A stretch of 64,000 nt of DNA from positions 669 through 64,668 of the forward strand of contig CAJWPJ010000002.1 of the NCBI GenBank assembly GCA_913045115.1, written 5' to 3'. Numbering within the stretch: position 1 is the stretch's first letter; each line of letters begins with the position of its first letter. Of this stretch, positions 1 through 64,000 are shown one piece after another. Source of the DNA: an uncultured Gammaproteobacteria bacterium (lineage in GTDB: Bacteria > Pseudomonadota > Gammaproteobacteria > GCA-002705445 > GCA-002716945). Below the pieces are notes generated by a model. That model saw only the letters and a program-made list of their open reading frames with translations, had not been told where the DNA came from and searched no databases. Made by a program: the position numbers and the translations under genes.

Positions 1-352
1 GTTTTTTCCATTCAAAATTACTAATTTTTTGCTCAAGGGATAAAAGCGAGTGTGAATTACCCATAATTAAAACGGGCAAAATAAATAATAATGGAAATTT
101 TAATATAAAGTCCAATAGCTCGTTATCAGTCAATTTTGTATTATCTAACTCATTTTCTTTGTATTCAGGTTCATTACATCTGAGGAAACTTCTAATTGGT
201 AAATTAGATATGTCAAAAATATCTAACAATAATTTTTTAGTCAATGGCTCTTTTAAATAAAATATAATTTGCGGCTTGATGTCATTATTTGTCAAAATAT
301 CGAGAGCTTTCCTGGATTTACTACATTGAGGATTATGAAATATCAGTGTCAT
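1..352 (-). CDS. ArsC/Spx-family thioredoxin-fold protein (arsenate reductase-like), C-terminus truncated by window edge
   Basis: Minus-strand translation from ATG at 350-352: MTLIFHNPQCSKSRKALDIL...NELLDFILKFPLLF. This closely parallels E. coli ArsC (ITIYHNPACGTSR...DDQLIDFMLQHPILINRP). The ORF runs off the left edge and is below the ORF-track length cutoff. A plus-strand frame-3 ORF over the same region is low-complexity and was rejected. Confidence 0.6.
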   Translation of the reverse strand, partial: MTLIFHNPQCSKSRKALDILTNNDIKPQIIFYLKEPLTKKLLLDIFDISNLPIRSFLRCNEPEYKENELDNTKLTDNELLDFILKFPLLFILPVLIMGNSHSLLSLEQKISNFEWKK

Positions 353-361
353 ATTAATTGC

Positions 362-1909
362 TTATTCCCACTCGATTGTGCCGGGAGGTTTTGATGTAAT
401 ATCATATACGACTCTAGCTACACCGCTAACTTCATTGATAATTCTTGTAGAGATATTATTTAATATTTTATGAGGAAGGGCTGTTGAAGTTGCTGTCATA
501 AAATCAGTTGTATTGACAGCTCTGATTGCAACAACATAACCATATTGCCTTTTATCGCCCATCACTCCAACAGATTTTTGTGGAATTAATACAGAAAGGG
601 CTTGATCAATTTTTTTATAAAAACCATGTGTGCTGAGCTCTTGAAGATAGATGTAATCAACTTCCTGTAATATTTTTACTTTGATATGATTTATTTCTCC
701 TAAGATCCTTACGGCAAGACCAGGACCAGGAAAGGGGTGTCTTCCTATAAGATTATCTGGGAGGCCTAGCTGTTTGCCTACTTTCCTTACTTCATCTTTA
801 AATAAATCTCTAATTGGTTCGACCAACTCAAGTTTCATATTTTTTGGAAGGCCACCAACATTATGATGAGATTTAATTACATCAGATTTAGACTCTTTTG
901 ATGATGACTCTATGACATCGGGATATATAGTACCCTGACCAAGATATTTTACATTTTTAATTTTAGAGGCTTCTTTGTTAAAAGTATCAATGAAACATTT
1001 ACCAATTATTTTTCTTTTCTTCTCCGGGTCTGAAACACCTCTCAATCTTAATAGAAAGGTTCGTGAAGCATCAATAGTCTTTAGTTGAATTTTTAAAGAC
1101 TTTGTTATTTTCTTAACTTCTTTTACCTCATTCTTTCTTAGTAATCCAGTATCAATAAAAATACAGGTCAGTTGTTTCCCAATTGCTTTACTCAATATCG
1201 CTGCTACAACTGATGAATCTACGCCACCTGACAATGCAAGAATTACTTTATCCTTTCCTATTTTTTCTTTTGCTTTTTCTATGAGACTTTTGCTTATACT
1301 TTTTGCAGTCCATGATTTTTTGCATTCGCATATATTAATAAAATTATGAAGTATTTTTTTACCGATGACTGTATGTGTTACCTCGGGATGAAACTGTAAT
1401 CCAAAAATCTTTAACTTATTATTACAAATTGCTGCTATTTTTGAATTAGTGCTACTTCCTATCACAGTAAAACCATTTGGTAATGATTCTACTTTATCTG
1501 CATGGCTCATCCATACACCATGATGCTTACCTTTGTTAATGCATTTATTAAATAGATTTGTTTTTTTAGTGATTGTAAAAAACGAGCGGCCAAATTCTTT
1601 TTTTTTGGATTTTACTACTGTGCCACCGAATTCTTTTGCTATTAATTGCATGCCATAACAAATGCCTAATATTGGTATATTGAGATTGAAGACTTCCTTT
1701 CTTGGTCGCAAGGTCTTATTGAAATTAACAGAGTTTGGACCACCGCTTAGTACAATACCCTTAGGATTTAATTCAATAATTTTTCTTGCAGAAATGTTGA
1801 AAGGTTTTACGAGACTAAAAATACCAAGTTCTCTTATTCTTCTTGCAATAAGCTGGGTATATTGTGATCCGAAATCTAAAATAAGTATTAAATCTCTCTC
1901 TTTTGTCAT
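362..1909 (-). CDS. guaA: GMP synthase (glutamine-hydrolysing)
   Basis: 515 aa. Class I glutamine amidotransferase (GATase) N-domain with the GICYGMQ catalytic Cys, the ATP-PPase SGGVDSSV P-loop, and the GMP synthase C-terminal dimerisation domain ending ...PGTIEWE. The start overlaps the guaB stop. Confidence 0.95.
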   Translation of the reverse strand: MTKERDLILILDFGSQYTQLIARRIRELGIFSLVKPFNISARKIIELNPKGIVLSGGPNSVNFNKTLRPRKEVFNLNIPILGICYGMQLIAKEFGGTVVKSKKKEFGRSFFTITKKTNLFNKCINKGKHHGVWMSHADKVESLPNGFTVIGSSTNSKIAAICNNKLKIFGLQFHPEVTHTVIGKKILHNFINICECKKSWTAKSISKSLIEKAKEKIGKDKVILALSGGVDSSVVAAILSKAIGKQLTCIFIDTGLLRKNEVKEVKKITKSLKIQLKTIDASRTFLLRLRGVSDPEKKRKIIGKCFIDTFNKEASKIKNVKYLGQGTIYPDVIESSSKESKSDVIKSHHNVGGLPKNMKLELVEPIRDLFKDEVRKVGKQLGLPDNLIGRHPFPGPGLAVRILGEINHIKVKILQEVDYIYLQELSTHGFYKKIDQALSVLIPQKSVGVMGDKRQYGYVVAIRAVNTTDFMTATSTALPHKILNNISTRIINEVSGVARVVYDITSKPPGTIEWE

Positions 1910-3399
1910 TATCGGGGCTGATAGTTTGGTGGCTCTTTAACGATAGCGACGTCATGAGTATGACTCTCAATTTTCGATGAGCTAGATATCTTGATAAAAT
2001 TAGTCTTAGTCTTCATTAATTTGATATTTTTACAACCCAGATAACCCATACTTGATCTTAAGCCACCTGTTAACTGATGAAGAATAGATTTCATAGTTCC
2101 CTTGTAAGGAACCCTACCCTCTATCCCCTCTGGTATAAGTTTCTTACTTTCATTATGATGGTCCTGAAAGTATCTATCTTTAGATCCGCTCTGCATAGCT
2201 CCAATTGAGCCCATCCCTCGGTAGGATTTATAAGTTCTGCCTTCAAACATCTCAACTTCACCAGGGGCTTCATCTGTACCGGCGAGCAATCCTCCCAGCA
2301 TTACAGTGTCTGATCCTGCTGCTATTGCCTTTGCTATATCACCTGAGTAACGAATACCTCCATCAGCGATAAGTGGTATTTTATATTTTTTAGAAATCTT
2401 TGAACATTCATATATAGCAGAGAGCTGTGGAACACCAACACCTGCAACTATTCTCGTGGTACAAATTGACCCAGGTCCAATACCCACTTTAATTGCATCG
2501 GCACCACTTTTTATTAAAGCCTCTGCTGCCTCACCAGTGGCAATGTTACCAGCAATGACTTGCTGAGACGGATAGTTTTTCTTGATGAACTTTAACGTAT
2601 CAATTACAGATTTAGAGTGTCCATGCGCTGTATCTATAGTAATAACGTCAACATTTTCATTTATTAATGCGTGAATCCTGTCTATAGACTCGGAATTTGT
2701 ACCCACCGCGGCTCCTACAATTAAGCTACCATTACTATCCTTAGATGCATTTGGATATGTGGAAGATTTTTGTATATCTTTAAATGTAACCATCCCTTTA
2801 AGTTGATTTTTTTTGTTAACGATAAGGATTTTTTCAATTCTATTTTTTCTAAGTAGTCCAATAACTTGCTTTTTGGAATAATTTTCACCTACTGTAACCA
2901 GTTTATCTTTCGGAGTCATTATAGTTGTTACTTTAGTATTCATGTTCTCAACAAATCTAAGATCTCTATTCGTAACAATGCCAATTAATTTGTTTTTATC
3001 TACTATAGGAACACCTGATATACCATACTTTTCAGTAATCTCATTTATTTCTTGTACAGTCGAACTTGCGGAGGCTGTTATAGGGTCATTAATTACTCCA
3101 CTTTCATATTTTTTTACAAATCTTACTTGTTTTGCTTGATCTTCTATCGACAAATTCTTATGGATAATTCCTATACCACCCTCACTAGCTAAAGTTATTG
3201 CCATATGTGATTCTGTAACAGTATCCATTGCTGCGGAGAGAATAGGGGTTTGTAGCTTAATGTTTTTAGTTAACTGTGAGGATAAATCGACATTTACCGG
3301 CAATATGTCAGAATAGGCGGGTACTAATAAGACATCGTCAAAGGCTAGTGATTCATTTGAAAATACTTTGGATCTTGATTGATGTGATGCTGCTACCAT
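1909..3399 (-). CDS. guaB: IMP dehydrogenase
   Basis: 496 aa. IMPDH TIM barrel with a CBS pair, the catalytic GIGPGSICTTR loop, and guaB-guaA order as in E. coli. Confidence 0.95.
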   Translation of the reverse strand: MVAASHQSRSKVFSNESLAFDDVLLVPAYSDILPVNVDLSSQLTKNIKLQTPILSAAMDTVTESHMAITLASEGGIGIIHKNLSIEDQAKQVRFVKKYESGVINDPITASASSTVQEINEITEKYGISGVPIVDKNKLIGIVTNRDLRFVENMNTKVTTIMTPKDKLVTVGENYSKKQVIGLLRKNRIEKILIVNKKNQLKGMVTFKDIQKSSTYPNASKDSNGSLIVGAAVGTNSESIDRIHALINENVDVITIDTAHGHSKSVIDTLKFIKKNYPSQQVIAGNIATGEAAEALIKSGADAIKVGIGPGSICTTRIVAGVGVPQLSAIYECSKISKKYKIPLIADGGIRYSGDIAKAIAAGSDTVMLGGLLAGTDEAPGEVEMFEGRTYKSYRGMGSIGAMQSGSKDRYFQDHHNESKKLIPEGIEGRVPYKGTMKSILHQLTGGLRSSMGYLGCKNIKLMKTKTNFIKISSSSKIESHTHDVAIVKEPPNYQPR

Positions 3400-3441
3400 T
3401 CTATATTATACATATAAACATATACTTCGAAAAGCGCAAAG

Positions 3442-4773
3442 ATGAAAATTTACACTGTATCCGAACTAAACTTAGAAGCCAGAGAGACAATGCTTGTTGC
3501 TTTTGAGTATCCAATATCAGTCAAAGGTGAAATCACAGACTTTAGATCTTCTAAGGGACATCAATATTTCAGGCTTAGAGATAAAAACGGGGGGTATACG
3601 GTAGAATGTGTCATTTGGAAAAACACAAATGATAATATCGATATATCAAAATATGTAGATATGCAAGTCATCGCAACTGCAAAAGTAGATTTCTACGCTG
3701 GGTTTGGAAAATTCCAACTTAATGTGTCTGAGATATCAGAGTTTGGTGATGGTTTCTTAAAAAAAGAAATTGAGAAATTAAAAGCAAAATTATCGAAAGA
3801 GGGCTTATTTGATTTTAAAAAAGAAGTACCTTTATTCCCTGAAAATATTGGTGTACTTACAGCTCATGATAGCCATGCTCTAAAGGATGTATGTTCGAAA
3901 CTTGCAGAGAGATATCCCCTTGCTAAGGTTTACGTTTATCCTTCTACAGTTCAAGGGGTGTCAGCTCCAACAAATCTTGTAAAAGTACTGAAACAAATCA
4001 ATCACGATAACATCGTAGATGTAGTTCTTATCGTACGCGGGGGAGGGTCTCTACAAGATCTCATGGCATTTAATGATGAGGTTTTGGTTAGAGAAATATC
4101 AAAATCAAAGATACCAACAATAACTGGTATAGGTCATAAACCAGATGTTACTCTTGCAGATTATGCCTCGGATGCCGCTCAAGAAACACCGACTGCTGCA
4201 GCAGTGAGAGCAGTACCCGATATTAGTATATTGAGACAAGATATATATCAAATTGAGGTCGGAATTAATAAGATGCAGCAAAAAAGAATTATCTACCTCT
4301 CAGATAGTATTAAAAATACTTATTCATTACTAAAAGTGAATGCGCCAAATCGAAAAGTACGTGCATTTTATAAAGATTTTACAGTTAATCTTCAACAATT
4401 AAGAAAACGTACTAGTGAGGTCTTAATAAAATATCAGTTATCTCTAGACAGCAAGAATCTACATAAAAAACAAGTTTTTCAAATGATTAAGAATAAAAAA
4501 ACTTCTGCTATGAAAAATATAAAAATTGATATTAGAGTTATGGAGAAAAGCATTCTCAATAAATTGAATCAATTTGAGGAACTACTTAAGTTAAAGAATC
4601 AACAAGTTAATCAATCAAATCCTAAAAATATACTTAAAAAAGGATATGCAATCATTCGGGATAAAGAATATAAAATTATCAAAGATTCTAAAAACGCTAA
4701 AAATAATATAGAACTTAAAATTGAGATGATGGATGGCTATATTGATGTCTATAGAAAGGAAAAAAAGACTTGA
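3442..4773 (+). CDS. xseA: Exodeoxyribonuclease VII large subunit
   Basis: 443 aa. N-terminal OB fold plus catalytic core (VRGGGS motif), divergent from guaBA as in E. coli. The C-terminal part is Lys-rich and divergent. Confidence 0.85.
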   Translation: MKIYTVSELNLEARETMLVAFEYPISVKGEITDFRSSKGHQYFRLRDKNGGYTVECVIWKNTNDNIDISKYVDMQVIATAKVDFYAGFGKFQLNVSEISEFGDGFLKKEIEKLKAKLSKEGLFDFKKEVPLFPENIGVLTAHDSHALKDVCSKLAERYPLAKVYVYPSTVQGVSAPTNLVKVLKQINHDNIVDVVLIVRGGGSLQDLMAFNDEVLVREISKSKIPTITGIGHKPDVTLADYASDAAQETPTAAAVRAVPDISILRQDIYQIEVGINKMQQKRIIYLSDSIKNTYSLLKVNAPNRKVRAFYKDFTVNLQQLRKRTSEVLIKYQLSLDSKNLHKKQVFQMIKNKKTSAMKNIKIDIRVMEKSILNKLNQFEELLKLKNQQVNQSNPKNILKKGYAIIRDKEYKIIKDSKNAKNNIELKIEMMDGYIDVYRKEKKT

Positions 4774-4809
4774 TATAGCAGTAAACTAATAGCAAAATAA
4801 TCTATCAGT

Positions 4810-5241
4810 ATGGCATCAACTAATCTTCAAAAATACCTCGATTTTAAACCTTATAAGCCTAAGAAAGGTGAAGAGTACATGTCTCCTGAACAGACAGAGC
4901 ATTTCAAAAGTATACTATTCTCTTGGAAAAAGATGTTAATGTCTGAAGCTGAAAAAACCATGGATCACATGAAACAAGATTCTTCGAAATTATCAGACCC
5001 CAATGATGCCGCCACTCAAGAAGAGGAATTTAGGCTCGAATTAAGGACAAGAGATAGAGAAAGAAAGTTAATATCAAAAATTGACCAAGCCTTAACTAGG
5101 ATTGATGATGGCTCTTATGGCTACTGTGAGGATACTGGTGAACCTATAGGTATCAAAAGATTAGAGGCTAGACCAATTGCTACTTTGTCAATAGAGGCGC
5201 AAGAACGCCATGAAAAGATGGAAAAAACGCAGATTGATTAG
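4810..5241 (+). CDS. dksA: RNA polymerase-binding transcription factor DksA (zinc-finger degenerate)
   Basis: 143 aa. Coiled-coil with a conserved acidic tip region, and a C-terminal DksA/TraR domain. Only the first of the four canonical Cys is retained: [10 protein letters not shown]...LSIEAQ versus E. coli CESCGVEIG...LCIDCK. Confidence 0.8.
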
Positions 5242-7313
5242 GAGTTTTGCTCAACTCCCTTCATTGTTAGTTTAACACGCCCTTGTTTATCAACTTCAAG
5301 AACTTTAACTTTAACGATGTCTCCTTCAGATAGAACATCTTTAACATCTTTTACTCTTTCTTCACTTATTTGTGATATATGCACTAAACCATCTTTGTTG
5401 GGTGTAATTGCTACAAATGCACCGAAGTCCATAATTTTAGCAACCTTGCCCTCATAAATCTTATCAACCTGAGGTCCAGCAGTAATCTCTTCGATAATGG
5501 ATTTTGCATGATCACTTTTAGACTGGTCAGAAGCAGCTATTTTAATAACACCATCATCGTTAATATCAATAACAGCACCTGTTTGTTCAACAATAGATTT
5601 TATAACCGCGCCACCTTTACCAATCACTTCTGCGATTTTAGATTGATCAACCTTCATGTGCGTATATCTTGGAGCAAACTCTGAAACGTCTTCACGAGCT
5701 ACGCTCAACACTTTATTCATCTCATCAAGAATATGAAGCCTAGCATCTTTCGCCTGATTAAGGGCAGTTTCCATAATATCCGATGTAATACCATCGATTT
5801 TAATATCCATCTGCAATGCATTAATTCCTGTTGCAGTACCAGCTACTTTGAAATCCATATCTCCAAGATGATCCTCGTCTCCAAGAATATCCGTAAGAAC
5901 TTCATGTCTATCACCTTCTTTAACCAAACCCATGGCAATCCCAGCAACAGGTGCCTTTAAAGGTACTCCAGCATCCATCATAGATAAGCTAGATCCGCAT
6001 ACGGATGCCATTGAACTAGAACCATTTGATTCTGTAATTTCAGAGACAACTCTAACTGTATAGGGGAATTCTTCTTGAGACGGCATAACAGCTTGGACTC
6101 CTCTTCGTGCTAACTTTCCATGACCGATTTCTCTTCTCTTTGGTGAACCTATCATCCCAATCTCACCAACAGAATATGGTGGAAAATTATAATGGAAGAT
6201 AAAAGAATCCTCTATCCTACCAGTTAAAGAGTCAATAATTTGAGCGTCTTTATTTGTTCCTAGTGTAGTCACAACAAGAGCTTGAGTTTCTCCGCGTGTA
6301 AATAGCGCAGAGCCATGTGTTCTTGGTAGAACTCCAGTTTGAACACTAATAGGTCTTACAGTAGTAGTATTTCTTCCATCGATTCTTTTCTCACCGGATA
6401 GGATTCTCTCTCTGACAATATCTTTTTTTAAACTATCAAAAACCTTTGCAATTTTGTCTGTATTATCCTGTTCTTCATTTAATTCTTTCGAGATTATCTC
6501 TTCTTTTAAAACTGACAACTTCTCATATCTCTCTTGCTTTTCAGTTATTTGATAAGCTGATGATATCTGATCGCCGTACGATGATTTTATTGAATTATAA
6601 ATATCAGAATTATCTTCCTGTGATGGCGCATCTTGTTGAGCTACCCCTAGTTCAGTTATTAAATCGTCTATGGCTTTAATTATTACCTGCATATTTTCAT
6701 GCCCGAAATTGACTGCGTCTAACATTTGCTTTTCGCTAAGCTGGTCAGCCTCTGATTCAACCATAAGTACTGCATTATGTGTACCTGCTACAGTTAAATC
6801 TAATTTTGAGGATGAGAGCTGTGTAGAAGATGGGTTAAGAATGTATTGGTCATTTTCAAATCCTACCTTTACTGCTCCAAGAGTTCCGTTGAATGGCAAT
6901 CCGGCAAGTTTAACAACAGTTGATGCTGCAATCATTGCTGGAATTTCGGGATCAACTTCAGGATTCAGTGAAACCAGTGTAAGAATTATTTGAACTTCTT
7001 GATTGTATGTTGATGCAAACAGCGGTCTTAATGGTCTATCTATCAGACGGCTTATTAAGGTTTCTTTTTCTGTAGGCCTACCTTCGCGCTTAAAAAAACC
7101 TCCAGGTATTTTTCCAGCTGCATATGTTTTTTCATTATAATTAACCGTTAAAGGAAAGAAATCTCTCTCATTAGGTTCAGATGATGCTACTAATGTAGCT
7201 AGTATTACAGTTCCGTCGATTTCAACAGTTGCTGAAGCGTTAGCTTGTTTCGCTATAAGTCCGGTCTCAATTTTTACGGATTGAGTACCTAGATCAAAAA
7301 CTTTTGTATGCAT
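5238..7313 (-). CDS. pnp: Polynucleotide phosphorylase
   Basis: 691 aa. Two RNase PH domains, a KH domain and an S1 domain. The N-terminus ([24 protein letters not shown]) aligns with E. coli PNPase. The start overlaps the rpsO stop, and the stop overlaps the dksA stop. Confidence 0.95.
5241..5258 (+). terminator. Candidate dksA terminator hairpin (GGAGTT-TTGCTC-AACTCC) embedded in the last codons of the convergent pnp gene
   Basis: A 6-bp perfect stem with a 6-nt loop starts at the dksA stop codon, followed by a moderately U-rich stretch. On the other strand it encodes the pnp C-terminus (…EQNS). Confidence 0.3.
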
Positions 7314-7582
7314 TATTTTCTAAGTCCTAGTTCTTTAATTAGCTTCTCATACGATTCGATATCTGTTTTTTTAAGATACTTCATCATAGATCTTCTTTTC
7401 ATAATCATTTTCAAAAGACCCTGTCTAGAATGATTATCTTTTTTATTTTTATTAAAGTGGTCAGAAAGTTTATTGATGTTTTCTGTGAGAAGAGCTATCT
7501 GAACTGAACTAGATCCACAATCTTTATCAGATTTTTTAAACTTTTTTATGATTCCAGCTTTTGTATCGCTATTCAATGCCAT
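7313..7582 (-). CDS. rpsO: 30S ribosomal protein S15
   Basis: 89 aa, a typical S15 (…[41 protein letters not shown]…), in the rpsO-pnp context. Confidence 0.95.
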
Positions 7583-7646
7583 TATTCTTTTCTATTTACT
7601 TAACGAAGGGATTTTATCATGTCCAACAGGTAATACAAATGAAATA

Positions 7647-8525
7647 TCATCTTTTCATCAATCTTTTGGGATATAAAACATTACTCTTGAATAAACCTAT
7701 TCCGTGGAAGATACTATTATCCCCTATCAGCTTACAAAGAGTGTAATTAGTATCATTATTCTTATTGATATGTAAGCCTTTATAAAGTCTGGAAATCTCA
7801 TCATAGTTACATGCTATAGAAGGGATGTTGGATAACATGTTCGTAATGTCTATTCTGTATTCTTCTAAATTATCTGTATTGATATCGTCTACATCGATAT
7901 GTGAATATTTCTCAAAAGGTTCAACACTGGATCTATCAAGTTCATAAAGACAGGAATGAAGACTCCATTCTTTTGCAATATCCTGAACAAGCGTCCGAAT
8001 GTAGGTTCCTGGAGAACATGTAACTATAAATGAGAGAATATCATTTTCCAAAGAAACATATTTAAGATCATAGATATGTCTTTCCTTTAGTTGTCTCTCA
8101 ACTATCATATTATTTCTTGCGTATATGTATAGTGGTTTTCCTTTGTATTTACTAGCACTATACATAGGGGGTGACTGAAAATATGGTCCAATGAACATAT
8201 TAAATGTATTGATAATATCTTTTTTAGATAGTTTCTTGATATCGTTAAATTCATTCTCAAAAATAATAGGTTCTGATTCATAATCTCCGCATTCGCTAAA
8301 TGCTCCTAACTTGCATTTTACAATATATGTCTTATTATTTTTTGTAATATAACTAATAAACTTAGTGGCTTCACCAGTGACTATTGGAAGAGTGCCAGTG
8401 GCAAGCGGATCAAGAATACCAAATATTCCAGCCTTCTTTATTTTAGTTCTTTTCTTAAAAATCGCGAGAGTCTTACTTGATGTAATGAATTTTTTTTTAT
8501 TAATTAAAAATACTCCGCTAGACAC
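7647..8525 (-). CDS. truB: tRNA pseudouridine(55) synthase
   Basis: 292 aa. Has the catalytic-Asp motif GILDPLATGTLP, and sits between rbfA and rpsO as in E. coli. Confidence 0.9.
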   Translation of the reverse strand: MSSGVFLINKKKFITSSKTLAIFKKRTKIKKAGIFGILDPLATGTLPIVTGEATKFISYITKNNKTYIVKCKLGAFSECGDYESEPIIFENEFNDIKKLSKKDIINTFNMFIGPYFQSPPMYSASKYKGKPLYIYARNNMIVERQLKERHIYDLKYVSLENDILSFIVTCSPGTYIRTLVQDIAKEWSLHSCLYELDRSSVEPFEKYSHIDVDDINTDNLEEYRIDITNMLSNIPSIACNYDEISRLYKGLHINKNNDTNYTLCKLIGDNSIFHGIGLFKSNVLYPKRLMKR

Positions 8526-8532
8526 GAATGAA

Positions 8533-8862
8533 CTATCTCAATGAATCAAGCAGCTTATTGATGCGCTGACCTTTAATCACAGTATCATCAAATATGAACT
8601 TGATATCCGGTATCCTTTTTAAGTGAACGTTTTTTGATAAATAGTGCTTTATAGTTGGTTTAAGCTGGTTAATTTTTTTTTCTATTTGATTATAATTTTT
8701 TTCCAATGTTGTGAAATAGACAATAGCACTTCTTATGTCCTTACTGACTTTTATATCTGTGATTGTAACTGTATTTTTGATAGTAGGGTTATCAATTCGT
8801 GTAACGATGATATTCGCAATTTCTTTATGAAGAAGATCTTCAATTTTATTCATTCTACTCAT
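8533..8862 (-). CDS. rbfA: Ribosome-binding factor A
   Basis: 109 aa, of RbfA size and with a KH-like fold, between infB and truB. Confidence 0.85.
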   Translation of the reverse strand: MSRMNKIEDLLHKEIANIIVTRIDNPTIKNTVTITDIKVSKDIRSAIVYFTTLEKNYNQIEKKINQLKPTIKHYLSKNVHLKRIPDIKFIFDDTVIKGQRINKLLDSLR

Positions 8863-8868
8863 AAAAAA

Positions 8869-11040
8869 TTATATCGAACGTTTAATTTCTGTTCTTTTAT
8901 ATACTTCTATCTGATCACCAGATTTAATATCATTATAATCTTTTACTCCAATACCGCATTCGGTACCGCTCTTCACTTCCTTAACATCCTCTTTAAATCT
9001 TCTCAAAGATTCTAGCTCGCCCTCATAGATGACTGTATTATCACGTAAAACTCTTATAGGTTGGTCTTTTTGAATCGTCCCTTCAGAAACAATCGAGCCG
9101 GCTATAGCACCAAGCTTAGACGACCGGAACACATCTTTGACAGTAGCAATACCAATAATTTCCTCTTTTATTTCTGGCTCTAGTTCCCCAGATAAATCAA
9201 ACTTAACGTTATCAATCAAGTCATAAATAATACTGAAGTATTTGAGTGGCAAATCATGCATCTCAATAAGCTTCTTAGCTTTACTGTCAGCTCTAACATT
9301 GAATCCGATAATATGTGCTTCGGCGCTTATTGCTAAATTAATGTCTGATTCTGTTATCCCGCCTACTCCACTATATATAATTTCTAATCCTACATCTGGA
9401 TTATCAATTGACTGCAGGCTACTTATTATCGCTTCACAACTCCCTTGTACATCAGTTTTAATAAGATAATTTATAATTTTTTTATTATTTGAAGTATCCC
9501 CGAAAGACTCAATTGAGAAGTTTTTTTGTTTTGATTGCATTTCAATTTCTTTTTGTTTTTTCTCTCGAGATGATGCAATATCTTTTACTTTTTTCTCATC
9601 ATCGGTAGATATTAGTTGATCACCGACATTAGGTGTTGCGGATAAACCAGTCAGGACAACTGGAGTACTCGGACCGGCACTTTTTACAGGTTTGCCATAC
9701 TCATTAAAAAGCGCTCTAACCCTCCCAAAGGTTTGACCCACTAATATAAAATCCTTTTGATTGAGTATTCCGTTTTGAATCAGTACGGTTGCAACCGGTC
9801 CCTTACCTTTATCTAATGAAGACTCAATCACGACTCCAGTAGCAGGACCACTATCATGAGCTTTCAGCTCTAATATTTCGGCCTGTAATATAACTGAATC
9901 CAAAAGCTTATCAATTCCCTCTCCAGTTAGAGCTGAAATAGGTACAAAGATGGTTTCTCCTCCCCACTCCTCAGGAACAACATTATTAGCAGCAAGATCA
10001 TTTTTTACTTTTTCTTGATCAGCATTCTCTTTATCAATTTTGTTAATTGCAATGATAAGAGGGACTCCAGCGGCTTTAGCATGCTCAATAGCTTCCTTTG
10101 TTTGAGGCATGACTCCATCGTCAGCAGATACTACGAGAATAACTATATCAGTAACCTGTGCACCTCTAGCTCTCATACTAGTGAAAGCAGCATGGCCTGG
10201 AGTATCAAGAAATGCAATTTCTCCATTATTCGTGCTAACACGATAAGCGCCTATGTGTTGAGTTATCCCTCCAGACTCAGATTCAGTTATTTTAGACTTT
10301 CTTATATAATCTAAGAGTGACGTTTTACCATGATCAACATGGCCCATAATTGTAACGATCGGAGCTCTTATTTTACCATCTGTTATTTTAATTTTCTCTA
10401 AAGGTGAAATTTCATCCTCAGTATCTTTAACAACAATAGGTTTATGTCCAATCTCCTCTGTAATAAGAACTGCTGTATCTTGATCAAGAGATTGATTTAC
10501 AGTGGCCATTACACCCAAGCTCATCATTTTCGCTATTAAGTCTGTATGTTTAAGGGCCATTTGATTTGCTAACTCAGCTACTGTCATCGATTGAGTAATT
10601 TTAACGTCTCTTACAACTGGTTCTGTAGGCTTTTCAAATTTATGTGTAGCTTGCAAATCATGAATCTTAGTTTTATTTTTTTTATTTTTGTCTTTTTTTA
10701 AACTCGGTGATTTAAGGTGTAACTCCTTATTTTCCATTTTTTCTATTTTCTCATCTTTATCAACTTTATGTTTCTTAGATGATTTTGATTCAGTAGGAGG
10801 AGTCTCTTTAGTTGATGATGTCTTTGAAGAATTAACCTCAGTTATAGGATTTTTACTTGGGACTTCTTTTTTTAATACTTTTTTTACGGTAGTTGATTGT
10901 TCAACTGATTTTGCAGGTGATGCTTTGGTAATAATTTTTCTTTTTCTTTTAACATGAACCCCGGCAGACGTACCAGTTTTCCTCGGTGATATCGTATCTG
11001 TCTTGAGCTTTATGTTATCTTTTTCAGTCATTTTCCTCAT
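8869..11040 (-). CDS. infB: Translation initiation factor IF-2
   Basis: 723 aa. Lys/Ser-rich low-complexity N-terminus followed by a GTPase domain ([21 protein letters not shown]) and the C-terminal beta-barrel domains. Confidence 0.95.
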
Positions 11041-12535
11041 TAAACCAGCTTTCTCTGGCTTGCATAATTACTTTACCGGCGGCTTCATTTGAAATATCAA
11101 TAATATCTAATAGCTCATCAATAGATAAGTCAGCCACATCGCTAATAGTTAATATACCATTATTTTTAAGCAATGTGACTTGATCGTCTGTTAATTCAAT
11201 TAAATTTGTCAAAGAATTTTTATCATCAATTTCCTTTTGTTGCTTTTCATATTCATCAATAGCTCTTTTTCTAAGTTCATTGACAAGTTCTCTATCAAAA
11301 CCGTTAATTTCTTCTAGTTCTTCAATTTCACATAAGGCAATTTCATCAATACTTGTGAACCCCTCCTCAGCGAGGATCTTAGCGACATCATTATCAACAT
11401 TCAAATTTTGTTGAAATTTTTCAGCTGTTTCTTCCTCTTCTTTTGTGTTCTTTATATCAGCATCACTTTTACTCATTACATTCAAGTTCCAACCTGTAAG
11501 TTCGCTTGCAAGTCTTACGTTTTGTCCACCTCTTCCTATGGCTTGAGAAAGTTGTTCCTCAGCTACAGCAATATCCATAGTTTTACTAGTTTCATCTACA
11601 ACTATTGACAAAACTTCTGCAGGAGACATGGCGTTTATGACAAACTTAGCAGGATCATCATCATGTGGGATAATATCAATTCTCTCTCCTGCTAGCTCAT
11701 TTGATACTGACTGAACTCGTGACCCTCTCATGCCCACACATGCTCCAATTGCATCAAGTTTAGGGTCATTTGACTTCACCGCGATTTTCGCCCTCACACC
11801 TGGATCCCTTGAAGCTCCAAGAATCTCTATAATACCCTGTCCTACCTCAGGTACCTCTAAACGAAACAGCTCTATTAAAAACTCAGGACATTTTCTTGAG
11901 ATATATAGTTGGGGGCCCCTTGACTCTGATTGAACATCCATCAAAAAACCTCTAATTCGATCTCCAGGTTTTATAATCTCTCTAGGTATAAGATTATCTT
12001 TTAAAATCATCGCCTCATCTGACACGCTTCCGCTCTCATTTGAACTGAGATCTAAGAAGACATTATTTTTATCAACTCTTCTTACAATTCCAAATAATAA
12101 TTCACCTATTTTCGGAGAATAAAGGTCAACAATTCTATTTCTTTCAGCGGCTTTTAACCTTGATACAATATTTTGTTTTGCAGTTTGTGCAACAATTCTA
12201 CCAAATTCGACAGATTCAATTTCTTGAGTTATAAAGTCCCCAACCTCTATACTTGGATCTCTCTCTTTTGCTATGTCAATTAGCATCTTCATCTCATACT
12301 CATCATCGATTAATATTTCACTTACAACTTCCCACCTTCTTAAGGTTTGATATGATCCGTCATCTTGGTTGATTGTAACCTGTACATCAATCTCATCATG
12401 TGTCTTATTGTCAAGTTTATATTTTTTTTTAACTGCTGATGCTAAAGCATGTTCCATCGCGTCAATGATGATTTCTCTATCTACATTTTTTTCATTTGAA
12501 ACGGTATCGATTATGAGAAGGATCTCTTTATTCAT
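11024..12535 (-). CDS. nusA: Transcription termination/antitermination factor NusA
   Basis: 503 aa. S1 domain, tandem KH domains and C-terminal acidic repeats, in rimP-nusA-infB order. Confidence 0.95.
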   Translation of the reverse strand: MNKEILLIIDTVSNEKNVDREIIIDAMEHALASAVKKKYKLDNKTHDEIDVQVTINQDDGSYQTLRRWEVVSEILIDDEYEMKMLIDIAKERDPSIEVGDFITQEIESVEFGRIVAQTAKQNIVSRLKAAERNRIVDLYSPKIGELLFGIVRRVDKNNVFLDLSSNESGSVSDEAMILKDNLIPREIIKPGDRIRGFLMDVQSESRGPQLYISRKCPEFLIELFRLEVPEVGQGIIEILGASRDPGVRAKIAVKSNDPKLDAIGACVGMRGSRVQSVSNELAGERIDIIPHDDDPAKFVINAMSPAEVLSIVVDETSKTMDIAVAEEQLSQAIGRGGQNVRLASELTGWNLNVMSKSDADIKNTKEEEETAEKFQQNLNVDNDVAKILAEEGFTSIDEIALCEIEELEEINGFDRELVNELRKRAIDEYEKQQKEIDDKNSLTNLIELTDDQVTLLKNNGILTISDVADLSIDELLDIIDISNEAAGKVIMQARESWFNEEND

Positions 12536-12987
12536 ACTTTAATCTCCCTAATTAGATTAGCTTTCTTTATATTATCAATTGAAATCTCAACAGCAGTTTT
12601 TTGATCTTGAAAAACTATTTTATTATTAACAATTTTATACGTCCCAGTGAAACGCTTATGATTGTTAATACTCCTTTTAAGTTCCACAAAGGCTTTCTCT
12701 CCTTGATATTTAATAAAATCATTCAAATTAAACAGAGGTCTATTTATTCCTGGGGATGATACTTCTATGTTGTAATCACCATCAATAATGTCATCTAGTT
12801 TGATAATATTTTGTGCAACTTTAGTAACATTAGTACATGATTCAATTGTAACTCCATGGCTAGATTCAATCATGATTTGAATAGATTTTTGGTTACGAAC
12901 ACCAAATATTTTTACATTTATAGCTTCAATATTATCATCAAGCATTTCGTTAACTCTGTTCATAAGTTTATCTTCAATATCATTCAT
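12532..12987 (-). CDS. rimP: Ribosome maturation factor RimP
   Basis: 151 aa. Located immediately downstream of metY and overlapping nusA by 4 nt, as in the E. coli metY-rimP-nusA-infB operon. Confidence 0.85.
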   Translation of the reverse strand: MNDIEDKLMNRVNEMLDDNIEAINVKIFGVRNQKSIQIMIESSHGVTIESCTNVTKVAQNIIKLDDIIDGDYNIEVSSPGINRPLFNLNDFIKYQGEKAFVELKRSINNHKRFTGTYKIVNNKIVFQDQKTAVEISIDNIKKANLIREIKV

Positions 12988-13073
12988 AAATATGCATTAA
13001 AATGGCCCCATAAGGAGCCGTGATTGTATTGTATATCAAAATTTAGTTAATGCGAGAGAAAATTATACTTTGT

Positions 13074-13150
<77 letters not shown>

Positions 13151-13189
13151 CTGCTTTGAAGTCTATAGTTTATGAGGTTTTTTTTCAAG

Positions 13190-14620
13190 TCAAATAGAAA
13201 TATCTACCAGTATGCTGGCTAGGTAGCTCGTTATGTCAAACATGATAAATGGAAATACCCCTAAACCTAGGAGTAGAATTACATTAATCGATAGCAATAT
13301 ATTGTTTCTGGTGTATGTCGAAATTAAGTTTTCTCTGTTCTCAAAATAAATTGTTTTGATGATTCTTAAATAATAATACGCTGATATAACGGTCATCAAA
13401 ACAACGAGCACTGAAAGTATAATATAAGAGTTATTTATTAGTGCCTGTATGACCATAAGTTTAGCGTGAAATCCAATTAACGGGGGTATACCTGCTGAAG
13501 ATAACATTGTAATTAATATCAAAATCGCAAAGTATGGATGAGTTTTTGATAAACCAGCTAAATCAGATATATCCTCAATCCCATGACTATTTGAAGTTAT
13601 ATGAGTGATAATTCCAAATGATGCCAAGGCTGTGAATGAGTAGACTATAGTATAATATAACGATGCATTAAGACCATCATCTGTTACTAACCCCATAGCT
13701 AAAATAATAAAGCCAATATTAGAAATAGCTGAGTAAGCTAATAACCTTTTCATATTCTCTTGTGTAAGAGCAAATATACTTCCAATAACAATAGATGCAA
13801 TACCAATGAAAATTAATATATCAGACCAAATAAAAGCTAAAGTTATAAACGGGATGAAGTATAATTTTAGGAAAACCACAAATACAGCTACTTTAGGAAG
13901 AGTGCTGAGAAGGATTGTCGTACTCACCAGCGAGCCCTGATAAATATCCGGTACCCAAATATGGAATGGAGCTGCGCCGAACTTAAAACATAAACTTGCA
14001 GTGATAAAAATCATACCAAAAATTATTCCTAAAAACTGCACAGAATTATTATTAACACTACTAATTTGCTCAGCTATTTCAAAGTAATCGATAGATCCTG
14101 TGAATCCATAAATTAATGAAATTCCAAATAAGAGTATTCCTGAAGACATGGCGCCTAATATATAATATTTGATAGCTGCTTCAGAGGATAATTTTGAGGC
14201 TTTATTAAATCCTATTAATGCATACAGCGCTAGTGATAAAAGTTCAATTCCCAAATAGAGCATCAATAAACTATACGCGGATATCATTATCATAGTACCA
14301 ATCAAACCTAATACTGAGATGGTGAAGTACTCAATTTTGAGGTTATTAAGATAATTTAAATGTCTATAGGTGTAGTGAAATATAATCAGCGCTCCAACTA
14401 AAAGTAAAAACTTAATCAAACTAGTAAACTTACTAAACTCATAAGAGCTATAGGCATGAGTAGGAACCTCTGTTAGGGCATAGAAAGATGCTAGAATTAT
14501 TAAAAACTGTATTAATAGATATGAAAAATATTTTTGTTTCTCAATATAAAGATCAATTACAATAACGAGTAGAATTCCAATAGAAAGTATAATTTCAGGA
14601 ATATAAAATAAATCAAACAT
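13190..14620 (-). CDS. nuoN: NADH-quinone oxidoreductase subunit N
   Basis: 476 aa polytopic antiporter-like subunit, last gene of the nuo operon. Confidence 0.9.
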   Translation of the reverse strand: MFDLFYIPEIILSIGILLVIVIDLYIEKQKYFSYLLIQFLIILASFYALTEVPTHAYSSYEFSKFTSLIKFLLLVGALIIFHYTYRHLNYLNNLKIEYFTISVLGLIGTMIMISAYSLLMLYLGIELLSLALYALIGFNKASKLSSEAAIKYYILGAMSSGILLFGISLIYGFTGSIDYFEIAEQISSVNNNSVQFLGIIFGMIFITASLCFKFGAAPFHIWVPDIYQGSLVSTTILLSTLPKVAVFVVFLKLYFIPFITLAFIWSDILIFIGIASIVIGSIFALTQENMKRLLAYSAISNIGFIILAMGLVTDDGLNASLYYTIVYSFTALASFGIITHITSNSHGIEDISDLAGLSKTHPYFAILILITMLSSAGIPPLIGFHAKLMVIQALINNSYIILSVLVVLMTVISAYYYLRIIKTIYFENRENLISTYTRNNILLSINVILLLGLGVFPFIMFDITSYLASILVDISI

Positions 14621-16122
14621 TATGCTCTACCTATTGAAATGGATGTAATGATATCATTAACCGATTTATCTAAGAGATTAAATAAAAAATCAGGGCTTAT
14701 ACCTAGATAAAGTACGAAAATAACAAGAGCGCTTAAGACTATTTTCTCATTGTTCATACATTCTATGTAGCCTTGATGATTTTTCTGGTTATCTCCAAAT
14801 AAAACATTTTTTCCTAGTTTAAGCGAATATGAAGCAGACAAGATTAGAGATAATGCTGCAAGCAAACCGAAGAGGAAACTAGAACCTAATGCAGATGTGA
14901 TGACTAAAAACTCTCCAACGAATCCTGATGTACCAGGTAAACCTGAGTTAGCCATCAAGAAAAAAATCATGAGGAAAGAGAATATAGGCATAAACTGGGC
15001 AACACCATAGTTATCCTTTATTAATCGTGAATGAGAATATCTATACATAATACCAATACAGAAAAACAAAGCGGCAGATATAAGTCCGTGAGATATCATC
15101 TGAATCATTGCTCCCTCCAAGCCTATTTCAGCAGCTGTGGGATTTTTTCCAAGAAGATTAAAAACAAGAAAGATTCCCATAGTGACAAACCCCATATGCG
15201 CAACAGAAGAATAAGCAATAAGTTTTTTCATGTCCTCTTGAGCAAAAGCAACAAAACTAATATATATGATTGCAACTAATGATAGGAAGATCATGTACTC
15301 ACTTAGATATATACCTGCTTCAGTTGTGATAGGTAACAAAAACCTTATCATTCCATAGCCGCCGACCTTGAGAAGAACAGATGCTAATATCACCGAACCA
15401 CTAGTAGGTGCTTCAACATGAGCATCTGGCAGCCATGTATGCACTGGCCACATTGGGATTTTTATTCCAAAACCAATTAAAAAAGCCAGAAGGATAAGTA
15501 CTTCTTCCTCGAATGATAGCGTCAGAGAGTAGAAATCCCTTATAGCAAACGAGCCAGCAAGATTTGCAAGATACAGAATAGATATAAGCATCAAGACCGA
15601 GCCGAACAAAGTGTAAAGAAAAAATTTAATAGTCGCATATTTTCTATTTTCTCCACCCCATATCCCAATAATTAAAAATAATGGGATGAGTAAACTCTCA
15701 AAGAAAATATAAAATAAGATGCTATCAAATGCTGAAAATGTTCCTATTAGCAAGCCTTCAAGAATTAAAAAATACCCTAAGTATGATGACTTGTTTTCAT
15801 AATTTTCTGATGATGCAAAGATTGCTATCAATAGATTTATAAAAGATGTTAGTAATATTAGTGATACAGAGATACCGTCAACTGCTAGATAATAAAAAAT
15901 ATTTAATCCAGATATCCATACTAGTTTCTCAACAAATTGCAACTCACCAGATAAGTGATCATAAGATTGAAAGAGTTTGATAGAAATAATAAAAACTAAA
16001 AAAGTAGTTAATAAAGTTATTAATGCGGATGATGACTTACCAAAATCACTGGAGACGACAAGCATCAAACCTACTATGATAGGCAGCCATACTAAAATGC
16101 TTAGTATTGGATAATCTAACAT
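14620..16122 (-). CDS. nuoM: NADH-quinone oxidoreductase subunit M
   Basis: 500 aa antiporter-like membrane subunit, in operon order. Confidence 0.9.
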   Translation of the reverse strand: MLDYPILSILVWLPIIVGLMLVVSSDFGKSSSALITLLTTFLVFIISIKLFQSYDHLSGELQFVEKLVWISGLNIFYYLAVDGISVSLILLTSFINLLIAIFASSENYENKSSYLGYFLILEGLLIGTFSAFDSILFYIFFESLLIPLFLIIGIWGGENRKYATIKFFLYTLFGSVLMLISILYLANLAGSFAIRDFYSLTLSFEEEVLILLAFLIGFGIKIPMWPVHTWLPDAHVEAPTSGSVILASVLLKVGGYGMIRFLLPITTEAGIYLSEYMIFLSLVAIIYISFVAFAQEDMKKLIAYSSVAHMGFVTMGIFLVFNLLGKNPTAAEIGLEGAMIQMISHGLISAALFFCIGIMYRYSHSRLIKDNYGVAQFMPIFSFLMIFFLMANSGLPGTSGFVGEFLVITSALGSSFLFGLLAALSLILSASYSLKLGKNVLFGDNQKNHQGYIECMNNEKIVLSALVIFVLYLGISPDFLFNLLDKSVNDIITSISIGRA

Positions 16123-18048
16123 TTAGTGTGCAATCCTCATAATTATCAACAAAAGAATTAGAGCCGAAATAATAATAAGTGAATAATGATAAATATACCC
16201 CGTTTGAAGTTTTTTGACTTTATTAGATAGGGAGTTGATAATATTTGATGTGTTGTTTATTAGACCATTGTCAATAGTAGAAATATCAATATCTTTCCAT
16301 AAAAATCTAGAGATATTATTTTGGATTCTAGGTATAAAATATCTTGAGAGACTATCAAAACCGTATTCTTTTTCTATGACAGCTCTTATGAAGCGTGGAA
16401 TGCTAATATCAAATGATCTTTTATAAAAGTAAAAATAACTAAAAATTAGACCTGCAAATAAGATTAGAAAATTAATTGTCATGAAGGAGTGTAGAAAGAA
16501 ATTTAGAGAGTTTATAACATAGTTATTGTAGAAAGATATGGTTAGTTCGTTAGCAGCCAAAGAGTCTTGGAAGAGAAGACCCATCATTAGTGGATCATAT
16601 ATAAATAATCCAAGGAAAACAGCTGGAGCAGTCAAAACGAACAAAGGAAGAAGCATTTGACGATCATTTTCTATTTTGAAATTGTTCTCCTCTGACTTAG
16701 GCAGTGAACATTTACCAAAGAAAACTTTAAAAAATATTTTTGACGTATAGAGCGTTGTGGTAAAAATCGATAACAACAACATTAAATATGGTATTGTGTG
16801 ACCGAAATATCCTACCGCATCGATAATTGACTCTTTTGAATAAAAGCCAGATGTTAAGGGAAATCCAATTAAGGATAATGAAGCATAAAGGAAAGCTAAA
16901 TAAGTAATTGGCATTACTTTCCTCAGTCCTGCTATCTTTCTTATGTCTTGTTCATGGTGACATTTGATAATAATAGATCCTGCGCATAAAAAAAGTAGAG
17001 CTTTAAAAAAAGCGTGGGTTATTAGATGAAACATAGCTAGTGAATATAGTGATGCACCTAATGCGGCTGTCATATATCCTAACTGAGATATTGTAGAGTA
17101 TGCGATAATCCTCTTTATGTCGTTTTGAACTAAAGCAACTAATCCTAAAAAAAAAGCAGTAATAGAACCAATATACAAAATGAAAATCAATACTCCATCA
17201 GTCAATTCGTATAAGGGCGAAAGGCGTGCAACCATATAAATACCAGCAGTAACCATAGTTGCTGCATGAATAAGTGCTGAAATTGGTGTAGGCCCCTCCA
17301 TGGAATCTGGTAGCCAAAATTGCAACGGTACTTGTGCTGATTTTGCCATTGCCCCAATAAATAAGAGCATGCAGATAGCGCTCAATGCACTAAATGAATA
17401 TCCAAATATATCCATCCTATCCATATCAATCGAATTTTTTATCTCAAATATCTGATTATAATCTGTGGTGCTGTATGAAAGTAAGATTAAACATAAGCCA
17501 AGCAAAAGTCCCACATCTCCAACCCTATTTACCAAAAAAGCCTTGTAGTTTGCACTGATAGCAGATTCTTTTTTTATCCAAAAACCTATGAGTAGATAGG
17601 ATGATAGTCCTACCAACTCCCAACCAATGAATAGTTGCAAAAAATTATTCGAGAATACAATAAGAAGCATAGAGAAGGTAAAGAAGTTCGTGTAAATAAA
17701 AAATCTATTAAATGATCGATCATGTTTCATATAAGAGATCGAATAATAGTGAACTAGTAATGACACTGATGTTACAACGCTACTCATAACTAAAGATAAC
17801 GAATCGATATAAAGTCCAAAATATAGAGAGAATAATTTTATATCAGCAAATGTAAGAACATTAATTGACTGCGGGACAGAATTAGAGGAGTAATATAAAT
17901 AGAGAATGAACAATGATAATAGAAAAGAAATTAATATTGATATATTTGAGATGAGGATTGAATATTTTTTTGACCTATTTTGACAAGTTAACAAGAGGAG
18001 TGTTCCTATTAAGGGCGAGATAAGCAATATGATTGTTAATGCTGTCAA
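16123..18048 (-). CDS. nuoL: NADH-quinone oxidoreductase subunit L
   Basis: 641 aa antiporter-like subunit with a long C-terminal helix extension. Confidence 0.9.
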
Positions 18049-18350
18049 CCCTTTAACTCCGATAAATCATCTACATCTATAGATTTCTTATTTCTAAATA
18101 GTACTATTAACAACGCAAGACCAATTGCAGATTCCGCAGCAACAACTGTGAGTACAAAAAAAACAAAAACCTGTCCAGTAAGGTCTCCAAGATAGTTTCC
18201 TAGTGTAATGAGGTTAAAGTTCACGGACAAGAACATAAGTTCTAAGGACATTAATAAAACTAGAATATTTTTTCTATTGATGAATATCCCAGCAATAGAC
18301 AGTGTGAATATAATTGTACTCAATATCAGGTAGTAGCTAATTGGTATCAT
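18045..18350 (-). CDS. nuoK: NADH-quinone oxidoreductase subunit K
   Basis: 101 aa protein with 3 transmembrane helices. Confidence 0.9.
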
Positions 18351-18351
18351 A

Positions 18352-18948
18352 CTATTCTTTCAAACCTTTAATTACTTTAAGTCTATCTTTTTTTCTTACA
18401 TCTATCTGTCTTGCTGGATCTTGATATTTATTATTTGGATTCTTACGATATGTTAAAATAATGGCAGACAGTATACCAAGCAGAAGTATTAATCCTGCTA
18501 TCTCAAATTCAAGAATATAATCTGTAAAAAGAACAAAACCTAGATTTTCTGTATTACTCTCACTTATGATATTTATGCTACTTATTGCGTTATAGTTAAT
18601 GTTCTCGAAAGTATTAATAAAGAATAAGATAATTAGGATATTAAAAACTATAAAAATTCCTATTCCCAATGGTAAATATTTAATATAGGCTGCATTTTTC
18701 TTTGCAATATTTATATCAAGCATCATTACAACAAATAGAAAGAGGACCATTACTGCACCTACATAAACAAGAATGAGTATGATTGATAAAAATTCAGCTC
18801 CTAATAAAAGCCATAAGACAGCAGATAGAAAGAATGAAAAAACTAAATTGATTGCAGATAAAACAGGGTTTGAAGATGTAATTACTTTTATAGATGTGAA
18901 GATTAGTAATGAGCTAAAGATGATGAAGGTTATGAGCTCAATATTCAT
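18352..18948 (-). CDS. nuoJ: NADH-quinone oxidoreductase subunit J
   Basis: 198 aa membrane subunit, in operon position. Confidence 0.85.
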
Positions 18949-19427
18949 AGTTTATTTCTTTCTCTATCTTTTAGTTCTTCTTTCTCATACATATCGCCTA
19001 TTTTGAGGAGATCAAGTTTATTCATGACACTGTCCTTTCTCCGCTCAAAATGATACTCAAAAATGCCTGTCTCTACAATTGCATCGACTGGACATGCCTC
19101 CTCACAGAACCCGCAATAAATGCACTTGAATAAATCAATTTCATATTTAGTAGTTCGCCTTGTCTTATCACTTCTTTCCTCAGTATCAATTGAAATGGCT
19201 AATGCAGGACATACTGCTTCACATAATTTACAACCAATGCATCTCTCTTCGCCATTTGGATATTTTCTTAGCGCATGCAAGCCTCTGAATCTTGATGATA
19301 AAGGTGTCTTTTCCTCAGGATACTGAATAGTTATAGGTTCCTTAGAAAGTTTTTGACCTGTAATTTTCAGTCCTTTTAATATCTCAAGAAAAAATAAACT
19401 TTTTATAAACTTAATGATTTTATTCAT
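18945..19427 (-). CDS. nuoI: NADH-quinone oxidoreductase subunit I
   Basis: 160 aa with two 4Fe-4S ferredoxin motifs ([12 protein letters not shown] and [12 protein letters not shown]). Confidence 0.95.
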
Positions 19428-19429
19428 AA

Positions 19430-20443
19430 TTATAGTGGCAAATATTTAAGATATATTAGTATACCTATAACTGTAAGCCAAAAGAATGTTATTGGTAAAA
19501 AAACTTTCCAACCCAAACGCATAATTTGGTCATATCTATATCTTGGAAGAGTTGCTCTTAACCATAAGAACACGAAAATGAAAATCATTGTTTTTAATGA
19601 TAGCCATACGAATCCAGGAACGAAGGCAAAATATATATCTAAAAAAGTTCCTTGAAATGGGGAAAGCCAACCGCCAAAAAATAATATACTAGATAGTATA
19701 CTAATTAGGATTAAATTCATGTACTCCGCCAGGAAAAACATGGCAAATGCCATTCCAGAGTACTCAACATGAAATCCTGCTACAATTTCAGATTCGCCTT
19801 CAGACACATCAAATGGTGCTCTATTAGTTTCAGCAACGCCAGCAATGAAATAAATTAGAAATAGTGGAAACAGCGGCAACCAATACCAATTAAAGATTGA
19901 GCCTGACTGTTCTTGAATAATAACTTGTAAATTCAAACTACCCGATAACATCAATACTCCGACTAAAGCGAAACCCATTGCAATTTCATATGCAATTATT
20001 TGAGCAGCAGATCTCATCGATCCAAGAAAAGCATACTTTGAATTAGACGCCCAACCAGCGAGAATCACTCCATAAACACTTAAAGAAGTAAGGGCTAATA
20101 TAAATAATAAGCCAGCATTAATATTTGAAATAATAAATAATTCAGACAAAGGGATTACTGCCCAAACTAACAAAGATGGAACAAGCATAAGCATTGGCGC
20201 AGTCAGAAAAATGCCTTTACTAGCGTTAGTTGGTATTATAATTTCTTTTGATACTAACTTAAGTACATCAGCTATAGGTTGCAAAAGACCAGAAGGTCCT
20301 ACTCTTGTTGGACCCATTCTTGATTGCATAAAACCAATAATTTTTCTTTCAGAATATGTGACATATGCAACAATTAAAAATAAGGGGATCACGACTGTAA
20401 GTATCGATATCACAGTGTTAATGATATAAAAGATAATATCCAT
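19430..20443 (-). CDS. nuoH: NADH-quinone oxidoreductase subunit H
   Basis: 337 aa polytopic NuoH/ND1 family protein. Confidence 0.9.
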
Positions 20444-20445
20444 AA

Positions 20446-22686
20446 TTATAGGTCTACTTCTGTATTATAGGCGCCTATCTTCTCTTTATGTGTACCACCT
20501 ATTTTTACTAAAACAGTATTTATTGGCTTAGCATGTTTTTTTTGTTTAATAGTAAGTTTCAATTTATTATTATTTTCGTTTAATATTATTTTGTCATTAT
20601 CTGAAACCGTTTTATCAAGCGGTATGCTGAAATAATCATCATTATCATGAGTATTTAGAAGAGAGTTACATCTTCTAAGTGTAGGATTAGAGGAGTTGGG
20701 GTTTCTAATAACTATTTTTTCTAGGAAATTAGAATTTTTGACATTATCTAAGTTTGCAATTTGTACAAAATTATTGTTCACATTAATCTTAGCTAGTATA
20801 GCTCTAATACTTTTTTTGACACCTTCATGAGTCAAACTACTATCAAATGAATTGCATATGGTTAACAAAATATCTGCTCCATCCTTACTTTCACCAAGTG
20901 GATTAATAATTTTCTCGTACTGTTGTAGCTTTTTATTTGTATTTATATATGATCCGCTAGACTCAACTTGAGTTGATAGAGGGAATACAATATGAGCATA
21001 TTTTTTAATTGATTCTGTCATATATGATGAGAAGAAAATATTAGCCTTGGATTTCTTTAGTTTTTCTAATATTTTGTTGTCATCTGAGAAATCATATTCT
21101 GGTTCAAGATTATAAATCACTAAAAGGTCATCTGTATCACTCAATAATTCATAGTTCCCAGATTTATCAGTTTTATTAATAGCGACTCCTCCTGGCAATC
21201 TGTGCGGCACTATCCCCATAGCCCACGCCCCAGATGTGTTTGCCTGGTCACCTAATAATGACAACTTCATATTATTAGATTCTGCATACCTACTAATATT
21301 GTTCAGAATATTAGAATAGTTTGAAAGATATGAAATTGCTGGACCAAGTATAATAAGGTTATTTCCTGTTTTATCTATATCTACATTTGTTTCGGTAGTC
21401 GATGTGTTAAAGCAATCTGCCAGCTCTTGACTGTTTAAAACATGAGATTTTTTCAGTGGAAAGTTTTCCTCAAATTCATAAGTTGCAAATGAGAAAATAC
21501 TGGTATCATTATTTTTGATTGCCTCTCTGAAGTAGATTGATAAAATTGGAAACTCTTTTGAAACGTTTGTACCGATAATTATGATGTTATCAAGATTTTT
21601 TATTTCAGATAGTTTGATATCAAAAGATGGGATAGTCGGAAAGTTTTTCTGATACCTGAAATCACACTCCTTTGATCGATGGTCAATTTTTCCTATATTA
21701 TTCTCTCTGAGTAAATGCTGAAAAAGATACATTTCCTCGCATGATGACTGAGCAGACATAATTCCACACGATTTTTTTGAGTATAATTTCAGAGACTCAA
21801 TTAAGTAATCAGAAATAGTATTAAAATCAGTCTTTTCAAGATTGTCACCTCTTCTTATCAAGGGATGTAATATCCTATCATCTGATTTTATACCTTCATA
21901 ACCAAATCGATCATTATCTGATAGCCATGATAAATTTATTTCTTCATCTTCTTTCGGAATACAGCGCTTAATCTCATCCTTATATGTATGATAAAAAATA
22001 TTAGAACCAAGACAATCATTTGAAGAAATAGATGATGTTTGTTTTAAATCCCAAGTACGTGCGCTGTATTTATACAGACTATTATTGAGCGCACCGACAG
22101 GACATAAGTCAATTACATTACCAGAAAGTTGAGATGAGAGACCTTGATTTATAAATGTCTCAATTTTAGTTTCTTCACCTCTACCTGTCATACCTAACTC
22201 TTTTATGCCAGCAACCTCCTCACCAAACCTTACACATCTACTACAATGAATGCATCTAGTCATTTCAGTGCTAACTAGATCTCCAATATCTTTGTCAATA
22301 ACGGTTCGCTTTATTTCATTATAAGCAGATTTGTAATCACCATGTTCTAGGGAGACGTCCTGAAGCTCACATTCACCAGCTTGATCACATATTGGACAAT
22401 CAAGTGGATGATTGATTAACAAAAATTCCATTGTATTTTTTTGTGCCTGTGATGCAGAAGTATTAGTTGTATTAACTTTCATGCCATCTCTAACTAGAGT
22501 TGAGCATGCTGGTTGTGGATATTTAGCGCCCTCGACATCAACGAGGCACATCCTACAACTTGCTACAATACTTAACCTTTTATGATAACAGAATCTAGGA
22601 ATATGAATTTCGTTACGATCTGCTACCTGAATGATAGTATCATTTTCGCTTACCTCATATTTTGTATCATTTATATATATATGCAT
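20446..22686 (-). CDS. nuoG: NADH-quinone oxidoreductase subunit G
   Basis: 746 aa. N-terminal 2Fe-2S and 4Fe-4S Cys clusters ([32 protein letters not shown]) followed by a molybdopterin-like domain. Confidence 0.9.
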
Positions 22687-23952
22687 TTAGATAATCATTG
22701 ATTGTTTTTTTTCTACAAAATATTCAAACTCATTCCAAAAGTTTGTGAGGAAACTCTTTACCGGCATAGCTGCTGCATCTCCTAAAGCACATATACAATG
22801 TCCTTCGATCTGGTTCGCAACTCTGTTGAGTAAATCCAGATCAGATTGACTTCCATGGCCAGATCTTATCTTTACAAGTGTTTTATATAACCAGCCAGTT
22901 CCCTCTCTGCATGGTGTGCATTGACCGCAAGATTCTGCATAGTAAAATCTTGATATTCTCTCAAGAACCGATACCATGCATGTTGACTCATCCATCACAA
23001 TAACTCCGCCAGAGCCTAGCATGGTGCCAATTTTCATAAGTGGTTCATAATCCATGGGCGTATCCATTATAACCTCACCTTTTACAACAGGTACTGATGA
23101 TCCGCCAGGTATTACAGCTTTGAGTTTTTTATTATCCAAAACTCCACCACATTCGTCTAATAATTTCGAAAATCGTGTTCCCAGAGGAGCTTCAATCACA
23201 TTTGGTTTAGTTAAGTGCCCGCTCATACAAAACATTTTTACTCCATGTGAATCACCTTCTCCAAGATTTTTGTACCAATCTGTACCATTCTTAATGATAT
23301 AAGGTATAGATGATAGAGTTTCTGTATTATTTATTATAGTTGGCTTGCCATAGAGGCCTTGTACTGCAGGAAATGGTGGCTTGATTCTTGGCATACCCCT
23401 CTTTCCTTCAATAGATTCAAGCATCGCTGTTTCCTCACCAACTATATATGCTCCAGCTCCAATTAGTGGGATTATGTCTATTGATATATTGGATTCTAGT
23501 ATATTAGTGCCTATGAGTTTTTGATCATATGCCTCTTTAATTGCATTATTAGTCACATTCCATTGATCACCAATAAATTCTCCTCTTAAATAATTATAGC
23601 CAACAGATGCTCCAATAGCGTAGCACGCTATTAACATTCCCTCGATTACAGAGTGAGGATTATATCTTAGTATATCTCTGTCTTTGCAAGTACCTGGTTC
23701 ACTCTCATCTGAATTACAGACTAAATATTTCTGTGAGTCATTTGGTGATATAAAGGACCATTTCAATCCAGTTAGAAACCCAGCTCCGCCTTTACCTTTA
23801 AGTTGAGATTCTTTTACCGTATTTATTATCTCAGACTTTGAGGTTTTCTCTGTAATTATTTTCTTCCATGCAGAGTATCCACCTAGTTTGATATAAGTAT
23901 CAATAGATGATGGGTTTTTATGCCCGAAGGTTTGTGTACATACTTTAATCAT
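22687..23952 (-). CDS. nuoF: NADH-quinone oxidoreductase subunit F
   Basis: 421 aa with NADH/FMN-binding motifs (GAGAYIVGEETA) and a 4Fe-4S cluster (ESCGQCTPCREG). Confidence 0.95.
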   Translation of the reverse strand: MIKVCTQTFGHKNPSSIDTYIKLGGYSAWKKIITEKTSKSEIINTVKESQLKGKGGAGFLTGLKWSFISPNDSQKYLVCNSDESEPGTCKDRDILRYNPHSVIEGMLIACYAIGASVGYNYLRGEFIGDQWNVTNNAIKEAYDQKLIGTNILESNISIDIIPLIGAGAYIVGEETAMLESIEGKRGMPRIKPPFPAVQGLYGKPTIINNTETLSSIPYIIKNGTDWYKNLGEGDSHGVKMFCMSGHLTKPNVIEAPLGTRFSKLLDECGGVLDNKKLKAVIPGGSSVPVVKGEVIMDTPMDYEPLMKIGTMLGSGGVIVMDESTCMVSVLERISRFYYAESCGQCTPCREGTGWLYKTLVKIRSGHGSQSDLDLLNRVANQIEGHCICALGDAAAMPVKSFLTNFWNEFEYFVEKKQSMII

Positions 23953-24436
23953 CTTTTATGCCATCTAAAATCTTATCTATCTTTTCATAAGTTAAATTCT
24001 CATAATTTATATGATTAACTTGCATCATTGGTGCTCCATTACATGCAGCAAGACATTCCATCTCATCCTTGAGATAAAATTTGTTATCTTTGGTAGATTC
24101 TCCAATTTTTACTTTAAGTTTTTTCTCTATGTAGTTGACGATTTGATCAGAATTTCTCAACATGCATGATACGTTTGTACAAACCGAAATAATATTTTTA
24201 CCAATAGGTTTAAGGCTAAACATAGAGTAAAAAGTTGCAACTTCATAAACATCTATTTTTTGAACATTCAAATAATCAGCAAGTGATTCAATCAACTCGT
24301 TGGTTAGATATCCATTATTCTCATGTTGGATGATAAGTAACGACTCTATAATTGAAGATTTATTTTGATCATCAGGAAATTTACTTTTAATAGAATCTAT
24401 TTCCTTTTTTATTTTATCTGAAAGAGAAATATTCAT
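23945..24436 (-). CDS. nuoE: NADH-quinone oxidoreductase subunit E
   Basis: 163 aa thioredoxin-like 2Fe-2S subunit (CTNVSCMLR...ECLAACNGAP). Confidence 0.9.
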   Translation of the reverse strand: MNISLSDKIKKEIDSIKSKFPDDQNKSSIIESLLIIQHENNGYLTNELIESLADYLNVQKIDVYEVATFYSMFSLKPIGKNIISVCTNVSCMLRNSDQIVNYIEKKLKVKIGESTKDNKFYLKDEMECLAACNGAPMMQVNHINYENLTYEKIDKILDGIKDD

Positions 24437-25689
24437 TATCTATCTATCTCCCCAAACACGATATCTTGTGTTCCAATTATAGTTACTACATCTGATAGCA
24501 TATGTCCTTTAGCCATTTCATCAAGTGAGGCTAAGTGTGGGAATCCTGGTGCTCTAATTTTGAGCCGATATGGTTTATTAGCTCCGTCTGAAATTAAATA
24601 TATACCAAATTCACCTTTTGGTGCCTCTACACAAGCATAAGTCTCTCCAACAGGTAGACAGTAACCTTCACTGAATAACTTGAAATGATGTATTAAAGAT
24701 TCCATGCTTTCTTTCATGTCATCTCTATCAGGTGGAGCTATTTTATAATTCGATGATATATACTCACCATTATCGGTTTTGAGCCAATTGCAACATTGCT
24801 TGATTATTCTTGCAGATTCTCTCATCTCTTGCATCCTAACTAAATATCTATCATATGAATCACCCTCAGTCCCAACAGGTATATCAAATTCCAGATCTTT
24901 ATAAATTTCATATGGCTGTTTTTTTCTGAGATCCCACTCGATACCTGATCCTCTTAGCATAGGTCCAGTAAAGCCAAGATCAACTGCTCTCTCAGGAGAA
25001 ACTACTCCAATACCAACAGTTCTTTGTTTCCAGATTCGATTGTCAGTTAGGAGATTTTCATATTCATCAACGTTTTTTGGAAATCTATCAATAAAACTTT
25101 CAATGAAATCTAAAAGTGAGCCTTCGCGGTTGTAATTTAGTTTCTCTACTTGGTCAAGGTTTTGGTTTTTATTAAGCATATATTTTGGCATGACATTAGG
25201 TAAATCTTTTGAAACTCCTCCTGGTCTGTAATAGGTAGCATGCATTCTAGTACCAGATACTGCCTCATAACAATCCATTAGATCTTCTCTTTCTCTGAAA
25301 GCGTATAAAAATACAGACATAGCTCCTATATCAAGTGCGTGCGCACCCAACCACAGAAGATGATTTAATATTCTTGTGATTTCATCAAACATAACCCGTA
25401 TATATTTTGATCTCTCTGGTATATCGAGCTTCATAATGTCTTCTATTGCTAAAACATAGGCATGCTCATTGCACATCATGGATACATAATCTAAACGATC
25501 CATGTAACCTATATTCTGATTATAGGGCTTAGACTCTGCTAGCTTTTCTGTTGCCCTATGAAGAAGACCGATGTGAGGATCTGCGCTACGAATCACCTCT
25601 CCGTCCATCTCTAAAATTAGCCTAAGCACGCCATGAGCAGCAGGATGCTGTGGGCCAAAATTCATTGTAAAATTCTTATAATCGCTCAT
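24436..25689 (-). CDS. nuoD: NADH-quinone oxidoreductase subunit D
   Basis: 417 aa, 49-kDa subunit family, encoded separately from nuoC rather than fused as in E. coli. Confidence 0.95.
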
Positions 25690-25690
25690 G

Positions 25691-26332
25691 TCATTTCTTT
25701 CGGATAACCTTAGGCACTAATGTCCTTGGGTTGATATCTACAGGTTCATTGATTACTTTCCTCTGCTCAGGATCATATCTCACTTGTGTATTACCTACTA
25801 GCGGGAATTTCTTTCTAAAAGGGTGTCCTATAAAACCATAATCTGTGAGAATTCTTCTTAAATCATTGTGCCCCTCAAAAAGGACGCCAAATAGATCATA
25901 GGCTTCCCTCTCATACCAATCTGCTGCTGCATATAAATCTGTAACAGAAGGGATTATTAGAGAGCTGTTATCAAGGAAACATTTAATTCTTATTCTCAAG
26001 TTCTTTTTGATCGATAATAAGTGATAGATAACACAGAGTTCATAATCATCATCATCTGTCTCATCCGAAAAATCAATTCTACTGTGAGAGGTTGGTTTTA
26101 TTCCTCTATTATAACCCGTACTGGTGGCTTCACGTGTTTGCCATTCAGACTTACCATACTCAATATAATCAACAGCACAAAGATCAATAAGCTGTGTAAA
26201 TTGTAAATTTTTATCCTCTTTAAGTAGGGTTAAAATCATCTTTAATTTTGATTTTTCTACGATGACCGTTATCATATCTGTTTCAATATAGTCAACAATG
26301 TGATCGGTAAGTAATTCCCTGATTTTGTTCAT
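25691..26332 (-). CDS. nuoC: NADH-quinone oxidoreductase subunit C
   Basis: 213 aa, 30-kDa subunit family. Confidence 0.9.
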
Positions 26333-26334
26333 AA

Positions 26335-26835
26335 TTACTTAATCTTAATTCTATTTTTATTTCTTATCTTATTTTGTAACTGAAGAATCCCATACAAAAG
26401 AGCTTCTGCAGTAGGAGGACAACCTGGAACATAAACATCAACAGGTACAATTCTGTCGCAACCACGGACCACAGAATATGAATAGTGATAATACCCTCCG
26501 CCATTAGCACATGATCCCATTGAAATAACCCATTTTGGATCTGCCATTTGGTCATAAACCTTTCTAAGTGCGGGAGCCATTTTATTAACAAGAGTGCCTG
26601 CAACAATCATCACATCGGATTGTCTGGGGCTTGGTCTAAATAACATACCGAATCTATCCAAATCATATCTTGAAGCACCAGCATGCATCATTTCAACTGC
26701 ACAACAGGCTAGTCCAAAAGTCATTGGCCATAACGAGCCAGTCCTTGCCCAGTCAAAAAGGCTTTCCGAGTCGGCAAGAACAAATCCATCTCTCTGTATA
26801 TTCTCTAATCCCACTCTAAAGCTCCTTTCTTCCAT
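26335..26835 (-). CDS. nuoB: NADH-quinone oxidoreductase subunit B
   Basis: 166 aa 20-kDa subunit with the N2 cluster cysteines ([10 protein letters not shown]...GSCANGGG...CPP). Confidence 0.95.
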
Positions 26836-27161
26836 TCATATATGAATCCAATTAAAAGAATAAAAATAAATATTGCCATTGCTAGATAACCTTCTAATCC
26901 AATGTGATCTAAAACCACTGCCCAAGGGAAAAGGAAAGCGATTTCTAAATCAAAGATAATAAATAAAATTGCAACAAGGTAAAATCTTACATCAAATTTC
27001 ATTCTAGAATCTTCAAAAGGTTCAAATCCACATTCATAGGGTGAATTTTTCTCGTCATCAGGATTGCTACCTCCAAATATAAAACCTGCGGAAAGCATGA
27101 CCGTCGCAAAAAGCAACGCTAATGCTAAAAATATTAATATTGGTAGGTATTCATAAAGCAT
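26805..27161 (-). CDS. nuoA: NADH-quinone oxidoreductase subunit A
   Basis: 118 aa protein with 3 transmembrane helices, first gene of the operon. Confidence 0.9.
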
Positions 27162-27212
27162 GTCTTATTATATCCTATATATAATCAAATACTAATTAGC
27201 ATAACATTAAAT

Positions 27213-27785
27213 ATGGATTCAAAAAATACGTTAGAAACATTAGAAAATGTAAGAGAAAGCATATCCTTTTATTTAAGCGAGGGGGTCAAAAATAGAAAAT
27301 CAGATTTCAGAACTTTTACTTTATGTACATCAACAGATAAGCCAGCTGGGAGAACTGTAGTTCTCCGGGGATATAATAGAGAGAATGGAATAATTACAGT
27401 TCATTCAAATTTCCATGCTGAGAAGATCATAGAGATTAATAAAAATTCAAATGCTTGCTGTGTCTTTTACAGTAAAGCAAAAAAAATCCAGATCAGATGT
27501 TTTGGTAGAGCAGAAGTCAATCATAATAATGATAAATCATCTAAAGCATGGAGCAATATGAGTGACATGTCCAAAGAATGTTATTTTCAAAAACCTTATC
27601 CAGGAAATGTTATCAATAACTATGATAGCTTTTCAAAGAATGTTATAGATAGAGAAAGCGACTCCTTTGTTGTAATCAATATACATATTGAAAAAATAGA
27701 TTGGCTGTATCTGAAAAGAGAAGGTCATAGACGAGCTAATATTTTTATAAATCAAATGTCTAAAGATACATGGGTAAGCCCGTAG
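27213..27785 (+). CDS. Pyridoxamine 5'-phosphate oxidase-like (PdxH-family FMN-binding split-barrel) protein
   Basis: 190 aa. RTVVLRGYNRENGIITVHSN...VFY...KKIQIRCFG parallels the PdxH stretch RIVLLKHYDEKGMVFYTN...VMVIG. The C-terminal WLYLKREGHRRANIF parallels the PdxH motif FWQGGEHRLHDRFLY. It lacks some canonical PdxH residues, so the call is limited to PNPOx-like family membership. Confidence 0.5.
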   Translation: MDSKNTLETLENVRESISFYLSEGVKNRKSDFRTFTLCTSTDKPAGRTVVLRGYNRENGIITVHSNFHAEKIIEINKNSNACCVFYSKAKKIQIRCFGRAEVNHNNDKSSKAWSNMSDMSKECYFQKPYPGNVINNYDSFSKNVIDRESDSFVVINIHIEKIDWLYLKREGHRRANIFINQMSKDTWVSP

Positions 27786-27791
27786 TTTGAT

Positions 27792-27873
27792 TGCCGATGG
27801 CCGGACTCGAACCGGCACGACTTTCGCCACTGCCCCCTCAAGACAGCGTGTCTACCAATTCCACCACATCGGC
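27792..27873 (-). tRNA. leuU: tRNA-Leu (GAG), no encoded CCA
   Basis: Reverse complement reads GCCGATGTGGTGGAATTGGTAGACACGCTGTCTTGAGGGGGCAGTGGCGAAAGTCGTGCCGGTTCGAGTCCGGCCATCGGCA. Long variable arm, anticodon loop CTTGAGG. It lies immediately 3' of secG, matching the conserved secG-leuU arrangement of E. coli. Confidence 0.8.
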
Positions 27874-28185
27874 TTAAGGTTTATCAAATTTTTCTTGGTC
27901 GTCAACTATCTCTTTTTCTATAGTCTCATTGATAAGACTTTTTGATGTTTTACTTTTATTTGATGAGATATAAGCAAGGCTCAAGCTAGTTACAAAAAAA
28001 CTAAGAGCAATTATCGTAGTTAATTTATTGAGAAAAGTTGCGCTACCTCTAGCGCCAAATACAGTTGAAGATGCTCCGGAACCAAATGCTGCCCCTGCGT
28101 CCGCACCCTTACCCTGTTGAACAAGAACAAGAACTATCAAGATTACTGCAAGTATTATATGAATTGTCAGTAGGGCTGTTTGCAT
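27874..28185 (-). CDS. secG: Protein-export membrane protein SecG
   Basis: 103 aa with two transmembrane segments and a Gly-rich loop ([24 protein letters not shown]). Its stop codon abuts the tRNA-Leu 5' end. Confidence 0.85.
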
Positions 28186-28197
28186 TGTGTATTTATC

Positions 28198-28953
28198 TCA
28201 AATTGTGGAGCAAATATCAATAAATTTTTTTGATATCAATGATGCTCCCCCAACAAGAAGTCCATCCATGTGATTTGTTTTCATAAGCTCTGCGGCATTA
28301 TCGGGTGTAACACTCCCACCATATAAAATCTTGATGGAGGAATAACAACTGTCAACTTTATTCAATGTACTTCTAATAAAGCTAAAAATATCACTTAATT
28401 CAGACATAGATGGAACTAATCCTGTGCCTATAGCCCAAACAGGCTCATATGCTAAAGTCAGATTTTTGGGATGTTTTTTTAAGTTACCCTTATTTTGCTT
28501 AATGAGACTATTAATCTGATTTCTTAAAATAGTTTTTGTCTTTCTCCCTTTATATTCTTCAAGAGTTTCTCCGATACAATATATGATACGAATATTATTT
28601 TCGAATAATCTAGTGACTTTACCAGAGAGGGCTCTCTCAGTCTCATTAATAATATGTCGCCGCTCAGAATGACCAACTAAGCAGTAATTAACTTTCAGAT
28701 CTTTTAGCATAGATGCTGATATTTCTCCGGTGAATGCGCCATCATCATAGGCAGAGACATTCTGAGAACCAAGTTTTATTTTTTTAGAGACTAGCTTTTG
28801 TATTGGTATGAGATATACAGATGGAGGAAAAATTATCACTTCATGTTTACATTTCATCCTTGCTAAGGCTGAAATGGTGCCCTTCGTGAGAGTGACTGAA
28901 CTTTTCAAATTCCCATTTTGCTTCCAGTTACCGGCTATTATTTTCTTTGGCAT
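28198..28953 (-). CDS. tpiA: Triosephosphate isomerase
   Basis: 251 aa with the conserved AYEPVWAIGTG and LYGGSV motifs and the catalytic His/Glu context. Confidence 0.9.
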   Translation of the reverse strand: MPKKIIAGNWKQNGNLKSSVTLTKGTISALARMKCKHEVIIFPPSVYLIPIQKLVSKKIKLGSQNVSAYDDGAFTGEISASMLKDLKVNYCLVGHSERRHIINETERALSGKVTRLFENNIRIIYCIGETLEEYKGRKTKTILRNQINSLIKQNKGNLKKHPKNLTLAYEPVWAIGTGLVPSMSELSDIFSFIRSTLNKVDSCYSSIKILYGGSVTPDNAAELMKTNHMDGLLVGGASLISKKFIDICSTI

Positions 28954-30287
28954 TATGATATCGATTTAATTATTTTCTCTGCATCACGCAATATTTGGGA
29001 AGATTCATGTTCTATGAGCACCCTTATTAATGACTGAGTTCCAGATTTTCTAACAAGAATTCTACCATTATTCTCTAAAATTTTTTCAACTTTGCTGAAA
29101 ATTAATTGATTCTTTTTTAGAAAATCAGCGGGCGACATACTTTCTATATTTATTAATTTTGATGGGATCTTAAGACTGGTAGGATATATGGCATTGATAT
29201 TGTTATCTAAACCATAAAGTAGATGAATAAATTTAATCATAGTCACAAGTCCATCTCCGATTGGTATGCCTGCTATATTAGTATGAATGATATGACCAGA
29301 AGATTCTGCACCTATGAAAGCATGATTATTAATTATCGATTGAAGAACATTCTTATCCCCGACATCTGTCTCTAGAAAATCTATGCCATTTTTTTCTAAA
29401 TTCTTTCGGATACCATAATTAGTCATTACTGTGCCAACAACTTTTTTATTTTCTTTTGATTGAAATGAAAAAAGATAAAGGAGATCGTCACCATCGAGTA
29501 TATTCCCTGAATTACTAACAATAATTGCCCGATCTCCATCCCCATCAAAGCATACCCCAAAATCAAAATTATCAGATTTTTTACTATCCCTAGAGTCTAG
29601 GATTATATTCAGTAAATATTCTGGATGAACTGCACCACACTGATGATTAATATTTTTACCATCAGGAGAATGATTGAATAGTGTTAATGAGATATTTTCT
29701 GGCCATTGAATCTCAGAGATAATATTTGACATTGCACCATTTGCACAGTCTACAGCAATCCTCAATTTATGGGACAACTTAGTTTCAGAGTGTACTAATT
29801 CAGATATGAACTTTATATATAATTCCCGTGTTGAATTATTTATTGATAGATCAAAGCTTGTCTTGCTAACATCATGTAATTGTTCTCCTAATATTTTCTC
29901 TATCATGGCTTCTTGTTCGAACGTTATTTTAAATCCAAGCTTATCAAAAACTTTTATACCATTGTCGGAATATGGATTATGTGATGCTGTGATCTCTATC
30001 CCTATCGCATCTAGGTGGCTATTTTGTGAAAGAATAAAAGTTAAAGCGGGCGTGGGAAATAAACCCAAATAAATAATTTGATACTCTCTATCATAGAAAA
30101 TGCCTTCAATGATTTTTTGACATAAAATATTCGATGATTCTCTACCATCATGTGCGATAAAGATTTTTTTAATTGTCTTATCGTTAAATGATCTAGATAT
30201 TGCATAACCTATATTTGGAATTGTTGAGTCATCAAGTGGATATTCTCCATATCTACCTCTAATACCATCCGTCCCAAATAAAGTCAT
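28953..30287 (-). CDS. glmM: Phosphoglucosamine mutase
   Basis: 444 aa with the phosphoserine loop (TASHNP) of the alpha-D-phosphohexomutase family, in folP-glmM order as in E. coli. Confidence 0.9.
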   Translation of the reverse strand: MTLFGTDGIRGRYGEYPLDDSTIPNIGYAISRSFNDKTIKKIFIAHDGRESSNILCQKIIEGIFYDREYQIIYLGLFPTPALTFILSQNSHLDAIGIEITASHNPYSDNGIKVFDKLGFKITFEQEAMIEKILGEQLHDVSKTSFDLSINNSTRELYIKFISELVHSETKLSHKLRIAVDCANGAMSNIISEIQWPENISLTLFNHSPDGKNINHQCGAVHPEYLLNIILDSRDSKKSDNFDFGVCFDGDGDRAIIVSNSGNILDGDDLLYLFSFQSKENKKVVGTVMTNYGIRKNLEKNGIDFLETDVGDKNVLQSIINNHAFIGAESSGHIIHTNIAGIPIGDGLVTMIKFIHLLYGLDNNINAIYPTSLKIPSKLINIESMSPADFLKKNQLIFSKVEKILENNGRILVRKSGTQSLIRVLIEHESSQILRDAEKIIKSIS

Positions 30288-30289
30288 GA

Positions 30290-31081
30290 TTATCTAACTA
30301 TTAAATCCATGAAGTTTAATAACATTCTAGTTTCTCTCACATCATGAACTCGCAAAATCTTAGCTTTATTCCTAACCGCTAAAACTGTAGCAGCTAGTGA
30401 TCCGTATAACCTTTCTGATGCTGGCTTATTTATTACATTTCCAATCATACTTTTACGAGATATACCAGATAAGACTCTGCACCCAATTTGAGAAAATTTC
30501 TCCAGCTGGTTGAGTATTGTGTAGTTATGTTCGAGTGTCTTTCCAAAACCAAACCCAGGATCAATAATAATTCTATTCTTACTAATTCCTGATTTTAAAC
30601 ATAGATCTACCTTATCTTTCAGATATTTGAAAATGTCTTCGACGACATTATTATATTTCGGATTATCTTGCATATTCTTTGGTGTACCCTGCATATGCAT
30701 TAATGAAATTGATAAATTATTTTCTCGAATAATTTCTAACATAGCATCATCTTCAAGTGATGATATATCATTAACTATATCTATTTTATATTTAAGCAAA
30801 CTTTTGATTACATCGGCGCTTCTTGTATCGATAGAGATTGGTATATCAGTTATCTCTCTAACTGATTCTACTACAGGCATGATCTTACTTATTTGCACTT
30901 CACTTGATACAGGATTTGATCCTGGTTTTGATGATTCAGCACCGATATCTATAATATCAGCACCCTCTTCTATCAAATATTTTGCTTGTTTAACTGATGA
31001 AGAAATGTCGTTGTAAGAACCTCCATCATAGAATGAGTTTTCAGTTATATTTAGAACACCCATTATCTCAATCTTATTCAT
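30290..31081 (-). CDS. folP: Dihydropteroate synthase
   Basis: 263 aa pterin-binding TIM barrel (GVLNITENSFYDGG, IIDIGAESS, DPGFGFGK). Confidence 0.9.
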   Translation of the reverse strand: MNKIEIMGVLNITENSFYDGGSYNDISSSVKQAKYLIEEGADIIDIGAESSKPGSNPVSSEVQISKIMPVVESVREITDIPISIDTRSADVIKSLLKYKIDIVNDISSLEDDAMLEIIRENNLSISLMHMQGTPKNMQDNPKYNNVVEDIFKYLKDKVDLCLKSGISKNRIIIDPGFGFGKTLEHNYTILNQLEKFSQIGCRVLSGISRKSMIGNVINKPASERLYGSLAATVLAVRNKAKILRVHDVRETRMLLNFMDLIVR

Positions 31082-31775
31082 TACCTACTCTTAATTGATC
31101 CTGATATCTAGAAACGCGCTCGATAAATTTTTTTTGATACCAAAGAAACTCATTATCTTTAATAATAAATTCCTGAAATTCTAGTTTCGGAGTACAAACT
31201 AAAATCACACCTTGTTTAATATTTGTTTCATGTTGTAAGTTATGAGCTAATGCATATGCACACGTTTGAAGGAAATAGTCTGTTATCCATTCTCTTTTTT
31301 TTGTTTTTGTTGATGACTTAAAATCTATTATAGACTCCTCATTATCATATACACCACATAAATCTGTAGTTCCAGCATGCGATTTTGGGTAATACAAAGG
31401 TGTTTCACATCCCCATATCTCATCTAATTTTTTTTCAAGGGCTTGATTGATAATTACTTCGGACATTTTTTTTTCATTATCATTTAATATTTCAAAGTCA
31501 AGAGACTGTTTGCCATGAAGAGCGTCTTCGAGATATTTGTGCATTTTATCACCTCGGAGGGTTGACTCTTTAGAAATCCTAGTGGCTTCGGAGTATCCAA
31601 CTCTCTCTTTCCATGCGTTAAGTGAATCTTTTTCTTTTTGTGATTTGGTTTTTTCTAGAATGGTTGTTACAGATGGAACTTTTTCTCCGTTTAAACTATA
31701 GTGTCTTGCACCAGATTTATCCGTAGCTCTGTGCAAGCTTGTATAGGTAAATCTTTTATTCCAGAGGTGTAACAA
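31074..31775 (-). CDS. Free-standing RecB-family PD-(D/E)xK nuclease (PDDEXK_1/Cas4-like core, no Fe-S cysteine cluster)
   Basis: 233 aa with an apparent TTG start. Motifs: N-terminal PSVTTIL; motif II GTTDL(CGVYD); motif III IIDFKS, a DxK triad; then a Q/Y motif DYFLQTCAYALAH. These are the canonical order and spacing of the RecB/AddB/Cas4 nuclease domain. No characteristic Cas4 four-Cys cluster is present. The gene is inserted between ftsH and folP. Confidence 0.55.
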   Translation of the reverse strand: MLHLWNKRFTYTSLHRATDKSGARHYSLNGEKVPSVTTILEKTKSQKEKDSLNAWKERVGYSEATRISKESTLRGDKMHKYLEDALHGKQSLDFEILNDNEKKMSEVIINQALEKKLDEIWGCETPLYYPKSHAGTTDLCGVYDNEESIIDFKSSTKTKKREWITDYFLQTCAYALAHNLQHETNIKQGVILVCTPKLEFQEFIIKDNEFLWYQKKFIERVSRYQDQLRVGNE

Positions 31776-31832
31776 AGGTATAGTCCATGCTAGTAATGTG
31801 TCTATATACTAACATGAACTACATTCTATGTC

Positions 31833-33743
31833 TTATGATGCAGGCGATGCTGAAGGACTATCTTTCGAAGATACATCAGCGGATTTTCCTGATGAGCTAT
31901 TATCATCATCTGACCAGCTATCAGGTGCGTCAGGTACCTTACCCTCCATAATCTGATCGATTTGTTCAACGTCAATAGTCTCATATTTCATTAGAGCGTC
32001 TGCCATTAAATGCATTTTATCTAGGTTATCCTTGATAAGTTTGGTGGCTCTTGAATATTGGGTATCAATTATTTTTCTAATTTCACCATCGATAGAGCTT
32101 GCCGTTTCGTTGGAAATATTCTTATTATTCTGCGATGCAGACTTGCCAAGAAATACCTCTTGTTGCTCCTCTCCATAGGCAAGTGGCCCCATCTTATCTG
32201 ATAAACCCCACTTAGTTACCATGTTTCTTGCTAAATCAGTAGCTCTCTCAATATCATTAGATGCACCGGTTGTTACTGCGTCATCGCCGAAAATTAATTC
32301 TTCAGCAACTCTTCCACCAAATAGTGCAGCAATCATGCTATTGATACGCTGTCTACTGTTACTATATCTGTCTTCCTCAGGCAAGAACATCGTTACACCA
32401 AGTGCTCTGCCTCTTGGGATGATACTAACTTTGTAAACTGGATCATGATCAGGAACCAATCTACCAACAATTGCGTGACCTGCTTCGTGATAAGCAGTAA
32501 GTTTTTTCTCATCATCGTTCATAACCATAGATTTTCTCTCACCACCCATGAGAATTTTATCTTTGGCTTTTTCAAAATCATCCATATCAACAATTTTTTT
32601 GTTAGCTCTTGCAGCAAATAGTGCAGCTTCATTTACCAAGTTGGCCAAATCGGCACCAGAGAAACCTGGAGTACCTCTTGCTAATATTTTTGGATTAACA
32701 TCATTTGCTATTGGAGTCTTTCTCATATGTACTTTGAGAATCTGCTCTCGCCCACGTATATCTGGAAGAGGAACTGTAACTTGTCTGTCAAATCTTCCTG
32801 GACGAAGCAATGCTGGGTCTAAAACGTCCGGTCTGTTGGTAGCAGCAATAACGATGACTCCCTCATTACCCTCGAATCCATCCATTTCTACAAGGAGTTG
32901 ATTAAGTGTTTGCTCACGTTCATCATGGCCACCGCCTAGTCCTGCTCCTCTATGTCTACCAACGGCATCTATCTCATCAATGAAGATAATGCATGGGGCA
33001 TGTTTTTTTGCTTGCTCAAACATATCTCTCACTCTAGATGCACCGACACCCACGAACATTTCAACAAAATCAGAACCTGATATAGTGAAAAATGGGACTT
33101 TAGCTTCTCCTGCAATCGCTCTTGCTAGTAAAGTTTTACCAGTTCCTGGCGAGCCAGACATTAGAACACCTCTTGGAATATTTCCTCCAAGATTTTGAAA
33201 TTTTGCAGGGTCACGCAAGAAATCAACCAATTCTTTGACTTCTTCTTTTGCCTCTTCAACTCCAGCTACATCTTTAAATGTGACTTTGACTTGGTCTTCA
33301 GTTTGCATTTTTGCCTTACTTTTACCAAATGACATTGCGCCACGACCACCGCCGCCACCTTGCATTTGTCTCATGAAAAATATCCATACGCCGATTAGAA
33401 GTAAGAATGGAAACCAATGAATAAATATTTGAGCCAGGAATGATTGTTTTTCTGGGGCTTTTCCACTGATGCGAACTTTACCTTTTATTAATTCGCCTAT
33501 AAGTGCAGAATTATCAGTTTCAGGACTGTAAGTCATGAACGTCTCACCTGACTTGAATGAACCTGATATTTCTCTACCCGAGATTGTAACTTCCTCAACT
33601 TGCCCAGTTTGAACTTGTTGCATGAAGTCTGTGTAATTAAACTCTTGTGATGTGGCATTTCTTCCGCCAACACCTGTAAACAAAGACATAATCACTACTG
33701 CAATTATTGTCCATATAACTAAATTTTTGACTAAATCTCCCAT
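31833..33743 (-). CDS. ftsH: ATP-dependent zinc metalloprotease FtsH
   Basis: 636 aa. Two transmembrane helices, AAA+ motifs ([14 protein letters not shown]), Zn-binding HEAGHA, and a Ser/Asp-rich C-terminal tail. Confidence 0.95.
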
Positions 33744-33755
33744 AATACTCCTACT

Positions 33756-33770
33756 TTAGAATCATTCTAA
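33756..33770. promoter_or_regulatory. Perfect 15-bp palindrome TTAGAATCATTCTAA in the rlmE-ftsH intercistronic spacer, abutting the ftsH Shine-Dalgarno (AGGAG)
   Basis: 7-bp arms with a 1-bp centre. It sits 13-27 nt upstream of the ftsH start codon on the coding strand, and the SD CTCCT complement lies at 33748-33752. It is a candidate operator or RNA processing/structure site. Confidence 0.3.
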
Positions 33771-33803
33771 GTTTGACATTATTAACCATCTATTTCAATC
33801 ATA

Positions 33804-34415
33804 TCAGTCTTTATAACCAATACAAATAAAGAAAACCTCATTGCTTCTTGATCTAGAGGAATCCGGTTTATACGTATTGATCTCGTTAAATAGCATATTT
33901 AATCTCTTCTTCACTAAATCATATGATGATCCATTAAAAAACTTCATAACTAAAATCCCTTTTACTTTAAGAAAATCTGAGCAAATACTTGAAATCGATT
34001 CAAATATCTCGAAAAAGTGAGCCTGATCAACATCTTCTATACCTGTAATGTTAGGGGCAATATCTGATAAAACAAGGTCTGCCTTGTTTATAATTTTCTT
34101 CATTTCCTCCCTATCTCCAGAATTATTGATATCCCCATTGATAAAATGAACTCCTTGAATAGGTTCCATGACTATCTTATCAACTGCTATAAGGTTTTTG
34201 CTCTTGTAATTTCGTATTATATACTCTGACCAAGAACCTGGTGAAGCTCCCAGGTCAATAATTGTATTTGAGGACTTAACAATCTTATACTTCTCATCGA
34301 TTTCTTGAAGTTTATGAAATGCTCTCGATCTAAAGCCTGATGATATAGACATTTTCACATATCTGTCTTTAGTGTGTTTCTTAAGCCAATTTTTTGTACT
34401 TTTCTTTTTTGTCAT
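33804..34415 (-). CDS. rlmE: 23S rRNA (uridine2552-2'-O)-methyltransferase RlmE/FtsJ
   Basis: Conserved start MTKKKSTKNWLKKHTKDRYV, then the SAM-binding motif (IDLGASPGSWS) and the catalytic K-D-K-E residues. The ORF track extends 20 codons further (to 34475) from a TTG start, which would overlap tpx. I prefer the internal ATG. Confidence 0.85.
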   Translation of the reverse strand: MTKKKSTKNWLKKHTKDRYVKMSISSGFRSRAFHKLQEIDEKYKIVKSSNTIIDLGASPGSWSEYIIRNYKSKNLIAVDKIVMEPIQGVHFINGDINNSGDREEMKKIINKADLVLSDIAPNITGIEDVDQAHFFEIFESISSICSDFLKVKGILVMKFFNGSSYDLVKKRLNMLFNEINTYKPDSSRSRSNEVFFICIGYKD

Positions 34416-34428
34416 TACGTTATAACCT

Positions 34429-34935
34429 ATGTCAATGGCTAAAGTAACATTGAAAGGAAATGAAGTTAACACCAATTCGGAAATAGTTAAAGCTGGTGAA
34501 TCTGCCCCAAATTTTGTTTTAGTAGATTCTGATCTTAACGATGTTAACCTCGATAGCTATCAAGGAAAAAACAAAATTTTAAGTATCGTGCCAAGTCTTG
34601 ACACGCCAGTGTGTCAAAAATCAACACTGATATTTAACGAGAAAGTATCTAAACTTGATAATACTGTCATGTTAATAGTCTCCAGCGATTTGCCATTCGC
34701 AATGAAGCGCTTTTGTACTTCAGAGTCACTAGATAATGTTATTCCAGTATCGATGATGCGATCACGTAATTTTGCAAAAGATTATGGAGTGTTATTAATA
34801 GATGGTCCTTTATCAGGTATAACATCAAGAGCAGTTGTTACCATATCACCAGACAATAAGATACTTCATTCTGAACTTGTCTCAGAAATAGCTAACGAAC
34901 CAGACTACCAAGCTGCTTTAGACTCGCTGAAATAA
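34429..34935 (+). CDS. tpx: Thiol peroxidase (atypical 2-Cys peroxiredoxin)
   Basis: 168 aa that aligns along the whole of E. coli Tpx (SIVPSLDTPVCQKST...SSDLPFAMKRFC...EPDYQAALDSLK). Confidence 0.9.
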   Translation: MSMAKVTLKGNEVNTNSEIVKAGESAPNFVLVDSDLNDVNLDSYQGKNKILSIVPSLDTPVCQKSTLIFNEKVSKLDNTVMLIVSSDLPFAMKRFCTSESLDNVIPVSMMRSRNFAKDYGVLLIDGPLSGITSRAVVTISPDNKILHSELVSEIANEPDYQAALDSLK

Positions 34936-34937
34936 TA

Positions 34938-36158
34938 ATGTCATTCACAAAAAAAATCATTGTTTCAATGATTTTAGGAATTATTATTGGAATTGCTTTT
35001 AATCTTACAGATTTAATTGAATCAGCTCTAGGCGACTACATAACTAGCGCCTTAGATTTGATCTCTTATATTTTTCTATCATCATTAAAACTAATTATAG
35101 TACCACTAATATTTTTCTCGATTGTATGTGGCATTATCTCATTATCAGATGACGTATCCATATCAAGACTTGGTATAAAAACATTATTGTCTTATACCGT
35201 TACTACTGTGATTGCAATATCTCTTGGTCTATTTTTTTCATCTTTTATAAGTTATGAGCCAATCCAAGTGCAAGACTTAGACAATACTATAGACATTGGT
35301 AATATTGAAAGTGATGTGAGTATATTTCCCAATAATATTTTTAAATCTTTAACAGAGGGAAATATTATCCATCTATTGATCTTTGCGGTTTTGATTGGCA
35401 TTTCAGCTTCAAGAATTAAAGGTAAAATTAAAACATTTATTCAATACTTTTATGATTTTAATGATGTTATAAACGAACTCGTGAAGATAATAATATCATT
35501 CACGCCATTGGCAGTATTTTGTATACTTGCCAAAACTTTCTCGACACAAGGCATAGAGACAATAATCCCCCTAGCAAGTTATTTTTTTACGGTTGTTTTT
35601 GTACTTTTATTTCATTTCTTTTTTACTTTTTCTATTTTATTAAAGCTTTTTACTACTTTAAATCCGATCAAATTTTTCCAAAACTTAAAAGATGTAATTA
35701 TTTTTACTTTTAGTACTTCCAGCAGCAGTGCATCAATACCATTCACGCTGAGAGCTGCTAATGATAAATATGGAATTGATAAGTCAATAAGTACCTTTAC
35801 TGTCCCTCTCGGCGCGACAATTAATATGGATGGTACAGCTATCATGCAAGGGTGTGCCACATTCTTCCTAGCAAGTCTTTATGGGATTGATCTTGGGGTT
35901 AGTGAGATAATTACAATTGTTATTACTGCAACGATAGCATCAATTGGAACAGCCGGTATTCCAAGCGCAGGAATTATCATGTTAACAGTTATATTTACTC
36001 AGATTGGAATACCTTTAGAGGGTATTACTCTTTTACTTGGTGTAGATAGACTTCTTGATATGATGAGAACATCTGTAAATGTAAGTGGTGATCTTTGTAT
36101 TAGCTGCGTTGTTGCATCCAGTGAAAATAAAATAAATCAAAAAGTTTTTAATTCTTGA
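34938..36158 (+). CDS. Dicarboxylate/amino acid:cation symporter (DAACS family; SstT/GltP-like)
   Basis: 406 aa polytopic protein with the family signature TFTVPLGATINMDGTAIMQG and a reentrant-loop architecture. Substrate cannot be assigned. Confidence 0.8.
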   Translation: MSFTKKIIVSMILGIIIGIAFNLTDLIESALGDYITSALDLISYIFLSSLKLIIVPLIFFSIVCGIISLSDDVSISRLGIKTLLSYTVTTVIAISLGLFFSSFISYEPIQVQDLDNTIDIGNIESDVSIFPNNIFKSLTEGNIIHLLIFAVLIGISASRIKGKIKTFIQYFYDFNDVINELVKIIISFTPLAVFCILAKTFSTQGIETIIPLASYFFTVVFVLLFHFFFTFSILLKLFTTLNPIKFFQNLKDVIIFTFSTSSSSASIPFTLRAANDKYGIDKSISTFTVPLGATINMDGTAIMQGCATFFLASLYGIDLGVSEIITIVITATIASIGTAGIPSAGIIMLTVIFTQIGIPLEGITLLLGVDRLLDMMRTSVNVSGDLCISCVVASSENKINQKVFNS

Positions 36159-36161
36159 TCT

Positions 36162-39100
36162 TTATAAGATTGAATTATGCCTTTGTTTTAAATCTTGTGC
36201 ATCAAAATCGTCAATGAATTTTATGGCTTTACAAAAAGCCTTTGCTCCTGAAACAGTCGTGGTTAGGGATATTTTATGATTTTGAGCTTCTTTTCTAATA
36301 GAAAAAGAATCTTTGATTGATCTAGCGCCTTCAGTAGTGTTAATTATTAAATGAACTTCATTATTTTTTATCATATCTACAATGTGTGGATGACCATCTT
36401 TAACTTTATTTATTTTTACACAATTGACGCCAGCGCCAACCAAGTAATTAAATGTACCAGAGGTTGCATAAACATGAAAACCCATATCTATTAATTCCGA
36501 TGCGACTTCGCAAATTGGTTCTTTATCATGGTCTCTTACACTTATGAAAACATTTCCTTCTTTAGGTAAAATCACGCCAGCTGCTCTTTGCGCCTTGAAG
36601 TATGCTTCTCCAAAAGTTTTACCAAATCCCATTACCTCGCCGGTTGATTTCATTTCTGGTCCCAGTAAAACGTCCACTTCAGGGAATTTAGAAAATGGAA
36701 AGACTGCCTCTTTTACAGAGAAGTAAGCATTGCTGTGAGACTGATCAGGCAAATTTAAATCTTTAATTTTTACACCAGACATCACTAGAGCTCCAAGTTT
36801 AGCTAACTGTATCCCAACAGCTTTTGATACAAATGGAGCAGTTCTCGATGCTCTTGGATTAGCTTCTAGAAGGAATATTTCATTATCTTTAATCGCAAAC
36901 TGTGCATTCATTAATCCGATTACTTTCAAAGCGATAGCAAGTCTAGCGGCTTGCGCTTTTAGATCCTCTACTATGTCATCGCTAAGAGTATATGGTGGGA
37001 GCGAACACCCTGAGTCGCCCGAATGAATTCCAGCCTCTTCAATGTGCTCCATAATTCCAGCTATATAAACCTCTTCACCATCACAGAGTAAATCAATATC
37101 TACTTCAATTGCATCATTCAAAAACTTATCAAGGAGAATTGGTGAATCATCAGACACGTCCACAGCCTCTTTCATATATTTTTCAAGGTCTGATGTATTA
37201 GTGACAATTTCCATTGCTCTTCCACCTAAAACATATGAGGGTCTTACTACAATAGGGTATCCAATTCCCTCTGCAGCTTCTTTTGCCTCTTGAACTGTAG
37301 TTACTGTTTTGTTTGAAGGTTGCTTGAGAGATAGTGACTCTATCAAAACTTTAAATCTTTCTCTGTCTTCTGCTAGATCAATAGAGTCTGGAGATGTTCC
37401 GATAATATTTACACCACATCTTTCTAGCTCACTCGCAAGTTTCAAAGGTGTTTGTCCCCCATATTGAACTATGACACCCCATGGTTTTTCAATATCAATA
37501 ATAGATAATACGTCTTCAACTGTAAGTGGCTCAAAATATAGTCGATCTGAAGTATCGTAATCTGTTGAGACAGTCTCTGGGTTACAGTTGATCATAATTG
37601 TCTCATATCCAGCTTCTCTAAGTGCCATCGATGCATGGACACAGCAGTAATCAAATTCAATACCTTGTCCTATTCTGTTCGGTCCACCGCCAAGAATAAC
37701 TATTTTTTTATTTTTTGTAGGATAGGACTCACAGAAATCTGAATATGTAGAGTACATATAAGCAGTTGAAGATTCGAATTCTGCAGCACATGTATCTATT
37801 CTCTTAAAAACAGGCCTGATAGATTCCCTGCTCCTCAAGTCTCTAACTTTACTCTCTGAAGTATCCAAAATATTTGCTATTCTTTTATCAGAAAAGCCGT
37901 CGGATTTAAGATCTCTAAGATGATCAGATATTGACTCTAAAGATTTAGCTTTAAGTTTCAATTCAGAATCAACAATCTCTTTGATCTGCGATAAAAACCA
38001 CCTATCAATAAAACATAGATTGAAGACCTCATCAATAGACATATTGACTCTGAATGCTTGAGCTATGTAAAGAATTCTATTTGAGGACGGAGTCGATATC
38101 TCTTTAAATATTAAATCACGTATCTCCTTTGGTGACAATGCATCCTCAAATTCTATCTCTGAAAGACCATCAATTCCTATCTCAAGTCCTCGTAAAGCCT
38201 TCTGAAGAGATTCTTTAAAACTACCTCCAATTGCCATAACCTCCCCAACAGATTTCATTTGAGTTGTTAAGTGTGGATCTGCTTCTTTAAATTTCTCGAA
38301 TGCGAATCTTGGTATTTTTGTTACAACATAGTCAATACTTGGCTCAAATGATGATGGAATAATGCCTCCTGTTATATCATTCCTCAACTCATCGAGCGTG
38401 TATCCTATAGCTAGTTTGGCCGCCACTTTAGCGATTGGAAACCCAGTCGCTTTTGATGCAAGAGCAGAAGATCTAGATACTCTTGGGTTCATCTCGATTA
38501 CATAAATTTTTCCATCTTGAGGATTAACAGCAAATTGAACATTTGAGCCTCCAGTGTCTACACCAATTTTTCTAAGTACTTGTATCGATTGATTCCTTAA
38601 ATTTTGATACTCCTTATCGGTTAGAGTTTGAGCAGGAGCTACTGTAATGGAATCTCCAGTGTGGACACCCATAGCATCAAAGTTTTCTATTGAGCAAACA
38701 ATGATACAGTTATCGTTTTTATCTCTAACAACTTCCATTTCGAATTCTTTCCAGCCAATTACTGATTCTTCTAATAACACTTCATTTGTAGGAGATAGGT
38801 CTAACCCTCTTTTTACTATTTTTTCAAAGTCCTGTTTGTTGTAAGCTATTCCACCACCAGAACCGCCTAACGTGAATGAAGGTCTTATAATTATTGGGTA
38901 ACCAATATCTTTCTGTATGACCAGAGCTTTATCAAAATCTTTTGCAACTTGAGCTCTTGGTGTTAAAAGACCAATGTCTTCCATTGCTTTTTTAAACAGT
39001 TCTCTATCCTCAGCCATATCAATTGAATTGACACTAGCTCCAATAATGTTCACATCATATTTTTGAAGAATCTTGTGTCTATTTAGATCAAGGGTAGTAT

Positions 39101-39389
39101 TCAATGCGGTTTGACCTCCCATTGTCGGAAGGATGGCATCAGGTTTTTCTATAGCTATGATCTTTTCAATGTTTCTCCAATGTATAGGCTCGATGTAAAT
39201 TTTATCAGCCATTTCAGGATCGGTCATAATAGTCGCAGGATTCGAGTTCACTAAAATTGTTTTAATGCCCTCTTCCTTTAATGCCTTACATGCTTGAACG
39301 CCGGAATAATCAAATTCGCAAGCCTGACCAATAATGATTGGTCCAGCACCTATAACAAGAACGCTGCTGATATCATTATTCTTAGGCAT
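36162..39389 (-). CDS. carB: Carbamoyl-phosphate synthase large subunit
   Basis: 1075 aa with duplicated ATP-grasp halves and a C-terminal MGS-like domain. Confidence 0.95.
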
Positions 39390-40506
39390 TGTTATCCGTC
39401 ATAAAATTAATAAATTTTTCAAAAAGATAATATATATCTTGTGGCCCAGGACTTGCTTCAGGATGGCCTTGAAAGCCATAAGCCGGCGAATCAATAAGCT
39501 CAACCCCCTGCAAAGAGTCATCGAATAATGACTTATGTGTTATTTTATGATTACTGTTGAGAGATGATGAGTCAACAGCAAAACCATGATTTTGACTAGT
39601 TATAGACACCTTTTGTGTTTCAACATCAATCACAGGGTGATTAGCGCCATGATGACCAAATTTCATCTTGTAAGTTTTAGCTTCGCTTGCGAGGCACATC
39701 AACTGAAACCCAAGACAGATCCCGAATGTTGGTATTTTATTTGAGATCAACTCTCTTATGTTGTCTATTGCATACTTACATGCCGAAGGATCTCCTGGTC
39801 CATTCGATAAGAATACACCATCTGGCTTTTCTGCTTTAAGTTTATCAAAAGTATAATTCGCTGGAACAACTGTTATGTCACACCCAAGGTCATACAATAT
39901 CCTGAGAATATTTTTTTTAATTCCAAAATCATAGGCATAAACTTTGAACCTTTTGCCGCTTTTGTGTAAAGATTTACTAATTAATTTATGAGTCCCCTCA
40001 TTCCAGATATATGGTTCGTCTATTGTAACTTTTTTTGCAAGATCTAGCCCGCTAAGACCAGAAAATTTTGATAGCTCTATTTTAGCATCATCTAATTTTT
40101 TAACATCTGGCACAAGGCATCCATTTAGTGAACCTTTTTTTCTAAGTAGTGATGTTAGAAATCTAGTGTCGACTGAACATAAAGCTGGAATTGATCTGTC
40201 TAACAGAAACTCTATTAGGCTCTGCTGCTTTCTCCAACTACTATCTTGTGTAGGATAATTCCTCATGATAACACCTGAACATCCATTATCATTAGATTCA
40301 TAATCATCATAATTTATCCCCGTATTACCAACATGAGGGTTTGTGAAAGTTATAATTTGCCTATCATATGAAGGATCGGTAATGATTTCTTGATAGCCCG
40401 TCATAGATGTATTAAAGACTATCTCTCCAACGCTCATTTGGTCACTGCCAATCGATTCAGCTGGTATTATTGTTCCGTCATCGATTAGTATAGCTGCCGA
40501 TTTCAA
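39382..40506 (-). CDS. carA: Carbamoyl-phosphate synthase small subunit
   Basis: 374 aa with a TTG start, a CPSase small N-domain and a GATase domain (GICLGFQ catalytic Cys). Confidence 0.95.
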
Positions 40507-40527
40507 TTAAGAGTCCTTGTATTTAAA

Positions 40528-40564
40528 TAAAAAAAAAGATGCCTCGATACGAGTCATCTTTTAT
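40528..40564 (-). terminator. Rho-independent terminator downstream of rsmI (hairpin AAAGATGCCTCG-ATA-CGAGTCATCTTT flanked by A9/T-rich runs)
   Basis: In the 100-bp rsmI-carA gap. 12-bp stem with one mismatch and a 3-nt loop. The minus-strand transcript has the hairpin followed by a run of 9 U. An A-tract on the other side makes it potentially bidirectional. Confidence 0.5.
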
Positions 40565-40606
40565 TATTTTTAGTAGGTTTCACTAAAACTAAATGATACG
40601 ACAAAA

Positions 40607-41434
40607 CTACTCGTCTTGTCTAATAGATAATACAGTTTTATATATTTCTTTTTTTGAATCTGAAGAAATTGGTTTTATGAGGTCAACAATATCTTTATTG
40701 GACAAGTTTTTTAAAATCAAACCCTTTATAATTGAAATATATGGTTTTTCTTTTTCTATATGTTGATTTGTCGCAACAATTACAACAAACTCGCCTTTTG
40801 GTGGCTTAGATTTCAAATGTGATATATGCTCTGAAACACTCTTATGGGTTATCGTCTCATAAATTTTTGTCATCTCACGGAATAGACCAACCATTGTATT
40901 TTCTCCAAAGATTGAGCTGATATCCTCCAGCAAATTTAACAATCTATGTTTACTCTCAAATAGACACAGAGGAAATTCAGCTGCAGATGCCTGAAGTAAC
41001 TTATTTTTTCTGTCATTTTCTTTTTTAGGTAAGAACCCCAAAAAGGTGAATCCATTTACTGGAATTCTGGATACAGATAACGCACAAGTTAATGATGATG
41101 CGCCAGGAATTGGTATTACCTTGACTTCCTCATCAAGATTAGACAGTAAGTAGAAGCCAGGATCAGATATAGATGGCGTACCTGCATCACTTATCAGAGC
41201 AACATTTTTTGAGTCTTTGAGATAATCAATAGCATTCTCTATTTTTCTTTTTTCGTTATCTTTATTAAATGAGATAACTTGTGTGTCAATTCTGTAATGA
41301 GATAGTAACTTATAGGCCCTTTCAGTGCTCTCAGCGAGAATTATATCGACACTACTCAGAATTTTTACTGCTCTATAGGTTAAATCATCTAAGTTGCCAA
41401 TGGGCGTAGATACTAAGTATAAATTACCATACAT
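40607..41434 (-). CDS. rsmI: 16S rRNA (cytidine1402-2'-O)-methyltransferase RsmI
   Basis: 275 aa with the tetrapyrrole-methylase fold; N-terminus YLVSTPIGNLDDLTYRAVKIL is typical of RsmI. Confidence 0.85.
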   Translation of the reverse strand: MYGNLYLVSTPIGNLDDLTYRAVKILSSVDIILAESTERAYKLLSHYRIDTQVISFNKDNEKRKIENAIDYLKDSKNVALISDAGTPSISDPGFYLLSNLDEEVKVIPIPGASSLTCALSVSRIPVNGFTFLGFLPKKENDRKNKLLQASAAEFPLCLFESKHRLLNLLEDISSIFGENTMVGLFREMTKIYETITHKSVSEHISHLKSKPPKGEFVVIVATNQHIEKEKPYISIIKGLILKNLSNKDIVDLIKPISSDSKKEIYKTVLSIRQDE

Positions 41435-41498
41435 GTAACTAACTTTAGCATATCTCTATCTCTTTTAGATGACTGGAAAATGATGTTAACAGATAAAA

Positions 41499-42116
41499 TC
41501 AGAAAAGTTCTTTTTCTGTTTCAGTTAAACTATCTTGAAACGCTTCTCTTTCAAAAATTCTCTCTGAATAATCAGCTATTATTTTATTGTTTTCAGCTAA
41601 ATCAAAATCTAGAGACTTAAGTCTCCAAAGTAAGGGCGCAATGCTACAGTCAACTAATCCAAAATCGTCACTCATAAAGAATTTCTTCTTTATTAAAGGC
41701 GCAATCTCGAGAAAATAATTTTTAATTTCTAGAACAAACTTATCATCAAGAACCTCATCATTATATGCATCTGCATATTTTGAATACCAATTGTGTTCTA
41801 TTTCGTTTAATGCCAGTCTAAATTTAGCTCTTGATATCGGGTCTACAGGGAGCAGAGGCGGATGCGGGAAACGTTCATCTAAATATTCAATAATCACCCT
41901 TGAATTTTGTAATACTAGTTCCCTATCAACTAGTGAGGGATATTCATCATACGGACTCAAAATTTTTATTTCCTCGGGTATAGCATTTAAGTCAACCTCA
42001 TGTATTTCTGCTGATATTTCTTTTTCTTTAATTACTATACGAGTACGATGACTTTCTAAACAATTGGGAAGAGAGAAAAGTAGTATCGCTGATCTGCGAT
42101 TAGCTAGTAATGTCAT
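41499..42116 (-). CDS. sspA: Stringent starvation protein A (GST-like)
   Basis: 205 aa GST-fold protein immediately downstream of petABC, the conserved petABC-sspA arrangement of gamma/betaproteobacteria. No sspB follows. Confidence 0.8.
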   Translation of the reverse strand: MTLLANRRSAILLFSLPNCLESHRTRIVIKEKEISAEIHEVDLNAIPEEIKILSPYDEYPSLVDRELVLQNSRVIIEYLDERFPHPPLLPVDPISRAKFRLALNEIEHNWYSKYADAYNDEVLDDKFVLEIKNYFLEIAPLIKKKFFMSDDFGLVDCSIAPLLWRLKSLDFDLAENNKIIADYSERIFEREAFQDSLTETEKELF

Positions 42117-42838
42117 TATTTAATGTCTCGCCAATATTCAATCTTAAGAAGATAAGTAATAAAAGCAAAAAATACAAGGAATATCATTACCCAAAAACCT
42201 ATTGTGTATCTTTCAAGTTGCGCGGGCTCTGAGACATATGTTAAAAAGTTGACTAGATCTGTAATTTCTTGTTCATATTCTTTTTGTGACAACTGACCAT
42301 CAACCTTCAAAAACAATTGATTATTTTCATTATAGGCTTTTAGGCCTTCTTTGTACCATAAGACGTGAGGCATGTTTACGTTAGGATATAAAATATTATT
42401 AACACCCATGGGTCTAGAATCATCCTCATAAAATGAAGTAAGGAAAGTATATATCCACTCAGGGCCTCTGGATCTTGCTGTTAGAGTAAGATCAGGTGGG
42501 ACCACGCCAAATGCTTCTTTGATGGAGTCATGATTTATTGAATTTGTGATTGTTGAGCCTAATTTTGTTGGTTCCCCACTCTTCTGTGTTGTAAGGATAA
42601 GATTTGATCTCACCATTTCCTCTGATATGTTCAAATCGTTCACAAGCTTACTGTAACGATGGTATTGCAAAGTATGACAGCCCGAGCAATTATTGAAAAA
42701 AATTTGTGCGCCTCTCTGCAACGATGCTTTGTTACCTAGATCAATAAAAACGGGTTTGAGTTCAACTGAACTCGAAGCACCAAAGACTGGAGATGGTAAA
42801 ATAAAGCATAACAAGAAAAATACGTAAGCTTTATTCAT
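42116..42838 (-). CDS. petC: Ubiquinol-cytochrome c reductase cytochrome c1
   Basis: 240 aa with a signal peptide, haem motif CSGCHTL and a C-terminal transmembrane anchor. Confidence 0.85.
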   Translation of the reverse strand: MNKAYVFFLLCFILPSPVFGASSSVELKPVFIDLGNKASLQRGAQIFFNNCSGCHTLQYHRYSKLVNDLNISEEMVRSNLILTTQKSGEPTKLGSTITNSINHDSIKEAFGVVPPDLTLTARSRGPEWIYTFLTSFYEDDSRPMGVNNILYPNVNMPHVLWYKEGLKAYNENNQLFLKVDGQLSQKEYEQEITDLVNFLTYVSEPAQLERYTIGFWVMIFLVFFAFITYLLKIEYWRDIK

Positions 42839-44048
42839 GCATTGTCACTCGCTCAGGCACCGGCTTTGTTTTTTCATTCTTGCTGGTAAAATACAGGACA
42901 ACAAAAAATGCGAAGTAAATTAAGGTAAATGTTCGGCCTAGAGCAGTCAAAATCGGTGTAGGTGCTTGCATACCGATGTATCCAAGACCAATGAAACTTA
43001 TAACAAATGATGCTAAGAGTATTTTATAGGTTGAAGATCTATATCTGATAGACTTTACTTTGCATCTGTCAATCCAAGGCATTAAGAATAGTACGAAAAT
43101 AGCAAGTCCCATTGCTATGACACCACCTAGCTTGTCTGGTATCGCACGAAGGATTGCGTAAAATGGCGTAAAATACCATACAGGGACAATGTGCTCAGGT
43201 GTTTTAAGTGGATCAGCTGGAACGAAATTATCTTTTTCTAGAAAATAGCCTCCAAATTCAGGCATGAAAAACACTACAAACATAAAAATCGTAAGGAAAA
43301 CAGCAAGGCCAAATATATCTTTGACAGTGTAGTATGGATGGAACGGTATACCATCAACTGGAGTGCCATCGGGGTTCTTGTTTGCTTTTATTTCAACACC
43401 ATCTGGATTGTTAGATCCTACAGTATGTAAAGCAGCTATATGTAAGTAGATAACAGCAAATAGCAATAATGGAAGTGCAATTACATGGAAAGCGAAAAAT
43501 CTATTCAATGTTGCATCTGATATTACGTAGTCTCCTCTTATCCACAATGCTAAAGACTCTCCTATAAAAGGAATTGCACCAAACAGTGATATGATAACTT
43601 GCGCTCCCCAATAAGACATTTGACCCCATGGTAACAAATAGCCCATGAATGCTTCTGCCATCAATAATACAAATATAAACATTCCAAATAGCCATAAAAG
43701 CTCTCTTGGTTTTTTGTATGAACCATACATCAATGCTCTTAGCATATGTAAATAAATTATTATAAAAAAGAATGATGCTCCTGTGGAATGCATATATCTT
43801 ATAAGCCATCCCCACTCTACATCTCTCATAATATATTCTACTGACGCGAAAGCAGATGCAGCGTCAGGTTTGTAATTTATAGTGAGGAAAATTCCTGTAA
43901 TTATTTGTAAGATGAATACAAACAAAGCGAGACTTCCAAAGAAATAGAAGAAGTTAAAATTTTTCGGTGCATAATATTCTGATAGGTGATTCCTGACAAA
44001 TTTACTGACTGGCAGTCTTTGGTCAATCCATGCAACAAATTTACTCAT
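42831..44048 (-). CDS. petB: Ubiquinol-cytochrome c reductase cytochrome b
   Basis: 405 aa cytochrome b N+C domains with conserved His ligands. Confidence 0.95.
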   Translation of the reverse strand: MSKFVAWIDQRLPVSKFVRNHLSEYYAPKNFNFFYFFGSLALFVFILQIITGIFLTINYKPDAASAFASVEYIMRDVEWGWLIRYMHSTGASFFFIIIYLHMLRALMYGSYKKPRELLWLFGMFIFVLLMAEAFMGYLLPWGQMSYWGAQVIISLFGAIPFIGESLALWIRGDYVISDATLNRFFAFHVIALPLLLFAVIYLHIAALHTVGSNNPDGVEIKANKNPDGTPVDGIPFHPYYTVKDIFGLAVFLTIFMFVVFFMPEFGGYFLEKDNFVPADPLKTPEHIVPVWYFTPFYAILRAIPDKLGGVIAMGLAIFVLFLMPWIDRCKVKSIRYRSSTYKILLASFVISFIGLGYIGMQAPTPILTALGRTFTLIYFAFFVVLYFTSKNEKTKPVPERVTMHE

Positions 44049-44632
44049 GATGCTCTATCCGCCCCTACAATGAGTTTTGTATCGCTTGCAAAATAATAAG
44101 GAGGCACTTCAAGGTTAGCCCCTGCTGGCATACCTTTGAAAACTCTGCCCGATAAATCAAATTTCGAACCATGGCATGGGCAAAAAAATCCTCCTTTCCA
44201 CTCCAGTCCTAACTCTTTATTCTCGCCTGGTTTATAAAGTGGCGAGCACCCAAGGTGAGTACATACACCTAGTAATACTAAAAATTCGGGCTTTACAGAC
44301 CTGTATTTATTTTGTGCATATTCAGGTTGCATTTCACTGCTAGATTCTGGATCAGCTAAATAATCAACCTTACCGTCTATGATATTCAGCATTTCAGGAG
44401 TCCTGTGAACAACCCATACAGGCTTACCTCTCCATTCGACTATCTTAAATGTCCCCGGCGTGATAGCGGATATATCAATCTCTATCGGTGCGCCAGCCAT
44501 CTTAGTTTTCTCACTTGGTGACATAGTTGATAAAAATGGTATTAGCGCAAAAACAGCCCCAATACCTCCAACTACCTTTGTAAGGTTTGTAAGAAAGTTT
44601 CTTCTTTTTGATGAATTATTATCGTTTGTCAT
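44045..44632 (-). CDS. petA: Ubiquinol-cytochrome c reductase Rieske iron-sulfur subunit
   Basis: 195 aa with Tat-like RRNFL and Rieske boxes CTHLGC and CPCHGS. Confidence 0.9.
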   Translation of the reverse strand: MTNDNNSSKRRNFLTNLTKVVGGIGAVFALIPFLSTMSPSEKTKMAGAPIEIDISAITPGTFKIVEWRGKPVWVVHRTPEMLNIIDGKVDYLADPESSSEMQPEYAQNKYRSVKPEFLVLLGVCTHLGCSPLYKPGENKELGLEWKGGFFCPCHGSKFDLSGRVFKGMPAGANLEVPPYYFASDTKLIVGADRAS

Positions 44633-44717
44633 CCCTGCTAACCGTATTTAAATTCTGTGCGTAATATATCATATAATCATTCTCTAATATATACTTTTAG
44701 AGATAGTTATTAAAATT

Positions 44718-45713
44718 ATGTTAAAAGAACTTTCAAAATATGTGGTTATTGGAATAGCTGCAGGAGTCATAGCTTATTTGTTCACAGCTAAAGAATCTAT
44801 TTCTATCAAAGTAAGTGAACAAAAAGAGAAAAAAATAATAACCATGAAGAATTCATATAATGACATATATAAGTCTGTAAAAGATTCTGTTGTAACCATA
44901 AACACAGACAGAGGCAGAGGCTCTGGAGTTATTGTTACAGATCAAGGGCACATTGTAACAAATGAACATGTTATAAGAGGTGCTAATAAAATTAGAATCA
45001 TAACATCTGAAAATGTATCTTACCCCGCAACTATAGTTGGAGTTGACTCGATAACAGATATCGCTTTGATAAAGAGTAATTATGTTGGTGAATCACTTAC
45101 TTTTTCAGACTCATCTAAAGTCAAGATAGGAGATATTGTTTTAGCAATAGGGAATCCGTTCGGTGTTGGCCAGACCCTAACGCAAGGGATTATATCAAGA
45201 ACAAATAGCGGTCACATCACTGAAAACCCTTTAGACGAATTTCTCCAGTCTGATGCAGCTATAAATCCTGGAAACTCAGGTGGTGCAATGGTAAATTTAT
45301 CTGGTAATTTAATTGGTATTAACACTATGAACTTATCTATAGGTGGCGGTAGTGATGGTATAGGTTTGGCGGTTCCCTCTAACTTAGTTAAAAAAATTAC
45401 CGAGCAAATCATAAAATATGGAAGAGTGGTAAGGGGTTATGTAGGATTGTCAGCACTTGATACATCAGATGGAGTCCTGATATCAAATGTCGTGAAAGAT
45501 GGTCCTGCTTACTCATCAGGATTAAAGACTAATGACGTAATTATAAGCATCGATAATACAAAGATTAATAATATCCAACAAGTAGTAAAAATTGTAGCGT
45601 CACTTGAAGTGGATCAACAGATCGACGTAACTATCAGAAGAAGCGGTAGTCTTGTTAATTCCGTCATAAAAGTTGCAGCTATGCCAGAAGCACACATCAC
45701 AATAAAAAGATAA
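44718..45713 (+). CDS. degS: DegS-like periplasmic serine endoprotease (HtrA family, one PDZ)
   Basis: 331 aa with an N-terminal transmembrane anchor and the catalytic triad contexts TNEHVI, DIALIK and GNSGGAM, followed by a single PDZ domain. It aligns along the length of E. coli DegS. Confidence 0.75.
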   Translation: MLKELSKYVVIGIAAGVIAYLFTAKESISIKVSEQKEKKIITMKNSYNDIYKSVKDSVVTINTDRGRGSGVIVTDQGHIVTNEHVIRGANKIRIITSENVSYPATIVGVDSITDIALIKSNYVGESLTFSDSSKVKIGDIVLAIGNPFGVGQTLTQGIISRTNSGHITENPLDEFLQSDAAINPGNSGGAMVNLSGNLIGINTMNLSIGGGSDGIGLAVPSNLVKKITEQIIKYGRVVRGYVGLSALDTSDGVLISNVVKDGPAYSSGLKTNDVIISIDNTKINNIQQVVKIVASLEVDQQIDVTIRRSGSLVNSVIKVAAMPEAHITIKR

Positions 45714-47003
45714 TTATTTTCGAAGCTTAGCGGATTGAGAGTGAGCAGTTAGTCCCTCACAATCGGCTAAAAGTGAAGCTATTGTTGACAATTCCTTTGA
45801 GTGTGACTTTGATATTTTCATCAAACTTGTTCTTTTCAAAAAATCATACACACCTAGTGGTGAAGCATACTTTGCCGAACCACTTGTAGGTAAGACATGA
45901 TTAGGGCCAGCGCAATAATCTCCGAATACTTCAGGGCTGTTCTCCCCCATAAATATAGCACCTGCGTTATTGATATCTTTTTCTAATTTTAAATTCTCGT
46001 ATCCTAATATCTCTAGGTGTTCAGGAGCGATGTGATTAGCTATACTTACAATTTCTTTTTTATTCCCTACTTTTATAAATAAACCTCTTTGACTGAGAGA
46101 TTTTTTTATGATGTCTCTTCTTGATTGATTTTCAATTAAACTATTAATTTTACTAGTTACTGAATCAATAAGTTTATCGCTGGTAGTCATCAGGATAGCT
46201 TGCGCCAATTCGTCATGCTCAGCTTGAGCGAACATATCAGTTGCCACATACTCAGGATTTGCATTTTTATCCGCAATTATTAAAACTTCTGATGGGCCAG
46301 CAAAACTATCAATACCAACATTACCAAAAACTTTCTTCTTCGCGGTCGCAACAAATATATTTCCAGGTCCAACAATTTTATCAACAGATCTAACGGTCTC
46401 AGTTCCATAAGCAAGAGCGCCAACTGCATGAGCACCGCCAAACTTATATATTTCATCTACACCACATAAATCAGCAGCTATTAAGACTAATGGATTTAAA
46501 TTGCCATCAGTGGGAGGACACACCATAGTAATATGATCCACACCAGCAACTCTAGCTGGAATAGCATTCATAACTACAGTAGAGGGATAGCTCGCTTTGC
46601 CACCTGGAACATAGATACCAACTCGCTCAATGGGGGTTACTTTTTCACCTAGTCTCGAACCCTTAACATTTATAGACCAATTTCTTAGTTTTTGTTGCCT
46701 TGAAAATTTTTTAATATTTCCTATAGCCTTTTTGAGGCTCGATAATACCTTCTTTGAGACGTTAGTGTAAGCGAGACTGATTTCATCTGACGTTACAACA
46801 GAATCAGAAATTCTTTTATAAGACGTCATGTCATATTTTTTGATCAGTGATTTCAGACCTCTATCGCCATTTTTTTTTACGGTATTTAAAATAGTGTCTA
46901 CAGTTTTCTCGATTGTTTCTGAATTTTTTTGTTTGAGAGATAAGTGCTTATCAAGTTTATTTACGAAGTTAGTTTGACTAATATTCAGTTTTTTAATTTT
47001 CAT
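45714..47003 (-). CDS. hisD: Histidinol dehydrogenase
   Basis: 429 aa with the characteristic NAD/Zn-binding core (FAQAEHDE, GDYCAGPNHVLPT). The start overlaps the upstream DAHP synthase stop by 11 nt. Confidence 0.9.
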   Translation of the reverse strand: MKIKKLNISQTNFVNKLDKHLSLKQKNSETIEKTVDTILNTVKKNGDRGLKSLIKKYDMTSYKRISDSVVTSDEISLAYTNVSKKVLSSLKKAIGNIKKFSRQQKLRNWSINVKGSRLGEKVTPIERVGIYVPGGKASYPSTVVMNAIPARVAGVDHITMVCPPTDGNLNPLVLIAADLCGVDEIYKFGGAHAVGALAYGTETVRSVDKIVGPGNIFVATAKKKVFGNVGIDSFAGPSEVLIIADKNANPEYVATDMFAQAEHDELAQAILMTTSDKLIDSVTSKINSLIENQSRRDIIKKSLSQRGLFIKVGNKKEIVSIANHIAPEHLEILGYENLKLEKDINNAGAIFMGENSPEVFGDYCAGPNHVLPTSGSAKYASPLGVYDFLKRTSLMKISKSHSKELSTIASLLADCEGLTAHSQSAKLRK

Positions 47004-48051
47004 AAGCCTTTTTTAATGCATCATCTAAATCTAAGATTAATTGTTCCGTCTCATCCCAGCCAATGCACGAGTCAGTTATACTTTGACCATAAGTCAAGTT
47101 CTCTCTGCTATCAATTTTTTGGTTTCCTTCTACAAGGTTGCTCTCAAGCATAATCCCTATGATGTTTTTCTCTCCAGATATTAGTTGATTTTTAACATCG
47201 TCTACAACTCTAGATTGCATTTTAAAATCTTTATTACTATTAGCATGGCTTGCATCAATCATAATATTTGGTTTCATGTCATTATCCACTAGTATTTTTG
47301 CAGAATTTTTAACATCCTCAGACGCGTAGTTAGACTTGCCGTTACCGCCTCTATGGATTATATGACAATCATCATTACCCGCAGTATTAAAAATTGCAGA
47401 CTTGCCTTCTTTGGTTACTGATAAAAAACTATGTGAGTGTCTAGCTGCGTTCATTGCATCAATTGCTATTTGCAAACTACCATCCGTTCCATTTTTAAAA
47501 CCAACTGGACAAGAGAGTCCTGATGCAAGTTCCCTGTGACTTTGGCTTTCTGTTGTCCTAGCACCAATTGCTCCCCAACTAATAAGGTCAGAGATATATT
47601 GCGGACTTACCAAATCAAGAAATTCGTGTCCGCATGGTATTTCCATTTCAGCAAGGTCGATTAATAACTTTCTAGCTAATTTAATCCCCTTGTTAATTTT
47701 AAACGATCCATCTAGATCTGGATCATTTATTAGTCCTTTCCAACCAATTACTGTTCTTGGTTTTTCAAAGTATACTCTCATAATAATAAGACAGTTATCA
47801 GAAAGTATCGATGAAAGTTTTTTTAATCGAGTTGCATACTCTATTGCAGCATCCACATCATGAATAGAACATGGGCCAACCACAACCATGAATTTTTTTA
47901 GTGACTTATTGAGTATGTCCTTTATATGACCACGGGTATTTATAATAGTGCCTAAACCTTTCTCAGATGGTGAGATTGAATTAATAATTTCTTGAGGGCT
48001 TATAAGCTCTTGAGTATTTATGATTCGAAGATCGTCTGTTCTATTCTTCAT
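46993..48051 (-). CDS. aroG: 3-deoxy-7-phosphoheptulonate (DAHP) synthase, class I-alpha (AroG/F/H-like)
   Basis: 352 aa, collinear with E. coli AroG and highly similar to it (DDLRI...VVGPCSIHD...IMRVYFEKPRT.IGWKGLINDP...WGAIGARTTESQ.HRELASGLSCPVGFKNGTDG). Which aromatic amino acid feeds back is unknown. The ATG overlaps the hisG stop (ATGA). Confidence 0.9.
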   Translation of the reverse strand: MKNRTDDLRIINTQELISPQEIINSISPSEKGLGTIINTRGHIKDILNKSLKKFMVVVGPCSIHDVDAAIEYATRLKKLSSILSDNCLIIMRVYFEKPRTVIGWKGLINDPDLDGSFKINKGIKLARKLLIDLAEMEIPCGHEFLDLVSPQYISDLISWGAIGARTTESQSHRELASGLSCPVGFKNGTDGSLQIAIDAMNAARHSHSFLSVTKEGKSAIFNTAGNDDCHIIHRGGNGKSNYASEDVKNSAKILVDNDMKPNIMIDASHANSNKDFKMQSRVVDDVKNQLISGEKNIIGIMLESNLVEGNQKIDSRENLTYGQSITDSCIGWDETEQLILDLDDALKKAYEN

Positions 48052-48656
48052 TGGTTAACTTTGTCTAGGATTAAATCTATCTCTTTTCTTTTAATTTTAT
48101 ATGATACTTTATTTGCAATTAATAAAGAGGAAACATTTGAAATTATATCATGCTCCTTTAGGCCATTTTCTTTTAAAGTTTTTCCAGTTTCAACAATATC
48201 AACAATGAAATCAGATAAACCCATTACCGGAGCTAATTCAATGGAGCCATATAACTCTAGTATTGAACATTGAAAGCCAATATTCTCGAAATATTTTTTT
48301 GCAATTCTAGGATACTTTGTAGCAACTTTCATATTATTGAAGTATTTTTTCTTAGCTTTCCCAGCAACAACTAATTTACATTTTGATATGGTCATATCAT
48401 GCAGACGAAAATGATTATTTTTACCATCTTCCATCAAAGTGTCTAGACCTACAATACCAAGATCAATTGTTCCAGAATCAATATATACTGGTACGTCAGA
48501 AGCTTTGATAATGATAATCTCGAGGTTTTTTAGGTTTGTTGGGATAATCAATTTGCGAGTATTAAACGGGTTAACTTCACAAATAATATCTACTTTCTCT
48601 AGAGTATTTATTGCTTGTTCTAAAATTCTTCCTTTTGAAATAGCTAATCTAATCAT
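48048..48656 (-). CDS. hisG: ATP phosphoribosyltransferase, short form (HisZ-dependent type)
   Basis: 202 aa. Short-form HisG lacking the C-terminal regulatory domain, 11 nt downstream of murA as in Pseudomonas murA-hisG-hisD. Confidence 0.85.
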   Translation of the reverse strand: MIRLAISKGRILEQAINTLEKVDIICEVNPFNTRKLIIPTNLKNLEIIIIKASDVPVYIDSGTIDLGIVGLDTLMEDGKNNHFRLHDMTISKCKLVVAGKAKKKYFNNMKVATKYPRIAKKYFENIGFQCSILELYGSIELAPVMGLSDFIVDIVETGKTLKENGLKEHDIISNVSSLLIANKVSYKIKRKEIDLILDKVNQ

Positions 48657-48667
48657 GGATATGCATT

Positions 48668-49927
48668 TTACATAGGTTTTCTTGAAATCCTAGCACCAAT
48701 TAACTGAAGTTTTTCCTCAATACAATCATACCCCCTATCTATGTGGTAGACTCTCCCGATTTCGGTCACACCTTTCGCTGCCAAGCCTGCTAAGATAAGA
48801 CTGGCAGATGCTCTTAAGTCTGTTGCCATCACAGGTGCCCCCAACAGTTCCGTAATGCCTGAAATTTCTGCGATGTTATCATGAACTCTAATTTTAGCGC
48901 CCATTCGAATTAGCTCTTGCGCATGCATAAATCTATTTTCAAAGATATTCTCTTTAACATTACTTTCTCCATAAGCAATACAATTTAATGCCGTCATTTG
49001 AGCTTGCATGTCAGTCGGGAAAAGGGGGTAAGCATTAGTCTCAATATCTATCGCCTTCGGCCTTTTGGTCATTTTAACTCTAACAGAGTCTTTTAAGATT
49101 TTTATATCTGCACCTGTCTGAATAAGCTTATCAATTACTGCTCGAGTATGCTCGGGCACTATATTACATATTTCAATATCTCCTCTCGTTATTGCAGCCG
49201 CAACCATAAAAGTTCCTGCTTCTATCCTATCAGGCAATGGCTTATGTCTGGTTCCTTTGAGTGTATTCACACCTTCAATAGTAACTTTGCTAGAGCCATA
49301 CCCAGTAATTTTTGCGCCCATTTTAATGAGGAATTCACATAAATCTGAAATTTCAGGCTCACTCGCCGCGTTTTCAATAATTGTCTTTCCTTTTGCTAAT
49401 GTCGCAGCCATGATTATATTTTCAGTCCCCGTAACAGATTTTCTCGGGAAGGAAATCTTTGTACCATTTAATCTTTTTGCTTTTGCAGAAATATATCCAT
49501 TCTCGACAGATATGCTTGCTCCCATTTTTTCCAACGCATCTAGGTGCATATCCACTGGTCTCATCCCGATAGCACAACCACCTGGTAAAGATACTTTTGC
49601 TTCACCATACTTCGCCAAGAGCGGACCTAGAACTAGTATTGATGATCGCATTGTTTTAACCAATTCATACGGCGCATATAAGTTATGAATTGTAGATGGA
49701 TCAAGACTTATGTCCATAAATTCATCCATAGTTACACTAATCCCCATCTGAGTTAATAATCTAGTTGTGGTAGTCACATCCTGTAGATGAGGGACATTCT
49801 CTAGCTCTACTTCACCTTGAGAAACCATAACCGAAGCGCACAACATCGGTAGAACAGAATTCTTTGCTCCCGATATCCTCACTGTGCCAGATAACTGTTG
49901 TTGCCCGTCTATAAGTAGCTTATCCAT
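48668..49927 (-). CDS. murA: UDP-N-acetylglucosamine 1-carboxyvinyltransferase
   Basis: 419 aa with the active-site Cys loop VSLPGGCAIGMRPVDMH. Confidence 0.95.
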   Translation of the reverse strand: MDKLLIDGQQQLSGTVRISGAKNSVLPMLCASVMVSQGEVELENVPHLQDVTTTTRLLTQMGISVTMDEFMDISLDPSTIHNLYAPYELVKTMRSSILVLGPLLAKYGEAKVSLPGGCAIGMRPVDMHLDALEKMGASISVENGYISAKAKRLNGTKISFPRKSVTGTENIIMAATLAKGKTIIENAASEPEISDLCEFLIKMGAKITGYGSSKVTIEGVNTLKGTRHKPLPDRIEAGTFMVAAAITRGDIEICNIVPEHTRAVIDKLIQTGADIKILKDSVRVKMTKRPKAIDIETNAYPLFPTDMQAQMTALNCIAYGESNVKENIFENRFMHAQELIRMGAKIRVHDNIAEISGITELLGAPVMATDLRASASLILAGLAAKGVTEIGRVYHIDRGYDCIEEKLQLIGARISRKPM

Positions 49928-49980
49928 AGATATTTTTTAAGTTTGTTTCGGTATTCTAAAAGTTTATACTCAATAAAGCT

Positions 49981-52437
49981 ATGATTAAAAAGTTATCAAC
50001 CCTTTATAAAGAGTATATATTGAGCCTACCCATCTATGTGCTGTTCTTTCTGGCAATGGTACTAATGGCGTCTGCATCTAATATGAAGCATTTTACATTA
50101 GATGCATCAGCTGACACCCTGATTCTAGAGGATGATCAAGATTTAAAAATATTTCGTGAAACTAACGCAAAATACAAGTCATCTGATTTTATGATTTTGA
50201 CTCTGACAGATAATCAAAGAGATGTTTTCTCAACCGATACGCTTGACCTAGTTGAGATGTTATCCAGAAAAATAGAAAAAATAAAAAATATTAAATCCGT
50301 AAACTCAATAACAAATATTCCGCTTGTGACAAGTTCAAAAAAACCACTCACTGAATTGATCAATAACATACCAAATATTCTAAGCGCAGATGTTGATCGC
50401 AATCTAGCTAAAAAAGAGATTCTATCAAGCCCGATATATAAAGATCTGATTATAAGCTCTGATGCAAAAACTACTGCAATGCAAATTGTTATTAAAGAAG
50501 ATGAATCACTATCTAGTGCACTTAAAGAAAAAAATGTTTTGTATGAGGAGTATAAAAAAAATGATAGCTTTAAAGATCAATATTTGGCATCAAAGTTAAA
50601 ATATCAAGAATTAGCAAAAAATAATAAAAAGGAAATCAATCTCCTCATAAAAGAGTTAAGAAAAGTTCAAGATTCATATTCAAACGAAAGGTATGAAATT
50701 CGATTAGGAGGGATACCAATGATAACGGATGATATGGTTACCTTTATAAAAAACGATCTTATCAATTTTGGTTTTGGAGTCCTGATCTTTATTTTATTAA
50801 CTTTGATTATAATTTTCAGAAAATTAATTTGGGTTGTAGCTCCTATAATTAACTGCCTATATGCAGTTTTATTTATGGTTGGACTTTTGGGGTATCTTGA
50901 CTGGAAAGTCACAGTTATATCATCTAATTTTATTTCATTAATGCTGATTCTTACATTGTCAATGAACATCCATATTATAGTTAGATATAGACAAATTTTC
51001 TCAAATTCCAACGGCAATAAATTTCAATCAATGTTTGAAACTACAAAAAAAATGATATGGCCATGCTTATATACAGCATTAACAACTATTGTAGCCTTCG
51101 CATCCCTTATTTTCAGTGACATCAAACCTGTTATAGACTTCGGCTTTATGATGGTAATAGGTTTGACGGCATTATTTTTAACATCTTTTACACTACTTCC
51201 ATGTTTCATTTTGATTTTCTCAAATGAAGACAATTCTCATATAAATCAACATCAGAGAAAAAGCTTGGTTATCGATTCATTATCAAAAATAGCTCAGAAG
51301 TCCGGCAATTATGTGTATGCTCTTACTCTTTTGTTAACTATAGTGACTGTTTATGGTCTTACCCAGCTCAAAGTTGAGAATAGTTTTATCAATTACTTCA
51401 GGGCTGATACTGAAATCCACAAAGGTATGAAGTTGATTGACAGTCAGCTAGGCGGGACAACCCCGATGGATATTGTCATAAAGTTCAATGATGATAACAA
51501 TAATGAGGAAAGTGATGAGGAATTTGATGAATTATTAGGAGCTGATGAGACGTCTGACGAGTCTAATTGGTTCACTACCGAAAGAATTAATAAAATTAAA
51601 TATATCCATGACTATTTGGATAACAATAAATATATAGGCAAGGTATTATCACTTGCATCATCCATTCGTGTTGCAGAAAAAGTAAATAATGATAAAGAGC
51701 TAAATAGTCTAGAAATGTCGCTTCTCTACAAGCAGCTGCCAAATGAAGTTAAAGATATCGCTGTGAACCCTTACTTATCAATAAAAGATAACGAGGCAAG
51801 AATAAACATAAGGGTATTAGATTCAGATAAAGATCTTCGTCGAGCAGCTTTGATTGAGTCTATAAGAACAGATCTAAATAATGATAAGTACTTGGAAGCA
51901 GAAGATATTACGATTACTGGAATACTCCTTTTGTATAATAATATGCTCCAGAGCCTATTCGATTCGCAAATTAAATCGCTTGGGTTTGTTATGCTGATTA
52001 TCGCACTTATGTTTTTAGTTTTATTCAGATCTTTAAAGCTAATGATAATAGGTATAGTTCCTAATCTTTTGTCTGCACTTCTTGTTTTAGGTATCATGGG
52101 TATAATCAACCTGCCACTGGATATGATGACTATTACAATCGCTGCAATAACAGTAGGTATTGCTGTCGATAACAGCATTCACTATATATATCGTTTTAAA
52201 GAAGAATTTACTACATACAAAAATTATGAAGAGACAATAATCGCCTGCCATTCCAGCATTGGAAGAGCTATATTTTTTACTGGTATTACAGTGATATTCG
52301 GTTTTTCTATTCTTGTTCTCTCTAATTTCATACCTACAATTATTTTTGGAACATTGACTGGGTTTGCAATGCTTGTAGCGCTCGTATTAGTTCTGACTTT
52401 ATTACCTAGATTATTAATATCTATGAAGCCACTCTGA
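49981..52437 (+). CDS. RND-superfamily exporter, HpnN/MMPL-like (COG1033 type, 2x6 transmembrane helices with two periplasmic loops)
   Basis: 818 aa. It has two repeats of a 6-transmembrane-helix bundle, each followed by a large soluble loop, and the RND signature GIAVDNSIHYIYRF. An acidic low-complexity insert (NDDNNNEESDEEFDELLGADETSDESNW) sits in the second loop. Confidence 0.8.
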   Translation: MIKKLSTLYKEYILSLPIYVLFFLAMVLMASASNMKHFTLDASADTLILEDDQDLKIFRETNAKYKSSDFMILTLTDNQRDVFSTDTLDLVEMLSRKIEKIKNIKSVNSITNIPLVTSSKKPLTELINNIPNILSADVDRNLAKKEILSSPIYKDLIISSDAKTTAMQIVIKEDESLSSALKEKNVLYEEYKKNDSFKDQYLASKLKYQELAKNNKKEINLLIKELRKVQDSYSNERYEIRLGGIPMITDDMVTFIKNDLINFGFGVLIFILLTLIIIFRKLIWVVAPIINCLYAVLFMVGLLGYLDWKVTVISSNFISLMLILTLSMNIHIIVRYRQIFSNSNGNKFQSMFETTKKMIWPCLYTALTTIVAFASLIFSDIKPVIDFGFMMVIGLTALFLTSFTLLPCFILIFSNEDNSHINQHQRKSLVIDSLSKIAQKSGNYVYALTLLLTIVTVYGLTQLKVENSFINYFRADTEIHKGMKLIDSQLGGTTPMDIVIKFNDDNNNEESDEEFDELLGADETSDESNWFTTERINKIKYIHDYLDNNKYIGKVLSLASSIRVAEKVNNDKELNSLEMSLLYKQLPNEVKDIAVNPYLSIKDNEARINIRVLDSDKDLRRAALIESIRTDLNNDKYLEAEDITITGILLLYNNMLQSLFDSQIKSLGFVMLIIALMFLVLFRSLKLMIIGIVPNLLSALLVLGIMGIINLPLDMMTITIAAITVGIAVDNSIHYIYRFKEEFTTYKNYEETIIACHSSIGRAIFFTGITVIFGFSILVLSNFIPTIIFGTLTGFAMLVALVLVLTLLPRLLISMKPL

Positions 52438-52448
52438 GTGGTAGTTTA

Positions 52449-53030
52449 TTATTCTTTGAGAGATGAAATAAGTGAGTCAATCCCATTTTGAGATACATGT
52501 TCTCTGAAATCTGCTCTATAGTTTTTCATCAAACTTATGCCATCAAAAATAATATCATAAACTTTCCAAGTGTTAGATTTTTTTATTAACCTATAATCAA
52601 CAGCAATATCACCCCCAGGTATTAAGTATTTCGATTTCACATAAGCTATGTTATTTCTTTTGCCTGGTTCATAAGGCAGAAAAATCACTTTTTCTCCATC
52701 AAACGCTGTAATAGATTTCATATATGTACTGGTCATCCTATATTTAAAAGCCTCTACAAAGTTGCCTTTTTGATTCTCTGACAAGTTTGTCCATATTTTC
52801 TTACCCAGTATAATTTTTGACATAAGTTTAATATCAAGCTTTGGCATTACTGTGGAGTTCATTTTACTTCTGAGAAATTCCTCATCAGATTCAAACCTGT
52901 CCTTATATTTGGTGACTAATTGTGAAATCTCCTCAACTGATTCTTTCAAGAAGACATCAGGCCCAGTGCTTGAATAAACTACATCTGATAGCAAAAAAAA
53001 GGCTAACAAGAATGATATTTTTTTAATCAT
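52449..53030 (-). CDS. mlaC: MlaC/Ttg2D-family periplasmic lipid-binding protein (HpnM-like)
   Basis: 193 aa with a signal peptide and the family motif WKVYDIIFDGISLMKNYRADF. Confidence 0.75.
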   Translation of the reverse strand: MIKKISFLLAFFLLSDVVYSSTGPDVFLKESVEEISQLVTKYKDRFESDEEFLRSKMNSTVMPKLDIKLMSKIILGKKIWTNLSENQKGNFVEAFKYRMTSTYMKSITAFDGEKVIFLPYEPGKRNNIAYVKSKYLIPGGDIAVDYRLIKKSNTWKVYDIIFDGISLMKNYRADFREHVSQNGIDSLISSLKE

Positions 53031-53060
53031 GGCTCTTATTTTAGTATATAATTTGTAATT

Positions 53061-53819
53061 ATGTTACAGGGTATGCATAAATTTTCTTTATTCAATCTTT
53101 TTCTCTCAGCTTTAGCATTTATAGTGTTATTGTCAATTAATACATCTACCTCATATGCATCTGATGATGATCCTTTAGAACCAATGAACAGAGTAATCTT
53201 TGGTTTCAATGAGATAGTAGATGATAATATCTTAGAGCCTGTCGCTGAGGGATACAGATATATCACACCTGATCCTGTGGAGGACAGCATAAGTAATTTT
53301 TTTAATAATTTAGGGGAAATAAATACAATAGTTAATAGTGCATTGCAGATGAAACTAGATAAAACTATGACTTCCTCAAGTAGACTGATCATAAATTCAA
53401 CAGTTGGAATTTTCGGCCTATTTGATGTCGCATCCACCTTGGGCATACAAAGGCATAGAGAAGACTTTGGTCAAACACTCGGACACTACGGTATCTCGCC
53501 CGGCCCATATCTTGTCTTGCCATTTTTTGGGCCAAGTTCATTTAGAGATGCTCCTGGTTTCTATGTAGATGTCATGATCGAAAAAGATATTTCGCCAATA
53601 CATACAGAACTACATCACGAGGAGAGGCAGGTAATCCAGGCAACTAATGTAATTGATACAAGAGCTAATCTTCTCAAAGCTACTAAAATTATAGATACAG
53701 CTGCAAAAGATAAATATATTTTTCTTAGAGAATCATATCTTCAGAGAAGGGCAAAAATGGTTACAGATGGTAAGGACGTGCAAGACTTTGAAATTGACGT
53801 GCTTGAAATCAATTATTAA
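53061..53819 (+). CDS. mlaA: MlaA/VacJ outer-membrane lipoprotein
   Basis: 252 aa with a signal peptide and conserved DPLEPMNRVIFGFN and PYLVLPFFGPSSFRD motifs. TATAAT lies 8 nt upstream of the ATG. Confidence 0.8.
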   Translation: MLQGMHKFSLFNLFLSALAFIVLLSINTSTSYASDDDPLEPMNRVIFGFNEIVDDNILEPVAEGYRYITPDPVEDSISNFFNNLGEINTIVNSALQMKLDKTMTSSSRLIINSTVGIFGLFDVASTLGIQRHREDFGQTLGHYGISPGPYLVLPFFGPSSFRDAPGFYVDVMIEKDISPIHTELHHEERQVIQATNVIDTRANLLKATKIIDTAAKDKYIFLRESYLQRRAKMVTDGKDVQDFEIDVLEINY

Positions 53820-53852
53820 ATCTCTAAATATTTCATATAATATCTATCCAAT

Positions 53853-54788
53853 ATGACAGAAGCTATACTATTCTCACTAGCAGGGTTAATATTATTGCTA
53901 TTGGGTTCAAATTTTCTAGTAAGCTCTACTGAGCGATTCTCAAACACGTATAGAATTTCTGGATTCATAGCAAGTTTTTTTATAATTGGAATTGCTACTT
54001 CAGCTCCTGAAATTTTCATATCTATCGAATCTGCGCTCTTAGATCAAACTATACTTGCGATAGGTAATGCTATTGGTTCGAATTTATCTAATATTGCTCT
54101 AGTATTTGCTATATCAATATTTTTCATACCAAAAGAGAGCAACTCATCGGCTCTACCACGTAATGCATACATGGGTATGATTATTCTGACTCTAAGTATG
54201 TTCTTGCTTATTCGCTTTGACAGTTTATTTAGTATTGTTGATGCTTTGATCTTACTCGTTTTATTTTTAGGCATCTTATTCGTATTAGACAAGCATAATA
54301 ATGCCAAGGACTATCAGGCTATAAAATATGACATGAGATTTAATCTATTAAAAATTATATTTCTAGTACTGAGTGGAATAATTCTTCTTGTTTATGGGTC
54401 TGGTTATTTTATTTATGGCGCGACTCAAATTGCCCTCTTCTATGGCATAAGCAGCTATGTAATTGGTTTAACTCTCACAGCTTTAGGAACGAGCCTACCT
54501 GAACTTACTGTCAGTATACAGTCTGCAAGAAAAGGAAAGGTCGATTTTGTCATAGGCAATATTATTGGTTCTAATATTTTTAATATAGCAATCGCAATGA
54601 GCATTGCTGGATTAATAAGCTCTTCAATGGTTACAGTGGCAGATTTTACAAGGGACATTATGTTTTTATTAATAGCCTCAAGTGTTTTTTATTTAATCAT
54701 TAAATCAGATAAAATTTTCATAAAAACTGTATACTCTAGTCTATTAGTAATAACATATCTTGTATATGTATCATTCATACTTGGATAA
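53853..54788 (+). CDS. yrbG: Ca2+/cation antiporter (CaCA) family inner-membrane protein YrbG
   Basis: 311 aa with duplicated alpha-repeat motifs (GNAIGSNLSNIALV / GNIIGSNIFNIAIA), immediately upstream of kdsD as in E. coli. Confidence 0.8.
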   Translation: MTEAILFSLAGLILLLLGSNFLVSSTERFSNTYRISGFIASFFIIGIATSAPEIFISIESALLDQTILAIGNAIGSNLSNIALVFAISIFFIPKESNSSALPRNAYMGMIILTLSMFLLIRFDSLFSIVDALILLVLFLGILFVLDKHNNAKDYQAIKYDMRFNLLKIIFLVLSGIILLVYGSGYFIYGATQIALFYGISSYVIGLTLTALGTSLPELTVSIQSARKGKVDFVIGNIIGSNIFNIAIAMSIAGLISSSMVTVADFTRDIMFLLIASSVFYLIIKSDKIFIKTVYSSLLVITYLVYVSFILG

Positions 54789-54790
54789 AT

Positions 54791-55753
54791 ATGAAAAAAA
54801 AGTCTAACAAACAGCTTGCTAAAGAAATCATCAATAGGGAGATAGCTGCTCTCAAAAGAATGGTGAAGCTTTTAGATAATAATTTTGATAAAGCATGTGA
54901 TGCTATTTCATTAAATAAGGGTAAAATAATTACACTTGGTTTGGGAAAATCAAGTTTTATTGCCAAAAAAATGGCAGCAACACTATGTAGCACTGGATCT
55001 GCGGCATTATTCCTTCATCCAGTTGAAGCTATGCACGGTGATGTCGGGGTGATATCAAAAAATGATGTTGCTATTGTATATTCAAACTCTGGTGAGACGG
55101 AGGAGATAATAAAATTATTGCCTATTTTGAAATTACTAAAGTGTGACATAATATCTATTACAGGTAACACTTCATCATCCCTTGCTAAGTACTCAAAAAT
55201 TTCTCTAGATGCATCAGTGCTTCGAGAAGCATGTCCTAACAACTTGGCACCGACATCAAGCATAGTATGTGCCTTGGCGCTCTCAGATGCTCTTGCTATG
55301 GCGATTTCATATCAGAATAGTTTTACTATTAAAGATTTTGCTAAAACGCACCCCGAGGGTGAATTGGGAAGGAGACTATTAATTACTGTCTCAGACATCA
55401 TGATAAGCAAAAAATTACCATTCATACATTGCGATGATAATTTTCCTAACCTCCTAAATAAAACTACTAAATATAATTTGGGTTTAGTAATGATAATAGA
55501 TAATGAAAAAAAATTAATCGGTGTGATTACTGATGGAGATATTAAGAGAATAATAAAAAAATATAAAAATTTTGAATCAATCAAAATTAAAAATGTAATG
55601 ACGAAAAAACCTTTTACAGTAGACTCAGAAATGTTGGCTGCAGAAGCGCTTACTATTCTTGAAGAGAACAACATAAGTACACTACCAGTAATAGATCAGG
55701 GTAAAATAGTAGGAATACTCAAGTTCGAAAATATAATTAAATCGATTAAATAA
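54791..55753 (+). CDS. kdsD: Arabinose-5-phosphate isomerase (SIS + tandem CBS)
   Basis: 320 aa with a SIS domain (GLGKSSFIAKKMAATL) plus two CBS domains. Confidence 0.9.
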   Translation: MKKKSNKQLAKEIINREIAALKRMVKLLDNNFDKACDAISLNKGKIITLGLGKSSFIAKKMAATLCSTGSAALFLHPVEAMHGDVGVISKNDVAIVYSNSGETEEIIKLLPILKLLKCDIISITGNTSSSLAKYSKISLDASVLREACPNNLAPTSSIVCALALSDALAMAISYQNSFTIKDFAKTHPEGELGRRLLITVSDIMISKKLPFIHCDDNFPNLLNKTTKYNLGLVMIIDNEKKLIGVITDGDIKRIIKKYKNFESIKIKNVMTKKPFTVDSEMLAAEALTILEENNISTLPVIDQGKIVGILKFENIIKSIK

Positions 55754-55754
55754 T

Positions 55755-56294
55755 TTGACTATGGATCTAGAACTTATAAAAAACATTTACTCAAACGAAC
55801 TAATCAAAAAAGCAAAAAACATTGAATTGTTAGCATTCGATGTTGATGGTGTTCTCACGGATGGTGGCCTTTACTATGATCACAAAGGAAATGAACTAAA
55901 GAAATTTCACGCTCAAGATGGTCATGGTATAAAGATAATGCAATCTATTGGAGTAAAGACAATGATTATTTCAGGAAGACAATCAGATTCCGTTGAGCAT
56001 CGTGCAAGAGAATTAGGAATTGATTACGTCATACAGGGAAGTAGAAATAAACTTAAATCATTTTATGATTGCGAACTAAGTACATCGATGAAACATGTAT
56101 GCTTCGTTGGGGATGATACTGTTGATGTCGAACTTTTGGAAACTGTTGGGATGTCAATAGTAGTGCCAAATACTAATCCGTTAATAGACAAAGAGAGTTT
56201 TGATTGGGTAACAAAAAGAAATGGCGGTAATGGAGCAATAAGGGATGTTTGTGACCTTATCTATTTTTCAAAGATACTTGATGATAAATTTTAA
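55755..56294 (+). CDS. kdsC: 3-deoxy-D-manno-octulosonate 8-phosphate phosphatase
   Basis: 179 aa HAD-superfamily protein with a TTG start and motifs FDVDGVLTDG, GDDTVD. Confidence 0.9.
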   Translation: MTMDLELIKNIYSNELIKKAKNIELLAFDVDGVLTDGGLYYDHKGNELKKFHAQDGHGIKIMQSIGVKTMIISGRQSDSVEHRARELGIDYVIQGSRNKLKSFYDCELSTSMKHVCFVGDDTVDVELLETVGMSIVVPNTNPLIDKESFDWVTKRNGGNGAIRDVCDLIYFSKILDDKF

Positions 56295-56946
56295 TTTATT
56301 TATTATTTTTTTTTCCTTCCTATTATCATGTCACTCATCACTCGCAGATGATACAACTAATCAAAGAGAATTAAAAAATAAAGTATATAATTTTTCATCG
56401 AAGAATATTGATGCTGATATGTCTACTAAATGGAGGTTAACAGGATTATATTTGGAAAAGTACAAAGATAATTACACATTGATAAAGAATCCTAAACTCA
56501 AATTATTTAATTCTAATCTTATTACTAATATAAGCTCTGAAACAGCAATCGATCCTACAGGAAATATGGATGAAATTTATCTAAAAAGTAATGTGTTTGT
56601 AAATAGAGATAATCCTTCAACTGGGGATAATGTGAAACTATACACATCATACGCCATATTTTATTTACCAAAAAATCTAATTGAAACTGATCAAGATGTT
56701 ACAATAATCACCTCTGATTCAACAACGACCGGGAATGGATTGTCTGCTAACCTTGAGTCTGGGCTAATAACCATTCTTAGTAATGTCGAGAGAATTGTTA
56801 GCAATGGTGACCAATTACAGACAATAAAAGGTAATCAAATGATATATAATACTAAAACTGGTAAGTGGCTTGTAAAAAATAAGCCTGCGAGTGAATTAAA
56901 AAGAAGTATTGAGAATAAGGTAACAACTACATTCAACTTAAATTAA
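56281..56946 (+). CDS. lptC: LPS export protein LptC
   Basis: About 221 aa from an internal ATG (MINFNLFIIFFSFLLS transmembrane anchor); the ORF track begins at 56245, overlapping kdsC by 50 nt. The C-terminal TTTGNGLSANLESGLITILSNVERIV parallels E. coli LptC GTTFNSSGLKMRGNLRSKNAELIEKV. No second OstA-family gene (lptA) follows. Confidence 0.7.
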   Translation: MINFNLFIIFFSFLLSCHSSLADDTTNQRELKNKVYNFSSKNIDADMSTKWRLTGLYLEKYKDNYTLIKNPKLKLFNSNLITNISSETAIDPTGNMDEIYLKSNVFVNRDNPSTGDNVKLYTSYAIFYLPKNLIETDQDVTIITSDSTTTGNGLSANLESGLITILSNVERIVSNGDQLQTIKGNQMIYNTKTGKWLVKNKPASELKRSIENKVTTTFNLN

Positions 56947-56947
56947 T

Positions 56948-57673
56948 ATGTCAACTCTAGCGTCAATAGGTCTCAAAAAATCCTTTGATAATAAAACAGT
57001 AATTCATGATGTCTCCCTGGAGGTCAAATCTGGAGAGATAGTGGGCTTATTGGGGCCAAATGGTGCTGGGAAAACAACTACTTTTTATATGATAGTTGGC
57101 TTGATTAAATCAGATCAGGGAAGTATTCATATAAATGAGGAGAATATTACACTTGATCCAATTCATCGAAGGTTTGAACATGGCATAAGCTACCTCCCTC
57201 AAGAACCATCTATATTCAGAGATATGACCGCAAGGGATAATATTAACGCTATTCTAGAGATTGGTAAAACTTTGAATTCAAATGAGCGAGCAAAAATCTT
57301 AGAAGGTCTGATAGAAAAATTTGATTTACATAAATTTATTGATACAAAAGGTATCCAACTTTCAGGCGGGGAGAGAAGAAGGGTGGAAATTGCTAGGGCG
57401 CTTGCACTTAAACCTAAATTTCTTTTATTGGATGAGCCGTTTGCTGGTATTGATCCGATATCCGTAATTGACATACAAAAAATTATCAAAGTGCTGGCAA
57501 AAGAGGATATAGGAATATTAATCACAGATCATAATGTTAGAGAAACTTTAAAGATATGTCATAAATCATATGTAATTAACTCTGGAAAAGTTCTAGCATC
57601 AGGAAAACCTAAGGATCTAGTCAAGGATGAGGTTGTTAAGAAAGTCTACCTGGGTGAATCATTTAAATTGTGA
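56948..57673 (+). CDS. lptB: LPS export ABC transporter ATP-binding protein LptB
   Basis: 241 aa ABC ATPase with Walker A GPNGAGKTT, signature LSGGERRRV and Walker B LLLDEPFAGID. Confidence 0.95.
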   Translation: MSTLASIGLKKSFDNKTVIHDVSLEVKSGEIVGLLGPNGAGKTTTFYMIVGLIKSDQGSIHINEENITLDPIHRRFEHGISYLPQEPSIFRDMTARDNINAILEIGKTLNSNERAKILEGLIEKFDLHKFIDTKGIQLSGGERRRVEIARALALKPKFLLLDEPFAGIDPISVIDIQKIIKVLAKEDIGILITDHNVRETLKICHKSYVINSGKVLASGKPKDLVKDEVVKKVYLGESFKL

Positions 57674-59001
57674 ATAAATTAAAACAAACAACTTCGCTTT
57701 CTCAAAGAAAGGTTTTATCTCAACAAACAAGACAGGCAATAAGGCTACTACAGTTAAATACGTTTGATTTAGAGAAAGAGATAGATAACTTGATTTTAGA
57801 AAATCCACTTCTAGAAAAAAATGAAGAAATAGAATCAAATTATGATGTAGTCTCAAATGTCAGTGCATTAAATTCTGATCCAGATGATATCCTAAAGTAC
57901 CACAAAAAAAATGAAACACTTCAAGAATCGTTAATAAGACAATCAGAAATGGTATCATTTTCTGAAGATGAAAAAATAATATCTAGGATTATCATTGATT
58001 GTGTAAACGATAACGGCTACCTAACCGAAGACTTGAACAATATATTTTTACAAGCAAATAGGAGCATAGAAGTGTCATTCCAAGACATATTTTATGTTTT
58101 GCATACACTTCAGAGGTTTGAGCCTGTTGGAACATGTGCAATCGACTTGTGCGATACCTTATCTATACAGTTAGACAATTCTTATAGAGATTCTCCACTG
58201 TACGAAAGTGCAGTTGATATTATTCAATATGTAAAAAAAATAGATATTACAAATAATCCTGGATTTGATAGAATTATAGCTGGCCTAGACAAAATTACAC
58301 GTTTTGATGAGAAAGCCCTAGAATTAGTAAGAAAGCTTAATCCAAAGCCCGGCCTTGAAGTCTGTAAAAAATTAGATTCATATCAAATTACACCTGAGGT
58401 GATCATTTTCAAAAGAGATGGCAGATGGATTACCGAGTTAACCAAAAGCCAGCCTTTAGTTAAGTTGAATGCAGATTATGTTTCATTAATGAATGAGAGT
58501 AAGATAAAAACTGATTTAGATTACCTTCGCAAAAACTATAATGAAGCTAAATTTATTATCAAATCAATTAAGAACAGGAGCTTAACGATTCTAAATGTGT
58601 GCAAGGAGATTTTCATAAGACAGGCAGAATTTCTCAGAAGTGGTGATATTGGTATGAAACCAATGACTCTTAAAGATATTGCTGAGTCACTTGGTATTCA
58701 TGAGTCGACAGTCTCCAGGGCGACCAGCAACAAGTATGTGCAAACGCCAAGGGGTGTTTACGAGCTTAAATATTTTTTCACCTCAGAGCTTAATACTGAT
58801 ACCGGAAAGATGATCTCATCAAAAGTAATTATGAAAATGATCCAGGAGTGTGTTAAGACTGAGAGAGCTAATAAGCCTATGAGTGATAATGAAATATCTA
58901 AATACTTTACAACTTTGGGAGTATCTGTCGCAAGACGGACGATAACAAAGTATCGAGAGAAGTTAGATATCCCAAGTTCAACTAAGAGAAAAAGAGATTA
59001 A
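57670..59001 (+). CDS. rpoN: RNA polymerase sigma-54 factor
   Basis: 443 aa with a GTG start overlapping the lptB stop. Gln/Leu-rich region I, the RpoN box ARRTITKYRE near the C-terminus, and a short region II. Confidence 0.95.
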   Translation: MNKLKQTTSLSQRKVLSQQTRQAIRLLQLNTFDLEKEIDNLILENPLLEKNEEIESNYDVVSNVSALNSDPDDILKYHKKNETLQESLIRQSEMVSFSEDEKIISRIIIDCVNDNGYLTEDLNNIFLQANRSIEVSFQDIFYVLHTLQRFEPVGTCAIDLCDTLSIQLDNSYRDSPLYESAVDIIQYVKKIDITNNPGFDRIIAGLDKITRFDEKALELVRKLNPKPGLEVCKKLDSYQITPEVIIFKRDGRWITELTKSQPLVKLNADYVSLMNESKIKTDLDYLRKNYNEAKFIIKSIKNRSLTILNVCKEIFIRQAEFLRSGDIGMKPMTLKDIAESLGIHESTVSRATSNKYVQTPRGVYELKYFFTSELNTDTGKMISSKVIMKMIQECVKTERANKPMSDNEISKYFTTLGVSVARRTITKYREKLDIPSSTKRKRD

Positions 59002-59002
59002 C

Positions 59003-59461
59003 ATGATTAAGATCAAGTTAGAGGATTCTCAAGTTTCTGTCAGTGAAAATTGCAAAACTAAGAAAAGTATTTTAGAAAAAATATCTGAGCTTCTAAGTAA
59101 GCCATCGGGTATAAATAGAAATGATATTTTCGCTAAACTGTATGAACGAGAGAAGCTTGGTTCGACATCTATAGGTAAAGGTGTCGCAATACCACATGCA
59201 AGAATCCATAACATAGAGTATCCATTCTTATCAATTATGATACTGGATGAGCCTGTAGATTTTGATAATATTGACAGTCTAGATGTAGATATAATTGCGT
59301 CGCTGATTGTTCCAGAAGAAAATTTTAGTAATCACCTTGAATTGTTGGCATATCTGAGTAACAAACTTGATGACCCATTTATTAGAAAAGAATTAAGACA
59401 AGCAAGAAATAGTAGTCAAATTATTAAAAATTTACGTTCCGATGATCTGGAGTTCATTTAA
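59003..59461 (+). CDS. ptsN: Nitrogen-regulatory PTS IIA protein (EIIA-Ntr)
   Basis: 152 aa EIIA(Fru/Ntr) fold with the phospho-His context GKGVAIPHAR. It directly follows rpoN; no hpf lies between them. Confidence 0.85.
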   Translation: MIKIKLEDSQVSVSENCKTKKSILEKISELLSKPSGINRNDIFAKLYEREKLGSTSIGKGVAIPHARIHNIEYPFLSIMILDEPVDFDNIDSLDVDIIASLIVPEENFSNHLELLAYLSNKLDDPFIRKELRQARNSSQIIKNLRSDDLEFI

Positions 59462-59843
59462 TTTGAAAGTTGGTATATTAATAATAACTCATAGTGATAT
59501 TGGCAAGCAGTTACTTCTGACTGCAACTTCGGTGTTCGGAAAAAATCCATTTCAAGTTGAGTTACTCTCTGTAGATAATTATGATCAGCCTAGTGATGTA
59601 AGAGAGCTGGCAGAAAAATACGTCAATTTTCTTGATAATGGATCAGGTGTTTTAGTTATGACGGACATAATTGGAACAACACCCTCCAACATTGCATCCT
59701 CTATTAATTACAAGAATATTAGAGTTGTAGCAGGGTTAAATCTATCAATGTTATTGAATGTTTTCAATTATCCAGAAGATTCCCTAGATACATTAACAGA
59801 TAAAGCCGTTAAAGGCGGTATTGAGGGAGTTTCAAGGGTATAG
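59442..59843 (+). CDS. PTS EIIA mannose/fructose-family (EIIA-Man-like) stand-alone protein
   Basis: 133 aa. VGILIITHSDIGKQLL matches the EIIA-Man active-site His region (ManX IAIVIGTHGW). The real start may be the TTG at about 59463, just after the ptsN stop. Confidence 0.7.
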   Translation: MIWSSFNLKVGILIITHSDIGKQLLLTATSVFGKNPFQVELLSVDNYDQPSDVRELAEKYVNFLDNGSGVLVMTDIIGTTPSNIASSINYKNIRVVAGLNLSMLLNVFNYPEDSLDTLTDKAVKGGIEGVSRV

Positions 59844-60113
59844 ATGATTACTAAAGAACTAAAGATTCTTAATAATCTAGGTCTTCACGCTAGAGCTGCT
59901 GCAAAAGTAGTCTCTACAGCAAACAAGTTTGAATCACAGATAATATTTGTAAAAGATAATAAAAACGCTGATGCTAGAAGTATAATGAAATTATTAATGC
60001 TATCAGCTTCGAAAGGTTCGTGTATCTGTGTAAAAATTGATGGTATTGATCAGAGTGATGCTATGAGCTCGATTGAAAAGCTTTTTAAAAATAAATTTGA
60101 TGAAGAGAAATGA
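59844..60113 (+). CDS. npr: HPr-family phosphocarrier protein (NPr/HPr)
   Basis: 89 aa with the active-site His context NNLGLHARAAAK. Confidence 0.8.
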   Translation: MITKELKILNNLGLHARAAAKVVSTANKFESQIIFVKDNKNADARSIMKLLMLSASKGSCICVKIDGIDQSDAMSSIEKLFKNKFDEEK

Positions 60114-61828
60114 GCATAATTATTACAGGTGACAAGGTTTCACAAGGTATATGTATAGGTCATGCTTTCGTGGTCAATAAGGACAGTATTGATCATAATC
60201 CGTCATTTATTACAAAGAATCAGATCAAAAAGGAATCTAAAAGATGTTTGGATGTTATTGAGCAACTTAAGACAGAGTATAAAAAATCCTCAACTAAAAT
60301 TAAAAACAGTCCCGTGATTACAAAACTAATGGATATGCAATTAAGTTTCCTTGATGATAAAGGATTCAAAGATAATATTCTCAAAAAAATAAGTAGCCAG
60401 GGTTTCAGTGCAAGTTGGGCAATATCATCAGAGTATCACACTATAAGAAAATCTTTTGAGGATATCGAAGATAAATACATTCGAGAAAGATTGACAGACA
60501 TCAAACAAATGATTATCAGTTTATTGGAATTACTTCAATCTGGAGAAAAAATTAATATTTTCAACAGCAGAAACATTGAAAATAGAATAATTATAACTGA
60601 CGAAATTACACCTAAGGATGTAATTGACATATACCATAACCAAGGACTAGGAGTAATCGTTTCACATGGCAGTCGCTCCTCTCATAGCGCGATACTGAGT
60701 AAAAGTTTATCGCTGCCAATGATGATAAAGGCAGAGTCTTGTGTCCATATTATCAAAAATGAAGACAAGCTTATTATGGATTCCGATAATCAAATGATAG
60801 TGATAAACCCTGATGATTTCGAACTTAAACATTTTAAAAAGATTCAAGCAGATAAGAGGACACTTATAAAGTCATATAAAGAGAGCAGTAATAAGAAAGC
60901 AATCACAATAGATCGTATCAAAGTAGATGTAATGAGTAATCTTGAATTATCAGAGGAAGTTAAACTTATAAATAAGAATTCTGATGGTATAGGGCTATTC
61001 AGAACAGAATACTTATATATGAATAGAAATGACTTACCTACAGAGCAAGAGCAATATATCGCTTACAGCAAAGTCTTTAAAAAAATATTAAATAAACCTG
61101 TAACTTTAAGAACTTTAGACATTGGGTCTGACAAAGAGGTATCTGAGAATATGAAAGTTGGTCAGATAGCAAAAAATCCTGCTTTGGGCTTGAGGGGAAT
61201 AAGATACAGTTTATATGAGAAAGATCTCTTCAAAACTCAGATTAAGGCGATGTTAAGAGCAGCCAAGAGTGGTAATCTGAGAATCTTGATACCGATGATA
61301 ACCACGCTTGATGAGATAAAAAAAACAAAAGAGCTTATCGATGAAGCTAAATGTGAACTCATTAAAGAGAAGAAAGCTTTCAATGATATATATGAACTAG
61401 GAATTATGATCGAGGTTCCGGCAAGTGCAATTCAAGCAAGTGTATTAGCAAAGCATGTTGATTTTATGTCCATAGGGACTAATGATCTTGTACAATACAT
61501 ACTCGCAATAGATAGAATTGATGATGAGGTTACTAGCCTATATGACCCTACTAATCCAGCTGTGTTGCAACTAATAAAAAAAGTGATAGAGACGTGCAAT
61601 AAATCAAAAATAAATGTCACAGTTTGCGGTGAGATGGCTGGAGAAAAGGTCTATACTAAATTGCTGCTTGGGCTTGGGCTTACATCTTTTAGTATGCACC
61701 CACAAGCTATACCTGAGATCAAAAAAACTATAATGCAGACAAATACTAAAATGTTAAAAAACAAAGTAAGTGCCGTACTTAAATGTCATGATCAAACGAG
61801 AAGGCTGCAACTGATCGAATCTCTCTAG
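60110..61828 (+). CDS. ptsI: Phosphoenolpyruvate-protein phosphotransferase (Enzyme I) without N-terminal GAF domain
   Basis: 572 aa with an EI N-terminal HPr-binding domain, the phospho-His domain (GSRSSHSAILS) and a PEP-utilising TIM barrel (MSIGTNDLVQY, CGEMAG). Its length fits PtsI rather than the GAF-containing PtsP. Confidence 0.85.
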   Translation: MSIIITGDKVSQGICIGHAFVVNKDSIDHNPSFITKNQIKKESKRCLDVIEQLKTEYKKSSTKIKNSPVITKLMDMQLSFLDDKGFKDNILKKISSQGFSASWAISSEYHTIRKSFEDIEDKYIRERLTDIKQMIISLLELLQSGEKINIFNSRNIENRIIITDEITPKDVIDIYHNQGLGVIVSHGSRSSHSAILSKSLSLPMMIKAESCVHIIKNEDKLIMDSDNQMIVINPDDFELKHFKKIQADKRTLIKSYKESSNKKAITIDRIKVDVMSNLELSEEVKLINKNSDGIGLFRTEYLYMNRNDLPTEQEQYIAYSKVFKKILNKPVTLRTLDIGSDKEVSENMKVGQIAKNPALGLRGIRYSLYEKDLFKTQIKAMLRAAKSGNLRILIPMITTLDEIKKTKELIDEAKCELIKEKKAFNDIYELGIMIEVPASAIQASVLAKHVDFMSIGTNDLVQYILAIDRIDDEVTSLYDPTNPAVLQLIKKVIETCNKSKINVTVCGEMAGEKVYTKLLLGLGLTSFSMHPQAIPEIKKTIMQTNTKMLKNKVSAVLKCHDQTRRLQLIESL

Positions 61829-61830
61829 CT

Positions 61831-62742
61831 TTAATCTGAAGAGAGTAAGAAATCTATAAGCGCCATTGAGCTGTATAATCTGTTATGAGCTTGTTGCCAA
61901 ACAACACTGTATTGCGAATCCATTATTGCATCATCAATTTCTTCTCCTCTATGAGCTGGAAGACAGTGAAGGAATATTGCCTCTTTTTTTGCCTTGGACA
62001 TTAAATTCATATTCACTTGGAAGCTTTTAAAAACTTTTTTTCTCTCGTCATTTTCATGCTCATCACCCATACTTGCCCAAACATCTGTGGTTACCACATC
62101 AGCGCCATCAACTGCAGAACCAGGAATTTCGCACAATTCAACATTTTCCCCAAATTTATCCAAAGTGTACTTATCAGGTTCATATCCATTTGGTACAGAA
62201 ATTTTAAGCTTAAAATTGAGTAATTTGGATGCATTTATGTATGAATTACACATATTATTGCCATCTCCAATCCAAGCTACTGTCATATCATTAAAGTTAT
62301 CACCTTTTATTTCTGCTATAGTTTGCATGTCTGCTAATAGTTGGCATGGATGAAACAGGTTGCATAGTCCGTTGATGATTGGAACTGATGAATTCTCTGC
62401 AAGACTCTTTATCTCATCATGTGAATTTGTTCTCATCATTATCAAGTCAACCATTCCAGACAAAACTTTTGCGGTATCAGAAATATTCTCTCCTCTTTTA
62501 AGTTGAGAGGAATCTTCTGATAAGAATATTGCATGCCCTCCTAATTTATACATAGCAGTTTCAAATGAAACTCTTGTTCTGGTCGAATTTTTTTTAAAAA
62601 TCATAGCTAGCGTTTTATTATTACAACTTTTTATAACAGTATTAGCTCTATCTTGCGACTTGTAATCTATAGCTTTTTTGATTATTCGCTTGAATTCTTG
62701 AGTATTTATATCTATCAATGTCTTGAAGTGTCTTTTAGCCAT
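61831..62742 (-). CDS. argF: Ornithine carbamoyltransferase
   Basis: 303 aa with carbamoyl-phosphate motifs STRTRVSFE and HPCQ, the ornithine-binding motif DVWASMG and HCLPAHRGEE. Confidence 0.85.
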   Translation of the reverse strand: MAKRHFKTLIDINTQEFKRIIKKAIDYKSQDRANTVIKSCNNKTLAMIFKKNSTRTRVSFETAMYKLGGHAIFLSEDSSQLKRGENISDTAKVLSGMVDLIMMRTNSHDEIKSLAENSSVPIINGLCNLFHPCQLLADMQTIAEIKGDNFNDMTVAWIGDGNNMCNSYINASKLLNFKLKISVPNGYEPDKYTLDKFGENVELCEIPGSAVDGADVVTTDVWASMGDEHENDERKKVFKSFQVNMNLMSKAKKEAIFLHCLPAHRGEEIDDAIMDSQYSVVWQQAHNRLYSSMALIDFLLSSD

Positions 62743-63907
62743 AATTATCTCTTATAAGTTTCTCGAGTATATCAACAATACTAATGACATGCTCTTCTTT
62801 ACAAATTAATGGAGGAAGTAGTCTAATTGTTTTTTCTTTAGTTACATTAATAACAAGGCCTTTCTCAAGAGCTTTTGTAACAAGCTCAGTACAAACATCA
62901 TTAAGTTGTATACCAATCATAAGACCACATTGCCTAATATCGCTGACCGACTTTAAAGGTTTAATTTTTAAGTCCATATGATCATGCATGACTTTACTAA
63001 TTTTATTTACATGTTGACATAGTCTCATGTCTCTCATTATGTCCATAACTTTCAGACCAACTGAAGTAGATAAAAAATTTCCACCAAATGTAGAACCATG
63101 CATTCCGGCTTTAAGAACATGAGCGGCTGGTCCTCTTGCAAGACAAGCTCCTATCGGAACACCATTTCCTAGAGCTTTAGCTACCATAACAACATCTGGT
63201 TGAATATTACTATGTTGATAGCTGAACCATTTCCCTGTTCTACAAAATCCAGATTGAACTTCATCAATCATGAGTAAAATTTTTTTCTCATCACATAACC
63301 TTCTCAGTGTTTGAAGATATGAATTGTCACATGGGATAATCCCGCCCTCGCCTTGTACAGGCTCCAACAAGATCGCAGAAACATCATTATGATTTTTCAA
63401 ACTTTCATGAATGTCATCAATATTGTTAAAATTTACTCTCAGTAGTCCATCCAGAATCGGTCCAAATGCATCATGTGATGAGGGATTTGCAGTCGCGCTC
63501 ATTGCACCCATTGTTCTTCCATGAAAACTATTAGACATTACAATTATTTTTGGATTTTCAAAATTCTTGTCGTGGCCAAATTTTCTTGCAATCTTTATTG
63601 CAGCCTCTACAGACTCAGCGCCCGAGTTACAAAAGAATGAGTTTTCCATACCTGTTAGTTGACAAAGCCTTTTTGCAAGTTTCTCTTGGCTATCAATATT
63701 AAAAGCATTAGAGGTATGAATTAACTTTTCTGATTGAGACCTTAGTGTCTCTGTTATAAGTGGATGTGAATGCCCTAAACTTGTAACAGCTAAACCGCAC
63801 AGCGCATCAAGGTATTTTTTTCCATCTGAGTCATAGAGATGAACGCCCTCACCCTTTACGAATTTAACTGGCTTCCTGTTATATGTCGGCATTATGTTAG
63901 AGGTCAT
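62735..63907 (-). CDS. argD: Acetylornithine/succinylornithine aminotransferase (class III PLP)
   Basis: 390 aa with a class III aminotransferase fold. DEVQSG precedes the PLP-binding Lys region. It overlaps argF by 8 nt. Confidence 0.85.
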   Translation of the reverse strand: MTSNIMPTYNRKPVKFVKGEGVHLYDSDGKKYLDALCGLAVTSLGHSHPLITETLRSQSEKLIHTSNAFNIDSQEKLAKRLCQLTGMENSFFCNSGAESVEAAIKIARKFGHDKNFENPKIIVMSNSFHGRTMGAMSATANPSSHDAFGPILDGLLRVNFNNIDDIHESLKNHNDVSAILLEPVQGEGGIIPCDNSYLQTLRRLCDEKKILLMIDEVQSGFCRTGKWFSYQHSNIQPDVVMVAKALGNGVPIGACLARGPAAHVLKAGMHGSTFGGNFLSTSVGLKVMDIMRDMRLCQHVNKISKVMHDHMDLKIKPLKSVSDIRQCGLMIGIQLNDVCTELVTKALEKGLVINVTKEKTIRLLPPLICKEEHVISIVDILEKLIRDNYG

Positions 63908-64000
63908 AATATAATTCTCGCATGAAAAAGGTAATTTTATATTAAATTATAAAGATTGCCAGTTGTTGAATAAAACCTACTTTTACTGATATTTATGTGT

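What the first reader, a model, noticed from the sequence alone, without database searches (positions are those of the whole stretch)
49981..53819. HpnN-like RND exporter, MlaC and MlaA cluster occupies the syntenic slot of the mlaFEDCB ABC transporter
In E. coli and Pseudomonas the mlaFEDCB operon sits between murA and (yrbG-)kdsD-kdsC-lptC-lptA-lptB-rpoN. Here that slot, between murA and yrbG-kdsD, holds three separately transcribed genes. The first is an 818-aa RND-superfamily exporter of the COG1033 class (HpnN/MMPL-like). The second is a convergent periplasmic MlaC/Ttg2D-family lipid carrier. The third is the outer-membrane lipoprotein MlaA. No MlaD (MCE), MlaE permease, MlaF ATPase or MlaB is present in the window. 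An RND plus Ttg2D pair is known from hopanoid clusters (HpnN/HpnM). Finding it fused to MlaA next to the LPS-export locus suggests a proton-motive-force-driven inner-membrane partner for the MlaC-MlaA phospholipid shuttle. This would be an MCE/ABC-independent lipid-trafficking route. The acidic low-complexity insert in the second periplasmic loop of the exporter (about 51481-51570) is an additional oddity.
Basis: partly seen in the sequence, partly recalled or inferred. Interest (0 to 1): 0.6.

Follow-up and report, generated by a model that had tools for sequence, protein, structure and literature searches.

The report
RND pump in the MlaFEDB slot
In an uncultured low-GC marine gammaproteobacterium, the chromosomal place normally held by the ATP-driven phospholipid transporter MlaFEDB holds a proton-driven RND-type lipid transporter next to the lipid carrier MlaC and the outer-membrane protein MlaA; this pairing recurs in several phyla and has so far only been hypothesised in two recent preprints.

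Summary
Window 49981-53819 encodes an 818-aa MMPL/HAE3-type RND protein (+), a 193-aa MlaC (-) and a 252-aa MlaA (+). They lie between murA and yrbG-kdsD-kdsC-lptC-lptB-rpoN, where E. coli has ibaG-mlaBCDEF. No MlaD, MlaE, MlaF or MlaB is encoded in the window or within 10 kb of either end.

The RND is not HpnN: it scores 121 bits against a cut-off of 752. It belongs to a large family of about 820-aa proteins with no curated model. In 22 of 35 non-SAR11 genome loci this RND lies next to MlaC, and in nine of those MlaA is adjacent too. These loci come from gammaproteobacteria, Desulfobacterota, Nitrospirota and Planctomycetota. In eight gammaproteobacterial lineages, including SUP05 and Acidiferrobacteraceae, the order is RND-mlaC-ibaG-murA. 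There the RND takes exactly the place of mlaFED, and mlaB is gone.

The best reading is a proton-motive-force-driven inner-membrane station for the MlaC-MlaA shuttle. Transport direction and substrate are unresolved. Whether MlaFEDB is absent from the whole genome could not be tested.

The "odd" acidic insert is a disordered loop found in every family member. Related ideas already exist as hypotheses (HpnN/HpnM/HpnS, 2025; C. jejuni Cj1371-1373, 2026), so this is a new variant of a known kind.

The parts
48668..49927 (-). murA, left border of the conserved slot
   Evidence: NCBIfam TIGR01072 murA, 563.7 bits. Same relative position as in E. coli.
49928..49980 (.). 53-bp divergent spacer between murA and the RND gene. 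It must hold the RND promoter.
   Evidence: Sequence read. No functional evidence.
49981..52437 (+). 818-aa RND-superfamily lipid transporter of an uncurated MMPL/HAE3-like family with 12 predicted TM helices and two periplasmic domains
   Evidence: Pfam MMPL E=2.8e-35. HAE3 177.7 bits (<351.9) and HpnN 121 bits (<751.85). AF2 pLDDT 84.9, pTM 0.80. Foldseek top hits are MmpL4/5, MmpL3, HpnN and NPC1, TM 0.65-0.72. 3374 representative homologues at E<=1e-30.
50503..50679 (+). Predicted helical hairpin (aa 175-233) projecting from periplasmic domain 1
   Evidence: AF2 secondary structure H175-193 and H195-233, block pLDDT 86-92. Any role in docking is inference only.
50920..50973 (+). TM4 polar motif: S314, S315, N316 and H331, invariant in the family
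   Evidence: Conservation in 45 de-replicated family members. The residues lie in predicted helix 314-342.
51496..51561 (+). Disordered acidic D/E-rich loop (aa 506-527) in periplasmic domain 2; a family hallmark
   Evidence: pLDDT <50 for residues 506-527. A homologous D/E-rich loop is present in every aligned homologue; the aligned region spans 57-96 residues.
52120..52185 (+). TM10 motif with invariant D714, D730, H734 and Y735; candidate proton-relay residues
   Evidence: 45/45 conservation. The residues lie in predicted helix 715-746. This is an analogy to the Asp/Tyr relay of MmpL3 (established knowledge) and was not tested.
52428..52442 (.). Small hairpin at the 11-bp convergent junction of the RND gene and mlaC
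   Evidence: Terminator-like site with 6 pairs; the count does not exceed that of shuffled sequence. Weak evidence.
52449..53030 (-). 193-aa periplasmic MlaC/Ttg2D-family lipid carrier with a Sec signal peptide, in the same orientation relative to murA as E. coli mlaC
   Evidence: Pfam MlaC E=6.8e-41. HpnM TIGR03481 76 bits (<160) and MlaC PRK15117 52.8 bits (<195). 19% identity to E. coli MlaC, E=4.7e-15.
53061..53819 (+). 252-aa MlaA-family outer-membrane protein without a lipobox cysteine; probably the first gene of the yrbG-kdsD-kdsC-lptC-lptB-rpoN unit
   Evidence: Pfam MlaA E=3.2e-74. The N-terminus reads ...VLLSINTSTSYASDDDP, whereas relatives L008 and L011 have an SSC lipobox. 33-bp gap to yrbG.
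53853..59001 (+). Right border of the slot: yrbG-like antiporter, kdsD, kdsC, lptC, lptB and rpoN (no lptA)
   Evidence: Pfam and NCBIfam. tblastn with E. coli LptA gave no hit.

Best explanation
The 818-aa protein is a proton-motive-force-driven RND lipid transporter of the MmpL/HpnN/NPC1 structural type. It most likely serves as the inner-membrane station of a periplasmic lipid shuttle made of MlaC (soluble carrier) and MlaA (outer-membrane station). In this lineage, and in several other gammaproteobacterial lineages, its gene has taken over the chromosomal place of the ABC/MCE complex genes mlaFED and mlaB beside mlaC.

Shown: the gene identities, the slot homology, the conserved RND-MlaC(-MlaA) neighbourhood across phyla, the lipid-RND fold, and the invariant polar residues in TM4 and TM10.

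Inferred: physical hand-over of lipid between the periplasmic domains of the RND and MlaC, coupling to the proton gradient, and glycerophospholipid (or lyso-phospholipid) as cargo.

Direction is open. Displacement of MlaFEDB in situ argues for an equivalent, retrograde housekeeping role, comparable to NPC2 handing lipid to NPC1. The behaviour of MmpL3 and HpnN argues for export from the inner membrane to MlaC and on to MlaA.
For: (1) Slot. E. coli has murA-ibaG-mlaBCDEF | yrbG-kdsD.... The window has murA | RND | mlaC | mlaA-yrbG-kdsD....
(2) In eight independent genome loci (L010, L014 Acidiferrobacteraceae, L015, L020, L021 Thiotrichaceae, L025, L048 Ca. Thioglobus/SUP05, L050) the order is (kdsD...) | RND-mlaC-ibaG-murA on one strand (no ibaG-like hit in L050). 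The RND therefore replaces mlaF-E-D, and no mlaB lies between mlaC and ibaG or murA in L048, L050 and L021.
(3) Co-directional MlaA-MlaC-RND or MlaC-RND-MlaA clusters, with gaps of roughly 30-300 bp, occur in Nitrospirota, Desulfobacterales and Planctomycetota. Overall, MlaC is adjacent in 22 of 80 loci. That is 22 of 35 once the roughly 45 near-identical SAR11 contexts are set aside. MlaA is adjacent in 9.
(4) The linked RNDs are spread over the whole family tree and are not one clade.
(5) Reverse test. Starting from MlaC-profile hits, 3 of the 3 contigs that have downstream DNA carry an 839-854-aa MMPL/RND gene right after mlaC, and one also carries mlaA.
(6) The arrangement is conserved in relatives at 57-94% identity, on contigs up to 1.04 Mb.
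(7) Fold and motifs. AF2 pTM is 0.80. The best structural matches are all lipid-moving RNDs. D730, H734, Y735 and H331 are invariant in membrane helices.
(8) Independent published hypotheses describe the same wiring in other organisms (PMC12324291; 10.64898/2026.08.28.747810).
Against: There is no experimental datum for any member of this RND family. In about 45 SAR11 loci, and in Marinobacter, Kangiella, Pseudoteredinibacter and others, the RND has no MlaC or MlaA within 10 kb. The family therefore either does not strictly need an adjacent MlaC or works with one encoded in trans. No RND-MlaC fusion proteins were found among ten unusually long homologues. No consistent charge complementarity exists between the acidic loop and the MlaC partners. 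Whether mlaFEDB persists elsewhere in this genome is unknown. C. jejuni keeps both systems, so 'replacement' may really be 'relocation or loss of the neighbour'. In the window itself the three genes lie on alternating strands and are not an operon.
Confidence: 0.65

Rival explanations
1. Complement, not replacement. A complete MlaFED(B) complex is still encoded elsewhere in the genome. MlaC then serves two inner-membrane machines: the RND loads it (anterograde, PMF-driven) and the ABC complex unloads it (retrograde). This is what has been proposed for C. jejuni.
For: C. jejuni has the mlaA-mlaC-RND operon plus a separate mlaFED operon. The RND family also occurs, without adjacent mlaC, in genera such as Marinobacter that by general knowledge carry a canonical mla operon; this was not verified here. 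Known MmpL and HpnN relatives are exporters (and established knowledge).
Against: In eight gammaproteobacterial lineages the RND sits exactly where mlaFED were, and mlaB is gone too. This looks like displacement rather than addition. These are small, streamlined genomes, in which redundancy is unusual. No Mla ABC part was found in about 84 kb around the cluster.
Confidence: 0.35
2. An ordinary hopanoid export triad (HpnN-HpnM-HpnS) in a hopanoid producer that happens to sit next to the LPS genes.
For: HpnN is the closest solved structure by sequence profile (6wu0, E=3e-24). All RND-linked MlaC proteins score somewhat higher on the HpnM model than on the enterobacterial MlaC model. An HpnN/HpnM/HpnS module has been described. 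Desulfobacterota, Planctomycetota and nitrite oxidisers, which carry similar clusters, include hopanoid producers.
Against: The RND scores 121 and 86 bits against HpnN cut-offs of 752 and 1100. Ten other family members score 93-127 bits. HpnM scores are also all below its cut-off of 160. No shc or hpn gene lies in the window or in 10 kb on either side. The family is a conserved-context core gene in SAR11. A similar operon exists in Campylobacterota, which lack SHC.
Confidence: 0.05
3. Coincidental neighbours. The RND exports something unrelated (solvent, drug, siderophore or another lipid) and only happens to lie beside mlaC and mlaA in a compact genome.
For: In the window the three genes are on alternating strands. 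SAR11 and several cultured gammaproteobacteria have the RND without Mla neighbours.
Against: Adjacency recurs in 22 of 35 non-SAR11 loci from at least four phyla, in three different gene orders, mostly co-directional and tightly spaced. It is recovered again when starting from MlaC. MlaC genes are present at roughly one or two copies per genome, so chance adjacency is negligible.
Confidence: 0.08

Closest known systems
C. jejuni Cj1371 (MlaA)-Cj1372 (MlaC)-Cj1373 (RND) operon (bioRxiv 10.64898/2026.08.28.747810, Aug 2026)
   Same: The same three protein classes are encoded together. The authors propose a lipid/H+ RND antiporter that loads MlaC for delivery to MlaA. The gene order MlaA-MlaC-RND matches the Nitrospirota loci L035 and L055 found here.
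   Different: C. jejuni keeps mlaFED in a second operon. Only MlaC has been characterised, and the RND link is a hypothesis. Whether Cj1373 belongs to the same RND family as the window protein could not be tested because no sequence was available to the tools. The in-slot displacement of mlaFED(B) and the marine distribution are not described in the passages of that preprint that were read.
HpnN-HpnM-HpnS hopanoid module (Burkholderia and others; PMC12324291, 2025; HpnN structures 5KHN, 5KHS, 6WU0)
   Same: An HAE3-type RND is paired with an MlaC-family periplasmic protein and an MlaA-family outer-membrane protein. HpnN is the closest solved structure by sequence profile and a clear structural match.
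   Different: The window RND and its whole family fall far below the HpnN model thresholds. There is no hopanoid gene context here. The cluster sits in the murA/kdsD slot instead of next to shc.
MlaFEDB-MlaC-MlaA (E. coli maintenance of lipid asymmetry)
   Same: The same MlaC and MlaA families and the same chromosomal neighbourhood (murA, ibaG, yrbG, kdsD, lpt, rpoN).
   Different: The inner-membrane ABC/MCE complex (MlaF, MlaE, MlaD, MlaB) is not encoded in the slot and an RND is there instead. The energy source would be PMF, not ATP. MlaC is only 19% identical to E. coli MlaC. MlaA lacks the lipoprotein cysteine.
Mycobacterial MmpL3/MmpL4/MmpL5 lipid and siderophore exporters
   Same: These are the best Foldseek matches (TM about 0.67-0.70). 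They are PMF-driven and hand cargo to periplasmic partners.
   Different: Only 12-14% identity. Different periplasmic inserts: here a helical hairpin in PD1 and an acidic loop in PD2. Different partner proteins.
Eukaryotic NPC1-NPC2 (and NCR1, Patched)
   Same: An RND-fold membrane protein works with a small soluble lipid carrier, and the structures match (TM 0.70-0.72). This shows that an RND can receive lipid from a carrier, which is the retrograde logic.
   Different: Sterol cargo, eukaryotic lysosome, and no homology between NPC2 and MlaC.

Membership tests
RND superfamily, MMPL-type (Pfam PF03176) | Match to the MMPL model above the gathering score, in both halves | tested here: met
   122.3 bits against a cut-off of 20.5, two stretches.
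RND superfamily, MMPL-type (Pfam PF03176) | 12-TM, two-periplasmic-domain architecture with the fold of lipid RNDs | tested here: met
   AF2 pTM 0.80. Foldseek matches to MmpL3/4/5, HpnN and NPC1 at TM 0.65-0.72, E down to 3e-25.
RND superfamily, MMPL-type (Pfam PF03176) | Conserved membrane-embedded titratable residues for proton coupling | tested here: inconclusive
   D714, D730, H734, Y735 and H331 are invariant in 45/45 sequences and lie in predicted TM helices. Their function was not tested.
HAE3 family (TIGR00921) | Score at or above the curated cut-off | tested here: not met
   177.7 bits against 351.9. It is the best-scoring curated model but below threshold. Ten relatives score 135-186 bits.
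HpnN hopanoid transporter (TIGR03480 / NF052374) | Score at or above the curated cut-off | tested here: not met
   121 bits against 751.85, and 85.8 bits against 1100. Relatives score 93-127 bits.
HpnN hopanoid transporter (TIGR03480 / NF052374) | Genomic association with shc/hpn genes in a hopanoid producer | tested here: not met
   None in the 64-kb window or in 10 kb beyond each end. The rest of the genome was not testable.
MlaC / Ttg2D (Pfam PF05494) | Match above the gathering score, plus a signal peptide | tested here: met
   140.3 bits against 26, covering the full model 2-166. N-terminal hydrophobic signal sequence.
MlaC equivalog (NF011697) and HpnM (TIGR03481) | Score at or above the curated cut-off | tested here: not met
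   52.8 bits against 195, and 76.1 bits against 160.1. It is therefore neither an enterobacterial-type MlaC nor an HpnM by curated thresholds.
MlaA (Pfam PF04333) | Match above the gathering score | tested here: met
   249.2 bits against 25.
MlaA (Pfam PF04333) | Lipoprotein: lipobox with Cys | tested here: not met
   There is no Cys in the N-terminal 40 residues, and a likely signal-peptidase-I site SYA|SDDD. Relatives L008 and L011 have an SSC lipobox.
Canonical Mla pathway (MlaFEDB-MlaC-MlaA) | MlaD (MCE), MlaE, MlaF and MlaB encoded in the genome | not testable with these tools
   Absent from the slot, the window and the flanks, about 84 kb in total.
RND-MlaC-MlaA shuttle (hypothesised kind: Cj1371-73, HpnN/M/S) | Conserved co-localisation of the three gene classes | tested here: met
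   22/80 loci have MlaC, 9 also have MlaA, across four phyla. Reverse look-ups gave 3/3.
RND-MlaC-MlaA shuttle (hypothesised kind: Cj1371-73, HpnN/M/S) | Physical and functional interaction of the RND with MlaC | not testable with these tools
   The structure tool predicts single chains only, and no experiments exist.

The most novel reading that the evidence does not exclude
In this abundant marine lineage, and in SUP05, Acidiferrobacteraceae, Thiotrichaceae and similar lineages, MlaFEDB has been lost altogether. A proton-driven RND would then be the only inner-membrane station of the Mla shuttle. That would be a naturally occurring Mla pathway independent of ABC and MCE proteins, whose energetics and direction could be compared head-to-head with the canonical system.
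Probability: 0.4. Interest if true: 0.75.

Novelty: new variant of a known kind. Interest (0 to 1): 0.6.

Why it matters
How phospholipids travel between the two membranes of Gram-negative bacteria, and in which direction Mla works, is a long-running question. A natural swap of the ATP-driven MlaFEDB complex for a proton-driven RND at the same locus, with MlaC and MlaA kept, gives a comparative handle. It predicts that MlaC can dock to two unrelated inner-membrane machines. It also defines a large, unannotated RND family (3374 representative homologues at E<=1e-30) as a candidate envelope-lipid transporter. That family is present in some of the most abundant ocean bacteria, namely SAR11, SUP05 and a probably SAR86-like lineage. 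It lends comparative support to the hypothesis recently raised for C. jejuni, provided Cj1373 belongs to this family, which was not tested. Practically, it would improve genome annotation, where these genes are now labelled 'MMPL family transporter' or 'predicted RND superfamily exporter'.

Tried and rejected
1. Whole-genome presence or absence of mlaFEDB and shc could not be determined. Word-indexed protein searches would return only enterobacterial MlaE. Look-ups extend only 10 kb. The SAR86 isolate paper and its ten text supplements contain no Mla terms or KOs. Literature searches for Mla in SAR11, SAR86 or SUP05 found nothing.
2. RND-MlaC fusion proteins as a Rosetta-stone link: ten unusually long homologues carry only RND-type domains. 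The extra length coincides with alignment breaks at the variable acidic loop.
3. Electrostatic docking of the acidic loop onto a basic MlaC: the pI of mature RND-linked MlaCs ranges from 4.6 to 9.9 with no trend. Rejected.
4. The acidic insert as a lineage-specific oddity: rejected, because it is found throughout the family.
5. Annotated homologues on plasmids: one weak, unannotated hit only.
6. Organism identity: cluster names gave no taxon, and the window has no rRNA. The 33% GC and the contigs of 1 Mb or more fit SAR86/Magnimaribacterales, but this remains unverified.
7. Same-family membership of Cj1373: no sequence was obtainable.
8. Promoter and terminator scans of the cluster are uninformative in this AT-rich DNA: 44 promoter-like sites against 32 +/- 6 in shuffles.
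9. Overlapping start and stop codons of mlaC and the RND in L042 and L048 are artefacts of longest-ORF calling and are not claimed.

Full report
**What is there.**
- Window 49981-52437 (+) encodes an 818-aa protein. It matches Pfam MMPL (E=2.8e-35). Among curated NCBIfam models it matches HAE3 TIGR00921 best, at 177.7 bits against a cut-off of 351.9. The hopanoid transporter models reach only 121 bits (cut-off 751.85) and 85.8 bits (cut-off 1100).
- Window 52449-53030 (-) encodes a 193-aa protein with a signal peptide and a full-length MlaC domain (E=6.8e-41).
- Window 53061-53819 (+) encodes a 252-aa MlaA-family protein (E=3.2e-74).
- To the left lies murA on the minus strand. To the right lie yrbG-like, kdsD, kdsC, lptC, lptB and rpoN on the plus strand.
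- I read the E. coli K-12 reference region, which is murA-ibaG-mlaB-mlaC-mlaD-mlaE-mlaF | yrbG-kdsD-kdsC-lptC-lptA-lptB-rpoN. The slot homology is therefore correct, and mlaC even keeps its ancestral orientation relative to murA.
- tblastn with E. coli MlaB, MlaD and MlaE finds nothing in the window, and MlaF hits only lptB.
- Pfam annotation of every other sizeable ORF, and of 10 kb beyond each window end, shows only housekeeping genes: guaAB, nusA-infB, nuo, carAB, petABC, his, pts, lptFG and a porin.

**Source.** Identical proteins occur on marine metagenome contigs, from Tara Oceans and other surveys, of up to 316 kb. GC content is 32-38%, about 34% on average, and intergenic spacers are tiny. 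A relative at 71% identity keeps the same gene order on a 1.04-Mb contig. This fits SAR86/Magnimaribacterales, which have 31-40% GC and 1.05-1.66-Mb genomes (PMC11582366). I could not verify the taxon.

**The RND family.** An exhaustive profile-free search gave 3374 representative homologues at E<=1e-30. Full-length proteins of about 820 aa extend down to about 30% identity.
- Ten members from Nitrospirota, Desulfobacterales, Planctomycetota, SUP05, Acidiferrobacteraceae, SAR11, Marinobacter and Nitrospina all behave like the window protein. They score 135-186 bits on HAE3 and 93-127 bits on HpnN, always far below the cut-offs. This is a distinct family with no curated model.
- A family profile finds HpnN as the nearest solved structure, but only at E=3e-24.
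- The AlphaFold2 model is confident (pLDDT 84.9, pTM 0.80) and shows 12 TM helices and two periplasmic domains.
- Foldseek returns only lipid-moving RNDs: MmpL4/5, MmpL3, HpnN, NPC1/NCR1, NPC1L1 and Patched. TM-scores are 0.65-0.72 at 12-14% identity.
- S314, S315, N316 and H331 (TM4) and D714, D730, H734 and Y735 (TM10) are invariant in 45 de-replicated members. This is compatible with a proton relay like that of MmpL3, but it is an inference.

**The acidic insert.** It corresponds to the only disordered part of the model, residues 506-527. In an alignment of 81 family members, every sequence has a D/E-rich loop of variable length between the conserved LGGTTPLDI and YWFT motifs, often with DEF repeats. 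The window's copy is among the shortest. It is a hallmark of the family, not a peculiarity of this gene. Its function is unknown.

**Comparative genomics: the key evidence.** A scan of one genome per GTDB species with a family alignment returned 80 loci. tblastn and iterated HMM searches of their ORFs show four situations.
- Group A: two uncultured gammaproteobacteria (57% identity) have the window's layout.
- Group B: eight loci from Ca. Thioglobus/SUP05, Acidiferrobacteraceae, Thiotrichaceae and unclassified gammaproteobacteria or Pseudomonadota. They have RND-mlaC-ibaG-murA on one strand, and in the four loci whose fetched upstream flank shows them (L014, L020, L048, L050) kdsD, followed in three of them by lptA-lptB-rpoN, on the other (L050 lacks an ibaG-like hit). 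Compared with E. coli mlaF-E-D-C-B-ibaG-murA, the RND stands exactly where mlaFED stood. No mlaB lies between mlaC and ibaG or murA in L048, L050 and L021.
- Group C: Nitrospirota, Desulfobacterales and Planctomycetota carry tight co-directional MlaA-MlaC-RND or MlaC-RND-MlaA clusters.
- Group D: about 45 SAR11 loci have the RND in a fixed housekeeping context, rpsF-rpsR-rplI-dnaB-RND-cvpA-purF. Marinobacter, Kangiella, Pseudoteredinibacter and others also have it without Mla neighbours.

Overall, MlaC is adjacent in 22 of 80 loci, or 22 of 35 once SAR11 is set aside. MlaA is also adjacent in nine. On a neighbour-joining tree the linked RNDs are scattered through the family. The link is therefore either ancestral or arose repeatedly.

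As a reverse test, I searched with a profile of the RND-linked MlaCs and looked up four hits. The three with downstream DNA all have an 839-854-aa RND immediately after mlaC, and one also has mlaA. Chance cannot explain this.

**Interpretation.** The best-supported explanation is that this RND is the inner-membrane partner of the MlaC-MlaA shuttle, powered by the proton gradient. In some gammaproteobacterial lineages its gene displaced mlaFED and mlaB at the ancestral locus. The physical hand-over, the cargo and the direction are all inferred.

Two considerations pull in opposite directions on transport direction:
- In-situ displacement suggests functional equivalence with MlaFEDB, which most work places in retrograde transport. 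NPC2 handing lipid to NPC1 shows that an RND can accept lipid from a soluble carrier.
- MmpL3 and HpnN are exporters, and the C. jejuni authors propose anterograde transport.

I could not test whether mlaFEDB survives elsewhere in this genome. C. jejuni keeps both systems. The RND family also occurs in genera that, by general knowledge, have canonical mla operons. A dual-machine model therefore remains a serious rival.

**Relation to what is known.** Two preprints already propose this wiring.
- PMC12324291 (2025) names MlaA-like HpnS and MlaC-like HpnM as partners of HpnN in hopanoid producers.
- bioRxiv 10.64898/2026.08.28.747810 (2026) notes the C. jejuni mlaA-mlaC-RND operon and hypothesises PMF-driven lipid loading of MlaC.

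Neither, in the passages I read, describes the replacement of mlaFED(B) in the murA-kdsD slot, the distinct non-HpnN family, or its spread through marine bacterioplankton, although I did not read the C. jejuni preprint's supplementary figure on its operon and RND. Searches of the held literature found no such description.

The hopanoid explanation is unlikely here:
- The HpnN and HpnM thresholds are not met.
- There is no shc or hpn context.
- SAR11 carries the gene as a core gene.
- Campylobacterota lack SHC.

I therefore rate the finding as a new variant of a known, still hypothetical, kind.

**Things that led nowhere** (details are in the tried-and-rejected field):
- fusion proteins
- charge complementarity of MlaC with the acidic loop
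- plasmid homologues
- promoter scans
- taxon names
- SAR86 supplements

**Verdict.** Interest is 0.6. If whole-genome searches show that MlaE and MlaD are truly absent, the case becomes considerably more interesting.

Noticed in passing
window 56245-57673: There is no lptA between lptC and lptB. E. coli LptA gives no tblastn hit anywhere in the window, and the closest relative L008 also lacks it at this position. The group-B loci whose flank reaches the lpt genes (L014, L048, L050) keep lptA there. LptC is long (221-233 aa, depending on the start codon) and overlaps kdsC by 50 nt.
   Followed up: partly
window 53061-53180: MlaA has no lipobox cysteine (…VLLSINTSTSYASDDDP…). The 55-61%-identical homologues in L008 and L011 have an SSC lipobox at the aligned position. 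The protein is therefore probably a signal-peptidase-I-processed, non-lipidated MlaA. The same sequence is seen on 33 contigs, so it is not a sequencing error.
   Followed up: partly
window 57670-61828: The rpoN neighbourhood is compacted: rpoN, ptsN, an EIIA-Man-type protein, an NPr/HPr homologue and an Enzyme I homologue (PEP-utilising family, probably PtsP) follow one another directly. The hpf and rapZ genes found in E. coli between rpoN and npr are absent (no tblastn hits).
   Followed up: partly
L022-L086 (about 45 Pelagibacteraceae loci), e.g. L068 9998-12382: The same RND family (46-49% identity) is a conserved-context gene in SAR11: rpsF-rpsR-rplI-dnaB-RND-cvpA-purF, with no MlaC or MlaA within 10 kb. 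On a neighbour-joining tree the window clade is sister to the SAR11 clade. This could reflect horizontal transfer or AT-rich compositional attraction.
   Followed up: partly
L096 8754-9848 (about 0.1-1.2 kb beyond the right end of the window): A 364-aa Porin_4-family general porin gene lies just past the window end. It is a candidate outer-membrane partner for MlaA, by analogy with OmpC/OmpF-MlaA.
   Followed up: no
window 45714-48656: A 352-aa DAHP-synthase-I-family gene (AroG-like in length) is wedged between hisG and hisD, with overlapping or abutting coding ends.
   Followed up: no
window 31074-31775: A 233-aa ORF between folP and ftsH has no Pfam match at E<=1e-5. It is conserved as a called gene on related contigs (L089 8513-9214).
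   Followed up: no
window 50503-50679 (RND aa 175-233): The AF2 model shows a confident helical hairpin of about 58 residues inserted in periplasmic domain 1. It is reminiscent of, but differently placed from, the coiled-coil of MmpL4/5.
   Followed up: no
L014 9181-9906 and L048 9186-9842: In two group-B loci a 218-241-aa protein with a GTYGW…W…FYDP motif sits between kdsD and the RND gene. It resembles a DUF72-type protein from memory only and was not scanned against any family library.
   Followed up: no
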